From: Selaginella moellendorffii | Lineage: Eukaryota > Plantae > Lycopodiophyta | Assembly (NCBI RefSeq): GCF_000143415.4 | Contig: NW_003314262.1 | Location: forward strand, 4,896,389-4,960,388 | Reading direction: 5' to 3' | Length of the DNA: 64,000 nt | Shown: in pieces, positions 1-64,000 of the stretch | Layout: each line of letters begins with the position of its first letter | Position numbering within the stretch: position 1 is the stretch's first letter | Notes under the pieces: generated by a model | The model's database searches: none | What the model saw: the letters and a program-made list of their open reading frames with translations, nothing else | Told to the model about the DNA's origin: nothing | Translations under genes and position numbers: made by a program

Positions 1-219
1 AAAGACTACCCTCCTTAGAGGATATGCAAAAGGCATGGTGAGCCTTCAATGTCCAACCATTGATGAATATGGAGAAGGCATGGTGAGCCTTCAATGTCAC
101 ACCATTGACAAATATTGGCTACGCGCCAAGGATTGAAATGGTAACACATGCGGGTGTTACTTTATAAAATGGTTCACCGTTCGATGAGGACATCGAACTT
201 CGTCTATGGGTGGTGGAGT

Positions 220-1960
220 TGTGAGACACAAAATCCCTAGGCCCCAAAGTGGAGCTGGAAGGGCGCCACATGGTAGTGGCCGAAGCGAGAGCCAAACGAG
301 CGTAACACGTTTGGACCAAAAGCTCCGACTTGAAAAGTCAAGAGCGGGAGTGGAACTCCCAACGAAGTGCTCGAGGAACGAGCACGAAGAGAGCAAAAGG
401 CGAGGCTCCAAAAAGGGACCCAAAAGGACCAACACATGACACGTGGGAGTGTCCGAGATGGACTCGAGATGGAGTCCGAAGTGGAGTCCGAGGTGGACCC
501 GAGATGGACCCGAGTTGGAGTCCGAAGTGGAGTCCGAGATGGAGTCCGAGATGGAGTCCGAGATGGAGTCCGAGTTGGAGTCCGAGGTGGACCCGAGATG
601 GACCCGAGTTGGAGTCCGAAGTGGAGTCCGAGATGGACCCAAGATGGAGTCCGAGATGGAGTCCGAGATGGAGTCCGAGGTGGACCCGAGATGGACCCGA
701 GATGGAGTCCGAGATGGACCCGAGATGGACCCGAGATGGAGTCCGAGATGGAGTCCAAGATGGAGTCCGAGATGGAGTCCGAAGTCGAGACCGAGACCGG
801 AACCGAGACCGGGACCGAGACCGAGACCGAGACCGAGATCGGGACCGAGACCGAGACCGAGGCCGAGGCCAAGACCGAGCCCGAGCCCGAGTCCGAGTCC
901 GAATCCGAATCCGAGTCCGAGTCCGAGTCCGAGTCCGAGTCCGAGTCCGAGTCCGGAGCCTGAGAGGGTGAAAGCCCAAAGCGTTCGTCTCCCAGACCCT
1001 GGGGGGTTTGGTGAGCTCCAAAAGTATAGTAGGGGGAGGACTGCAGTGGAGCCAATTTGGCCAGGAAAGGCCAGTTTGGCCCAGGAAGGCCAGACCCAGT
1101 GTTGGGTGATGAACTGACCACTGGGAAGTCCAAGACTAGAGTGAATACGGACCGACAAGCGGGGTAGCTTGGTGAAGTGTTCAAGAGCCGGCTCTAGTTC
1201 CCCCGGGAGATCGACTAGCCGATGCTCCCAGTCCAAGTGTGGGTGGCACTACCTACTTGGATACCAGGCGTGGCTCAACGGAACCTCGCTCTAAGCCCAT
1301 GGCTAGAGCACCTAAAGGCGATAGGTGGGGAGAGTACCCAGGTGGCTCGCGTAAGGCCACGGTGTTCCGAAATGTCGTCCCAAAGGCCCAGACTGTGGAA
1401 AGGAAGAGGAGCAGTCCTCTGGGGTAGTGACCAAGGACACAGTCATGTGGTGAGGAAGTCCCAGAGGACCGTGGGACTTAGTGGTCGGGCCTGTGGGCCT
1501 TGATCCAGTGGCAGTGTTGGCAAACACGGCCAGGGGCAGAAAGGGACTTGGTAGGAACTGACAAAGGGACTTTGGGGAAGGCGATTCCCCAGGTCTGTGA
1601 ACATCCTAAGGATGCTAAGGAGTGGATCTAGGATGACCCCTCGTAGACAGATGGCCCAGTTTTGGAGAGACGGGATGGTGATGCAAGTGGTATTGGACCA
1701 TTTGCGCAGCAAAGGTGAATGGGCATGGCCTTAGCGTAACGGGCCGAGATGTCAGTGGTACCTTTGGGTGTCAGTCATGGGATCGGACACGTGGAGCACT
1801 TGGACCAAGTGCAAAGGTTGAGTGGCATGGATGCCATTCTCGGGGCTAGCAAGCCCCAAGTCCTGAATGGGACTTATGGAGGTTGTGAATGAGACTCCTC
1901 CAAGTGGTCGAAGGTGTGGTTAAGTGACTAAAGTAGAATGGAAAAATTTAGTCGCTTACA
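220..1960 (+). mobile_element. 3' LTR (1741 bp) of an LTR retrotransposon whose body lies upstream of the window
   Basis: Termini TGTGAGACAC...GTCGCTTACA (TG..CA, imperfect terminal inverted repeat). Immediately preceded by a purine-rich PPT-like tract (GGGTGGTGGAGT, 208-219). Homologous over its whole length to 7151-8694. Flanks (GGAGT / CCTAC) are not a TSD, as expected for one LTR of a full element. Confidence 0.85.
455..958. repeat. Tandem array inside the LTR: 12-bp units GAGATGGA(G/C)(T/C)CC grading into 6-bp units CCGAGA/CCGAGT
   Basis: Directly visible. It produces the low-complexity ORFs seen in all six frames. Confidence 0.95.
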
Positions 1961-4760
1961 CCTACCTATAAAATTAATCAATAGAGAAATTATGTTTCAC
2001 ATGTTTTTTGTGATTAACCACTTGAGCAAATCAATTTAGCAGATGAGAATAATCCTTATACTATCACAATTGCTCAAAGATTACAAAGTGAATTTCAAAA
2101 TCAGGCCATAAATCTACTAAAAGATTATAAAGACATTTTTGCTTAGTCTTACATAGATTTAAAAGGTATCCCACCAGAACTCTGTATGCACCGTATTGAG
2201 ATACTTTCGGGAAATATGCTTAAAAGGTATATACTCTATAAAATGAGTCTTAATTACTAAGGTAAAGTTAATGAAGAAATTGATAAACTTCTCTAAGCAA
2301 GATTCATCTATTCAATTCAGAATGTTCAATGGCTTTCACCACTTGTAATTGTGCTTAAGAAAAATAGCAAATTATGAGTTTCTGTGATTTACAAAAAGCT
2401 AAATGATGCAACAAAAAAAGATATATTCCTTATTCCTTTCACAAATGAAATTCTAGATTTAGTAGTAGGTCATGAAATATATTCATTTTTAAATAAATTC
2501 TTTGGCTATAATCAGGTGGAAGTAACACTTGAAAATCAACACAAAACAGCTTTTATAAACCTATGGGGAACTTATGCCTACTGCAAAATACCTTTTGGTC
2601 TATGTAATGTTCTTTTTACATTTCAAAAAGTTATTATAGACACTTTTAAAGAATATCTCACTAATTTCATGAGATTTTTCATAGATGATTTAGTGTTTTC
2701 AGCTCTAAAAAGGAACATTTAGTTTGCTTGCAAAAATGTTTTCAAAAATGTAAAAAATATAGCATTTCTCTTAATCTGGAAAAATATACTTTCTTTACAA
2801 ATTTAGGCATACTTTTATGTCATATTGTATACAAGGAAAATATCCTTGTAGACAAAGACAAAACTCAAGAGATTGAGACAATGTTTCCACCACACGATTA
2901 AAAAGTCTTTATTGCTTTTTAGGCAAAGTTGGCTATCACAAGCAATTTATAGAAGCTTATGCAAAAATTGCTAAACCACTTACTAATCTTTTAAAGAAAT
3001 ATACACCATTTATATGGAACAAAAATTGTTAAAAAACATTTTTAAGGCTTAAACAATACCTCAAAGAGGCACCTATACTTATTAAACTCAACTGGACAAA
3101 GGAGTTTCACCTACATATGGATACTTTTGATATTGCCACAAATGCAATATTATTCTAGACACAAGGTGATAAAAAAAATCATTTTATTTACTATGCCAGC
3201 AAATACTTAAATCTTGTTAAGCATAACTACACAACAATTGAAAAATAAGCCTTAAACATAGTTTACACTTTACAAAAATTTAGGCATTATTTTTTGGCAA
3301 TACTTTATTGACCATAAGTCTCTTTTATATCTCATCAACAAGCCATACATATTTGCTCGAGTAACTAAATGGTTTTTACTATTACAAAAATATAATTTTG
3401 AAATGGTATATAAACCTGAAAAATTTCATGAATATATCGATTGTCTAAACTACATCACTACAAAAGTCACATAATACTAAAGTAGATAAACTCCCAAATG
3501 CTTATTTATTTGCAATCTCTATGCCCACCACTTAGTTAAAAGATATACAAATCTATCTCTTTATAGGCACAATTCTGCCCCATTATAATTCGCTAGAGAA
3601 AAAGAAATTGTTTATCTTGAGGACACGACCTTACTTTGTTATGGGGGAGCACTTATATAAATTAGACATCGATGGAACATTAAGGAAATATGTTAATAGA
3701 CACAAAAAAAGAAATGAAATCCTAAGGGAAGCTCACTTAGACCCATCAGAATGTCATTTTGCAAACGAAATCACTATTAGAAAAGTTTTACAAACATTGT
3801 TATGGTGGCCTATACTTTGGAAAGATACAACAATTTTTTACAAAAATTATGATTTTTGTCAAATGCATAAATTGCCACTTAAAAAGCAAATCAATGAACT
3901 AAATCCTACCTATCCATATGAAACATCTCACAAATGAGAATTGGATTTTATTGGTTCTATGATGATAAGTAATAAGAAGAACAAATACATTTTAGTCACC
4001 ACTGACTATGTGACTAAATGGGTAGAAGGTATGCCTATGAAATAGGCCTTAACTGCTAACACTGCTAAATTCCTTTATGAAAACATCATTGTAAGATTTA
4101 GTTTGCCTAAGGAAATTATCACTGATAGAAACACTTATTTCATCAATAAAATAATAGAAATTCTTATACAAGGATTCATCCTTAAACACAAAAAGTTCAT
4201 GCCATATTACCTACAAAAGAATGGTTAAGCTGAATCCACTAACAAAGTGTTTTAAAATATCTTGAAAAGATTGTAAAGGACAATTGGGATAAAAAAACCC
4301 TAGATGCTTTATAGGTTTATAGAATTGTATATAAAGTATCTACATGCATGATACTATTTTATCTCATTTATGACCAAGAAGCTTTAACGCCTATAAAATT
4401 TATAATTTCTTCTTTGCATATTACAATTAAAAATGGCTTTGATGAAAAAGAAGCTCTCAAGCAAAAACTTACCAAAATAGAAAACTTAGCTTAGAGCAAT
4501 TTGGACCTTGCATACAATTCAAAAAACTAGAAAAGCTAGGCATGACAGACAATTGAAAATCTCTTGTGAGCTTAAACAAAGAGATAAAGTCCTTTGGTAT
4601 CAGGGCAAAATAAATACTTTTGGAAATAAATTTGAGAGAAAATAGAACAATCTATTTATTTTATCTAAGATATTAGCTCCAGGAATGGCTAAAATACACA
4701 TCTTAAACAAGAACAATATTGCAATAGTAAATTTAAATCATTTAAAGAAGTATCATGAAG
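1961..4760 (+). mobile_element. Decayed Ty3/gypsy pol (RT - RNase H - integrase) with many stops and frameshifts
   Basis: RT motifs YKKLNDATKKD...GYNQ...KTAF...PFGLCN...FQK...FFIDD (2384-2722). RNase H-like region ~3060-3420. Integrase Zn finger H..H...WWP..WKD...CQ (3608-3937) and core LDFIGS...YILVTTDYVTKWVEG...IITD. Domain order RT-RH-INT is gypsy; the integrase motifs resemble non-chromovirus (Athila/Tat-like) elements. Confidence 0.9.
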
Positions 4761-7700
4761 ATATAAGCATAAATGTTATCTATATCTTAGGGTACAAAAC
4801 TATGGATAAACTCGTGGATGAAGCCCTTGTAAAGATTTATTATGATAAGCTACCTAAATGCATAGATAGGGTGACCAATTGTATGAAGGATAAGGGTTTA
4901 GAAAAATTCTATAAAATAATATTAAACTTTGTAAAACCATAAAAAGGCAAATTAACTCTTCAATTATGAGATCCTATAAAACTAGCTTTCAAAATGGATG
5001 AAAGGGATATTAAGATCACTTAAGATTTTATTTTCAAATTTTTCTATCTTCCCATAAAGCTAAATTAGTGGAATTGAAAAGGAGTAGCCTTTCATAAAAA
5101 GCTCAGTCATGGATTTGTTCATTTAGAACAAAGGGAAAATACATGTCCCTTGGGAAAGATTTGTCTTTATGCTAGAGAAACCCTTATATATTTAAGTGTT
5201 CTTTTTGACAAGGAAGTTGCAAAAAAAGAAATCAAATGATATATTAGATAGATATTTTTTTTTCTAGAGTAAGCCTTCCCTCAAAATCTTGCTAGTATGG
5301 TTTATAGAAATTTTCTCCAGGCAATGCATGACTTAAAGGAAAAGAAAAGAAGGGGTAAATACTCTAAGAGTAACATTTATATTTTTCTTGCCCTATTCTA
5401 TAAATTCTACCAATAAACCATAAAGATTAATGAGTAAAGATTACTAATCCAACAAAGAAAAAAAAATTCCACAATATGTTTGTATATAAAAACATAAAGC
5501 TTAAAGCTAAACAAAACAATTTAGATAACTTAGAGGTAGCTAAGGACCTTTTTTCTCCCTTTCGCTCTTTCCCTCTCACTCACTCTATGCCTATACCTTT
5601 GCCAAGATGTGCCAACATTCCAGGCTTAACTCTGAAGCAATGTATAGCAACTCAAATGCCGCCTAAGGCCATGCAAAAGCAAACACCATTGTTATTGCCT
5701 ATTGGGTCAAGTAAATTTATCCTCATGCCACCGTCACAAGCCATTGACTCCACTCTTGCACCGTCAATGCAAGATCTCTCTTAGGCACCTTTGTTGGCAT
5801 TGCAATCTGTCTCCTACTTACCTAATGCCAAATGTTTTACTTATAAATTTCCATAGATAACAAAAATGCTTAAGCAAGATGAGTACATGGAATAAATCTC
5901 ATCCAGTAATAAGGAGCTAGATTATGGCCAAGTAAAACTGTCTAGGGAGCTTTTGTTTTCTCCCTATGATAAGTTTTGGCTTAATGCTTTTGGGTTACTC
6001 GCCTATGGGGAGCTACTTGAAAGAGAAATAACAATCAAGCAAGGGATTGAGCTTATGCAGAAGTAATATCCAAAGACGCATGTTTTTTTTTTCCACTAGC
6101 AAGTCCATCCCTTTGGAATCACCCAATTTGCTCAAATTTTTCACCTAAACAATAAGGGTGAAATAATCATGATGAGTAAGAAGGATCGCATGCCCAAACA
6201 ATACATCCTCCCAAATTACATATTCAAATGATGAGGCAACTTCACCTATTTGAAGCCTAATTATCATGCTAAGCTTAAGGCGTTGTGTGCTATCATCGAT
6301 GGGAGGACGATTGCACAAAATGCTAGTATCAAGATAACCTGTTTGTTGGAAGCTATCAAGACTAGATGGCAAATAAACATAACTCATTTCGCGTACAATA
6401 GATTTGTGGCCGAAATGAAAAATATTGCCTTACAAGTAAGCAAAGGAAAGCAAGTGAAGACGAGAGTTTTCATCTTTTTGCAGCGCATCTATGAGCATTA
6501 CACCACTTAAGTAGATCCCATGCCTCACCTTACCATTGAGCTACCACCTCCAGTATCTCCTCCAAAGGAGATAGTGAGGGATGTGAAAGTAAAGGAGAAT
6601 CCCGATGATACAAATTCAAGGGAGGAAACTTCTCCCTTCAAAAAGAAACTCCATCTAGATCCAAAAGTCCAAGCTATGAGATCTCTAGGGTTTGTTCCGC
6701 AGAAATCTAGTGGTCAAATATGTTGCAGAAAAGCTGGATGCAGCAAGTATAGTGATAAAATGCTACACCCAAATTAGGAATAGAGTCGTGACTCGTTTAC
6801 ATCTACAGAGACAACTCTGATGCCTATACAAATCTCTCCGAGCATTAGAGAAGTGACAAATACACAAATAGACAACACTAGGCAAATAATGGATGCTGAA
6901 GTTGTGGAAGAAATTCCATAACTTAGGCCACAAGGTCCAACATACAATGCATCTATAGATGTTGCAAAACCATTAGCTATAGATATACCCAATGAGATGA
7001 GTGTAGGCCAAGAAGATCACAACTAAGAAACTCAACAGGATAAAAAGGACAAAGCTACAAAAAAGAGTCTAAGTGAACTAGAAGAGTATGAGTTAAATTT
7101 TCTCTAGTCCACCTACACATCTGAATGCAACACTCCCTCAGGCAACAAGTTGTAAGCGACTAATTTTTCCATTCTACTTTAGTCACTTAACCCCACCTCC
7201 AACCACTTGGAGGAGTCTCATTCACAACTTCCATAAGTTTATTTCAGGACTTGGGACTTGCTAGTCCCAAGGGTGGCATCTATGCCACTCAACCTTTGCA
7301 CTTAGTCCAAGTGCTCCACGTGTCCAGTCCCATGACCAACACCCAAAGGTACCACCGACATATCAGCCCGTTATGCTAAGGCTATGCCCATTCACCTTTG
7401 CCGCACTGGTGGTCCAATACCACTTACATCACAGTCTTATCTCTCTAAGACTGGGCCATCTGTCCATAAATGGTCGTCCTAGATCCACTCCGTAGCATCC
7501 TTAGGATGCCCACAGACATGGGGAATAGCCTTCCCCAATATCCTTTTTATAGTCCCCACCAAGTCCCTTTTCTGTCTATGGCCGTGTTCACCAATATTGC
7601 CACTGGGACAAGGCCCATAGGCTCGACCACTAAGTCCCATTGTCCTCTAGGACTTCTTCACCACATGACCGCATCATTGGTCACTACACCAGAGGACCAC

Positions 7701-9226
7701 TCTTCTTCCTTTCCATGGTCTAGGACTTTAGGATAACCTTTCGGAACACCATGGCCCTATGCAAGCCTCATGGGTACTTTCCCCACCTTTTGCCTTTAGG
7801 TGCTCTAGCCATGGGCTTAGAGCGAGGTTCTGTTGAGCCACGCTAGGTATCCAAGTAAGTAGTGCCACCCACACTTGAAATGGGAGCATCGGCCATTCAA
7901 TCTCCCGGGGGAACTAGAGCCAGCTCTTGAACACTTCACCAAGCTATCCCGCTTGTCGGTCCGTATTCACTCTAGCCTTGGACCTCCCAGTGGTTATCCC
8001 ATCACCTAACACCTGGGTACAGCCTTCTTGGGCCAAACTAGCCTTTCCTAGCCAAACTGACTCCACTAGAGTCCTCCCCCTTACTATACTTTTGGAGCTC
8101 ACCAAACCCCTCAGGGTTTGGGAGACGAATGCTTTGGGCTTTCACCCTCTCAGACTCGAACTTGGACTTAGACTTAGACTTAGACTCGGGCTTGGGCTCA
8201 GTCTCGGCCTCGGCCTCAATCTCGATCTCGGTCCCGGTCTCGGTCTTGGTCCCAGTCTCGGTCTCGGTCTCAACTTCGGACTCCATCTCGGTTCATCTCG
8301 GACTCCATCTTAAACTCCATCTCGGGTCCATCTCGGACTCCATCTCGAATCCATCTCGGACTCCATCTCGAATCCATCTCAGTCCATCTCGGACTCCATC
8401 TCGGGTCCATCTTGGGTCCATCTCAAACTCCATCTTGGACTCCATCTCGGGTCCATCTCGGACTCTTCCATGTGTCATATGTTGGTCCTCTTATGTCTCT
8501 TTTCTAGAGATACACTTATTGCTCGCTTCATGCTTGTTCCTCCAGCTCTTCATTGGGAGTTCCACTCCCGCTCTTGACCTTTCAAGTCAAAGCTTTTAGT
8601 CCAAAAGTGTTATGTTTGTTTAGCTTTCGCTTCAGCCATTACCACATAGCAGCCTTTTGGCTCCACTTTGGGGCTTAAGGATTTGTGTCTCACACAAGTT
8701 TAGCGAGATGAGGCAGCCATAGCAGCAACAAATGCCACAGCAACACTATAAGGTCAAGGCTAACTGTGCCTTTGTGCATAAGTCCGCGAGTCAACCTAGA
8801 GAGCCAGCAACTTGAAGCTTCATGGAAGAGCTCACTCAACACATCAAAGGAGGCAAGCAGCCAATTGACAAGCTAATGCAGCCAGCAGAAAATGAGGAAA
8901 CTACAAAGTACCACATACAAGTCTTGAGCTACCTTAAAACAATCACCAAGAAAGTGGATAGAGTCATGGGCGAGCAGAATCATCAATGCTACATAATCTA
9001 AGAGCTTAAGACTGCAATCCCGACTTCCACAACCATCGATGCAAAGCGCATCAACCACTAAGACAGTGCATCACTATACTCGACCAAGAGAATCAAATCA
9101 TGCATCATAAACTCAACAATCTACATCGAAGTGTTTTCTCACTATGAAGACCAAGCTTAACAACCTAGAGGAGGATTTGGAGAATCCGACTACCTGAGTA
9201 CAGGCAGTAGTTTTGTCGTGGGGGAG
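4760..9226 (+). pseudogene. Decayed accessory ORF region of the host gypsy element, between integrase and PPT, interrupted by the solo LTR
   Basis: Successive + strand ORF remnants (4685-4942, 5476-5784, 6250-6510, 6520-6777). Ends in a PPT-like GTGGGGGAG (9218-9226) followed by TG. Confidence 0.5.
7151..8694 (-). mobile_element. Solo LTR (1544 bp), same family as 220-1960, inverted orientation
   Basis: Starts TGTAAGCGAC, ends GTGTCTCACA. Perfect 5-bp target-site duplication CAAGT at 7146-7150 and 8695-8699. Internal tandem array is shorter (~8155-8465). Confidence 0.93.
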
Positions 9227-9700
9227 TGATGAAAATGTAAATATTATATCTTGTGTATCATCCCAGGCATAACAAAAGAAGAAACCTTAGGTGAAATGGA
9301 GTTACGCCTAATCTTAAGTATCCAAAGAAGAAAAACTCAACCTAAGCAAGAAACAATTAGGAACAGCTATAAAATTATGTAGTATATAAATAACACTTAG
9401 ACATGCTGAAAATAACCCCCACTTACTATACATTTGCATTAAATTAACCATCCTTTTTCTTGCCTATGATTATTTATGCAAAGTAGAGTTGAGAGTGTGA
9501 CATATATTTATCCTTACTCACACATTTGGAGTTTGAGGCTAAATTCTCATTTATTCTTTTCTCTCATTCTTCTTCTTCTCTTCTTCTTCTACGTTCTCAT
9601 CTCTATTTGTTTGTCACTATTTTGCAAGAAAGGGCGAGAATGCAAGTATAGGTAAAAAAACTTTACTCAAAAGGCCATTTTGTTTTGGTGTAGAAGATGT
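9227..9700 (+). mobile_element. Probable start of the 3' LTR of the host gypsy element (right end not determinable; end coordinate arbitrary)
   Basis: TG dinucleotide directly after the PPT-like tract, followed by AT-rich non-coding sequence. Confidence 0.4.
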
Positions 9701-11463
9701 TAGATAGTGGGGAGAGGAAATGTTGAAGAGAGAATTAGGCTACTTCTACCATGAAACTAACAAAAAGAAAAAAGAGGAAAAAATCTAAGGACAATAATTG
9801 TAATAGTTTAGTCAAGAGGTTGTGAAGCAAATGGTGTTTCATGACAAAGCATAATCATTATTAGGATGATGTCAAAAGATACTTACAACTGACACAAAGT
9901 CAAGATCATGGGTTTTCCTTTGTTTTAGACTAAGTATAATTAATTATTAAGGGATTAACAACAATTGTAAAGTTGTGACCCTTTAAGCAGTTTTCCATCC
10001 TGGAGGATAAAGACTATGGTATTAATTGTGAGAGATAAAATACAAGAGAAGTAAAAAGAAAATAGATGGTATGAGGGAAAGCAATACTAGCACCACTGAC
10101 AAAACTCTGTTAAAGAGGATGAACCTCTATATGGCTGTAGTGACAATTAAGACCAAAGCATAAAAAAGCTTCAAATTTCTACGTAGCAATGGTTTTCCAT
10201 ACTCACTTATTTTGGAGTTCATGGAATTTCCCTCCAAGTCTGGTCACAAAGCTATGTCCTTCCTGAATCATATACATAACAAATACATAATTGTGAGAGA
10301 CAAAACTGCAGTGAAGGTTTTAAGAAGGTTGGATGTATAGTTTTTCAACAGCTTTCTATTGCAACTTTTATTTCTCTCTCACTCTTCAAGTTTGCAATGT
10401 TTTTGCTCTCTCTTCTTCTGTCTTCTTGCTTGCTTATAATGGTGGAGCATGCCATGGTTGTAGCACATGTGAAAACCACATGTGCTACAATGGTGGCTCA
10501 GGATCATGTGCCACTTGGAGCTGTTACTTTTTTTGTGCTCTCCCTTCCATTCTCAAAAGCAAGTTGTAAGAATCTAAAGCAAAAGAATGTTTGTCGTGTG
10601 ATCATGGCTTCAATGCTGCTTAGATTCTTGAGTCTTGATTCACCTTTCTATTGCACGTTTTTGCCGGTGTAAGACTTCTATAAGAAGCTTGCTTTCCAGT
10701 AAATCCACTCCTACCCACTCTATGTCTGGCAATTCCACCCAATCTCTTGTATATGTTATATCAAATAAAAGATATTGACATTGGAAGGATTGCAACTACA
10801 ATCCAGAGCTCAGACAGCTGTGCATCTCAAGTGATAGAGCCAACCTTTCTTGGTAAAACCAAAATGTTTATTATGTGAATCACAGCCCAGTCCTTCAGGT
10901 TGGACTCAACTTGTTATTGCTATCGCACTGGCTCATCTCTTAGCTGCGCAGCTATAAGATGAGTTAGTGAGATAGTAATGCTCATATGTGCTAAAAAATG
11001 CTGATGTTCCTGCACGTAACACGTTATGACCATGAACACTATAAATTCTTACAGTCTGCCTTAAAAACAGCCGATGCAAAAGAGAGGATGTCTCTCTACA
11101 TGTGTGCTACTGCTCTAGCACTCAACAGATCACTACAATTTCTACATTGAAGCCCTGAATAAAAAGTCAATCAGAGGTCTTACACCAGATAAACCATTGT
11201 AAGGAAGGCCGCTCCAATGCCAAGCCAAGGGAAAAAGTGTGGCTTCTAAAAAAGCTATTCCATGTAGTAAAAGGAATCCACCATACTAACCTGCAGTGCA
11301 TTGGGCATCATGATGAAGGAGATTGCATTGGATGAGATTCTTAATGCGTTCAGCTTGGTAACTTAGCAAACATTACACCATATATAACAAAAGACACCAG
11401 TGCTTATTTAGATATTACTCGCAACTTTCATGTTGCAAGTGTCTAGCACATTAGATGGAATAT

Positions 11464-11700
11464 TTAGTTGCACCTCCCATAGCCGCGCTGGCAGCCCGTG
11501 CCACAGAAAGCAGATGTCGATCCGCAGTAGCCAAACTGGCTGCAGCACAGGCCCCGGTTGCAGGAGGCTCTGCCACCCTGACGACCGCAACAGGGACGGG
11601 TTCCACACGCTGCCTGAGCTTCCACCACATTCGCGTGCTCCACCATTGCAACAACGAACATGCACAAGAAGAAAGCAGCGAAAGCACGAAGGGACGCCAT
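11464..11700 (-). CDS. Secreted hevein-like (CBM18/chitin-binding type 1) antimicrobial peptide, 78 aa, 10 Cys
   Basis: ATG at 11700. Hydrophobic signal peptide [28 protein letters not shown], then [34 protein letters not shown] containing the CCSxxGxCG hevein signature. TATA box about 70 nt upstream. Confidence 0.92.
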
Positions 11701-11768
11701 TGCAAACAGTAGCACTTTAACTATGGATAGAGCTGAGTAGTGTTTGATTGAATGGAGAGGCGGGGTAC

Positions 11769-11802
11769 ATTTATATACAGGAGGGGGGGGGGGGGGGGGG
11801 GG
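11769..11802 (-). promoter_or_regulatory. TATA box (TATATAAAT on the minus strand) with an adjacent 20-nt G/C homopolymer, upstream of the hevein-like gene
   Basis: ATTTATATA at 11769-11777; G run at 11783-11802. Confidence 0.65.
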
Positions 11803-14800
11803 TGTGTGTGGCAAGCGAAGTCTTTGGGTTACATCACAACTTTTGAAAATGTAGAGCGCACTTTTGTTTGCATCGCAATTAAGTATTTTCTATATGAGCA
11901 CATTGAACGTGAAAAGACTTTAGCTCCATGATCTACCAGACTTTGGCCCTATTGCGAATATAGGGTGACAAATCCTATCGAATTTTTTGCACCACAAGAC
12001 GAAAAGCTCGAGGAAGGCAACACTGTGCACATACTCGATCTTGACACATTTGCATTTGAAGTGTGACACAAGACCTCATCGCTGGAGCGAAGTTTCGTAA
12101 GAAGCATGCGGGTTGATTTCTGTGAAAGTAGGTTACGTTAACCAAATCAGTAAACTCAAGCTCAGATTGTTTTGCAAAACTAACCGGTTTCAGTGACGAG
12201 GACGGGGGGATTATTGCACTCCTTCCTTATGTAGTTGGGAAGCTTATAACATGGCACAATGTTCAGGCAGCTATCTTCAAAAAACTGCATGTAAATAAGC
12301 ATCATTAGACAGAGTGCGAGGCAGTCTTCTGTGCGATGGAAATGCAGCTCGCTTGTAAGCTTGTGGTCTGGTTTGCCAAAATAGGTTGCTGCATTGAAAT
12401 GCAGGTATGATTTCCTTCGCAACGCTCACGCACGATCTGCTGCGTGGAAGCAAAACCTCAGGCAGCAGTAACACCTACTCGGGCAGCTCAAGCAGCGCAA
12501 GCCCACACACCAGCCACGGAATCAGTTAACTCTGAGACAGAACTGGTGTTGAGATGATAGAATGCTGAATCTCCCGCTGGAGCCACAAAGACAAGGTGAA
12601 ATAAATCCCCCGTGATATATAGTCTTCAAGAAAACCATTACACGAAAACTAATTTTGCAGGTTGCTGGCTGGTTTCAAGCTTAGAATGGATTGACATTCT
12701 TGACGGTGCTCGGAGCGGGTCATATGGTTTCCCTAGACATTTGTCCTATTTCCTCAAAGGAAAGGTTCCACCAAGCTTTGCCAATTGAATGTCCTTATTC
12801 CGATGAATTCTCGACTACCTCGGTTAGGCCTTACACAGCGTCTTTCTAAGCTCCTTCTCGAGCTGCATTGGACCAACAGTTAGTGATACAAATTAGGAAA
12901 TTACCACTTTTCCGGAAACCTGGGTTAATTTCTTCATAAGATCCAGACGATGACTCTACCAGGTTCTGGAGATTTTCATTCCAAGTTAAGACATGGTTGA
13001 CATTTGTTGTATGAGTTCTCTGGAAAGACGTTCCGAGTGGCTCACGCATGGCAGCAACTCACCAAGGTGTCTAGTTAATGCATATCTTTCTACAAAATTC
13101 AAAACGATATGAACTTGCTTCAGCTCGACCCTTCTTGACGAAACCAAAAACATCCAAGATCGAATACTTGTATTAATATTCCGCCCAAACGAATGGATAT
13201 ATCCGGTCGACAGGGCGTGAATCTTTGAGCCTTGCAAGCAACAGCCTTGCCGCACTTGACGCTGCCTAGAAGATATGTTCATCATTTAGCCAGAAGTCGC
13301 CCATCATTAGACCGTATGTTAGAAAATCCTCTGGAACATGATAGGATTAGATAAGTTAGAGCAAACGGAAAGAAAAGAAAGAATTACCTAAGACTAGCCT
13401 CGGTTCTTGAGTATGAATAGGCTCCTCAACATCGATGCTCCTCCTCATCGCATGTGGTGTCCATTTGATCCATCAACCTCTGGAGCGCGGCTCCACGGCG
13501 ACTGACCTGTCCAACTGTGCTCTCTCATTGGTTCTCTTCTGCCTCCGCCTTCATCTTTCGGCGCTCCTCCAAAGCTTTGCGTCTGATACACGTCTACATC
13601 AGCTCGAGCTTTTTAGCAATCTCAACTGAGCCTCGAAGGCTGGCGAGAAGATATTGTTGGTGATTTTCTTCACCAAAGCATTCACCCCTGTGGGTTGCTG
13701 TTCTTCTTTGATCCAGCTTCTCGTTGAGAGTGTTGATACCACTCCATTGGCACCACCACTGCGAGGAGAGATGAAAAACCAAAATCTTAAGCTTTTGCAA
13801 AGTACCTGTAGATCAGGATTCGAAGTTTCTTTCTGGATCTAGAGTGGCAGCATGGACACAATTATGTCGGATGCCTGGTAATACTCTGATGTCTTCGAGC
13901 AAACAAGATCAAAGCTAGTAATATAAGGATCATACTTGCATGAAAGTATTTACTTGCAGAGCTTCCACGAGAGTGTTGAGTTTCCTGAATTTGCTAGATT
14001 CAAACTAGCTTGGACGCTTCGCTGATTGGGGTAACTTCTGTTTTATCAGCGCAAGGATTGTAAGCATTCACCAGAATATTTGTGTGTAGGGACTGAAACT
14101 GTAAATACAAACCACTTCGGTTTGTAAATGTTGTAGTGAGTAAGTCCACTTATCAAGCGGTTCATGATGGCCGAAGCTCCTTGGCAGTTTGGATTCATAG
14201 AACCTCCGAGGACTGAGCAAGTCAAGGCATTCCCAAGCTTACTCTTTTGTGTTATCCATTTCACAATAGGGCATAAATCTATATCCAATGGGGAAGGTAA
14301 AATTAAAAGTAGAGGTGAATAACATTAAGCCATCGCAGCAAGAAGTGATGTCATTCTTTGTATAGTGGACATTTTTCCTACACAATAGCTTTGTGCAAGT
14401 GCGAGGCAAACAATTCCACAGTGGGGGTAATATGTTCTTGCATATTTAAAAGTAAGAATGCACATCAATTCGCTCAAATTTGGGCATTCTTCAAAACCCA
14501 GAGCCTAGGCATTTCTGAAAGATCTCAAAAAATATTCTCCCACTGGTGAGAACAGTGGAAAACAATTATTTCATTATTTTACTTTTCTCATTCATTTCTT
14601 CTAGAAAAAAATCAGATTTATGTTTCAAGTTGATAATGTTCTTACCATGTCTAATTTTTATAGCCAGATATAATGACCTGCTTATGGTGTAAGGGAAACT
14701 AGTGAGACTTGATTAAAATTAAGGTGGCTACTGCCTTCTTTTTCTCCAGAAGCTCAATCAAGTGACAATGAAGCCCATCTTTGCCACTTTCGTATCTAGC

Positions 14801-15053
14801 TTATTCGGTGGCTCTTCCAGTGACTTTGAGCTGAGCCAGGATGCCGTGGAGGATTGCAAAGAGATTGCCAACAAGGAGGTGAGTGACGTATTTGTATTCA
14901 GTGATTTACCTCTTGAAAGCCACAGAGCTAATGGTTGTGATGTTGATTCTGGTGATTGGCCTCAAAAAACCAGTAAAAGTATGCTCTTTGCGCCAAGGCA
15001 TTCACAACCATGTATTGCTTAAATTGGACTTGTGACTGTTTGGGAAGATTTTA

Positions 15054-15302
15054 TTTTTCCTGTGTTAGCAAGCGTGCTACTCTCGTCAATCCATCCCTGA
15101 ACCGGACTTCGACCTTACAGTGAGCATAAAAATCTTTTCTTGACAGGCTATTCCTTTTCTCAGCTCCTGGAGGAGTTCCTCTCATAGGCCCGATTGTGGA
15201 GCTCCCGGGGTTGTTTCTAGCAAGTGGTCACGAACGGAGTGGTCTCTCGCTGGTGGTGACGCTAGAAATCTTCACCACCAGAAGTTCTTGTTATCAATCG
15301 CA
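15054..15302 (+). pseudogene. Inverted partial duplicate of the 3' end of the FAD oxidoreductase gene (source 17501-17771)
   Basis: Near-identical to the reverse complement of 17501-17771, including intron sequence. CGA>TGA stop at 15098-15100 and small deletions. Confidence 0.9.
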
Positions 15303-15324
15303 ACTTGCTTGAGAAAAATCATTC

Positions 15325-15478
15325 GAAAAGAAATTTTTGCAACACTTCTGTGTCGGAATATGACTTAAGCTTCGAGACACATCAAACGCATACTCCAACC
15401 CAATAAGTACCAATACACAAATCTCGACACTATTTAAATATTGCGCTAAGGCATGTGGGATAATTGAGCGTTGCCTAG
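15325..15478. repeat. Dispersed repeat, copy 1 (copy 2 at 49840-50020)
   Basis: Shared blocks GTCGGAATATGACTTA..CTTCGAGACACA, CACTATTTAAATA and GGCATGTGGGATAATTGAGC..TGCC(C)TAG. Confidence 0.8.
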
Positions 15479-15593
15479 TAGTTATACATCCACAAGATAA
15501 GTAAAAGCTGCTTGTCGCCGCTTCGTGGTGCAGTCGGCTACCTCAGGCTTCTTTGCTCTCCCTTGTGTCTTTTTCATGGTCGAACATTGTAGA

Positions 15594-16900
15594 TCAAACT
15601 CTCTGGATCCGGTATCTCAGCCCTTTGCTGCCGTCCCTCATCATGGCGCCTTGCCGTTCCCAAATTTCTGGAGAAATCGCTACAAGAAAAGAAGTCATTT
15701 TTTCATTTGTGTTATTCCACAGGGTCACGAGTTTTTCCGTTGAGCATCCGCTCTCTACCAGTACCAAAATATTTATAATTTGCAATAATAAATACAACAT
15801 GTACCTTGTGAAATTTGTCGACAGCAGCAACCAATGCTGCTTCTTTCTCTTCCACCGCAACCATTGCTTGTCTCATCGCTAATGCTTTTAAAGCAAAATC
15901 CTCTTTTGCAAATGCAGCCTCCATTTTTGCAATCGCCTTTCTCGCAGCCAATGTTGCTGCTGCTTCTCTTGCTGCCAGCTTTGCCGCTGTTTCACCACCC
16001 GTTGCTACCCCGTCCTCAGCAGCTCTCCTTTCTGCCTCGGCCTCTTCTTTGGCAGCATTAGAAGCAGCAGCGGCAATAGCAGTGGCTTTGGCCGTTGCCT
16101 TTTCGGCACTTGCCAGCAAGAGTAAATAGTTGTCTCAACATGAACCACTCCAAACCCTGATGAAGGGGTTGTCCAGACCGCTGTCCACACAGTGTTTGTC
16201 ACGTATGCCCCATAGCAGAGATTGGGCGTGAGTTTGTATTAAAGATGCGCAAACCTTGCTAAGAGTTTCTTCCAGAATGCCTCAAATTTAGTATAAAACT
16301 CATTTAGCAACTTTTCCCTTGGCAAAGACGCCCGAATTATGTTACGTGGCCTGTTTTCTATCACGTGTTCGATGAACTTGTTCAGGTCTGCAAAACTCGG
16401 TCCCGAATAATAGATGAGAAGTTCTGCAAGCTCACGAGAGCAGCCTTCTCCCAACCTTCTCTTGGTCATCCCAATAAGCTGCTCGCTGGAAACTTGCAGT
16501 AAGCTGTAAAGTGTTCCTCTAGTCCGAGCATCGGATGTGCTATACACCATATCTGCTACCATTTCTTCAGAACCAACCAGCCACAGACTAAAGTGCTGAA
16601 AATCAGTTGCTTCTTTTCCCAGATTCACCAGTTCGTAGGCCTCATCCTTCATGAGCCTGTCAGCATTGTCAACGACCACGACCAGAAAGCGAGGCTGTGC
16701 TCCTGTGTACCTACTCCACCAGTTCCGGTACCGTCCTACTCTTAAAATCCGCTCCCATTTATCTATGGGCTTCCCCCAGACAACTAGGAAATGGAGCACC
16801 ATATGTGGTGTTGATATAGTCGCACAACTCCGATGTGGTGTCCTCCTTCATGCTGAAATACATGATAGCTCTCCCCCTTTACCTCTGGCTTCACAGTGGG
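15594..16900 (-). pseudogene. Disrupted P-loop NTPase-like gene with an Ala-rich coiled-coil C-terminal region
   Basis: Walker-B-like LVVVVDNADRL in ORF 16239-16802. Frameshift near 16790 (upstream frame reads ...GRAIMYFSMKEDTTSELCDYINTTYG). Ala/Glu/Lys-rich helical ORF at 15712-16119. No Walker A found. Confidence 0.5.
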
Positions 16901-17421
16901 CGGTAAAGTCTGGGTACAACAGTCTCCATATCGTGTAAATTGTGTCCGAGAACAGTAATCCGAGAACAGTAACCCACCATGATGGCTGTCACCTTTCGAA
17001 CGTTGCTATGCACTTGCTCCGGAGTCGTCGTTGGCCGTCCGGATCCTATAACCTTTGTTCGAAGCGACCCGCAAGAGACCCTGGAGACCTAAACCTTCCC
17101 AGAACATAATGTCTGCACGAGATGGCATGGTGAGCAGTGACCACGAGGCGTCGACAGGCCACGCGCAACACACCTATGCAACATATCTAACGAATTTTTT
17201 ACTAGAGAGAAGAGGTCTGCCCAAAAAACAATCTCTACAAATTAGCAAAGATCACACAGTAAGCAACGACCTTAGAGATGCACTTTCATCACTGTCAAGG
17301 AATTCGGCAGCAGCAGATCACAAAAGAATCTATGGATAGACAGAGCTTTCTTTGAGCCATTGCTGTTACACTCGTGGGATGCACAACGCTTGTCTCCATT
17401 GTTAATCGTCATTATTAACGC

Positions 17422-19166
17422 CTAAACACTCCATTGAAAGATTGTACTCGAGCTTCGTTCCATGATAGTGTCCACGATCATCTCTGCGGTGCCAAGTGCC
17501 TGCGATTGAGATAAAAAACAAGAAACTTTACAGGTTCTGGTGGTGAAGATTTCAAGTTTTACCAGCGAGAGACCAGTCCCTTCGTGACCACTTGCTAGGA
17601 ACAACCCCGGGAGCTCCACAATCGGGCCTATGAGAGGAACTCCTCCAGGAGCTGGGAAAAGGAATCACAGCTTTAGCCTGTCAAGAAAAGATTTTTATGC
17701 TCACTGTAAGGTCGAAGTCCGGTTCGGGGATGGATTGACGAGAGCGGAACGCTTGCTAGTGCAGGGAAAAACTTGGCAGCTCTGTGGAGGATTTGCTGGA
17801 TGACTGCTTCGTCTGGAGTCATGTCAAAGCCTTTGAATTCTCTGCTACTACCTGTTGAGACGAAAGAGAAAAAACTGGCTCGATGTAAGAGCTCAAACTC
17901 ATACGCACCGAGCAAGAAATTTCCGGCCGGATCGACTGTAGCCGTGGTGGCCACTCCAAATTCGTCTAGTGTTTCCTTGGAGTTTTTGGTGCTCGTGTAA
18001 GCAAATTCCATGGTTCCGTAGTTTAGATGCAATCCAGCCGTTTTATCCACCACCAAAAGGTGGCCCTTTGATTCAGTGAGAGAACCAGCGTCAGCTCAAG
18101 CTGGGAAAAAAGATTGCTTTTACCTTCCGAGGCCGGATTGATGGAGTCAAATCCAAATCAAAGCGTTTGGATAGAATTTCCAGTAAGTCCGAGCTCCAAG
18201 CACCGGCTGAAACTATAACAGCTCGCTTAGAATGAAAGTCACCATTTAAAGTTTGTAATCCCTGCATATATTTATCTGCTGGCGACCTACGGAAAACGAC
18301 GAAAAAACAAGCTTTTGTAGAAGCAGTTAGATATCAAGTTGTCATACCAAAGAAAACCCGTCACCGGACTTCCAAAAACTTCTTTGTAGCGACCTCCTGG
18401 ACCCAAAGCTCGATTTTCCTGCCAGGAAAAGACTTTCAGCATTTGGTAAAAGAGAGGAAAAAAAATAAAGAGGGAACAACGCACCATACTTGTTGAATGA
18501 ACTCCACTGTAGCTCTTGCATCGATTTGGCAATCTGCAGGGAAAAAAGCCGCAGCTCCTTCTGGACCAAGAACAAGAGCAGGCTCTGCCGTTTGAGCTGT
18601 ATGAGAGTTCCAGAACTCTCCTTGGACTCCAGCAGCAGCAACCTTGTGTAACCTGTTGTGCAAAGCTAGAGACTCCTCACCCCCAGTGGTAAACAACAAA
18701 CTCCCTGCAGAAACATCAAGAAGATCAAACAAGAACTTCAAGAGAAAACGTTTGTCTTTTTCCTTGGTACCTGTGTCTCTCCACCCAATTTTCTCGAGAG
18801 GATCAACGCCAGAAGCTCGTATTTCCGCTACGAATTCGTGCCAGAGTTGGATGCTACGACGAGAAAAATCCCATGTTTTGGAATCCGGATTGAGGTGTCC
18901 AGACCATATGTACCCTTGTCCTGAGAAGAAGAAAACCAGGCGATCTATAACGCATAGATCTAAGGTAGAGCAACGAATAGCATACCAGCTCCAGTAGCTC
19001 CAGCGCAGATCTTATGGGCTGCCTCCACAACAGTGACGGAGAGATTGGTTTGGCGCAAAAAGCGATTTGCGATAGAGAGACCGATGATCCCGGCGCCAGC
19101 AATCACCACATCGGAAGAGCCCATTGCATGGACCTTCGCTGCATTTGGCAATGACTCGAGTGCCAT
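17422..19166 (-). CDS. FAD-dependent oxidoreductase (DAO / glycine oxidase-like family), multi-exon
   Basis: Rossmann motif DVVIAGAGIIGLSIA, GATGAGQGY, AGAWS, PRKGHLL, RTGLRPY and LASGHEGTGLSLA across short GT-AG introns. Confidence 0.9.
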
Positions 19167-19231
19167 GATCTAAACCGAAGACAAGGGTTTAGTCACGAAT
19201 TTTCTAAGAATTATGAACACATACCGAAGCG

Positions 19232-20876
19232 CTAAGCTGATGTATCGAAGTGGAAGTTTGAGAAGATCTCTTCCAGCTTCGCCTGTAAAGCCGCTCGAGC
19301 TCCAGCATCCGCCGCATGGCCTCCACCAAAGCTGTCAGCTTCGTCCGTCCAAGAGCTTCGCTCATTCATCGTCCCAGTATCGCGCCTCAAAGCTTCTACA
19401 TCTTCACTCTCCTCCGTCATCCCCGCACGGCTGTAGATGTTCGCCATCAAGACGTAGGCGGCACCGTGTCTCTCGTCCAGTTTCAGCACCGAGTCGAAAG
19501 CAAGCCTTCCAGCTTCCACATTCCCCCACTTGTGGCAAGCTCCCAGTAGAACCATCCATATTCTCAGGTCCGCTTGCATGGGCATGCTCGCCACCACTGT
19601 CACTGCTTGCTCGACTCGGTTGGCCCGGCCAAGAAGATCAACCAAGCAAGTGTAGTGCTTGATGTCCGGAGCAAGGCCATACTTCGTCTTCATCTCCTCG
19701 AACAGCTTGAGTCCCTTGTCAACTAGGCCGGCGTGGCTGCACACTCCGAGAACCGAGAGAAAGACCACTCCATCCGGTTTCACTCGATCTTTAGCCATCC
19801 TCTCCAAGAGTTCTATCACCTTTTTGCTGTCTCCTTGCAGGCTATATCCTGAGAGTAAAGCGTCCCAAGCCACCAAGTCCTTTCTGGAGATGGAGTCGAA
19901 TATGTAACGAGCTTGCTCCATGCATCCACACTTCCCGTAAAAGTCCACCAGAGACGTCGCTAGAAGTGGATTACTTTGGAGCCTTGCGATGCGGATTTGA
20001 GCTTCGATTCGTCGTCCAGCTTCTAGTGCCGAGAGGTTGCCACACGCCTTGAGAGCAGCCATGTAAGTGACGACGTTCGGGACACAGCCTTGTTCTTGCA
20101 TTCTCGAGAAGAGGCTCAAAGCTAGCTGACTCTCCCCGCTTTCAGCGTATCCCATAATCAAGGACGTCCATGACACCACGTCCCGCTGCCTCATTCTGTC
20201 GAAGACGCCTCTCGCATCGACCAGACTCCCACACTTGGCGTAGAGATCCACCAGGCTGCTTGCCACCAGGAGATTCATTTCAACTCCACCTTCTACTGCT
20301 TGACGATGAACTGCCCTGCCTCTTTCCAGACTCTTCGTTTTCAAAACGTTTCCTTCGACCAGCTTCCCTTGTTCTTCAAGTGCCAAGTTGCCACAAGCCT
20401 TCAATGCCGCTAGAAGAGTGACACGGTCTGGTTCGAAGCCTTCTTCTTGCATGCTCAAGTACATCTGAAAGGCCAGATTGCTCTGGCCACTTTCTGCGTA
20501 TCCCCGAACCATGGAAGTCCATGTCACCACTGTGTGATGGAGCATGCAGTCAAAGACCCGGCGAGCGTCCTCCATGCTTCGACACTTGAAGTACATATCC
20601 AAGAGCGTGTTTGCTATGTAGACGTCGGAGATGTCATCACGTTGAATCACAGCTGCGTGGATTTGTCTGCCAGTTCGAAGATCTAGCGTGTTGCTGCATT
20701 TCTTTAGCGCGGCCACCACTCTAAAAATTCTGCCCCTGTTGTCTCTCCTTTTCTCTTCGGTGAAGCAAGCTAGAGTAAAATTTTTTACACTTGTTGTATT
20801 GTTCTGGAGAAAACAAACTTTGTTACAGTAAGACTTAAGCTGTATTATGCTGAAGTACCTGATTTGTCACCGTCAT
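19232..20876 (-). CDS. PLS-class pentatricopeptide repeat protein, E subgroup (no DYW)
   Basis: PLS repeats (LVDLYAKCGSLVDARGVFDRM, DVVSWTSLIMGYA), HYTCLVDLLGRA and E-domain AAYVLMANIYS. Probable micro-exon ATG 20876-20859 joined in frame by a 55-nt GT-AG intron (20858-20804). Confidence 0.92.
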
Positions 20877-21102
20877 TTTGACGCTACCTTATCCAAACGC
20901 ACAAAACTTCGAGACGGAGTAGACGCTGTTCCTGAGGAGCGCACATTAGAGCGAAAGTTTGAGTAAACTTTGAGTGTACCTGTGTGCCTTACAAAGTATA
21001 GCCGGCGAGAGAAACTGAAACGTCCTCCCGTTGCCAGCGGACAATTTTGGAGCTGCCTCCACAAGTCTGGATTGGGGAGCAAAGAACAGCATAGACAGAC
21101 AA

Positions 21103-24100
21103 CTAGTTCTCATCAGTGTCACTAGAGTTCCCCTCCCCTCCTGCTTCTTCCTCTGTGTCTCCTGCTTCTTCTTGTGAATCCGGCGCTATCTCGTTGATCG
21201 GACTCGGAATCTCGTCCTTTACAACCATTGCAGAACTCTGACTGCCCAGTGTATCAATCCTCACGACTGCTGCGTCATCCCTTGCAGCGCCTCTAACTTG
21301 CAGGCTATCACTATTTCCAACTTGGCTCGCCAAAACCCTCCTCTCTACTTCATCCTGAGAGTAGTTTCCGTCACTGCCCAGAACTTCGGACGTGACAAGG
21401 TCCGCTGTGCATAGACTACTCCTTCGAAGTTGTGTCTGCGAGTCAGTTCCTCGAAGTCCCCTTGCAAGTAAAGGAGTTCCTGGTACCTGTCCAGCATTCT
21501 CGGTTTCGTTTCTTTCGAGCAGAGGAGTCCCTGGTTCGTTTCCGGCAGTTTCAGGATCTCTTTCCAACGGAGTCCCCGGTACTTCTGCTGCAGTGATTTG
21601 AGTTTCCATAATTGGAGCATCATCCCTGACAGTCGCGTGTTGTCGTGCCTGATCCATATCGAGAGGAATCAACTGTGTAGCATCCCACTGTGTCACGTTC
21701 AGCTGCGTGGGTATGTCTTCTCGAGCTTGTGTCTGATTGTTGTGCTCCACTCTGTAGCCACTGGTTTCCTCTGCCATCTCGTTTAGATCGAGCGTTGCAA
21801 GTAAGGTCTTCTCTTGAGTAGCATTTACGTGTGTGCCATTTGAGCCTTCGTCCCTCATCGTTTCGCCATCCTTCATTTCCTCGTCGACTGTCTTGGACTC
21901 ACTGTGCTCTTCACCATTGTTATAACAGTAGCCAGCAGGAGCGGCATTAGCATACTCCGCATCATCGTCCTTGAGTGTTTGCATCATGGCTTGAAGTTGG
22001 AACTGTTGCTTCTGCTGTAACGCCGAAATCTCTTCCGCAGTTGACTGGAAAGCCCGCAACTGTGTCTCTCTGGAAAGGCAGCTTTTGAGCAAAGTTCTTA
22101 AGGATATGTGTGCTCTTACCTCAGTAAAATACGGTCTCTGGCACCTTCAAATCGTTGGCTTTCAAGTTTGAGCTTGTTCAACACTTCCTCTTTCTCCAGC
22201 TGAAGAGAGGCAATTTTAATATGCGCTGCGTCCTTTTCATGCTAGAAAGAAAGAAAGACAGTGAATCAAATGTCAAAGAAAATTTTCCAACCTTGCATTC
22301 CTCCAGATTGTTTAGAGACATTTCAAGGTCCCGTATCGTTTTTTCCAGCTCCTGAACACAATACGTTAGTTCCATGGTCAAGCTTGTCAAAAAAAGCCTC
22401 CAACCTGTCTCAGGGCCGCAGATGCATGTTGCTCAGTGTTCAATTGGATTTGTAGTTCTTGACCCTTCTTTTCAAAATTCATACGAGTCTCCCTTTCTTC
22501 TTCCTGCATGCCCTGTTATTATGTCCAAGTTCAAGTTCAAGGCTACTGCACTTACCAGTTGCTTTCGCTGGCTTTCGATTTGTACTCGGTACTCGGTCAC
22601 AGAGTCCTGAGACAAATCATAAAAACAATTAAGAAACAGCATCATGATGATTTTTTCTTACTTGAAGTGCGGCCATTTTGTCTTCCAGCTGCCCTCGTTG
22701 TCGAGAGAAAGCTTCAGCTTGTCGATTCGAGTCTTGCTCTGCTTCAGTCCGAATCCTATCTACAGCTGATTTATGCTGTGCTTCAATTTCTTGTCTTTCT
22801 TTCCTCCGCTGACTTCTTTCATCTTCTAACTGTTTCTCGAGCTCTTCCCTGTTCGCTTTGAAGCTGCTAACGGAGCCAATATCATGTTAAAAATCTAAAT
22901 AAACTCAAATGCTTACTTCTTTAAGGCTTCTTCAGCCTCCATTCGTGACTGTGCAGCGCCCTTCAACCTATTGTTCAAGTCCTCTATCACGCTTTCTTGT
23001 TGAACGCATTTCGCAGAAAATTCTTCCATGCTTGAAACCTTTGTTGACAGCTCTGCTTGCAGGTCCGCCAGCTTTTGCGTATACACAGATTTACATTGAT
23101 CGACGGCTTCCCTAACGATCTGCGTAAGATGTAAATCCTCACATACGATTTTTTATAAAGTACTTACTGATTCTGTGGAGGACTTGGCTGCTCTCAAGTC
23201 CGCGTTGAGGCTATCACTTTTATTACACTCGAGCTCCAGTTTCTGTCGAAGCTCCTGTGCATGGTTACACATCAGACAAATACTTATATAGCTTTGTCAC
23301 CAGATTGATTAACGATCACCTGATTGCTTCGCTCTAAACGCCTTACATCTGCTAGATTTACAGGTCCATCTCCAATACCTGATCCGGACATTTTCATTCT
23401 TTTGCCATCCTCGTTCTTGGACAGCTCTACTTCTATAATCAGGAGAGAAAATTGTCAACATAGACAAGCAAAAGAACTCGCAGATACTTAGAGCATGTAC
23501 CTACCTGGTTTTCTTTTCAAACCAGAACTAGTATCCCGAAAGACGTACGCAAACCCATTCTCTGCAAGAGCTACTTAACGAAGTTGGAAAATCCATGTAG
23601 GAAGAAACAATACCAAGTTCCGGAAGAGCTGCCAGCGATATGACATCTCCGTGCTGGAGACGAAGCTCGGGAGAATCTTTCCTCAACCTCTGGCCATTCA
23701 CATAAGTCCCATTTGAGCTGGAAACACAGCACCCCCCAGACGTGGAGCTCTCGAAGCAGCATAGAAACAAGTACCTGGAATCTTTAATGTACGCCGCCCC
23801 GCTGATCCCATCATCAGTAGTGATATTCTTGCGGAAAATTCGGCAATGCCGGCCACTTATGCTCGGCGAATCGAATAGAAACAGAGAGTCCGCGACCATG
23901 CGCCCCAGGGTGTGCTCTGGAAGTGTCAAGAACATATGTTGCCCCTGAAAATCACGAAATCAGGCAATCCTAGCTTAGGAATCCCCCGGCGAGAGACAAA
24001 TACCTGAGCTCGTTTCTTCGCAGCGTCCGAGAGAGCCGAAAGCACGCCCCATGTCCGATCATTCACTCCCGCGGGCAGCGGCTCCTGCAATATTTGCTCC

Positions 24101-24105
24101 GGCAT
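21103..24105 (-). CDS. SMAD/FHA-domain protein with a long coiled coil and an acidic disordered tail, multi-exon
   Basis: FHA motifs HTLGR, SISGRHC, DSSSNGTYVNG and LQHGDVISL. N-terminus MPEQILQEPLPAGVNDRTWGVLSALS. Coiled-coil exons ~22100-23340; last exon 21103-~22080. Confidence 0.85.
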
Positions 24106-24186
24106 AGCTATAGAACCCTAACAAGAAGCCAAAAGCCCTAGTGGAATATCCGCTATAATTTAAATCAAACAGGCGCGCGAAGAATT

Positions 24187-26478
24187 TCAAGCGTTCAATC
24201 TTTGCATTTGGACTCCAGTTTGCTCCGAGGAAGAAGCCTTCGCAGCTCCGGGATCGTCATCGGCGCTGGCAGCAGTGGCAATCGCAGCAGCTTCCGCAAC
24301 ATCTGGCGCCGCTAACACTAGCGGAGGAGGTGCCGGCGCCGCTTGCGCGCCGCCACTCTCCAAGTCATGCTCCTCCTGATCACCACACCGATTCCCAAAG
24401 AACTTCCTCCCACTCCTTCTCGGCCGCTGCTGCTGCTGGAATTGGTGATTCCTCGCGTGATTGTGCAGTGGATTCAAGTTCTCCACCGGATAGTAATCCT
24501 CCCCGACTGCCCGGAGCATATGATAGACCTCGTACATGGAGGGCCTTTCCTTTGGGAAGGATAGAACACACGAGCACGCGATCTTGAGCACTTGCATCAC
24601 CTCCCTCCGCCGCCCGGAGCTTCCGTTGCTGCTATCGCCATTCCCCGCCGCCAGCAGCACCGACGCCTCCGCCACCAGCGACGGATCCACCGCCTCGGAG
24701 ACATGGCCGCTCTTGAAGAGCTCGCCAATCCAATCCACCAGGCTCCTCCTGGAGGAAGAAGACCGCGCGGCAACTCCACCCTCACTGTCACCTCCACCAT
24801 CACCACTGTCACCGCCACCACCACCACCGCCGCCACCGCCGCCACCGCCGACGCCAGCGTTACCATCGTTGGGCCGCCGCCCAGTCACGAGCTCCAGCAA
24901 CACGACCCCAAACGCGTAGACGTCCCCCTTTGGTGTCGCGGTCGTGGACGCGGCGCTCATGCTAGTCGCCCGCGACAGTGAATACGTCGTGGAGTAGTCC
25001 TCGGGCGGCACGTAAAAACCATCCTCGTCACTGTTACTCTTACCGCCGGCGCCACCGGGCCTACCGCGCCCGGTAACTATTAGCCTGGCCAGGCCGAAGT
25101 CCGTGATTCGCGGCTCCAGGTCCTCGTCCAGTAGAATGCTGGCCGAGGTGATACCTTTGTGGACGAGTCGCGGGTTACAGCTGTGGTGAAGCCAGGCAAG
25201 CCCGCGGGCGGTACCCACCGCCACCTTAAGCCGCGCGGCCCAGTCGAGCCGCCCCGAGGTGGAGCCGGAGGAGCTGTCGCCCGGAGTGGATGCCGCGGCG
25301 GTATGCAGCCGGTTGTAGAGGTTACCGCACGGCATGTGTTTGTAGACTAAGAGGCGCTCGTTGCCCGCGATGCAGTAGCCGAGGAGGGGCACAAGGTTGC
25401 GGTGGCGGACCTTGGCCAGGGCCTCCATCTCCGATCGAAAGTGCTTCTCGCCCGCGCTGTGCATGGCGGCGCGGCGGAGCTTCTTCACCGCCAGGACGGA
25501 GCCGTCACGCAGCGTCGCCTTGTAGAACACTCCAGTCCGGGACATGGCGATGACGGCGTCGCGGGAGAATCCGGCGGTAGCGGCGGCGATGTCCGAGAGC
25601 CGGATCTTGACGATGGGCTGCTCAAACATGGAGACGAGCACAGCGCTGGGCGACTTGATCCGCCGGAGCCACGCGTTATCCAGGAGCTCCTCCTCCAGCT
25701 CCGCGCCACTCTTGCGCCGCCGCCGCTGCCCACCCAGTGCCACCCAGCAGCAGAGGAAGCACGCCGCCAGCAGCGCGAGCGTGCCGCCGGCGGCGACGCC
25801 GGCCACCACGGCGGTCCGGGCCCGTGCCGCGCGGTGCGCCGCCGCGGCGCCGGCGGCACCGCCCTTGCAATTGGCGCCCAGCGGCGCGCCGCACAGCGCC
25901 TCGTTGCCCGCGAAGGAGAGCTCCGTGAATGCGTGGAATGTGTATGGAATCGGCCCCGAGAGGCGATTGTCCGCGACATTGAAATCCCGGAGGCGAGGGA
26001 GGAGCCCAATCTGGCCCGGGATCCCGCCCTCGAGCCGATTCCTCTGGAGGCGCAGCTGATTGAGGTAGAGGCACTGCGAGAGATCCTGGGGGATGATCCC
26101 GGAGATGTTGTTCTGCGAGAGATCGAGCTTGACGAGGTAAGGCAGCATCTGGCAGAGATCGGCAGGGATTGGCCCCGTGAAGAAGTTGCTCGAGAGATCC
26201 AGGCCAGTGAGGCTGCTACACTTCCTGAGACCTCGCGGGAAGGATCCATGGAGTCCAGCGCCGGGGAGGGAGAGACTATAGACCTTGATCTCCGAGGGAT
26301 GGAGGCACTGGACGCCCAGGAAGTTGCAAATGTTGGCAGCGCTGGTGTTGAAATCCCACGACTGGAGATACTCGCCCGCTGTGGTGACCGAGCTCTTGAT
26401 CTCGCGCAGGCACTCCACATCCTCCTGCGCCGCCACCGCCATCGCCAGGAGCGCTAGCACCGCTAGCCGCATTGCCAT
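24187..26478 (-). CDS. LRR receptor-like kinase, LRR-X / BIR-like, probable pseudokinase; intronless
   Basis: Signal peptide, EDVECL..IK LRRNT, ~5 LRRs, TM helix and the LVSMFEQPIVKIRLSD juxtamembrane motif typical of the BIR group. HRD is replaced by HKG. Confidence 0.9.
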   Translation of the reverse strand: MAMRLAVLALLAMAVAAQEDVECLREIKSSVTTAGEYLQSWDFNTSAANICNFLGVQCLHPSEIKVYSLSLPGAGLHGSFPRGLRKCSSLTGLDLSSNFFTGPIPADLCQMLPYLVKLDLSQNNISGIIPQDLSQCLYLNQLRLQRNRLEGGIPGQIGLLPRLRDFNVADNRLSGPIPYTFHAFTELSFAGNEALCGAPLGANCKGGAAGAAAAHRAARARTAVVAGVAAGGTLALLAACFLCCWVALGGQRRRRKSGAELEEELLDNAWLRRIKSPSAVLVSMFEQPIVKIRLSDIAAATAGFSRDAVIAMSRTGVFYKATLRDGSVLAVKKLRRAAMHSAGEKHFRSEMEALAKVRHRNLVPLLGYCIAGNERLLVYKHMPCGNLYNRLHTAAASTPGDSSSGSTSGRLDWAARLKVAVGTARGLAWLHHSCNPRLVHKGITSASILLDEDLEPRITDFGLARLIVTGRGRPGGAGGKSNSDEDGFYVPPEDYSTTYSLSRATSMSAASTTATPKGDVYAFGVVLLELVTGRRPNDGNAGVGGGGGGGGGGGGGDSGDGGGDSEGGVAARSSSSRRSLVDWIGELFKSGHVSEAVDPSLVAEASVLLAAGNGDSSNGSSGRRREVMQVLKIACSCVLSFPKERPSMYEVYHMLRAVGEDYYPVENLNPLHNHARNHQFQQQQRPRRSGRKFFGNRCGDQEEHDLESGGAQAAPAPPPLVLAAPDVAEAAAIATAASADDDPGAAKASSSEQTGVQMQRLNA

Positions 26479-27391
26479 ACCGCCGCCGCGAGCTACTGCA
26501 TAAAAGACGCACAACCCATGAGATCCTCTCCGCGACCCAGATGCTCGATCCCGACGCTGGACAGACCCAACAAGCCCGATTCCACGACCAGTGGCTCGAT
26601 CGATCGACCCACAGTCCCAATCACTCCAGCCGACCCATTAAGAGGGGGAAGAACACACATACCCGTGGCGCGAGATGATCGCTCGCTCGCTCCTTCTTCG
26701 TTTGTCTCCCTGCCTGGCCTAGGCCGCCATCGCCCTCTCGCTCAGAGCTGCCCACACGCACTTACCATTGCCATCACTGGGGAGAGAGAAGCGGGGATAT
26801 TCCCCGCATTTTCGCCATAGCCAGAGCAAGCGCACGAGTTTACACACTGGATGCTTCTCTCCCTCCTCTCTCTCTCCTTTGCGCTCCACTCCTCGAGATC
26901 GAGGCGATGTGGTGATTTAAACCCTACATTGTCTAGCTAATCGAGGAAGACCACACTGGAAAATCAAAGAAAAAGAATGGATTTGATGATCTCTCTCTCT
27001 CTTTCTCGTCTTTCTCTGTGACACTGTTCCACTGTTCTTCCCTGGTGCTCGCTTCTTCACAGCGACCAGACCACTATAATGGCTTTGACAGGGAAGCAAG
27101 CAAAGAATATATACTCTTCTTTTCTATGATTTGATGAGAACAAGAGCGCTTTTTTAGGTGGTGGCTAGAGTTACAAATCCCAGGCACGTGATGTTCTTGA
27201 TTCGATCAAAAACAAACCAAGCTCTGGCTATGGCGGAAGGAAGAAGCAAGAACACGGAAAGAGCCTCTTTAGTTTTTAGAAAGTTTGTATACCATTCATA
27301 GAAGAAGATTGAGATTGTCACAAGCGTTGTCACGGTATATTTACAGGTAAGTTTCGTTGTTCTTCTTCTTTGGTACTTGTCTTTGTTTCTT

Positions 27392-29160
27392 TCAATCGCG
27401 CTCGCTGTTGGTATTTGTGTTGTTACAAGGTGGGCCGCGAATGCGCTTTTGGAGGTGCTCCAAGCTCGCGACCCGTTGCATGGAAGGCGTGCGATTCATT
27501 TTGCTGCCACCACCTCCACTTCCGGAGTTTTCCTGCTGCGGGCTTTGATGATCTTGGTGGTGAGCGTGATCTTCCTCGTCGATGATTTGGAAAGCCGGAG
27601 ACTTCTGCTGATGCGGTCGGTTGCAGAAGTTCATCGATCCATTAGAGCCAGCTCTGGAGACGACGTTCTCGGCCATCTTCACCTGGATCACCTCAAAGCT
27701 GTGAGTAACGAAGAACCAAGGAAGTAAAAATGGGAATTTGTAAACCTTTGCTCGCAGAGCTTCAACGTCGGACTTGAGCACCCGGTTGTCCACGGCAGCA
27801 TCGCCAAACTTCTTGTTGATGTCGTTGAGTTGCTTGAGCAGCGTCGAGTTCTCCACTCTCAGCTGAGCAACTTGCATCTCGAGATCGCTCATGTGAGCTT
27901 GCTTCCGTCGCCTCGACCTTCTCGCGGACTCCCTGTTGGATAGCATCCTACGCAACAACCAAAAGTGTGAAAAATACTACAAACGAACAACGAATGAACT
28001 ACGATCGAAATAGTTGAGGAAGCATTAGACAAATCTAGTCACACACAAGGCACACACAAAGGCACAAACAACACGCAAACAAGAACAATGAACAACAGGC
28101 ATGAAGAGCAAGAGATAAAAAAAAGCTTCCATACCGTCTCATGCGTTTCATGTCGCTGGGCTCTGTCGATTGCTCCACAGTGCTGTGGTCTGCGTCCCCT
28201 TCCTCGTCATCGGAGTGCTCGCGGGAAGAACCACTGGTAGCTGATGGCTTGTCTTTGTACTCGGGCTTCGGAGGTAGAGCTGGAATCCCACCGGCGACCG
28301 TGGCGTTCTTGCTGCTCGAATCATTCGATCCTTTCCGGTTGCTGGCCTATACATCCCAAACAAAGATTAACTTCGGACTATCTCCAGCATACTCTCTGGC
28401 AAGCAAAGCTCATGGATAAGGACAACACAGGCGAAAGAAGTCACGTAAAGAAAAAACCAAAGCTCTGAAACAAATCCAAGGTTCTGCCAATGAATAACAC
28501 ACAGAAAAGCTAAACAAACCATGAAAGCAAACAACGAAGAAAATCTAGAAAGAAAGATGGCTAACGAGGAAAAGCTCACTGACAACGAAGATGAAATGAT
28601 CTCTAGCAATGAAGATCACACACCAGGATCTCTAGCAATGAAGATCATACACCACGAAGATGAAAGGATCTCTAGCAACGAAGATCACACACCACGAAGA
28701 AGGAACTACAATTCCCCCAAGAAAGCTATAGGCATACCCGTGTGAGAGCGACGGCGGCACACGCGAGCTCCAGCCTCTTCTTGAGATAATCCTGATACGC
28801 CTCTGGATCGAGCTGGCCGAATTTGCTCTCGCTGCTGGATAATCTCGAGAACAAGGGATCTAGCTGCCGATCCTCCACCTCTTCCACACCGCTCTCCTCT
28901 GTCACCGGCGCTAGCCTGCTCCCAATCCCAGCCCCTCCAGCAGCGCTGGCCTGCTGTGGCGCACCTGGAATGCTCGCAGATCTAGCTCCATCCCCCTCTT
29001 CCTGGATCGCATCGTCGTGCTCGCGAAGAAACTCCTGGAATGCCCATTCCGAGTCGCTGCGATTCATACCTCGCGCTTGCGCCGGAGGAGGAGGCGCCAT
29101 CGCTGCTCCTCCCGCGATGGAGGATGATCGTCGTCTAGACTCCACAGGTAAAACCCTCAT
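27392..29160 (-). CDS. Group C bZIP transcription factor (bZIP63/Opaque2-like), multi-exon
   Basis: [31 protein letters not shown], basic region [19 protein letters not shown], extended zipper [23 protein letters not shown] and C-terminal [14 protein letters not shown]. Confidence 0.93.
28598..28694. repeat. Intronic ~28-bp repeat x3 (GATCTCTAGCAAYGAAGATCAYACACCA)
   Basis: Copies at ~28598, 28627 and 28667 in bZIP intron 1. Confidence 0.85.
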
Positions 29161-29311
29161 CTCTTTGGGATTAAGTCAAACAAGAACAGCTCCTTATACA
29201 AACAAAAAGTAAAAGTGGCAAACGTGGCAAACGTGGAATTTGTATAATCGAAAGATCAAAGCTTGAATGTACAGGATAGAAGAAAAAAATTTCTCTTTTT
29301 CTTTGAGATTT

Positions 29312-32033
<2,722 letters not shown>

Positions 32034-32523
32034 GTCTTTCTCATCTCATCACGACTTTGATCGGTCAATCCAGACTGCTCGAGCCTTTCTACTCTGTAAG
32101 TAGCCTAGACTTTCTACTAAAACTAGTGGACATTCTCTTCCTCTCTCTTTCCTGAGGAACAGCGTTTCACGGGATTCGAAACCCAGACCGGTTCTATGCC
32201 GCGTCAAACACACCTAATCGACGGCGCAGGGCCCGCCACGTGGGCAGATGCTCTCGCGCGTTGACTGGGCATGGACCCGCGTTCTAGAATTGTATCCTAG
32301 CTTTGGGACAGAGAAATTTACGTGATCTTTTCCTTTGATGAAATGGTCATTTAGCAAAGATACACAAAATCCTCCACGTAAAGATCTTTTGATCTTATCA
32401 ATGGGCATTTAGCAAAGCTACACAAAAATTCCACATAAAGAATGTAAAGATATATCTATAGACAATGTCAATGTTGTATGGTTGAGGCTGTGTGTGTGTG
32501 TGTGTGTGTGGGGTTCTGGCCCT

Positions 32524-34766
32524 TTAGAAGTCGATCTCGTCAATGCCCAGCATTCTTGGGCCCGGGATGGTTTTTCCAATGGCTTTGCCGCAGAGAAGAA
32601 CGTTTTGCGGGATCCATGTCTCGGTTCTCGTGGAGTTCTCAGGATTAAACACGCGGGCATAGCCTTCCTGGCCCAGGTACTGGCGTCTCAAGCACTGGGA
32701 CCGGATGTTCCACATTCCTACGTTGTCTACCGAGAAGAGAATCGCCGTCCAGCCTCTCGGGTACACCTACAAGTTGATCAAAGTTGATAGTCAGCGAACA
32801 AAATTTCGTTTCTTTTAGTGTTTTTGGGTGATCGACCAACCTGTGTTGTGGAGCGTGAAACAGCGTCGACCAAGTTGTACTTGGATCGGCTGCTGGGCGA
32901 CCATGTTTCGTTGAATCCAAACCTGGAAGAGCAACCACAATGGATAAGTGATCCGATCCAATCGAGCCCGATCCATACCCGACCACCCAGAAGCTCATCC
33001 CGTCCAAATGCCACGACTGGATCTCGTTCTCCGGGTTGACGAATACGAGCTCCACAAAGCTCTTGTAATCCAGCTCGAGAACCGACGTCTCCATCACCGG
33101 CGAGCCCACGGCACTGGTTCGCATCGATCCCCGCGTGAAAACTCCGTCGATATTGTAGAAATCCGCGAGCTTGAGCGGGGTATCGGGTGTGAGATACGAC
33201 TGCCCGTTGATCGCGAAGCGCGCCTGGTTGTTTAGAGTCACGGAGGAGCTCGAGAGCTGGATCACTCTCGTGATGGGAATTTGGCCATAGTGGTAAGATC
33301 CTTGTGGGTTGGGCCGCGCGGCACCGGTGGTCAAATTCCACCTTAAAGAAGAAAAAGTGTCAGTGAGCTCGGGCAGGTTCTCGGTCATACCGCGCGGCAC
33401 TGCTCGGTCTGGCAAGACTGTACTGCGCGGTACTACTTACTTGATAGATAACGCCTGGTTTAGCGAAAAGTTGACGTCCAAGGGATCCGGGCCGGCCGGG
33501 ATGGTTCCAGATGCCGCAGTGTTGGAATTTTGGTAGTGAAGAATCGCGACGCCGTTGAGTGAGCCGGAGCTGAATTTGGTGCTTGCGACAATGTAGTAGT
33601 CCGCGGGGCTCTGATCCATAGTGACGAGCACCGAGTAGGATTGCCCGAGATGGATGTCGAGCGAATCGAAGCACGTCTTGGCGGTGTAGGAGCCCTCGGT
33701 TTCCACCACGCAGAGCTTGTGGGACTGGATCCGGACGTTGAGTGATTGGGCGGTTCCAACGTTTGAGATACGGAAGCGGTAGATCTTCCCTGCGAGATTG
33801 GAAATGCCCGAGTTGATCGATCGAGAAGTTTTTCGCAGGATCGAGTGGGAGTGATGCTTACCAGATTCGACAGTGAACTTCTCAAAGTTGGCATTGCTAC
33901 CACCCGCAATGTATGGTGCCTTGCCATTCATAAGAACAACGTTTGGTCTTCCAATGCCTTGGCTCTTATCCAGTCGTGATCGGCTCGACTGTTTAATCAC
34001 ACAAAGATTTGTCCACCAATCTTGATGTGAGATCGTTGCAACAAGAAAAAGAAAGAAAAAAAGAACGCACGCGTTCTTCCACTGACCCGATAGTCTCGAA
34101 GCTGCCAATCACCGGCCAAAAGCGTGAAATCGTCCGCGGGCGGTAGGAAAGGAACGGCAATCACTACGCGATTGGCGATCTGGATTCCACCATAGCCTCC
34201 CGCGGCCTTGTGGAAATTGATGGAAGGGTAGTAGAAGAAGGTCCCGATTTGATCCTTGACTTGGAAATTATACTGCCACGACTGGCCGGGCAAGATCGGG
34301 CAATTCGTTCCCGAGACGCCGTCTTGCCAGGATGATCGCCGCTGCTGGATCCCATTCCTGGATCATGGATCACGAGATTGGAAATGGATTAACGGAAACA
34401 AAACCGAAGTGATCATACCAGTGAAAGAGCAGGGGCTCGTCGAGGCGATTCGTCACGTTGATGTGGAGATTGTTGTTCGTGGTGGTCTTGATCGTGGGTC
34501 CTGGAAATTGGTTGTTGATCGCGATCACCTGGGAAGAACAATGTGAGATTTGAGACCCCAAAGAAACAGAGCATAGCAAATAGTGCGTGGTGTATGCGTG
34601 TGATGATTGATTGATTGATCGATCTTACTCTTTGTGTGGTGCCCAGCAGTGGCAAATTCTGAAATGTGACTACCCAGTCGAGGAACTGATCTGGATCCGC
34701 TGCCTGTGCCGTCGATGCTAGTGCAATAACTGCGAGAATCGCGAGGAATTTGGCGATGGCGGCCAT
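32524..34766 (-). CDS. SKU5-similar (SKS) multicopper-oxidase-like protein, without an evident GPI tail
   Basis: Signal peptide, INNQFPGP, WQDGVSGTNCPI, VKDQIGTFFY, WNLTTGAARPNPQGSYHYG and DNVGMWNIRS. Confidence 0.92.
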
Positions 34767-35516
34767 GTTTGTCGTCGTGAGGAACAGAGCACTCTGTTTG
34801 AAGAAGTGGCGGATCAAATTGTAGAATTCGAGAGCCTTTCCTATCAGAGCTGTTGAATTTCGCGGCCAAAGATCAAAGGCGATGGTGACCGTGGAGTTCC
34901 TCTGGCGATTTATAGCTGAATTTGCTGAGAGAAGGGGAATTTCAAAGAAGATGAAGCTTCAAAGCAAGATCGTGCGACTCAAGTTCCGCAATGAGCTGCG
35001 TCCAGCGCACATGAACTGATGGAGCGCCCAAAACAAAGTCGACGATTCAAGCCGAAGATTCTTGGCAGTAAAAACCGGAGTTGATGATAAAAAACACCTC
35101 ACAACTAGCACCAAAATTCATGAAAATTCCGCGCTTAGCCGCAAAGCCAGTTGATCGATCAAGTTACCGATCGACCTAGCTTGCAATTCCGGTGCGAGCG
35201 CGTGAGGTTTACTTGCAGCTCCGCGCCCGCTGCTTTGCACAGCAATTCCACGCGTCCTCTAGAACACACGCAGCGGGCGTGCGTGGGGGCTAGCGGCCGT
35301 TGGATGCACTTATCCGCCGGCCACGAATACATAGCGTGGCGATATCGGCACTGTTGGATGTTAACGCGTTGGACGGACAGTAGGCAAAAGAATAAATAGC
35401 CATGGCCACTGTTGCGATTGTGTCTATATGTTGTTTCTTTCTCAAGATGTTGCGTAAAGTAACGTGCATTGGATGAATGGATTAAAAGAGTCATATATAC
35501 GTGTGCCCTAAGTTTG

Positions 35517-35600
35517 AATTCAAACGTTGGAATATTCGAAAGCCCTAGAACAGAGTTTAATTCAAACGTTGGAATATTCGCATGCCCTAGAAGAGAGTGA
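35517..35600. repeat. ~42-bp tandem duplication in the divergent SKS/ABCG intergenic region
   Basis: AATTCAAACGTTGGAATATTCG...GCCCTAGAA(C/G)AGAGT occurs twice. Confidence 0.85.
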
Positions 35601-35789
35601 ATAGCGCGGGCCGGCCAAGAGGCTATGGGTGCCGTTTGTATCGCCGCTTGGACTCTCTAATAAATCCACGCTCGGGCTTTGAGCTGTAGCCAGCAACGCG
35701 ACGAGTTCGCGGACAAATCAACGCTGAAGCGTTTCTTCAATCCGTCGATCAATCAATCAATCGCTCTGGAGCTTTTGCCAAAAGGAAGA

Positions 35790-38700
35790 ATGGCGAGGCC
35801 AATCTGGTGGAAGGGCGATGAGGCAGTCACTCTGGATCAATCGCCCTCCCAGCGATCGTCCTATTATGGCGAAGAGGACGAGAACTACGATTTTAGCTTC
35901 CAGAGTAGCTTTCAGGCATCGCCCATGGCTAGAACGATCCACGCGACCTCTTCGCCAATGGGCAATGGCGGCTTCAGTCCCTCGCAGCTGGGCAATGGTC
36001 CGGATCGCGTGTTCGTGGTCCCTGTCCGGGGATCCGAGACGCCAATCACCAGGTCCAAGATTCCTCCTCCTCCGCGCGGCCGGATGGGCAGCACCACGCC
36101 TGAAATCGAGCGCCGGCTTGCCAATGCCGAGGCCGGCACCGTCCAGGGCGCTGCGCTGGAGATGTATCGGGTGCTCAAGAAGAATGGATTGGCCGCCCAG
36201 GCGGAGAAGGCGATCAAGCGGCTCAACAGTGGCATTAGCGGCGCGGCGGCGGAGGAATCCCTGCTGGGGATGGAATTCATCCTCAAGGATGGGATCGTGA
36301 GCTTCCTCAGGGAGCTCTCCAAGCTCGCGCCTCCAGTTCCTCAGCAGGTAAATCAATCGCTCGCGAAAATATTTTTAGGGTTCTTCATTTTCTCGTTGTC
36401 TACAGGTAGTGAGGTTTTCTGGCGTGCGCCTCAGCGTCTCGCAAGAACAGGCGCTGGGGTATGAGACATTCGGCGGCAAGCTGCTGGGATGCTTCTTGGG
36501 GCCGCTGCGGAATCTACTGCTGGACAGGAAGACGATCAAGAGGAAGATCGAGGTGCTAAAGGATCTGGATGGATTTATCATGCCCGGCAGCACTACGCTG
36601 CTCTTGGGGCCTCCCGGGAGTGGGAAAAGCTCGTTGCTCAAGGTATTTCTTCAGCCGCATTCATGTGTTTGCTTGGGTAGAATGTTCTTCTTTGGCGTTT
36701 TTTTCCTGGAATCCTTGATGGCCGTATTCTCATGATCTTGTTTCCTTCTTCGTTCAAGTTCTTAGATTGTTCCACCGCAAGGTTCTTCATTTGTCGTCTG
36801 GGATCTTTCTCTTTTAGTTTTTGTTTTTTGGTAATCAGCTTTCGACTTTTTTCAGGTGCTCGCCGGGCGATGTGAATCCAACAAAACCACTAAACTACAA
36901 GGAATAGTTTCTTACAATGACCGACTAGCTTCCGAGGTCGTGCTTACTCGACTCATTGCTTATGTCAATGGACAAGTGAACAGGTATTAAAAGCTTGTAA
37001 ATCTCCAGGTGCTAACATTGAGCGTTTCTTCAAGGCATTTGCCGTTTCTAACAGTTCGCGAGACGCTAGAGTTTGCTGGGGATTGCACGCAAGGGATCCG
37101 ACCAAAAAACTTCACTCCCAGCATGCGGAGGTACTTTGCTCAAGCTCTAGTGCAAGGGCAGGACCCATACCTGGAGTATGTTCTTCATGTTCTGGGGCTC
37201 AAGGCCGTGGAAGATAAGCTCGTTGGAATCGGCCAAGACGGTCTAAGTGAAACAAACAGGCACAGACTTACAAGTGCTGAGCTAGCAATCGGGACTTACG
37301 CAGTAATGATCTATGACCAGCCTTGCTACGAGCAGGACTCGCAGGCAACGTATGACCTCGTCTTCACCTTGCGTGCGATAAGCCGCATACAACGGTCTTC
37401 TGCGGTGATGTCGCTGGTTCAAGTATCTCCAGAAGTTTTCGAGCTTTTTGACCGGGTGATAGTCTTGGGAGATGGACAGATACTTTACCAGGGACCACGA
37501 CAAGACGTCTTGGATTACTTCTCTGTGCTGGGGTATGTTCTATAGCTTGGCTTTCGAGTTTATCTTAACATGGGATTTTTTTCTCGCTATGCAGATTTTC
37601 GAAACCGTCTCATGTTGACACAGCTGCATTCTTGCAAGACATTGGAGCAGGTGAAGGCGGTCAATACGTAAAAGGAAACCGGCAACTATATGGGATTGAA
37701 GAGCTCGTCGAGGCTTACAAATCCTCAGACTTGTACAAAGACATCGTCCGGATAGTGTCCAGTGACGATGTTGCGTTTACGTACTGGGTGGAGCATGAGC
37801 CTAGCATTGGTTTGTCAGTGCGTAAATCCTCAAACGGTGCAGGTAAAGTGTTTGGAAGTGTTTTATTTGTGTTTTAACCAGCCTTGTACATTCATTGCAG
37901 AGGTGGTAGTAAGTAGACTATCCACTAAAGTCGACCAAGCTCAAGGAATTGAGAGTACTGGGCATATCCAAGAAGGTGACATTGTCACTGGAATTTCTCT
38001 AAGGAACGGAAGGATGCAGTATATTGCAGTAGGATCGAAGATAACCCGGAAGAGCTATGCTGATGATATATCCAAGGTTTTGGAAGGGGCTAGAGGACAC
38101 GTCCGACTCCAAGTAGAGCGAAGAGCAACAGAGCAGGAAGTCGAGAGCTCACAACCAGCGTTTGTGCAAACCTGGTGGGAGTCGACAAAAACAGTCACCA
38201 AGCGTCAGCTACGATTTGCAACTCGTCTCAAGATACTTGTTATCTTGCGTCTCACTCAAGTTCGTATCGACTGTTCCTTTCTTCATTCATGCGTGATAAG
38301 TTTTACAGGTTGTGATCTTGGGCATTTTCGGGGGAGCTATATTCTATAACTTCGGTGGATCTCTTGATCCGGGAGAGATGAACATTGTTCGAGCGATCGG
38401 CTTTGTTTCTACTTTCAGTATTATGCTTGTCAACGTTGTTCAACTTCCGGTGCACATGATTCAGCGGCCGGTTTTTTACAAGCACAGAGCGCAGCGTTTT
38501 TTCAGAGTTTCCTCGTATTTAGCAGCTCAGAGCATCGTCAACCTTCCACAGTCTATTATGGAGGCAAGGCGCCCATTGCATTTTACTTGTGGATTCTGAC
38601 CTGGGATTTGTTGTGGCAGGCCCTTCTGTACAGCATTCCAGTGTATTTTCTTGCAAGACTTTCACTGGAAGAAGCTGGACTTCATTACATTCAGTTCTTT

Positions 38701-41280
38701 TGGCTATTAGCGTTAGTGGCATACATGGGGTCTTTTCTTGTCATTTTTCTGAGTACAATTACTCCAGTTCTCGAAGCTGGGAACGCTTTAGCAGGTTTGT
38801 TTTACATTTTTCTTATATTTGGTCTAACTCAGGATCGTGTGTCAGGCTTGGTGGTTTCTCTCGGTTTATTGTTTTCCGGATTCGTTATCTTTCCGAGCTT
38901 GACTCCACGCTACTGGAAGTGGATGCTTTCGGCCAATCCGCTCCGTTGGGGAAATGTTATATTCTGCATGGCCGAGTTCCTCAATCGCTACCATGAATCT
39001 TGCCAAGACTTTCAGCAACTTCTGTTTTGCCGGAAACATCCAGATCTACCAGTTGGCCGGGCGTACCTCGAGTTTTTCCAGCTTGATTCGGAGAGAAAAT
39101 GGATGGCAATATCCTTCGCAATTATTGCTGCTTCGGTTCTCATTCTGGCGCTCGCTTCTTACTTGGGACTCAGCAAAGTCGTCTTTTCGGAAGTAAGTCC
39201 TTCCTTGCCAAGCGAGCCTGCAAGGAGTTCTTACAAGCAATCGGAGGACAAGCAGAAAGATATCTCTTGGGACGGACTATCCAGAATAACCGAGATGAGC
39301 AACTTGGAAACCAAGACATTGTGGGAGAAGAATGGTAGCACCTATGACGACGAAGAGCTTGGCCTTGGGCTTGAACTGCGGGGAACAGGTCACCAGTGGG
39401 AGAATTCGCACATACCCGTGAAAGCAGCCACGTTATCATTCCACCAAGTGAGTTTCTCTGTAAAAGCCGAGGAGAAGATAGTGCTGGACAGGGTCTCGGG
39501 ATTCGCAAAGCCAGGGACAATGCTTGCAATTATAGGGAGCATGGGCTCAGGGAAGTCCACTCTTTTAAGAGTTCTCGCAGGACGAACTCTGCCATCGTCA
39601 AGTGGGGAACTTATCTCGGGTGAAGTGCTGGTGAACGGATTCAAGCTGAGTAGCAACACCTTCCGGCGGCTGTCTGGTTTCGTGGAGCGAGTGGACGCTC
39701 ATCAGCCATTCTTGACAGTGAAGGAGTCACTCGATTTCAGTGCCGGTCTTCGTTTTGGAGGCAGCACAACCCCCGGCCGCCGGGCCTTTCACGTAGAGCT
39801 CGTCCTGGAACTTATGGGCCTCGTCGGCGTCAAAGACCAGCTAGTGGGATCTCTCAAGTTTTCAAACGGGAAGATCTTTGAGCTCGCCAAGAAGCTGACC
39901 ATCGCTGTGGAGGAGCCGTGAGTCGGCATGATTTTTCTCGAGGACCCGACGTCCGATCTCGACAGCGTCGCCACCAGGAACATCCTGTTCGCCATCCAAA
40001 CGGTTGCAGCATCCGGCCGCACTGTTATCAGCACGATCCAGCAGCCGAGCGCTAGAGTTCTCAGTGCCTTTAACAACGTTCTTATTATGAGACCCGGTGG
40101 GGAGCAAGTTTACTTTGGTCCCGTCGGCTGGAACTGTGCCCAGCTTCTGGAATACTTCACGACGATGTCGAGCGCTCCAAAGTATGAGCAGAGCCAGAAC
40201 CCGGTGACTTACATGTTCGATATCATCCGAAAGGACGAGCAAAACCTCGGCCTTGTCTATCGAGCAAGTTCTCTGGGAAGCTCCAACGCCGAAGAACTCA
40301 AGAAACTCCGGAAGCAGTACCGGAAGAACTCGTTGCGGCCGGCGCTGGATTCGACTTACGCCGCTCCTTACTCCAAGCAGGCCTGGTTGGTCTTCCTGAG
40401 AACACAGAGGTTCCTCTACCGCAACGTCCAGTACACGTTTGGACGGCTCTCCGGGTCGATCGCTCTCGGCCTTTTGCTCGGCTCGGTCTACTACAAGATC
40501 GCCACCAACGATACGTTCTCGGTCACGTCCCGGTCGCTTTTCATCTACATCCAGGTGATGCTACTGGGTGTGATCATCGCCAACAACGTCGTCCCCCAGC
40601 TTGGAACGGACAGGTTGGTCTACCACAGGGAACAGCGAGCAGCGATGTACGCTCCAATCTTCTATCCGGTGTCTTGGGCGATCGCGGAGATCCCATACCT
40701 GTTCATCGCGACGCTGGTGTTCGTGGGGATCTCAAACGGGCTGGCAGCGATCGCGACGCAGAGCGTGAGCAGCTTCGTCACGTACTGGCTGTGCCTCTTC
40801 GTCTTCACCACCACCGTGATGTACTTCGGTATGTTCATCACCATCGCCACCCCGGTTCCAGTGCTGGCGGCGTTCGTGGTGTCCATCACGAACTCCATCT
40901 GGGTCTCGGCCTCCGGCGTGATCGTCCCAAAGGCCAAGATGGGATTTTGCGAGTGGGTCTTCTGGGCGAATCCATTCCAGTACGTGACGCACGCGCTGAC
41001 GAGCGTGAGCTTCTTCTGCGACACCGCGAGCGCGGCGTGCGCGAGCTGCCGGGTGGGCGATGCGAATTCGTGCGCGGGATGCCACTGCCCGCGGCTGCTC
41101 AACGCCGAGAGCTCCGATCCGGGGAGCTTGCCGGTGTTCGTGTGGGATCGATTGAGCTCGCAGCGATCGCTGGAGGTGGAGAGGGTCTCGCTGGATTTCG
41201 TCGCTCTGGGCGGGATGAGCGTCCTCTTCGCGCTGCTTTCTTTCCTCGCCTTCGTGTGGATGAAGCACAACAGAGGATGA
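35790..41280 (+). CDS. Atypical full-size ABCG (PDR-type) transporter, NBD1-[PDZ-like]-TMD1-NBD2-TMD2, with an in-frame TGA at 39919
   Basis: Walker A motifs GPPGSGKSS and GSMGSGKST; [43 protein letters not shown]; two multi-helix TMDs. Exons join in frame through short introns (e.g. 36348-36405, 36643-36855, 37843-37900, 38564-38619). Confidence 0.88.
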
Positions 41281-42329
41281 AGAAGAAGCGCAAAATCAAC
41301 GGTCCAGATGAGCTCTCATTTTTTAATTCAACGGCCTCGATGAAACGGGCAAACGTGCCCACCGTTGTGGCATATTCACCGAATCTCCAACAGGGTTAGG
41401 GTTTATGGCAAGCGGCATTGTTTTGTGCGTGATCAACCGGTCGTCCAGGGCGGATCGTGTGCGCGGCGCCGCCGAGTAGCAGCTAGATCGCGCACTCTCA
41501 CAGCAGCGCCGAATCTTTCTTCCTTTTTTCTATTCCCTCTGATCAATCGCCGCCGCGGCGCTTATCTTGCTAATAATCTCGCTTTGCGCGCCGCGGATTC
41601 CACATCAAGATCGCGTGCGGTGCCGCTGTCCAGCCAATTCATCCAGCACTTCTCTCCCTTTTGTCCGGGCTCTCTTGGTTCGATCGATCATCCAGTTCCA
41701 GGTAGATTCCTTGCGCGAGGGCTTCCAATGCTAGCGCCGGCCATTCGCTAGGTACGATAGAGAGAAGAAATCGCGGGCACACAAGGGGGGGCCGGGTGAT
41801 GATGGGAGTTATCATAAAATTTGCAAAGCGGGTGTTCTACAGTGGAACAACGTGAATGGTATGGTCTGGCAAGTGGCAGTGATAGGATTTCTTCCAGAAT
41901 GGGGCTCGGGGGGTCTATGGCACCGCCAGGAGCTACGAGTAGCTCGAATTTTTTGTGACAGCGTGTGGGAACTACCTATGTAGCTATAGATTTCTCGCTA
42001 CTGGCAGCCGAGAAGTAGCAGTAGCAGCACAGTGGTACAGACAGGCACAGGGAAAGGATGGTCCGTGTGAGCAGCAGCGATGGATGATTCACTCCCCGAC
42101 AAGCACGCCATTCTTAATTGCTGATGCTGCTGCTACAGCTCCGGTGAGCATTTCGTAAGCACTCCATCAGAGACCCTCGTGGATGAAAGAAATGGGATGG
42201 GGCTTTCGCCAGGAAAGTTCCGGTTTTGATGACGATGGCAGCGAGAAGTTTGTCATGGGGTCTCCGTGGTCGCGCGAGGTTTCCTAGAGTAGCTTCGAGG
42301 TAGCATAGAGGGCTTTGGTGCCTGGGAAG

Positions 42330-45205
42330 ATGCCCTTCCCATGGAGCAAATCTTCGAAGAAATCGTCGTCCAATTCTTCCGGTAAGGATAAGGCTGACAA
42401 CAGCAAGCTTTACTCTCTCGGGAAGAAGGGTCCGCGGTTGTCAGGCGAGGATGACGGGTCTTCGAGGGGCTCCAGGAGTAGTTACGATTCTTCGGCCAGG
42501 GTGGTAGCGGCGGATGCTCCTACATTCTCGCCTTCGTCTGCCGGAATTCGAAGCCCGCTCTTTCCCGAGCCGCAGGCATTCAAGGGACAGCCTCTTCCTT
42601 TGCCGGAAAGTACTACCAAGATTCAGCTTTGCAATGGAACTCTTCCGCTGCCGACGTATGACCAAGTCGAGTTTAAGCACGAGGTTGCCGAATTGGACGG
42701 GACGACTTCGGGATATGGTTCTGGTTCTATCTCCAGTGGAAGCTCCACAAGCAGTGGGGAAGCAGCGGACGCTTGGCTTGGAAGTTCCAATCGCCAGCAA
42801 ACCGATCAAAATGGACACGCAAACTCCTTGTAAGCTTTTACTTTATGTTTTTAACTTTCGCGAGAAGTGCTTGCTCACCTGGTTTCTTTCTTTTTTCTTT
42901 CAGCTCACTTCAGAAAAACCAAAACAGAGCTGGAAGAAATCCACACCAGAAAGAGGCGGTTCCGAAGACGGTACCTCCAGGAAATAAGACGAGCTCCGTC
43001 TCCCCATTGCGAGCTCGTGCTGCGGCGGCAAAACAAGGCATGCATTTACATCTACCGGCACGTAGCGCACCAACCAGCCTCATCTCCAGTCCTTCTCACA
43101 GTCCAAGACGTTTAAGTTCGTCGGAGCAACAGGCTTTGTTCCAGAACTACAGTGCTGTGACGAACTCCACAAACCAGGGACGAAACAGTCCAGAAAAATC
43201 TCCTCTTGCAAGTCCGATACGAGGCGGTTCGAGGATTCAAAGTGGTGCTGTCTCTCCCCTGCACCATTCAAGTTCCAGAGGTACAGACTCGCCTAGTGTC
43301 GGGCATCGGCTCCCTCCGCCACCGGCATTTACAAACTCGACAGTAAATTCTCCAGCGTCATCTACATTTCCTCTCGGTTCACCGCCTGGCATGCCTTCGC
43401 ACAGTCCGATCAGGTGGCAAAAAGGAAACCTCCTTGGTGTTGGCTCTTTTGGACGAGTGTACAAAGGCTTTAGGTATGCTTCTGATATTCTCGGCCTACT
43501 CCACGAGCTGATGGTTTGTTTTTCTTTGTTTGCAGTGATAGTGGTACCTTTTGTGCAATGAAAGAAGTCCTAGTTGTGGATGATCCTAAGTCTATAGAAT
43601 CTGTAAAACAGCTAATGCAGGTATGCTGCCGTTCTCATTGCACGTTCCTGTCACTGACTGGTGTTTCAGGAAATAAATATGCTAAGTAGTTTAAGACATC
43701 CTAACATTGTTCAATACCTTGGCTCAGAAATGGTAAGGTTAAGGTATCTCTTAACTAGATGTCTCATTTCTCCTTTCTTGCTGCCTGCAGCTGGACGATA
43801 GTTTGTATATTTATTTGGAGTTCGTTTCCGGAGGCTCGATACACAAGGTGCTCCAGGAATATGGTGCTTTCAAAGAGCCCGTCATTCGTAGCTATACGCA
43901 GCAAATCCTATCTGGACTCCAATACTTGCACAGTATGAACAAAGTTCACCGGTTCGTTGACTCTGTACTCTTGCGGGCTTCTATTAACAGCGCCTTTATT
44001 ACAGAGACATCAAAGGTGCGAACATTCTCGTTGACACTAATGGTGAAGTCAAGCTAGCGGATTTTGGAATGGCCAAGCATGTAAGTAGCAAGCTGTGGTT
44101 TTTGTTGTTTACTTATCCATCCACGCTTCAGATATCTTCTAGTTCACTTGTGCTATCTTTTAAAGGAAGTCCCTACTGGATGGCTCCTGAGGTATGTCCA
44201 CGTTTTCTTTCTTCTAATACTTCTATGACACCGTCACACGGCTACTCCTTTTTAGGTTTTCAAGAGTAATGCGCAAAGCTATCCAGTGGATATCTGGAGT
44301 CTAGGATGTACAATCATTGAAATGGCAACTGGAAAACCACCATGGAGCCAGTACGAGGGGGTATGTATTTTTTTGTAGTTTCTGTGCGTGCTCACTTACT
44401 TGTACACAGATTGCAGCCATGTTCAAGATTGGAAACAGTAAGGAGACTCCTACAATACCGGACACCTTATCGCCAGTGGCGAAGGAGTTTATCAGGTTGT
44501 GCTTACAGCGAAATCCCGACGATCGTCCAACAGCTTCTCAACTATTAGAGCACCCCTTTGTCAAGTTTTTGCACGATGAACATCTTCCGGATGGCCTTCC
44601 ACCTCTGTCGCCAACATTTCGCTCAGTGGTACGTGATATTCTTTGTTTTCCATTCTTTTGTTTCTTTTGGATGATGTTGAGTGATCAACCTGCATGATCA
44701 TCCAGGTTGCGAATTTAAGCCACGATAGAGGGGGACAGTATCATCCGCGGTAATGTTTTTTAAGCACAAAAACGATACGCTGACGATTGTTTCTCGCTTT
44801 TGCTTTTGTAGAGATCTCATGTCTCCTGTTAGCAGCAATTCGGCCTACACGAGATCAATCTATTCCAGCTATGGAGGTCTCACACCAATTATCACATCTG
44901 GAACTTCCACACCCCAAACCGAGGAAGCTCCAGCCGGGTTTGCGAAGGACAGATATACCATGGCTTCAAGAGTGAACGGAATGCACATAAGAAACGAGCC
45001 AAGATTTACGGCGACTGCTGTTTCGTCACCAGGGACTAGAAGTCCAAGGGCTGCTCAAAGGAGCGAGTTCGTGTGGAATCCACCGGTACAGCTCACTCCG
45101 GATGCCAGTCCAAGGCGTATGTCCAGCGATATCTTGAGTACAAACTCTAGATTCTATGCAAATTCTCTTCTCGGTAAGCAAGCTCTTCCTTTTTCCTTGC
45201 TTTGA
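42330..45205 (+). CDS. MEKK-type MAP kinase kinase kinase, YODA/MAPKKK-alpha-like, multi-exon
   Basis: Ser/Pro-rich N-terminus with GQPLPLP and [12 protein letters not shown]. Kinase motifs [45 protein letters not shown] and [13 protein letters not shown]. Confidence 0.93.
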
Positions 45206-45521
45206 CACCAAAGTTTCTATTTTGCTTTCCAGATAACAAGTGATAGAGCTGTATATGAAGAAGATCCGGCAAAGCAAACTGGAACTTAAGCCAAAAGATT
45301 TTACGAAGTAGAGTAAGCTTCGAATTTCAGGGAGAAAATGTTCGATTAATTCATGCGCAATGTACATTTTTTTCATTTTTCTTGCAGACTTTCGGTCATC
45401 ATCTAACAGCCATTCCTACGCAAGTACATCCAGAAGAGAGGAGACAGAAAAAGAGGAAGAGAGAAACCGATAACGAGCGAGCTTTTGGAGGAAAGGAAGG
45501 AAGAATGTATATAAGCTTTCC

Positions 45522-46597
45522 TCAGGTAACTGGATCCTCGAGCCTGGCAGCCACGATATCGTTGATCCGTGGATACGAAACCTTCTCGTCGAGCTGGTTC
45601 TGGGACCAGATGAGCATCTTGAGCAGGCTGGGAAGCTTTGGATCCTTCTCGTGGCTCTGGCTCGTCAGGATGGCGGCGTTCAATTCACTCGCAGTCTTCT
45701 GGCGCTGCGAGAAGTCGAGCAAATCTCCCACCGGGCAATTCGAAGTGTCCTCGAACGCCAGGAGCGCCACAGTCCGCTCCAGCTCCTCGAGGAAGCTGTG
45801 GTTTTCTTCTCCACGAGGAGCTAGCTCCTCCTGTGCAAACTCCAAGGCTTCCTCGAGCTTCCCTGGATCCAAAACGTAGAAAAAAAGGAAGGTGTAAGAC
45901 AAAGATCTATAATTCTAGAAAAAAAAAATCCATTGGAACCATTGATACGCAAAGGAAGAGATCGCGAGAACTCTACCAAAGAAAGAAAAAAAACTATCCA
46001 CAAGGAAAGAGATCACTTCTAATCTATCACTCCTATACACAAGGAGAGAAATCATTTCTAGCAGCGAGACCATCTATCACTCCTACACAAAGAGATCACT
46101 TCTAGCAGCCAGGCCATCAATCAAAGGATCGCACAGAGCTAACGAGACAATCTCCAAAAACAAACGAGCGCGCTATGGAGAGGAAATCCAAAAGAGAGGG
46201 AGGCGATGGATCGATCTAAGAAGGAGAAGGAAATGCGAGACTCACCACTTCTAATCAGCTCGATGAGCCTCTGTTGCTGGAGGTGGAAGAAGAGCTGTGG
46301 ATTGGTGTCGAGGATCTCGGGATTCAAGTCATTCACCTTCTCGATCGCGTCCTCCACATTGCCGCACTGCACCGCCTTGCGCACCGCCATTCTGTCGGTG
46401 ATTGACCCCAAATCCACCTCCGGCGAGGTGCCCGATTCGTGCTGGAATTTCTCCGCCGCGTCCACATAGCCTTCGGTCACCAGGAAATTCATCACCAGCT
46501 TGTTCATGTCCTCCTTCCGGATCTTCACCTCGGCCAGCTTCCGCTCCCATTCCTCGCGACTCACGATCTTCTTCGACGATGACTCCCCTTTGCCCAT
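45522..46597 (-). CDS. GID8: GID8/TWA1 homolog (LisH-CTLH-CRA), CTLH E3 complex subunit
   Basis: MNKLVMNFLVTEGYVDAAEKF, LNPEILDTNPQLFFHLQQQRLIELIR and QRQKTASELNAAIL. Two exons. Confidence 0.95.
46021..46120. repeat. Intronic ~45-50 bp imperfect tandem repeat
   Basis: ATCTATCACTCCTA..CACAA...ATCA(T/C)TTCTAGCAGC occurs twice. Confidence 0.75.
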
Positions 46598-47123
46598 GGC
46601 TGTGATACCCTAACAGCGAAGAACCCTAAAAAATGGGCAAAACGAAAGCCTGCTTTTTAGGGTTCTTGGGCAAACAAGAAAGGGGCGAAAGAAAACGAAA
46701 TGAAAGCGCATTCTCGCCCCGCCGGCAATGCGCTCTTCGTCTTCCATCTCGTCGCGTTTCTCTGGTGAGGATTTCTAGCGCCTTGGGCTCTTCCAATCGA
46801 TTGCTTTTCAGGTTTTTGTACACCTTTAGCTGGCATTTTGGCCGCGCGGCGAGCAAGCTCCCCCAGTCGCAAGGATTTGGCTGGTTCTTCAAGGTTTAGA
46901 GAAATTTTGAGCGATTTCTTCTTCGTTTGATCGATTTCTTCCTTGATTTCTCCTCGCAGTATCTCACTTTCTGCGGATTCACGTTGCAATTGGTATCACT
47001 GCTCGTCTGCCTCTTGTCCCACCTATTTCCGGAGGTGAGCAGCACGAATTTTTCTCTTTTCTTTTGGTATGGAAACGAGAGGGAGCATCGCAGATTAGAG
47101 TCGAGGCTTGAAGCGTGCGGCGG

Positions 47124-47789
47124 ATGATTTGTCTTGCACCACCTTCGCGATTGCCAATGTCATCACGGCCATGCACTGGGTCCTCTACTTCACTACCGCA
47201 GCTCCAGTCGAAGCATCTGCCACTGCCAAAATCGAGACCACCGTCACTCGGAGTTTGTAAGTTCCCTTCTATCGTTCTTCCTCCTCTACTTTCTTTGTTC
47301 TTGACTTAACAGTTGCTTTCTCTCTCTCGCAGAAACGTCCAGACTTCTTCACCACTGTGGCTGAATCTGACAGTCCATTTGGCGAACGCCATTGTCGCCT
47401 GGACCGACGTCCACGTTTCCGATAGAACTTTCAGGTACTTCGCTCCATCTTTCTCTCCAGTGAAGAACACGTTTTGTGTTTCGCTGCAGGAAGTCGTCAC
47501 TCAACCAGTCTCTCATCTTCTGCCTTGTCTACACCACCTGGATCCAAGTCTGTGCCTTCAAGAACAAGGTGAAAAGAAAGAAAAAGCGAAGAAAACTTCT
47601 ACTAAGCTCAGCTCGCGTGTGAACAAACAGATGTATCCATACCCGTTCCTCAACAAGCTCCCGCAGCCGGAAGGATTCATCGCCACGGTCGCGGTCGCGG
47701 TGACCCTCACCTTCGCCTTCTTCAAAGCCGGCTCCACATTGGCGAGCGTCCAAACCTCCCGGCGACTAGCCAAGCTCAAAGCCATGTAA
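47124..47789 (+). CDS. Small hypothetical protein with a transit-peptide-like N-terminus and a C-terminal hydrophobic helix
   Basis: Ser/Pro-rich N-terminal exon, short pyrimidine-rich intron-like gaps and hydrophobic FIATVAVAVTLTFAFF. Divergent from GID8. Family not recognised. Confidence 0.4.
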
Positions 47790-47893
47790 GTCCATCTTTC
47801 TCCTTCATAAAAGAGCTAAAAATCTACTTTTTCAATCTTTCTTTCGAGCATCAAAAAGCTCGCGAAAACCCTTAGCGCGAGGGCTTTAGCAGC

Positions 47894-48469
47894 ATGTCGG
47901 ACTACAGCGACTCCGAAGACGACTACGACGATCGCGAAGCGGACATAGCTTGCGACTGGAGCGATGGCCCCAAGCAGCAAAACGACCCGCTCTTCAAGCT
48001 CCACTGCCAGCTCTGCTCGTGTCCGCTCGCCGTCACGTTCCACTCGTCCATCGGCGCCGTGGATTTCAGCGAGCGCCAGGCCGTGGTGGCGGTCCTCCCG
48101 TGCAACCATTGCTTCCACTCGGTGTGCCTCGACGACTACTCGTCTTCGTCCCAGCAGCTCCGGTGCCCGGTTTTCAAAGGACCGTCTCTGGCGTGTGCCG
48201 AGTTCCAGGAACGGCAGAGGCTGGCGGAGCAGCACCAGCGCGAGAGGGAGAGGCTGGCGGAGCAGCGGCGGCGCGAGAAAGAGAGGTTGGCGGCGCAGCA
48301 GCGGCTCGAGCAGGAGGCTGCGAGAGCTGCTTCATCCAAAGGTAAGAGTAAGAAAGGTGGCGCCATCGCCACCGCCACCGCTGCGATCGCGAAAGCTGTG
48401 GGCTTGAAGAAGAACACGAAGAAGAAGGGAGCGTCGCCCATAGCATCCAAGAAGACAGGAAAAAAGTGA
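47894..48469 (+). CDS. RING-H2-like zinc finger protein with a charged coiled coil and Lys-rich tail; intronless
   Basis: CQLC...LPCNHCFHSVCL...CPVF pattern; acidic N-terminus, basic C-terminus. Confidence 0.75.
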   Translation: MSDYSDSEDDYDDREADIACDWSDGPKQQNDPLFKLHCQLCSCPLAVTFHSSIGAVDFSERQAVVAVLPCNHCFHSVCLDDYSSSSQQLRCPVFKGPSLACAEFQERQRLAEQHQRERERLAEQRRREKERLAAQQRLEQEAARAASSKGKSKKGGAIATATAAIAKAVGLKKNTKKKGASPIASKKTGKK

Positions 48470-49839
48470 TTTTTTTCGTTCGATCATTCGCTTAGTTCTG
48501 GGTCTTAAATTAATGTCGGCCGTTGGATGTCGCGCGGGGTTTAGGGTTCTTGCGCTTCAGGAAAATGGTGAGGGAATCAAGCGTGGAGCAGCTCTTGGGC
48601 AATCTCTTCCCTCATTTGCACCGATGAGATTGAAGAGATCGCACGGATTCTACACGGGCAGGGCACGGTCATGGGCAAGGTGGCGGAGCTAGGAGTGTCT
48701 AAGTGGGTTTGCTTGCCAAGAACTTCTATGGAATGGTGTTAGATTGCAAATTTGAATACAAGAATAACACTAATAAAAAACAGTGTTTGCATCATGTGTT
48801 CTTGGGGGAGCGGAAATCAATGCTCGTTTGCTAAGTCTTCTTGCTGCCAGCGCTACCTCGAATGGTTTCCAAGGCACAGCATTGGAGAAGCACAGGAGTA
48901 TGAGCTCATCGGAGTCCAAGCTTGACAAGGCTATTTGCTATCGAATTTCCCAACCTGGAGCTGTGCAATCGGATCCAGCGGCAAGTGCGACCAAAGATGT
49001 GGCTGGAGCTAGCCAAGAGTGGCATGGATGCAGAGGAACTCCAGACCGTGAGCTCCTTGTTCGATGAGAAGGAAGTTGGCGCACTCTATGGATACCGAGT
49101 GCTGCTCAGAAGGAAGCTAGTAGGGACTGGTCGAAGGTGAGCAAGGAGATTGAGTACGTTGAAGCAATGGGCAGGTTGGTGCAGTGATGGAGGATCTTTC
49201 TCAATGTGCGAGCTCTCAACGCGCAGCACTGCCAAGCTGTGGCTGGGTTGGTGCATCTCATGTGCGTGGAGCGTTGTGTTCACGGATATGGCAATGGTTT
49301 TGCGTGATACGGGTCTTCGGTCCTAGAGATTTCAAAGTGCATGCCGCAAACTACCGCCACCTTTGTTCTTAAAAGTTGATGGAATAACAACATCTCAAAG
49401 TCGATCCTAAATGCATGCTAAACAATCCTCAACCACTTTTCGACTTTGGAACCTCCTTCCATTGTTGACTTGAGTAGCTCCTGAACCTCATCATCTCCAT
49501 GGGACTATGGGTTTGGGGACTGATGACTAGTCGTACCTTTTTCTCTTCCTGGTCAACTGCGAGACGTCCTCGTCAACGCAGTTGACTATCTGCGCATAGA
49601 ATTCGAAAGTTGACCGTCAAAAATGCATTGAATACGCTGTCCCTTGTCAAGAATCTTCGCTGATGTCGAACGAGAGCTGTGTAAACGCTCGCACCCGGTG
49701 GATTCGCCGTTCGAGCTGCAGAGCTCTACCGTTATTGCCGTCTGAATCCTGTACACTGGATGAACGATTCTGGAGACGACGTGACACTCTTCAATACATT
49801 CCCCCTTTTTCACCTAGATTTCAAGAAATTGAAAATTTG

Positions 49840-50020
49840 GAAAAGAATTTTTCGCAAAACCTCATGGGTCGGAATATGACTTATACTTCGAGACACACAG
49901 ACAGGTCATCAGATGCATACTCTACAACCCAAGAAGTAATAGCAATGAAATCGCCGCACTATTTAAATAAAAGACTTTCAATTGCGCTTGGGCATGTGGG
50001 ATAATTGAGCTTTGCCCTAG
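49840..50020. repeat. Dispersed repeat, copy 2 (copy 1 at 15325-15478)
   Basis: Same conserved blocks as copy 1, same orientation. Confidence 0.8.
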
Positions 50021-50376
50021 ACCTAATTGAGTTTAGGGCAGATAACTCCCCTCCAGTTTGAGGTACGCATTGAAGACAAATTTGTACTTGTCGCGATCAC
50101 CACCTTCACACGTCCCACAAATGTTACCACTTCTTGGAGATTCTGGAGACAACAGCAGAGCTCCCAAACCCGAGAGCCGCTGCGCCTTTGCAAATGGCAG
50201 CACCCGGTGATGGAGGAGCGATCACTGTTCTTGTTACGGTCCTATAAACGTAAGAAAGGTGGCGTGGCCGCCAGCTATCGAGCGCCACCCAAAGCATGGA
50301 AGAAGACAGGATTTTTTCTTCAATCATTCCAGTAGAAACTTATCTTTGGTTTTTTCCTTCTTGGAAGAACTTATCG

Positions 50377-51939
50377 CTAACCAGCTGATCCATCCTGGCT
50401 CGCCAATCTCCTCCCATCCTGGTTCGCCCATCTCCTCCGCTCCTCGGCCTCGTCAACCGGGTGGTACCACTCGGGCTTGGTCTTTGGATTGCTCAGCCGA
50501 TAGTTTAGCAGCAGCTCCTCGTTGCAAACGTTCCTGGTTGTGACGAGCACCAGACCTCGCAAATAAGTTGGATCCCTGTCCTTGGCGCTCAAAACCTCCG
50601 GCAATGGAACCTTGCTCCAGCTCTTGCCTCTCCGCTCCATGTTCTTCACGGTGTCGTCCTCGAAGCGGAGATTTGGAATGTAAGGCCGCATGTCCTCCTC
50701 GTGCTCCGGGAAATCGTAGGGGCAGATCATCACGTTCGGGAGCTGGCCTTTCGGGGGATGATTCACGAAGTGAGCCAGAGCCAACGGGTTCCTGCGCTCG
50801 ATCACTTCGATCTTGAGCCTGCTCGGCGGTGGAGTGTCGTCCTCGTCCTTGACTTCGATCAGAGCTTTGAAGCGATCTCCAATCTTCTTCTCTTTGCCAC
50901 CCTGTGATGCAGCTTCTCCCTCGCTCGCCTTGTCTACCATAGCTTCCTCTCCCTGTTCTTCTTTTCTATCTTCCAGATCCTCTTCCTTCTCTTCGGGTTC
51001 ATCGTAGCCATCCCAGAATTCCCTGCTCGTCCCTCCTTTACCCCACGACTTTCCATCGATCACGTAGCCTTCGTACCTCGAGACGAGATAAGGATTGTCG
51101 AGCTTCGGATACCCGGGGATGTACCAGTACTTGGCCGGCGAGTATATGACTCCTGGATACAAAGCCACCACTGTTCCAGTCCTCGCTATCCCTTCCAGAA
51201 ACAATCCTTGGCCAGCATTGTGTCCAGGAACTTCCGAGTCTTTGAGATGGAGTGAAAATCCCAGCTGGTTCTTCAGCGCTTCGTCGATATCGTATTTTCC
51301 CAGCGAGGCTGTTGCTGGAGGACCTGTGCTGCAAAACAAGCTCAAGAACATCACCCAAGAAGAAAAATAAAACAAAACAAAACAAAAAAATGGAGATCGA
51401 AAGAGAGAAAAAGAAAGAAAAATCACCTAAGAGTTTCTGGACTTCGATGTCGGGCTTGCTTTTGGTCACTGCGAATGCGAGCCCGCTGGGCCTCTTAAAT
51501 CCCTCCTCAAGCGATTTTTTTCTCTCGCAACCCGCTAGAAAGATGGTGTCTAGAGCGCGACTGATATTTCTCACTTGGTCGTGGATGTTTTCTTGTACCT
51601 GGTGTTCTTGGTCAGGGAAAGGCACCGTCCTCCCCAGCTGCTCGATCCTGTCCAGATCCTCGTCGGTAGCACTCGAATCCAGCCGACGATAGCTGCGAAG
51701 ATTTCCAGAAATGCCTCAGCGAGACTAGATTTTGCTGCGAGGCAAATACCTCGTCAGAAGAAACAGCCTCGAGATATCGATCTCCTTCTGGACTTTGCGA
51801 TAATCGGGGACCACGATCTTGGATTTCGCGGTGAGGAATCCATCCCAGAGCTGCATGGCAAGAAGAATCGAGTGATTCCAGAGCTACATTTCCGCAGAAT
51901 CGCCACAAGTCTTACCACGCGAAGGCGCTGGATCGCCAT
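50377..51939 (-). CDS. SET domain-containing protein, SETD9/C5orf35-like, multi-exon
   Basis: AGQGLFLEG...VVALYPGVIY, NPYL, NPLALAHFVNHP, PNVMICPYDF and EELLLNYRLS. ATG 51939 followed by short GT-AG introns that join in frame. Confidence 0.85.
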
Positions 51940-51991
51940 TGCTGGGAAAAACCCCTAGGGCTTTAAAAGCATATGCCGGGAATAAGTTCTC

Positions 51992-52019
51992 GTGACGTGG
52001 CAAAATTCTGCCACGTCAC
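51992..52019. promoter_or_regulatory. Inverted pair of TGACGTGGCA bZIP-type (G/C-box, hex-like) elements upstream of the SETD9-like gene
   Basis: GTGACGTGGCA-AAATTC-TGCCACGTCAC, a perfect 11-bp inverted repeat ~50 bp from the ATG. Confidence 0.6.
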
Positions 52020-52169
52020 TAAGTAAAGCCTTTTTACAAGTATTTTGGAGAGAAGCTCAACGAGAAACGCAAACTTACGCGCGAGTAAGCTCCATTCTGG
52101 AAAAAAGGAAAAAAGTGAGATGAAACACACAAACTTTGATGGATTTACCGCAGAAAGAACGAAGATCTC

Positions 52170-54952
52170 TCAGGTGAAGCACTTTGGAAACGTCCAGATG
52201 ATGAAGCGAATGAAAGCATCGGTTTCCAGGAACTCGATGTGAGCGGTGCGGCCGATGAAGGCGTTGAAAGTCCTGGCCTGCGAGGAGATGTCGAAGTTGA
52301 CATCGCAGCGTATCAAGTTTCGCTGCCGGAGTGGCGACGGCGTCTTGAGTTGCAGCAGGCAATTGTGGAGCATGACTGCAAATGCCGGGCCTCGTTTTGC
52401 GTCACGGAGAGCCGCCTGGCACATCTCTATCCTGGCCGAGTGATATGGTACATAGCGATCCTGGAACAAAACCGAGGAAACTATTGAGAGTTTGAAAGTT
52501 TTCGCTTACCTGGGGTGAGGAGAGCAAGATGACATGTTGGAACAGCTCGAAAGTCTTGGCCTGCGAATGCCAAATCGTCACCAAAACACGAAGAACAAAC
52601 ACGATGGTTTGTACCTGGCTTAGCTTGAAAAGAAAAGAGTCCTCGATATTCGTCTTGTCGGAGAAAGTTAGCTGGTGCATCAAAGCCGAGCCTTTCCATT
52701 TCTTCAGTATCCAGAGGCCCGAGTTGAAAAGCGGGTTTGAGCTGTAGAGATAGCCGAGATGTGGACCAGATATGGATAAGAAAGTGTACAAGTACTTGAG
52801 GTAAGGTTGCAATGAAGTCTCTGCGAACAAAATCATACCAAGACAATTTAAAAGCTGTGGAAAAATACAACTATATACCCATCAATGCAGCTCGAATGAT
52901 CAGATTCCCGATAGAGTGTCCCACAAAACTGATCTTAAAGTTTCTGTAGGCTCCATATTTCCTTGGTTTGCTCATTCTCGACTTTAGAAACTCGGCCGCT
53001 TCGTCTGCCAGCCGGCCTCCTAGCTCGGACAAGTCGCCGGACGTTCGCTCCTCGTTGGCGAGAGACATAAGAACCTCGGCTTCAGGATCAGCTAAAAGCC
53101 AGTGATTGCGAACGAGTCTCAAATCCAAATGGTGGCCCTGAGTCGATCAATGAGTTAAAATTGTTGTAAGTGAATAAAAAACAGTAGAATACTTACTTGA
53201 AAACCATGAACAAATATTATCAGCCTTAACTCGTCGATGCCTCTGCCACTTGTTTCTTCGGCATCTCCAATCTGTTCATGCTCCACAAAGATAATGGGTT
53301 GTTGTGAAGGCCTTCCAAACAAATGCATATCTTCAAAGTCACATCCAATCTGCAAAGCTAAAAGATTAAAAAACATCCCACTTGAGCCATGCCATAACAA
53401 AATAGATTTCGTACCGGTGTTTGCATGAGACTTTTCCGATGTATCTCAGCACGATTTACTGCCCATTTCTAAACAGAAAACAAAAAAAAGAATGATTAAA
53501 TCACTAAGTCTTTGCAGCAACGTACATCTTCAGACTCCCTCGTGCCAGTAAGCTCTGAATGCCTCACCCACATGAGACAGTGAGCGTATCTTTCTTGATT
53601 CCAAGAATTGCGGAGCGAGGTGCAAAAGAAATCCTTGTTTTCCCTGTAGCTAAAGTATCAACAAGGAAAGTGTACAAGTGTATGTACCTATGAAGTTTCA
53701 TGAAAAGATTCCATAGGCCAGAGAGCTGATCCTCAAGCTCTTGGCTTGCTCCTTTATTCCCCTGTAAAGTTTCCAAAGTCGTCTCAGGCACAAAAACTAG
53801 AATAAAATAATGAAGCGTCATACCGTGATCTCCTCTTGAAGCTGCTCTATGCTTCCAAACGCGTTGAGCAGCGACACAAGAGCATTCCTAGATGAAAGCA
53901 GTACTTTATGCACTTCCACGCTCTATGACCTGGAGATGTTAGAGAATCAGTCGTTGTTTAGCACCCTCTACGAACCTTTAACGAGTTTCTGGTAGCAAGG
54001 TTGTAACCGGCTGCATTATATGGAGAAAGAGTAGAGATTTGCGAAGCTTACCCTTCAGTTGCAGCATGAAGAGGTTCGATCTCGTGGTGCGAAGTGCTGA
54101 GTATCACCGTGTGTACGAAGACATCGACCAGAGCCATATGGCTTGCATCAAAGTGCAAAGGACAGTAAGCGTGTGCACCGTGAACAGCTCGCGGCGAAAG
54201 CCGGTAACAGTGGCTTGCAACGGTGGGTAACTCCATATGCATCGAGTTGAAAAACCTTCCAAAGACAAGAGAAAAAGGAAAACACGTAACTAAGAGCGTG
54301 AGATGGATGCAAACTCGTACAAAAAGCCGTCCAAAGGAGCAAAAAGGAGGTGGAACTTGATGAGAGCTGATGAGTTGAGAATCTCCTGCAAAGTGATCCA
54401 ACGAACGGTGTATCAGCAAAAGCAAAAGTGAAAGAGAAAAGAGAGGAAAAAGGAAAGAGGAAAAAGGAGACCTCCACAGATTTAAAAGCAAGGCTGAACG
54501 AGACCATCATAGCCAGAAACACGTCTTGGCGAGCATACTTGATCTTGAAAGGGCGTGTGCAGAAGCTGTGATCGGTGTCATTTATATGCCAAACAGTCGA
54601 GAGTCCATCGCTCGCACCTAAGTAACAAGACAAGAACGCGCGTTCAAAGAGATACAAAAAAACCAAGAAAGAAAAACAAAACTTCGAGGGAAAATCTCAA
54701 GAAAAAATTGGAAGGAAGATGACCTTCGTATTGCACGACTCGAGTGGGAATTCCAGCTTCTCGATCGTTTCCCTCCCAAGCGCAAGTGACCTTCAATGCA
54801 TACCATCTGGATGGATGGGGCGGCAGCGGGATTTCTAGCTCAAATCTCGAAGAATTCTGGAAGAGAGGAACGCATTTTTCTTACCCTTGCTGCCAGAGAT
54901 CCAGGTTGTGGAAGCGCTCGATGTACAAGGAAACCTCAAGCGCAATGTCCAT
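52170..54952 (-). CDS. FAM135-like / DUF676 putative serine esterase, multi-exon
   Basis: EVSLYIERFHNLDLWQQGWY, IIFVHGFQGHHLDLRLVRN, SFVGHSIGNLIIR, SGPHLGYLY, SPQDRYVPYHSARI and IGRTAHIEFLE. Confidence 0.9.
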
Positions 54953-55325
54953 TTCGTCCACTAGCACCAACAAGCCCTACATTTGGGTTTACTTTACACT
55001 TCCTTTGTATGTGTGCTTTCTTTGAGTTTAATAAATTGTTACCTAAATTTATAGCATAAAAAAATTAAAGTGTTTAGCTTAAATACCTTTAACGTTTTGT
55101 TTGTGTGTTTTAAATTTACTTCAGATAATCTGCGGTAAAAAGCTTATCACTCAACAAACACGTTTCATCTCACAATAGGACAAAACATATATATATTCAT
55201 TATGCCAAAGACAGATTTAGTGTAGCTCCTTGCCCTTTAATTTCTGTAATTTTATTCTTTCACTCCTCCTCAAGGTACGATTGCAGCTCCTATTGCAGCT
55301 ACTGTGCTTGGAACATAAGATGCTA

Positions 55326-56950
55326 TTAGCCATAGCAAGAGCAGAACATGTAATGACATTCAAGAGTATGCCCAGCAGGTTTCTGGAACTTGGTTTCGAG
55401 AGGGGATAAAAGCAGATTTAGTTGCCCATAGTTGACAAACACATCCGCATGATTGTCATAGCGGATCACCACCCCGTCACTCACACAATTTCCAAAGCAA
55501 CCAATCCACACAAAGTAGGTGTAGTAAGGCTTCTCTCCCTTGAATAAAAAAGGCTCCTTTTCCTTGACTCTGAGCAGGAACTTCTGCTTGTTATCATACA
55601 TTTGCTCCGGGTTAAGGTCGTCCATGATACCGGCTTGTAGCACAAATGCTTTGCGATACATGGCAACACTGATCACCGGCCACACAGCAGTGGCTGGGTC
55701 GGAATCCAAGTAGACCTCCATGAAGTCGTCCACCATTTATCGCGTGCGCTCCTCCACAATCTTTCTGCCACAATCTTTTCTCCCACAGGAACCAGCCCCG
55801 CAGCCTCAGCACCGTTGCGACTGCCAAAGTGCAATTCCATCACCATAGTACTCTTGTGCGAGAAGAGGGGCTAGCCATGGAAGAGGACCTCTTCCATGCC
55901 GAGTGTGGCACCCTGGATTGCTCGCACAGGCAAGCGCATCTCCCGTCCTTGTTCTTGTACAGAAAATCCCCATTCCCGGCATTGTTGAACTCGTTCAACT
56001 GACCGCTTTTAAGCTCAGAGCCGCCAAAGCCTCCAATGCCCATGCACTGGCCGGGCCTTTCTCGAGCTTGCCAAGGGCATCGTCAACCCCATCGGCATAA
56101 TAGGTAAGTACAAGAGGGCGGTAGTAGAACTTCAGGAGCAGCGGCGAGAACCCGGTGAGGTGCCGCACACTGTCGTCCACCGGCGGCTTACCGGCGTGCC
56201 GCGCAAACCAGTTGAGCTCCTCGCCATCGAAGGTTTCTGGCATGTCAAAGAAGGCATTTGCAACACCACAGTCGGGAGAGGCACCAGCGCGAGCACAGAA
56301 ACCAAGGACCCCTCCCTCTGTTATGTCTTTCAGGAGATCCATAGCGGCCCTCTTATCCTCCGCTGTTCTGTCGGGGATAGCGAGCATGAAGCAGAGCTTC
56401 TCTGGGCGGTTCTTGATCCACTGTACTAGACGATCGCGGGACTTGAGGGCCATGATCTCGTTCACGACGGCCGCTTCACCACCAAAAGCCACGCCCAGGT
56501 TGGACTGGAGGACAACCAAGGGCATGCATCTGAAGAAGGGTCCGCAGAGATACACCGCCTGGGAGGGGAGTTGTGCCTTAGAACTGAGCAGGAGGACGCT
56601 ATCGACTTACCTTGCATCGGTTTTGCGTCGTGAGAAAGGCAGCGAGTGTGGCGAGTAGGAAAGTTTTGCCACAGCCGGGTAGCCCCCTGATGCATCCACG
56701 GCCGCCGGGCGCTAGGCTTGTGACAAAGGCGGCAGCGTCACGGAAGCAGGCCCGGCCCATGAAGTCGCTCCAGATGGTCTCCTCTAGGAAGTCCGAGGGC
56801 AGGCGCACAGGAGTGAGAGAGCGCTCGCTGCACAGCTGCTGCTCGGCCACCCCGCACAGGCTCTTCTGCATCTCCTGCCAGCTTTCGATGATCCTCCAAG
56901 CCATCTAAATCCTTGAAAACATTGCTAGGTTTTTTGCCTCCAAGCGCCAA
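55326..56950 (-). pseudogene. Crinkler(CRN)-like P-loop NTPase plus putative restriction-endonuclease-fold domain, frameshifted
   Basis: FMGR...Walker A GLPGCGKT. 52-nt in-frame intron 56610-56559. LTGFSPLLL helical motif. Several frameshifts between ~56000 and ~55740. Downstream RGWFLWE and D...VLQ motifs are suggestive of an REase fold. Confidence 0.6.
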
Positions 56951-59439
56951 CAACGTGTGCGACGCAATATATTGGAGAGCCCACGAAGATCTCGATAGAA
57001 TTCCCCCGTTCTTGATGGAGCAACACTGTGAAAACTCTTTCCAGACATTGGATTTTTAATAAAAGCGCGTTAAACTCTTTCTTAGAGGCATAAAAAAGCT
57101 CAGGTATATTCATCAAAGCTTATCTTTTAGTGAGAAAGGTTAACTAGGATTTCATCTTGCAGGATAACCAGAGCTACTTCAAAGAGCTCATATTCTTGAA
57201 AAAACCTGGCTATAGAAATGAAATATAAAGTATTATAAACCCCAATATAGATCAAACATTGAAACATCGATGACCTAATCAGAAAATGTATTTTATCCTA
57301 TTGACTTGGTGTAGTATGGATTTCACAACTATTAAGGCTGCACTGTGTTCTTTCTATAGCTATTTTCTTCTATTTTCATGTGTTTATTATTTGTGTGCAA
57401 GCTTCATTTGTAAGTTTTATATTTCTTTTTGGCTTGCTTCAGATAGTGAATATAACTAGAATATGCTTGAATATTCTAGGATATTCAAATATCTAATGGT
57501 TGTTATTTATTTAGATTAACCTTGTATTTATAATTTATAAACATGTTTCTAATGTATAAACTTTCCAAAACTCTTCCTAGTATAGTTTAGTTTATTTTAC
57601 CATCTAATGGTTGATATTCAATAAAATTAATCTTGTGTTTATAAATTATAAGCATGTTTGTAATTTTTTATTAATTAATTTATTCAATAAGAATAACATT
57701 ACTATTAAGCAAACCAAGTGTTGCTGCATGCAACATGCAGCAATTTTTTTATAAAAACAATTCTATCCCATTAAATCATCTTTAATTACTATTTTACATA
57801 TTTTGATTCCTTGCTAGTATTTAAATATGCATGCTAGAAAAATATATTTACAATATAAATAGATAAGTATATATACTATCTAATGGCATAAGATCTAGAG
57901 AGAGACACACACACACACACATGTATTTTCTTGCCTAAGTAATCACTAATTATAGTATTATAGCAACTTGGGGCTAAATCATTCTTATATATAACAAAAG
58001 GTCTAAACCCCAATTAATGTATCTATTCCTATATCTCAAACATTCACACTGGTAGAGGTAAAAGGTATTATAATTTATTTTTAGAAGGCAAAGCTTTTTA
58101 ATAGTGTTTTACTCTAGTGTTCAGGATTATTTTTATTCTTTTATTCTTTTTTAAATCTAAATCTGTATTAACTTTTTGCAAGATCTAGAATTCTAGCTAT
58201 CATTATATTTAGTTTTGATTTTCATTTTAAATCTTCATTACATTCCTTTCTTCCACCATACCATGCTGTCATTGATCAAAGAGTATATCATTTGAAGTTG
58301 CTAATGTTATTCTATTGGATCAAGCTTTGGTGTTGTGGGGTATGATTATGTTGGTATTACACCCATCCTTCATGTATTACTATTTCTAACTTTTGTGAAA
58401 CATGATTACACAATTGTTTTTGTTCTCAGTGTGTTGCCATCTATTGTTGATATAAAGCATGACCATCACATTAATTGGAAAATTATGGATGATGCAATCT
58501 AGTTTTTGGAAAATGTTCAAAGATCAAATTTATAGGAAGATGATATATATGAGCTCGAGTGGATTTTAGATTGTGATGATGAGCTTGATTTATATAAAAA
58601 TAATTTTTTTGATTAAATAGAAATTTCATGGAATATATATCAATCCTTCAATTTTCCATTTGATCCTTTCTTTTTACCTTTTAATTTTTCCCAAATTTTT
58701 TATATCTAAACCACTTTCTTGTATTCCTAGCATTTTTTCCTTATTTGTAGTGTTTTTTTCCTTTGGCATATTGATTATTTATAACTTTTATAATTGTTAT
58801 TCTTAACTTAGTATTCCTCTTCATACTAATCTTGATATTAAGTATGTGCATGAAATTGAAAATTTTACTTTTGTTTCGTTAACAATGTCTTTGATCAGTT
58901 CTAGTGTTAAATATCCACCTATTTCAAAAATTGAGTTACTTTGGCTAGAGTTTTGGGTTGAATATATATCCCTATTTATAAGTGTTATAAAGAATCTTTA
59001 TTTTACTATTGTTATTAAAGAATTTATGTGTTCCTTTGAGATTATGGACATTTATATTAATTTTCTCATCTCGAAGTGTTGAGTTATGTGTTGAATAGGT
59101 TGAGCACTGTGAATCTTTTGATTATATTATAATGGCTGAAGTATTTTATAATAAATCCTAAACTTTGAGCATATATCTTTTTTTATTTTCCTATTTCCAC
59201 ATTGATAATTATTACAATTTAAAACATTTGAAAATATAAAAACACTTAAATCAATTGTTAAATCCCGAAAATTCCTTTACTAATCTTTTTTTATCCATTT
59301 TTTTTCTTCCACTCCTCAATTTTTCTTGTTTTCTCCTCTTTGCCCTAATGCTTCAAAGCTTGCATCCATGTAAAAATTAATAACACTGAAGCAACTCTAT
59401 TTTAAATTGGTTTGTACTTTCAATAAAAAGTCAACCAAG

Positions 59440-60800
59440 ACATTTTGAGTCCGGTAAAAGTTCGTGGTGGTAATTCACGACTGCATCGCACAAATGATGC
59501 CCCATGGAGCAGCTTGCAAATCGACGTTCTGGCAAACATGCTGGCTGCTTCTATACGTGGTGGCGTGCAGCTTCATCCACTTATCACACCACATGCACAA
59601 ATTAGCCTTGCCACTGCTTTGCCAACAGCTGCGGCCAAACTCCAGGTGGGACATGGTCTTCAGTTCCAGCGCTCCCTTTCCTCAGGTAACTTGACGCTTT
59701 AAGTTTGATCTTCTTCTTGACTGACTCAGTTTTTTGCAGGTAGCATTCGTTTCCTCAGGAAAGCTCGCAAATGGACTTTATCAAACGGAATCCCAGGAAG
59801 AAGGATTGGTGGAGAGGGAGCAGCTCATCCGATCCTTATATCTACACGCCGTTTTCAGAGAGCCGAAAAAGATTCAGCTCATCTGGATAGTTGAAGTTCT
59901 TGTTGAAGTTGCAAATCCTTTGTGCCTTCGAAATCCACGTTGAGAGTATATGCATCAGCCGGGGGAATTCGAGGCATTTCCACAGTCCTTTGTCTTACCT
60001 CCGAATGGATCGAAAGTTTTGTCACTCGCTGGAAGGCCACGTTCGACCGGGTCACTGACAGTACGGGAATACTTTGTGAACTACAACGGCGTTGTTACCG
60101 AGCACTGTTTTGGGGGCACAAATGCTGAGAGAGGCTTGTTCCTGGCAGATCCATTCCGAAGCTCGGGCAGAAGTGGGTTAAAGCTCCGAAACAAGCCTCT
60201 CCCGGACATCAAAGTTATCCCTCCACTGCCGTCTCTAGTAGTGGACGTTGAGAGGGCGTGGTAGTTTTATACGAGGGGGAGGTTCGAAACATGACGATCG
60301 AGCTTTGCAACATTGGTTCCGTGCCAGTTATAGAGGCGAACATATCAATGGTGGCAAGGCGCCGCGAGCGCAGAGGAAGAGAAAGTCACTTCACTAAATC
60401 TTGGACAGGAAGCTTTTCTGCATGTCCATTATGCAGGTACGTAGCCAGTTTATCTTGTGGAACTAACCAAAGGACCTTTTCACGGGTTCTCCAACGCGGA
60501 CGACGAACTCTCTCTCGGTAGGCGGCTGAGTAGTCGTTTGAGGATTCAAGTTCTTCAAGGCCTTCGTCTTGTGAATTCACGGCTGCTGTCGATGGAGATT
60601 CCTCTCCAACTAAGCAGTACTCTCCGCAAGGCCGAAGCAAACGCCACAGTGAGAATTGATCCTTACAGGGGAAACTGGAACCTCCAAGTTCTCGAGCTAG
60701 AGCTGTGGAATGGAAAGGATGCTTTCTCCACCACGAAAGCTGTACTCGAGCTTGACTTTATGGCAACAAGCTCCGGTCCCTCGTCCGGAAGTGGCAATCA
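59440..60800 (+). pseudogene. TRS120: Internal fragment of TRAPP II subunit TRS120/TRAPPC9 with deletions and frameshifts
   Basis: WSSLQIDVL..ML, QISLATAL, VLVEVANP, FEAFPQSFVLPPNGSKVLSLAG, GLFLADPFRS, VIPPLPSLV, LYEGEVR and LLSMEIP. N- and C-termini are absent and reading frames shift. Confidence 0.85.
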
Positions 60801-61397
60801 CTGATTGAAGTTTGATGTGAAGACGACAGAGTAAGGCTTTCTTATATGGTTTTCCTTAATTTCTAAACATTGTACCATTGATTAATGAGGTCATTCATGT
60901 ATTGCTTGCAAGCATAACTTGGCTTGAAAAATGTTGTCCTTGTCATAAGGATCCCTTGCGGTTCTGTTATTCCAAGAGAGATTTGAAAAAGGTCAGTTAT
61001 AAAGGATTCTCGCCCTGAATACATATTAATCTCATTCCAGGCTCTGCATTCTTGCAACAGGAAAAACAAAAATGAAGAACTTACATGTATGCAAACTTGA
61101 CCATATCTTCCTCCGTCCTTGCTAGCTGAAAACCAATGAATCTAAAAAGTTTTGTACTAGGAGGTTTAACTATACTGGACCAAATTAACTTTTAAAAGCC
61201 CAAAGGTTTCGTCCCTTTTCAAGTCGTCCTTTATCTTATTCTAAGGTAGATTTTTATTCTTGTTGTCTTTTTGAGTGCTGTGCTCGTTTTCCCTGTTTCT
61301 CTTCTTTAGCTTGCAAGTAAGAAAGAAAACAGAGGCATAATTACGTTATTATTTGTATTTATAATATGATCATGTTTTTTTAGTAACAATTTATTTA

Positions 61398-62945
61398 TTA
61401 CTTATGTCTTTTACAATTTAATTTACCACAAACTGAGCCTTGGTACTTCCCTTTTTTAAATTTCCATGTGCAAGTCTTAACTTGTAGCTGAACAGGAGTG
61501 TTTGCCATCCCCATAGTGGCTACAGCAGTGCTCGCTATAGTAGTGTTCATAGTAGTTATAGCAGCAGTAGTAGATGTAGCAGTAGCAGTAGATGTAGCAG
61601 CAGCAGCAGCAGGAGCAATAGATGTAGCAGTAGCAGTAGATGTAGCAGCAGCAGCTGTAGTCAAAGCTATCTTTGGTGCTTGCGGTAGTTTTGCAGGGAC
61701 ATCTTCATGTGCAGCAACAACATCGTTTGCAGCATCATGTATTCGCGCTGTCAAATAGCTGCATGCAACATTCCGCAAATGCTTGCAAAGAACATGTGAA
61801 GCTCCTCCATAATTGAAAACACATCCCGTGCTCGCACCAAATGGGACGATATGTTCACTCTTCGCACCCAAAATGACGTTCATGAATTTTCTCACTTGAC
61901 TACAGTCTAGCGTCGAAATGAAAGCCACTAGTCGGTCTTCATAGCTGTCCATTACTTCATGTAGATCTGTCTCATTATCTATCATCAGGAATTTGATGCA
62001 TTTTCCACACATATCAGAGTTCACAGCATTTAGACCAAAATGCCGGACTAAACAAGTGTACTCATTATCAGAGAGCTCAGGGCGGGCACAAATGTGGGGG
62101 ATTCTACCAGGCGCCTCTGGTGGCCGTATCTCGGTTAAATCTGTCACAAAGAGACTGATATGCAGAGAAAGGATTGGTCTTAACGCTTTGTCCATAACTC
62201 CTCCACCGTCAATAATGAAAATGATAGTCTCTGACAAATCGCTCACCCATTCGGCTATTTTCTCCATGTCCCTTCCAATTCTAGCAAGGGACTCAAGCTT
62301 GATAGGATCATGGAGGAATGTAAAGACAAGAGATGCGTAGAAAACATCAGCTGGGATGAGCTTATAATCCTGATACGGTAGCAGGCATACAGGTTTTCTA
62401 GCATCAAGGCCATCTTTCACAGCTTCTGTCCCGTCAGGGCTTAAATGCCTACCTCTGGCATTTGTATCTGCTGAAGAAGAAGAAGCACAAAATTCTTGAA
62501 TTTGGCATACATTAACACCGTCTTTCTGCAAAGACATGGCACCGACTCCATGCAGGTTAGTGTCCGTGTTCTCTACTCGTTCTGCATCTTCTGGAGCTTT
62601 TAGCTTGTCATTTGTAGCATCAAGGCCCAAATGCCCGGTCTGAGTATGTGCTGCAGGGCAGCCTAAATGCCACAAGTGGCAAAACAATACAACTCCTAGA
62701 ACCCGTTTGCCACACCCGGACGGCCCCCCAAGAACGAGTTTCTCTCTAGCTCGCATTTTTGAGACCCTTTCTGCAACTTCTACAAATTGTTCTCGCCCCA
62801 TGTACCGCACCTGACCCACAAGATGAAATGCCGGGTATGGGAACTCAATGGGCTTGCCCGAGGGATCTGCCAGATTCTTGCCCCAGAACAAGCTACAAAT
62901 CAGATCTCCTGTCTCCCTGGAGAAGTTTAGGATCTTTTGATCCAT
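61398..62945 (-). CDS. CRN-like P-loop NTPase with an Ala/Thr-rich linker and a C-terminal Cys/His (zinc-finger-like) motif; intronless
   Basis: YMGREQF...LVLGGPSGCGKR (Walker A), IIFIIDG (Walker B). Same motif order as 55995-56904. Probable ATG at 62945, because the ORF portion upstream of it is antisense to a paralog fragment. Confidence 0.7.
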   Translation of the reverse strand: MDQKILNFSRETGDLICSLFWGKNLADPSGKPIEFPYPAFHLVGQVRYMGREQFVEVAERVSKMRAREKLVLGGPSGCGKRVLGVVLFCHLWHLGCPAAHTQTGHLGLDATNDKLKAPEDAERVENTDTNLHGVGAMSLQKDGVNVCQIQEFCASSSSADTNARGRHLSPDGTEAVKDGLDARKPVCLLPYQDYKLIPADVFYASLVFTFLHDPIKLESLARIGRDMEKIAEWVSDLSETIIFIIDGGGVMDKALRPILSLHISLFVTDLTEIRPPEAPGRIPHICARPELSDNEYTCLVRHFGLNAVNSDMCGKCIKFLMIDNETDLHEVMDSYEDRLVAFISTLDCSQVRKFMNVILGAKSEHIVPFGASTGCVFNYGGASHVLCKHLRNVACSYLTARIHDAANDVVAAHEDVPAKLPQAPKIALTTAAAATSTATATSIAPAAAAATSTATATSTTAAITTMNTTIASTAVATMGMANTPVQLQVKTCTWKFKKGKYQGSVCGKLNCKRHK

Positions 62946-63222
62946 GGAAGAAAAGCCTATGCGGAGTGGCCAAGCAGTCCTGTGTAGCTGGTGTGAAGAG
63001 GAGAGCATCTAAATCAACTTCATGGGCACTGCCGCCTTTGTCACAAGCCTAGCACCTGCCGTGGATGCATCAACGGCACGGACGCCACACTCGTTGCCCT
63101 TCTCACGACGCAAAAGCGATGCAACGTAAGTCGTAGGGCGTTCTGCTCTGTTCTAACAAACAACCCCCCAGTCCAACTTGGCCGTGGCTTGCCGTCGTGA
63201 AGACCATGGACCTCAAGTCTAG
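62945..63222 (+). pseudogene. Deleted, inverted fragment of the 56440-56870 CRN-like gene
   Basis: Shared blocks CTGCCGCCTTTGTCACAAGCCTAGC, CCGTGGATGCATCA, CGCCACACTCG, TTCTCACGACGCAAAA, GTAAGTCG, CCAGTCCAAC and CCTCAAGTC. The Walker A coding segment is deleted. Confidence 0.85.
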
Positions 63223-64000
63223 AACCACCCTGAGAAGCTTGCACGACACCTTCTCGCGACACAAATAGCCTGACCTGACCTGTAAGTATTGTTCTTTTAA
63301 GGACAAAAAGCAAAAATAAGGACAAACAAGCCCTGGAATTGCGCAGCAACTTAACTGGTGATTCTCCTGAAAGATATTGTCACCATAGAAAATTTTAAAG
63401 GATAAATGGGGATAAAATAACCATTAAAACTATTTCATCAAACAATTAACTTAAAGGAGACAGATAAGATGTTAAATAGGCTATGTATTAGGTATCCATA
63501 CATACATTTTTTCTCTTATGGAGTATCCACAAATGGTAAATATCCTCTTGTAGAGTATTCATAGGTGAAGGTATCCACTATAAAACTATAGTACTGGTGG
63601 ATGACTAAATGCCTCATAAAAATGGAACTCTAGAGTGGGTGGAACATTTAGAATCTACATCCAAATAATTGATTTAGTAATATAATTTTTGCTTAAGATA
63701 AATATTAACATTCCTTAATTATTCACCAAGCATAATTTATATTATAAATAGCATTATATTTACAAGAAATATAATTATATTACATTTAGATATTATTCAA
63801 ATATTTATAAGTGGGAAAGATAATATCTTATAGCATTGTGTCAATCGAAGAGCATTGTCAAGGGTTACTAGGGCAAGAACATCTCAAGAGTTACTAGGGC
63901 AAGTGCATATAGAAGTTCTAAAAAATCTTGATGAGATGTTAACCACAGCATACTAACTTGTTCCACTATCATAATCATAATATTATGATATTAGGTATAC

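What the first reader, a model, noticed from the sequence alone, without database searches (positions are those of the whole stretch)
37779..38121. PDZ-like domain integrated inside a full-size ABCG/PDR transporter
Seen: after removing a 58-nt intron (37843-37900), the NBD1-TMD1 linker reads [94 protein letters not shown], flanked on both sides by normal PDR linker sequence. Established: this follows the PDZ consensus in order - a GLGF-type loop (SIGLSV), beta-C (VVVSRL), G-x-I-x-x-GD-x-V/I (GHIQEGDIV), an alpha-B helix (ISKVLEGA) and a final strand (VRLQVER). Canonical plant PDRs have no folded domain here, and plant PDZ domains are mostly found in Deg/CTP proteases and a few other proteins. 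Inference: a cytosolic peptide-binding module built into the transporter, suggesting a regulated or scaffolding ABCG subclass that I do not recognise as described.
Basis: partly seen in the sequence, partly recalled or inferred. Interest (0 to 1): 0.88.

Follow-up and report, generated by a model that had tools for sequence, protein, structure and literature searches.

The report
PDZ-like domain inside plant ABCG transporter
A Selaginella membrane-transporter gene carries an expressed, roughly 95-residue insert predicted to fold like a PDZ docking module, and the same insert marks an old, essentially unstudied land-plant branch of ABCG proteins that was not found in Arabidopsis.

Summary
After removal of the 58-nt intron (37843-37900), the NBD1-TMD1 linker of a full-size ABCG gene (35790-41280, +; Selaginella moellendorffii, near-identical to SELMODRAFT_406260) reads exactly as reported. 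Spliced transcript contigs from four studies keep the insert.

The insert is absent from canonical PDRs. It is present in a monophyletic clade running from a liverwort through ferns, a gymnosperm, Amborella, magnoliids, grasses and many eudicots. It is as conserved (0.74) as the NBDs and TMDs (0.71-0.79).

Sequence methods do not place it in PDZ. Pfam PDZ models score only below threshold, though they recur in 17 matches among 40 inserts. An AlphaFold2 model of moderate confidence (pLDDT 65) matches only PDZ domains: all of the top 50 in Foldseek, and all of the top 50 in an exhaustive VIA-align search (Z 8.7-7.1). So a PDZ-like fold is likely (about 0.8), but a ligand is not shown.

Both ABC signature motifs are degenerate across the family, which favours a regulatory role. 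The clade is probably the "V1-type" of Cho et al. 2020. I found no paper that describes the domain.

The scan already found the same feature on two other pieces of this genome (s1-358632, s1-332867).

The window copy has an in-frame TGA in NBD2 that no transcript contig shows.

The parts
35790..41280 (+). Full-size ABCG gene with nine exons: 35790-36347, 36406-36642, 36856-36983, 37035-37532, 37595-37842, 37901-38259, 38309-38563, 38620-38794, 38846-41280. It encodes 1630 codons. Domain order is N-extension, NBD1, PDZ-like insert, TMD1, NBD2, TMD2.
   Evidence: Assembled. Seven of the eight introns appear as joints in spliced transcript contigs; the first intron, 36348-36405, lies before the stretch that was laid. 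Pfam finds ABC_tran and ABC2_membrane. The protein is near-identical to SELMODRAFT_406260.
36607..37532 (+). NBD1, from Walker A (GPPGSGKSS, 36607-36633) to the end of exon 4. The ABC signature is degenerate ([10 protein letters not shown]) and Walker B reads YDQP.
   Evidence: Matches NBDs of Cdr1, Pdr5 and ABCG25 in the PDB.
37776..38121 (+). PDZ-like insert, residues 535-630, interrupted by the intron. Elements: beta1 37776-37793; GLGF-like loop PSIGLS 37800-37817; beta3 across the intron 37842-37920; GD plus beta4 37972-38001; long helix 38038-38088; last strand 38101-38121.
   Evidence: AlphaFold2 model, pLDDT 64.7. PDZ-only structural matches. Sub-threshold Pfam PDZ matches recur. Coordinates.
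37843..37900 (+). The 58-nt GT..AG phase-1 intron that splits the insert between beta2 and beta3.
   Evidence: Spliced out in four runs. Exon-level ORF fragments from other plants begin just before E[LIV]VV, which suggests the intron position is conserved.
38161..39171 (+). Connecting (elbow) helix [10 protein letters not shown] followed by TMD1. Contains introns 38260-38308, 38564-38619 (GC..AG) and 38795-38845.
   Evidence: Pfam ABC2_membrane; joints; coordinates.
39919..39921 (+). In-frame TGA in NBD2 (window reads IAVEEP*VGM). All transcript contigs read ELAANPSM here, which takes six substitutions plus 3 inserted nt within 39912-39925.
   Evidence: stop at codon 1178; tables 3 and 4; SELMODRAFT_406260 reads ELAANPSM.

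Best explanation
The segment is a genuine, expressed domain of about 95 residues with a PDZ-like fold. It sits in the cytosolic linker between NBD1 and the connecting helix of TMD1 of a divergent full-size ABCG protein. It defines an old land-plant clade, from liverwort to angiosperms, that is separate from canonical PDRs and is inherited mostly vertically. The most likely role (inference) is a regulatory or docking module. It would bind either a partner protein or a segment of the transporter itself, next to the membrane and NBD1, and couple that binding to the NBD-TMD interface. This fits a protein whose two ATP sites both lack a canonical signature motif, so it probably binds ATP but hydrolyses it poorly. 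Shown here: the insert exists, is spliced into mRNA, is conserved as strongly as the core domains, is absent from PDRs, and is predicted to be PDZ-shaped. Inferred: that it binds anything, what it binds, and that the protein is regulatory rather than a pump.
For: Sequence and splicing.
Clade-wide presence: Adiantum, Cryptomeria, Amborella, Magnolia, Dioscorea and many eudicots; Calypogeia, grasses and divergent Selaginella and Adiantum paralogues.
Absence from canonical PDRs.
Monophyly against PDRs, SH-aLRT 100, with a branching order that follows the species tree.
Mean column conservation of the insert is 0.74, against 0.79 for NBD1, 0.72 for TMD1, 0.71 for NBD2 and 0.73 for TMD2.
Fold: AlphaFold2 pLDDT 64.7, pTM 0.60. 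The Foldseek PDB top 50 are all PDZ, probability 0.98-1.00, best E 1.2e-3. The VIA second look gives best Z 9.0, rmsd 2.7 A over 85 residues (Par-3b PDZ2), with 90 chains at Z>=8. VIA against 48,161 representative chains, without Foldseek, gives a top 50 that is all PDZ, Z 8.7-7.1, including the plant LSF1 PDZ (8j5d_D, Z 8.1). The Atlas shape search is headed by Streptophyta 'PDZ domain-containing protein' clusters, TM 0.62-0.63.
Sequence hints: three Pfam PDZ models are the only recurrent families among the 40 inserts (8, 7 and 2 members, best E 0.0031). The Magnolia insert matches PDZ profile positions 12-80 of 81 colinearly, and the divergent Selaginella paralogue also hits PDZ, E 0.0081. 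Language-model neighbours include PDZ clusters at 0.77-0.81, which is a lead only.
Degenerate ATP-site motifs across the family.
Against: No PDZ HMM reaches its curated cut-off. The window's own insert scores E 0.21 (PDZ_2) in one call and gets no hit in another.
A 40-sequence profile finds no PDZ among 177,635 PDB sequences at E<=10.
The model is of moderate confidence only. Its least confident stretch (residues 37-47 of the model) is also the most conserved one (K-x-G-x-x-GIESTG).
Foldseek E-values stay just above 0.001, and the tool notes that Z around 8 is middling.
The predicted alpha-B helix, which lines the peptide groove in PDZ domains, is the least conserved element.
The loop is preceded by conserved E-x-E-P rather than a basic residue. 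The comparison with canonical PDZs rests on my memory and was not tested.
The family's C-termini (LKHN plus a variable tail) do not look like a classical hydrophobic PDZ ligand.
Confidence: 0.72

Rival explanations
1. The domain is a canonical PDZ that binds the C-terminal tails of other proteins, so the transporter acts as a scaffold. It would place in cis what NHERF- or PDZK1-type adaptors do in trans for animal ABC transporters.
For: PDZ-only structural matches cover the whole domain. An x-Phi-G-Phi loop ([SG][IL]GL) and beta2 are 70-90% conserved.
Against: Conserved acidic residues lie where canonical PDZs carry the carboxylate-coordinating basic residue (recalled, not tested). The Gly of the loop is replaced in Amborella, Coptis, Bertholletia, Euphorbia and Parasponia. 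The alpha-B helix is poorly conserved. No ligand is known.
Confidence: 0.3
2. The domain has a PDZ-shaped fold but acts only within the molecule. It would pack against NBD1, the connecting helix or membrane lipids, or bind the conserved N-terminal motif (V-V-P-x-R-G-S/T-E-T-P-x-T-R), and so stabilise or gate an asymmetric, poorly hydrolysing ABCG.
For: The strongest conservation is in beta3, the alpha-A region and beta4 (KxGxxGIESTGxVQxGDVVT), not in the peptide groove. The domain sits directly before the connecting helix. Both signature motifs are degenerate family-wide. An N-terminal motif is conserved from liverwort to monocots.
Against: No full-length model or contact prediction could be run. 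The N-terminal motif decays in several eudicots that keep the domain.
Confidence: 0.4
3. The segment is not a PDZ. It would be a different small beta-rich fold or a partly disordered conserved linker, and the PDZ resemblance would be an artefact of a mediocre model.
For: pLDDT is 64.7 and no residue reaches 90. There is no significant sequence match to PDZ. The first, shallower model gave mixed top hits that included NUDT5 and TolB.
Against: With the deeper alignment, all top-50 matches in two independent structural searches are PDZ and cover residues 1-107. PDZ was already the single best hit of the poorer model. Sub-threshold Pfam matches fall on three PDZ models and on no other recurrent family.
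Confidence: 0.18
4. The segment is an annotation artefact or dead sequence, such as a retained intron, or an exon that is skipped, inside a pseudogene.
For: The window copy has an in-frame TGA at 39919-39921.
Against: Spliced contigs of four studies contain the insert exons and carry no stop at that place. The insert is conserved across land plants at the level of the core domains.
Confidence: 0.03

Closest known systems
Plant and fungal full-size ABCG (PDR) transporters, such as Arabidopsis ABCG29-43, yeast Pdr5 and Candida Cdr1
   Same: The domain order is the same: NBD1-TMD1-NBD2-TMD2, with ABC_tran and ABC2_membrane domains. The best PDB sequence matches are Cdr1 and Pdr5, at E 4e-39 and 2e-37 over the NBDs.
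   Different: This is a separate clade on a long stem branch. It has a PDZ-like insert of about 95-140 residues in the NBD1-TMD1 linker that PDRs lack. Both ABC signatures are degenerate, whereas both are canonical in the plant PDR-type proteins aligned here. NBD1 Walker B reads DQ. It also has its own N-terminal extension.
'V1-type' early-diverged full-size ABCGs of Cho et al. 2020 (PMC8359288)
   Same: That paper describes a full-size ABCG type outside the main plant PDR radiation. It reports the type in Selaginella and Amborella, among other lineages. This fits the clade found here.
   Different: Identity with V1 is not verified, because the paper's supplementary tables were not available. 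The paper reports the type in no angiosperm other than Amborella, whereas members occur in magnoliids, monocots and many eudicots. It does not mention the insert.
Canonical PDZ domains (Pfam PF00595, PF17820, PF13180), such as those of Par-3, ZO-1, Scribble and plant LSF1
   Same: The predicted fold and the order of elements agree (beta1, loop, beta2, beta3, alpha-A region, GD-beta4, beta5, alpha-B, beta6). Z is 8-9, rmsd is 2.6-3.2 A, and 80-89 residues align.
   Different: Sequence similarity is below every curated threshold. Structure-based identity is 10-21%. The residues before the loop are acidic. The domain is embedded inside an ABC transporter rather than in a soluble scaffold or a protease.
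PDZ adaptors that regulate animal ABC transporters in trans (NHERF1 with CFTR, PDZK1 with MRP2). This comparison rests on my own knowledge and was not tested here.
   Same: A PDZ module is coupled to an ABC protein at the cytosolic face of the membrane.
   Different: In those systems the PDZ is a separate protein that binds the transporter's C-terminal tail. Here the PDZ-like module is part of the transporter chain, and no ligand is known.

Membership tests
ABCG full-size (PDR-type) transporter | Reverse topology, NBD before TMD, duplicated, with ABC_tran and ABC2_membrane domains | tested here: met
   Pfam ABC_tran (E 2.7e-27, 2 stretches) and ABC2_membrane (E 1.4e-37, 3 stretches) on the near-identical SELMODRAFT_406260. 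The window's exons give the same result.
ABCG full-size (PDR-type) transporter | At least one catalytically competent ATP site (Walker A and B with catalytic Glu, plus a canonical signature from the other NBD) | tested here: not met
   Both signatures are degenerate family-wide ([10 protein letters not shown] and [14 protein letters not shown], against GISGGQKKRV and GLSTEQRKRL in the aligned PDRs). NBD1 Walker B reads DQ. NBD2 Walker B reads ED in Selaginella and EE in angiosperms, but DE in liverwort, fern and gymnosperm. This is motif-level evidence only; no activity was measured.
Canonical plant PDR clade (Arabidopsis ABCG29-43 type) | Groups with PDRs in a tree and has the short PDR linker without an extra domain | tested here: not met
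   The clade separates with SH-aLRT 100 on a stem of 1.32 substitutions per site. It carries extra linker residues that PDRs lack.
PDZ domain | Sequence match to a PDZ profile above the curated threshold | tested here: not met
   The best match is 17 bits against a cut-off of 23.2. The window's insert scores PDZ_2 E 0.21 or gets no hit. The profile search of the PDB finds no PDZ.
PDZ domain | Partly open beta-barrel of five or six strands with a short and a long helix, elements in canonical order | tested here: met
   The AlphaFold2 model (pLDDT 64.7) has five strands (a two-residue bridge where beta5 would lie) and the long helix in PDZ order. All top-50 matches are PDZ in Foldseek and in the exhaustive VIA search, Z up to 8.7-9.0 over 79-89 residues. 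The short alpha-A helix is not modelled, because that region has low confidence.
PDZ domain | Carboxylate-binding loop (basic residue, then x-Phi-G-Phi) and a conserved alpha-B/beta2 groove | tested here: inconclusive
   The [SG][IL]GL loop and beta2 are 70-90% conserved, but the loop Gly is replaced in five species. The preceding residues are E-x-E-P, and alpha-B is only 30-70% conserved.
PDZ domain | Binds a peptide ligand (C-terminal or internal) | not testable with these tools
   This needs binding assays or a complex structure.
V1-type full-size ABCG (Cho et al. 2020) | Same sequences as in that paper's V1 group | not tested
   The supplementary tables are not held. Only the taxon list in the text could be compared.

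The most novel reading that the evidence does not exclude
This clade is not a pump. It would be an ATP-binding but essentially non-hydrolysing ABCG that works as a membrane-anchored regulator or receptor, the plant counterpart of regulatory ABC proteins such as SUR or CFTR. Its built-in PDZ-like module would recruit or sense a partner protein or lipid. It would have been kept since the first land plants and lost repeatedly in model lineages such as Brassicaceae.
Probability: 0.25. Interest if true: 0.8.

Novelty: new variant of a known kind. Interest (0 to 1): 0.6.

Why it matters
ABCG/PDR transporters are central to plant defence, cuticle formation and hormone transport, yet almost all knowledge comes from Arabidopsis-type PDRs. 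This work defines a separate branch that has been conserved across land plants, from a liverwort to flowering plants. It has two unusual properties: a PDZ-shaped domain built into the NBD-TMD linker, and degenerate signature motifs in both ATP sites. The branch occurs in crops and trees (grasses, Vitis, Camellia, Coffea, Hevea, Eucalyptus) but not in Arabidopsis, which explains why it has not been studied. It offers a concrete, testable case of how an accessory domain can regulate an ABC protein in cis. It also gives a clear marker (the insert) for annotating the clade, which databases now name 'ABCG36/37/43-like' purely by similarity.

Tried and rejected
1. Pfam on exon 6 alone and on the window's whole insert gave no significant family.
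2. hmmsearch of insert profiles A2 and A3 against all PDB sequences found no PDZ, only a chance match to a Borrelia Vlp protein.
3. The first AlphaFold2 run, with 11 sequences (pLDDT 60), gave a weak and mixed Foldseek list. I replaced it with a 40-sequence run.
4. The exhaustive phmmer with exon 6 found only clade members, exon-level fragments and repeat-protein noise (P0004, P0011-13). It found no donor PDZ family.
5. The listing of cluster members on the short fragments showed that they come from unnamed metagenome or Logan contigs, which says nothing about taxonomy.
6. The look-up of encoding contigs for SELMODRAFT_406260 found nothing on record, so the TGA site could not be compared at DNA level with the older assembly.
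7. The supplement of Cho et al. 2020 is not held, so V1 identity is unverified.
8. The pseudogene and retained-intron readings are rejected by the spliced contigs.
9. The idea that the transporter's own C-terminus is the PDZ ligand is disfavoured, because the tails are variable and not hydrophobic.
10. I did not run a profile-profile comparison (hhalign) with PDZ, because no PDZ alignment could be obtained from the tools and I did not type sequences from memory.
Full report
OBSERVATION

The window carries a nine-exon gene on the + strand (35790-41280). I assembled it from ORFs and splice sites. The exon that ends at 37842 and the exon that starts at 37901 are separated by a 58-nt GT..AG intron.

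I laid public run contigs on 36400-41300. Four runs from four studies each hold spliced contigs with every intron in that stretch removed:
- 36643-36855
- 36984-37034
- 37533-37594
- 37843-37900
- 38260-38308
- 38564-38619 (GC..AG)
- 38795-38845

The two exons that encode the insert are retained, with no other letters. The gene occurs once in the window.

IDENTITY OF THE GENE

An exhaustive phmmer search with exon 6 found a 1600-aa protein that is 100% identical over the insert. It is SELMODRAFT_406260 of Selaginella moellendorffii.
- It differs from the window's product by about 19 substitutions.
- It also lacks 31 residues, because the deposited model avoided the GC..AG intron.

Pfam sees ABC_tran twice and ABC2_membrane. 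The closest solved proteins are Cdr1, Pdr5, ABCG25, ABCG5/8 and ABCG2. They match the NBD up to just before the insert. The protein is therefore a full-size ABCG.

HOW WIDESPREAD THE INSERT IS

Searches restricted to the insert region or to the N-terminal half returned full-length proteins with the same insert from many lineages:
- the fern Adiantum
- the gymnosperm Cryptomeria
- Amborella
- magnoliids (Magnolia, Asimina, Tasmannia)
- monocots (Dioscorea and several grasses, including Oryza brachyantha)
- many eudicots (Vitis, Camellia, Actinidia, Eucalyptus, Hevea, Linum, Coffea, Parasponia, Corchorus and others)
- the liverwort Calypogeia
- divergent paralogues in Selaginella and Adiantum

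Scores drop sharply from clade members (above 380 bits) to ordinary PDRs (about 230 bits). No clade member from Brassicaceae, legumes or Solanaceae appeared above that gap. This is suggestive of absence rather than proof, because that search is word-limited.

A maximum-likelihood tree places all 20 insert-bearing proteins on one side of a long branch (SH-aLRT 100). Inside the clade the order follows the species tree. The insert columns were left in that alignment, but they are about 100 of 1668.

Canonical PDR-type proteins of Arabidopsis, Diphasiastrum, Cryptomeria and Trebouxia have a gap where the insert lies.

Across 29 full-length members, mean column conservation is as follows:

| Region | Conservation |
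|---|---|
| Insert | 0.74 |
| NBD1 | 0.79 |
| TMD1 | 0.72 |
| NBD2 | 0.71 |
| TMD2 | 0.73 |

The insert is therefore under the same constraint as the core domains.

Exon-level ORF fragments from other plants start in unrelated sequence and become homologous just before E[LIV]VV. This suggests that the intron position is old. It also coincides with the only length-variable loop.

IS IT A PDZ?

By sequence, no.
- The window's insert gives PDZ_2 at E 0.21 in one call and no hit in another.
- Profiles of 11 or 40 inserts find no PDZ chain in the PDB.

There are still sequence hints.
- Among the 40 inserts scanned one by one, the only recurrent families are three PDZ models (8, 7 and 2 members, best E 0.0031). 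Every other family occurs once.
- The Magnolia insert aligns colinearly with positions 12-80 of the 81-position PDZ profile.
- The very divergent Selaginella paralogue also hits PDZ, at E 0.0081.

By predicted structure, yes.
- With 40 sequences, AlphaFold2 gives pLDDT 64.7 and pTM 0.60. The model has five strands and a long helix in PDZ order, with a two-residue bridge where beta5 would lie.
- The Foldseek top 50 in the PDB are all PDZ domains, with probability 0.98-1.00 and best E 1.2e-3.
- The VIA-align second look gives Z 9.0, rmsd 2.7 A over 85 residues, with 90 chains at Z>=8.
- A VIA search of 48,161 representative chains, which does not depend on Foldseek, again returns only PDZ domains in the top 50 (Z 8.7-7.1). 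These include the PDZ of the plant protein LSF1.
- The ESM Atlas shape search is headed by Streptophyta "PDZ domain-containing protein" clusters.
- Language-model neighbours include PDZ clusters at weak scores.

The cautions are these. The model is only moderately confident. The tool itself calls Z around 8 middling. The most conserved stretch (K-x-G-x-x-GIESTG) is the least confident part of the model.

I put a PDZ-like fold at about 0.8. Membership of the PDZ sequence family is not demonstrated.

HOW IT MAY WORK

The domain lies between NBD1 and the connecting helix ([10 protein letters not shown]) with no membrane span between them. It is therefore on the NBD side of the membrane, next to the bilayer.

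Family-wide motif analysis shows:
- Walker A of NBD1 is intact.
- Both ABC signatures are degenerate.
- NBD1 Walker B reads DQ.
- In angiosperms, the NBD2 Walker A and Walker B are also altered.

Neither composite ATP site looks canonical. This was also noted by another first-stage note on this window (s1-419428), and I confirmed it here.

Within the insert, conservation varies by element:
- The x-Phi-G-Phi loop and beta2 are well conserved.
- The predicted alpha-B helix is the least conserved element.
- The beta3 / alpha-A / beta4 stretch is the most conserved.

The residues before the loop are acidic. The family's C-terminal tails are variable and not hydrophobic.

From these points I infer that the domain is a docking or regulatory module rather than a classical C-terminal-tail binder. 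An intramolecular or membrane-proximal role (about 0.4) is slightly favoured over classical scaffolding (about 0.3). None of this is shown.

COMPARISON WITH WHAT IS KNOWN

Cho et al. 2020 (PMC8359288) describe an early-diverged "V1-type" of full-size ABCGs in charophytes, mosses, Selaginella and Amborella, and report it in no other angiosperm.
- The clade here is probably that type, but I could not verify this because the supplement is not held.
- If it is the same type, its range among angiosperms is much wider than that paper reported.
- That paper does not mention the domain.

Full-text searches for PDZ with full-size ABCG, with ABCG and Selaginella, or with PDR found nothing relevant.

The scan has already flagged the same feature on two other pieces of this genome. 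Its follow-up agents reached the same reading (s1-358632 and s1-332867). These are not independent evidence.

SIDE OBSERVATIONS

The window has an in-frame TGA at 39919-39921, inside a 14-nt stretch that differs from all transcript contigs by six substitutions and 3 missing nt.
- The contigs and SELMODRAFT_406260 read ELAANPSM there.
- Everywhere else on the exons the contigs match the window, apart from one base (40036) and a few run-specific single-base differences.
- This is therefore a local assembly error or a private lesion, not evidence that the gene is dead.

VERDICT

The feature is a new variant of a known kind, namely an ABCG clade with a built-in accessory domain. It is real, ancient and expressed. 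To my knowledge it is undescribed apart from a phylogenetic mention of the clade. Interest: 0.6.

Noticed in passing
window 39912-39925 (TGA at 39919-39921): This 14-nt patch in NBD2 creates an in-frame stop (IAVEEP*VGM). All spliced contigs of four studies, and SELMODRAFT_406260, read ELAANPSM instead, which takes six substitutions plus 3 nt. Elsewhere on the exons the contigs match the window, apart from position 40036 (different in all four runs) and a few run-specific single-base differences. This is probably a local assembly or polishing error, or a private allele.
   Followed up: partly
window 38564-38619: This is a GC..AG intron of 56 nt, confirmed by transcript contigs. The deposited model SELMODRAFT_406260 skips 31 residues here ([11 protein letters not shown]...QSIME, part of TMD1), apparently because the non-canonical donor was avoided.
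   Followed up: yes
window 36595-40050 (gene-wide): Both ABC signature motifs are degenerate and NBD1 Walker B reads DQ. This holds not only in Selaginella but across the whole clade. Angiosperm members have also altered the NBD2 Walker A (GGSKxSK) and Walker B (EE).
   Followed up: yes
window 35990-36070 (residues about 70-95): A conserved N-terminal motif, V-V-P-x-R-G-S/T-E-T-P-x-T-R-A/S-K, is shared from liverwort to monocots and decays in several eudicots. It may be a phosphorylation site or an internal ligand.
   Followed up: partly
window 33437-34870 (-) and 42315-45200 (+): The neighbouring genes look like an SKU5-like multicopper oxidase (upstream, minus strand) and a MAPKKK-type protein kinase (downstream, plus strand). 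I judged this from ORF translations only.
   Followed up: no
P0060 (Selaginella paralogue, XP_002969152.1) and P0063 (Adiantum paralogue): These divergent paralogues keep a recognisable but much-changed insert (27-31% identity). In P0060 the GLGF-like loop is replaced by SDIEIS. They branch at the base of the clade on long branches.
   Followed up: partly

Follow-up and report, generated by a model that had tools for sequence, protein, structure and literature searches.

A conserved PDZ-insert branch of full-size plant ABCG proteins in which both nucleotide sites appear to lack hydrolysis chemistry

An ABC transporter is usually assumed to require at least one hydrolytic site, and a full-size ABCG gene of Selaginella moellendorffii raises the question of what such a protein might be when the hydrolysis motifs of both its nucleotide-binding domains (NBDs) are altered. 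The gene lies in the window, by which we mean the whole 64,000-nucleotide stretch of DNA analysed here, whose letters match GL377566.1 at 100% identity. If a full-size ABCG with both sites disabled does occur from liverworts to grasses, it would be a natural test of ATP binding alone in the ABC fold, and a doubly degenerate ABCG clade would point to an unstudied plant function. The reading that we prefer, with a probability of about 0.6, is that the sequence describes an expressed and maintained full-size ABCG of a branch with a PDZ-fold insert, and that both nucleotide sites are without hydrolysis chemistry.

The gene (XP_024525467/EFJ36959) has nine exons on the + strand. Seven introns are removed in spliced contigs of runs X1, X6 and X7, which come from three studies, and their splice sites were checked; intron 1 (36348-36405) was placed where the deposited model has it, at a conserved junction. 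The exon-joined translation is colinear with the deposited protein P0160. Single exons and the deposited proteins P0009 and P0160 served as search queries, and the exons were joined only for motif placement and for counting codon changes. The RNA contigs establish that the gene is transcribed and correctly spliced, and, because 31 of the coding changes between the two haplotypes are synonymous and 17 non-synonymous (dN/dS 0.17; binomial p = 3e-9 against neutrality), it is under purifying selection. The locus is a real gene, expressed and kept by selection, that encodes a full-size membrane protein of the ABCG fold; its parts are the following:

35790..41280, + strand: whole ABCG coding region (GL377566.1; EFJ36959.1/XP_024536979.1, with XP_024525467.1 as its allele)
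35790-36347, 36406-36642, 36856-36983, 37035-37532 and 37595-37842, + strand: exons 1-5
37901-38259, 38309-38563, 38620-38794 and 38846-41280, + strand: exons 6-9
35790..36540, + strand: N-terminal extension of ~230 residues without a Pfam match, its last third clade-conserved
37764..38124, + strand, across intron 37843-37900: predicted PDZ-fold insert between NBD1 and TMD1 (alignment and AF2 model)
38185..38979, + strand: TMD1 (ABC2_membrane), interrupted by three introns, of which 38564-38619 is GC-AG
39913..39927, + strand: aberrant 15-letter patch with a TGA; its counterpart in public reads and in the other haplotype is 18 letters long and encodes LAANPS or RAANPG
40378..41007, + strand: TMD2 (ABC2_membrane, E 3e-24), after which come a Cys-rich extracellular loop and the final helix

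The Pfam families ABC_tran and ABC2_membrane each match twice, in the order NBD-TMD-NBD-TMD, which is the reverse topology of a full-size ABCG (PDR-type). TIGR00956, the curated PDR family model, gives 593 bits against a cut-off of 1959, and a canonical Selaginella PDR also falls below it (1304 bits). Canonical plant PDRs carry ABC_trans_N (PF14510) and PDR_assoc (PF08370), whereas neither is among the best 25 of the 40 Pfam families matching P0160. In the precomputed Pfam lists of all clade members PF14510 is absent, and PF08370 occurs only in those of Cryptomeria and Calypogeia.

The preliminary description of the window had taken the frame to be intact over more than 1600 codons, and had overlooked a TGA at 39919-39921. 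This TGA shares its frame with both flanks, lies between the NBD2 signature and Walker B, and is codon 1178 of 1631 under the RNA-supported splicing. It is missing from the contigs of four public runs (three RNA studies and one DNA run) and from the other assembled haplotype, so that the gene is intact as transcribed; the earlier statement fails for the letters of the window, which are not intact. Because all of these sources are open at this place, the TGA is probably an error of the 2011 assembly. The deposited models of the locus are wrong, and one masks the stop by a false intron, of 51 nt in the original annotation, that removes Walker B. An intron of 28 nt (GTGAGT...AG, 39918-39945) was also considered as a way to account for the TGA; we rejected it, as introns in this genome are 49-213 nt long, Walker B would be lost and the RNA contigs are unspliced there.

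That the window copy is instead a truly broken allele, prematurely stopped in one of the sequenced plant's haplotypes while the other haplotype is functional, seems quite improbable to us. The deposited GL377566.1 does carry the TGA, and the original annotators had to invent their intron around it. However, RNA contigs X1 and X6 agree with the window haplotype at all the remaining heterozygous sites and yet read LAANPS at the patch, while contig X7, also of the window haplotype, and DNA run X5 read RAANPG. The patch itself resembles a garbled RAANPG version that has several small indels and is 3 letters shorter on balance, with the G at 39913 and at 39925 retained. The absence of the TGA from every run points the same way, although contigs lose rare variants and this is weaker than proof. 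At position 40036, both assemblies have A and the RNA contigs have G.

The motifs of the two NBDs are as follows:

36607..36633, + strand: NBD1 Walker A, canonical; G, G, G and K invariant in the clade
36958..37038, + strand, across intron 36984-37034: NBD1 Q-loop, with a clade-typical one-residue insertion; Gln mostly retained
37240..37269, + strand: NBD1 signature position (canonical GISGGQKKRV), Gly-Gly lost; clade consensus GISDTDRQKL
37303-37323, + strand: NBD1 Walker B VMIYDQP, with Gln for the catalytic Glu
37324-37341, + strand: NBD1 D-loop CYEQDS, degenerate, directly after Walker B
37411..37428, + strand: NBD1 H-loop position SLVQVS, without His, which is also absent here in canonical plant PDRs (SLLQPA)
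39535..39561, + strand: NBD2 Walker A, canonical in this gene; degenerate GGSKxSKxT in angiosperm orthologues, with Lys gone in grasses
39676..39702, + strand: NBD2 Q-loop position GFVERVDAH, Gln replaced by Arg; Lys or Arg in most of the clade
39847..39912, + strand: NBD2 signature position, without LSxEQ; clade-conserved substitute motif GSLRDATGKTFEIAKKITIAVE
39928..39948, + strand: NBD2 Walker B MIFLEDP, with Glu for Asp and Asp for the catalytic Glu; then D-loop TSDLDS to 39966
40030..40050, + strand: NBD2 H-loop STIQQPS, His replaced by Gln; in most orthologues His is shifted by one position (TLTHPN, TMKHPS)

The motif strings quoted in the preliminary description are all found on the + strand at these places, and HMMER alignments to the solved structures of Cdr1 and Pdr5 confirm which canonical residues were replaced. 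In NBD1 the signature position aligns opposite GVSGGERKRV and YDQP opposite WDNA/LDEP; in NBD2, LEDP aligns opposite LDEP and IQQPS opposite IHQPS. Neither of the two sites is a consensus ATPase site, with Asp-Glu at Walker B, His at the H-loop and a partner signature of the LSGGQ type: site 1 has YDQP and a partner that is not a signature, and site 2 has LEDP, QQPS and the partner LSETN.

These substitutions extend well beyond Selaginella. Full-length open frames are preserved in 31 species that cover every major group of land plants, liverworts and flowering plants included. The 31 orthologues, which range from that of a liverwort to those of grasses and eudicots, fall into a single clade (clade A; 100% SH-aLRT) in the order of the species tree. 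The Selaginella gene belongs to it by monophyly, by the YDQP of NBD1, by the motif GSLxxxxGKxFExAKKxTIAVE and by the PDZ-fold insert. In the motif alignment the substitutions are common to about 31 land-plant species. Conservation in the clade is highest in NBD1 (0.81, with 0.70-0.74 in the other domains), the substitute motif at the NBD2 signature position reaches 0.85, and the Y-D-Q of Walker B is invariant in every member that has NBD1. Judged by these alignments, the odd motifs are conserved features of the clade, not private decay. The first sign of conserved degeneracy had been fragments matched by a single-exon protein search. NBD2 varies by lineage: gymnosperms have LDEP and the P-loop GxxxSGK[ST]T, angiosperms have LEEP and GGSKxSKxT, and in grasses the P-loop Lys is gone, so that the earlier statement that both Walker A motifs are kept applies to this lycophyte gene and to gymnosperms but fails for angiosperms.

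Neutral decay of a dying gene family would be another account of the lost motifs, and the in-frame stop of the window and the patchy distribution of the gene among angiosperms could be read in its favour. We find it hardly credible. The sole stop is missing from the reads and from the other haplotype, and we rejected a pseudogene on this ground and on that of the haplotype dN/dS. Pseudogenization is also contradicted by transcription and correct splicing, by the open frames of the 31 species, and by a gene tree that keeps the order of the species tree while the substituted positions are themselves conserved. The orthologues share the substitutions instead of having canonical motifs and the gene does not evolve neutrally; on both counts the preliminary description stands unrefuted.

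Between NBD1 and TMD1 the protein carries an insert that the members of clade A share with group B and with relatives in Closterium, and that canonical PDRs lack in the alignment. Its AF2 model (pLDDT 62) retrieved only PDZ structures among the best 50 matches, both with Foldseek (E 0.015-0.12, TM 0.4-0.6) and with VIA-align (Z 6.2-7.9). We have moderate confidence, from this model, that the insert adopts a PDZ fold, a beta sandwich whose final strand is preceded by a long helix. Against the Pfam PDZ models the insert scored far below the gathering score (PDZ_2, E 0.25; PDZ, E 0.099 for the Hevea orthologue). At the position of the GLGF-type carboxylate-binding loop, the clade consensus is EPGLGLS and this gene has EPSIGLS.

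What such a protein might do with ATP can be considered site by site. For Pdr5, polarising of the attacking water is assigned to the Walker B Glu and shuttling of the proton to the H-loop His, and Asn or Gln in place of that Glu abolishes hydrolysis (PMC8421411). Site 1, formed by the P-loop and Walker B of NBD1 and the signature of NBD2, keeps the invariant P-loop Lys and the Walker B Asp; with Gln for the catalytic Glu opposite a non-signature motif, it has the configuration in which E-to-Q mutants and natural degenerate sites hold Mg-ATP uncleaved. Site 2, formed by NBD2 and the signature of NBD1, keeps its P-loop in this gene but has Glu-Asp for Asp-Glu, Gln for the H-loop His and Arg for the Q-loop Gln, and its partner signature has lost Gly-Gly. 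Because the catalytic residues are gone at both ATP sites, the protein probably binds ATP without pumping. ATP would then be a stable or slowly exchanging ligand and not a fuel, and the protein may be a nucleotide-dependent, non-cycling membrane protein (a regulator, gated conduit or receptor) for which the PDZ fold would be a docking site. A role as a channel, sensor or scaffold is speculation.

It is possible, though in our judgement unlikely, that the protein is still an ATP-driven transporter, in which site 2 works slowly through non-canonical residues and site 1 has the regulatory part that the degenerate site usually plays in fungal PDRs. Degeneracy of site 1 alone is normal in Pdr5 and Cdr1, both TMDs show the degree of conservation of a working transporter, so that a pump would fit too, and the NBD2 P-loop is present in the Selaginella gene. 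Moreover, nearly all clade members have two acidic residues at the NBD2 Walker B, and the canonical H-loop position is adjoined by a His in most orthologues. However, the partner signature of NBD1 lacks Gly-Gly throughout the clade, the Q-loop Gln of NBD2 is substituted, NBD2 of the Selaginella gene has neither the catalytic Glu nor the His, and angiosperms have lost the NBD2 P-loop while retaining the protein. As the motifs of NBD2 were progressively lost with the protein kept, the alignments argue that hydrolysis at site 2 may be dispensable. Glu-to-Asp and His-to-Gln changes reduce activity without always abolishing it, and slow catalysis at site 2 is conceivable on the sequence. Residual activity may persist there in some lineages, since liverwort, fern and gymnosperm orthologues keep the canonical LDEP and the neighbouring His. 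The earlier reading of an ATP-binding, non-pumping protein is supported in part: at NBD1 the invariant P-loop and the Walker B Asp, with Gln for the catalytic Glu, agree with ATP binding and no hydrolysis, and the possible activity of site 2 in those lineages limits the support.

The best sequence matches in the PDB are Cdr1 and Pdr5 (E 1e-31 to 3e-32), fungal PDRs (7P03, 9IUK) with the same NBD-TMD-NBD-TMD order and ABC2-type TMDs. Their site 1 is similarly degenerate, with Asn for the NBD1 Walker B catalytic Glu (Gln here) and a non-canonical NBD2 signature. However, their site 2 is fully canonical (Walker B DE, H-loop His, VSGGE) and drives transport, whereas that of Selaginella is degenerate, and they have no PDZ-fold insert. 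The ABCs with one degenerate site (of the Pdr5, CFTR, SUR, TAP1 and MRP1 type) are likewise comparable at site 1, but the consensus site 2 that they have is not found here. CFTR and SUR1/2 are ABC-fold membrane proteins that use nucleotide binding to gate or regulate functions other than pumping, and their site 1 holds ATP. The asymmetry of the CFTR sites is described in PMC5626490. They belong to the ABCC family, with another TMD fold and one hydrolytic site kept, and their tie to the Selaginella gene is that of the superfamily only. By analogy with them alone, and differing from them in having no hydrolytic site, clade A might tentatively be seen as an ABCG-fold 'pseudo-ATPase' kept for more than 450 million years in land plants, with NBD1 as a permanent or concentration-sensing ATP module and the PDZ domain docking a partner.

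Among plants, the canonical PDRs of the ABCG29-43 type (Selaginella P0227, Sorghum ABCG36, Nicotiana PDR1) share superfamily and topology with this protein, at ~25-28% identity over about half the length, but form a separate clade (100% support) in which all motifs, including those of P0227 from the same species, are canonical. The gene belongs to an ancient streptophyte branch apart from these ordinary plant PDR pumps. A literature search on PDZ domains in ABCG or other ABC transporters, on doubly degenerate ABCs and on degeneracy in plant full-size ABCGs, with most subscription journals outside its coverage, gave nothing relevant beyond general reviews and Cho et al. (2020; PMC8359288), who describe 'V1-Type' full-size ABCGs that branch outside the main plant PDR radiation and occur in charophytes, bryophytes, Selaginella and Amborella. 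Their place in the tree and some of their taxa agree with clade A, the likeness being one of description and not of sequence. The passages searched mention neither degenerate NBDs nor a PDZ insert, and 'Walker B' appears nowhere in the text of the paper. The V1-Type is stated there to be absent from angiosperms other than Amborella, whereas clade A occurs in many eudicots, magnoliids and grasses. Angiosperm families seem to have lost the clade repeatedly, and the gene would therefore be dispensable in many plants. Tractable species that have it include Setaria viridis, and a knockout is therefore feasible.

The S. moellendorffii gene on the plus strand at 35790-41280 encodes a full-size ABCG protein with non-canonical residues at its catalytic positions. 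Pfam places two ABC_tran and two ABC2_membrane matches along it, arranged NBD-TMD-NBD-TMD, and HMMER gives the fungal PDR pumps Cdr1 and Pdr5 as the best relatives with a solved structure. Window positions 32790-44280 are 100% identical to Selaginella moellendorffii GL377566.1:4929178-4940668 (assembly GCA_000143415.2). Seven short introns are removed in contigs X1, X6 and X7 (three public runs from three studies), which are therefore RNA-derived, and the gene is thus transcribed. The contigs show no splicing from 38846 to beyond 41400. Intron 1 lies outside their cover and was taken from the deposited models and from an orthologue-conserved junction between PPVPQQ and VVRFSG.

Structure of the ABCG gene
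35790-41280, plus strand, nine-exon ABCG gene (spliced contigs and deposited models)
36348-36405, plus strand, intron 1 (deposited models and conserved junction)
36643-36855, plus strand, intron (X1/X6/X7)
36984-37034, plus strand, intron (X1/X6/X7)
37533-37594, plus strand, intron (X1/X6/X7)
37843-37900, plus strand, intron (X1/X6/X7)
38260-38308, plus strand, intron (X1/X6/X7)
38564-38619, plus strand, GC-AG intron of 56 nt (confirmed by three spliced contigs)
38795-38845, plus strand, intron (X1/X6/X7)

Once the introns are removed, the frame runs colinear with XP_024525467.1 (P0160, 1631 aa), which is the allele of this gene in the other assembled haplotype. The preliminary description had the frame intact over more than 1600 codons, which does not hold for the letters of the window: codon 1178 is an in-frame TGA, in the same frame as both flanks. 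An intron would not fit there, and the RNA contigs continue across it unbroken. Over the stretch compared, four runs (X1, X6, X7 and the DNA run X5) depart from the window only in the patch 39913-39925, by six or seven substitutions and three extra letters, reading LAANPS in X1 and X6 and RAANPG in X5 and X7; the other haplotype (L002, P0160 and the model P0009) has LAANPS. At the approximately 28 other covered sites that distinguish the two assembled haplotypes, X1, X6 and X7 always carry the same base as the window. The window retains G at 39913 and 39925, as in the RAANPG version, and its patch resembles a copy of that version scrambled by several small indels. Because the stop is absent from the runs and from the other haplotype, and because of this scrambled appearance, we attribute the TGA to an error in the assembly. 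A real private lesion seems improbable, and we leave it a small share only because contigs can drop rare variants. Two deposited models are faulty: the GenBank model EFJ36959.1, at the window locus, skips the TGA with an invented 51-nt intron (39916-39966), at the cost of Walker B and the D-loop, and EFJ33605.1 (P0009, other haplotype) is missing about 31 TMD1 residues around residue 780 (VFYKHRAQ...SIMEA) that are present in the RNA contigs.

All of the motif strings first quoted for this protein are found in the window at the plus-strand gene. Aligned to Cdr1/Pdr5 by HMMER, the string at the NBD1 signature position lies opposite GVSGGERKRV and NBD1 YDQP lies opposite WDNA (fungal NBD1) or LDEP (NBD2), while in NBD2 LEDP lies opposite LDEP and IQQPS opposite IHQPS. 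Two further changes were absent from the preliminary description: the NBD2 Q-loop has Arg in place of Gln (GFVERVDAH), and His is missing at the NBD1 H-loop position, as in canonical plant PDRs. Both Walker A motifs are kept in this gene, as had been reported. At window position 40036, just before the NBD2 H-loop QQPS, the X1, X6 and X7 contigs have G where both assembled haplotypes and X5 have A, changing Ile to Val (STIQQPS to STVQQPS); possible causes are strain variation, an error in the assembly and a difference between RNA and DNA.

Searched exhaustively with HMMER, the first part of exon 9 matched 15387 proteins (E up to 0.001); a profile search gave 585 (E up to 1e-30), the best 120 of which were examined. 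Among the matches listed, a distinct group scored 1300-2640 bits (41-51% identical), Closterium and group B relatives approximately 1000-1200 bits, and ordinary plant PDRs approximately 600-650 bits (25-28% identical). In a maximum-likelihood tree of 47 proteins, 31 sequences form one clade with 100% SH-aLRT support, whose members include the liverwort Calypogeia; two further Selaginella paralogues; the fern Adiantum; the gymnosperms Cryptomeria and Taxus; Amborella; the magnoliids Magnolia, Asimina and Tasmannia; the monocots Dioscorea, many PACMAD grasses and Oryza brachyantha; and the eudicots Coptis, Tetracentron, Dillenia, Camellia, Cinchona, Coffea, Escallonia, Hevea, Euphorbia, Linum, Turnera, Eucalyptus, Syzygium, Parasponia and Corchorus. 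Branching within the clade agrees with the species tree and so points to a single orthologue passed on vertically. Its sister, group B (Spirogloea, Riccia, Calypogeia, Adiantum), has motifs that are degenerate in a different way, for example TLTxxExHRV at the NBD1 signature and FDN, FDQ or FDE at Walker B. The next branch out comprises Closterium proteins with all motifs canonical, and ordinary PDRs, including one from Selaginella, form a separate clade.

The substitutions are conserved across the clade, whose members do not carry the canonical motif set. NBD1 is the most conserved domain (mean top-residue frequency 0.81; TMDs 0.72-0.74, NBD2 0.70). Its Walker A is GPPGSGK[ST], with G, G, G and K invariant, its signature is [GA]ISD[TI]DRQKL vs canonical GISGGQKKRV, and Y-D-Q stands at its Walker B in all members having NBD1; thus, the Glu-to-Gln change is fixed. 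In NBD2 the signature has given way to GSLRDATGKTFEIAKKITIAVE, a motif specific to the clade with a conservation of 0.85, and the Q-loop position is Lys or Arg. NBD2 Walker B reads LDEP in the liverwort, the fern and the gymnosperms; most angiosperms have LEEP, and this gene shares LEDP with a few others. In most members the H-loop His sits one residue away from its usual place (TLTHPN, TMKHPS); this gene has none (TIQQPS). NBD2 Walker A is canonical in this gene and the gymnosperms, has its Lys substituted in the liverwort and fern, and is GGSKxSKxT in most angiosperms, with the Lys lost in grasses. This clade-wide conservation means that the substitutions are old, shared and themselves under constraint; at site 2 (NBD2 P-loop and Walker B with the NBD1 signature) the sequences show a further stepwise loss while the protein was kept.

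Neutral decay of this copy does not fit the comparison of the two haplotypes, which points to purifying selection. Outside the patch there are 48 coding differences, 31 synonymous and 17 non-synonymous (pS 0.027, pN 0.0046; binomial p = 3e-9 against a neutral expectation of 3.2:1), and dN/dS is 0.17 as a whole-gene figure, per-domain counts being too small for a comparison of domains. Introns diverge by 1.5%.

Between NBD1 and TMD1, the clade, group B and Closterium proteins align with approximately 100-135 extra residues that canonical PDRs lack in the same alignment. As this insert is common to all three, including the Closterium proteins with canonical motifs, it predates the loss of the catalytic motifs. 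An AF2 model built from 22 orthologues is of only moderate confidence (pLDDT 62), and in two independent comparisons its top 50 matches were all PDZ domains (Foldseek, E 0.015-0.12, TM 0.4-0.6; VIA-align, Z 6.2-7.9). The GLGF position of PDZ domains is GLGL in the clade consensus and SIGL in this gene; against Pfam PDZ models the insert scores far below threshold. We accept the proposed PDZ insert as a predicted PDZ-like fold.

Topology and fold make this protein a full-size ABCG, but it has no consensus ATPase site and lacks the accessory domains of plant PDRs. Site 1 (NBD1 P-loop and Walker B with the NBD2 signature) resembles the degenerate site of Pdr5/Cdr1, from which the protein differs by a second degenerate site and the PDZ-fold insert. 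In ABC ATPases generally, one contact to the gamma-phosphate comes from the opposite signature. Other roles established for ABC ATPases are restated for Pdr5: the Walker B Glu activates the water that attacks, the proton is passed on by the H-loop His, magnesium is coordinated through the Q-loop Gln, and the Walker A Lys holds the gamma-phosphate; with Asn or Gln in place of the Glu, hydrolysis stops and ATP is still bound (PMC8421411). Site 1 is thus predicted to bind Mg-ATP without cleaving it. With its intact P-loop, site 2 of this gene may still hold ATP, but the general base, the His, the Gln and a proper partner signature are all missing from it. We put at roughly 0.6 the probability that this ABCG protein binds ATP as a ligand rather than a fuel and is not a cycling pump; its role may be that of regulator, gated conduit or docking platform. 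The main rival, a slow pump relying on the acidic pair and displaced His at site 2, we regard as unlikely, though well short of negligible; angiosperms have lost the NBD2 P-loop, which counts against such a pump across the entire clade. The original proposal is partly supported: the loss of hydrolysis motifs is conserved and under selection, and an ATP-binding, non-pumping function is predicted.

This branch is probably the early-diverged full-size 'V1-Type' of Cho et al. 2020 (PMC8359288), which that paper gives as missing from angiosperms except Amborella and, in the passages searched, describes only phylogenetically. If V1 is this clade, that absence does not hold, given orthologues in many eudicots, magnoliids and grasses. 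In our literature search, which left most subscription journals outside its scope so that a prior description is possible, the degenerate NBDs or insert of this branch were described nowhere.

The ABCG gene is flanked upstream by a multicopper oxidase with three Cu-oxidase domains (32645-34817, minus strand) and downstream by a protein kinase (42315 onward, plus strand), in the same order in both haplotypes. Elsewhere in the window, composition shifts sharply beyond 1-2000 (GC 0.55, GC skew +0.20), with GC 0.29-0.31 at 2001-6000, and again at 24001-26000 (GC 0.64).
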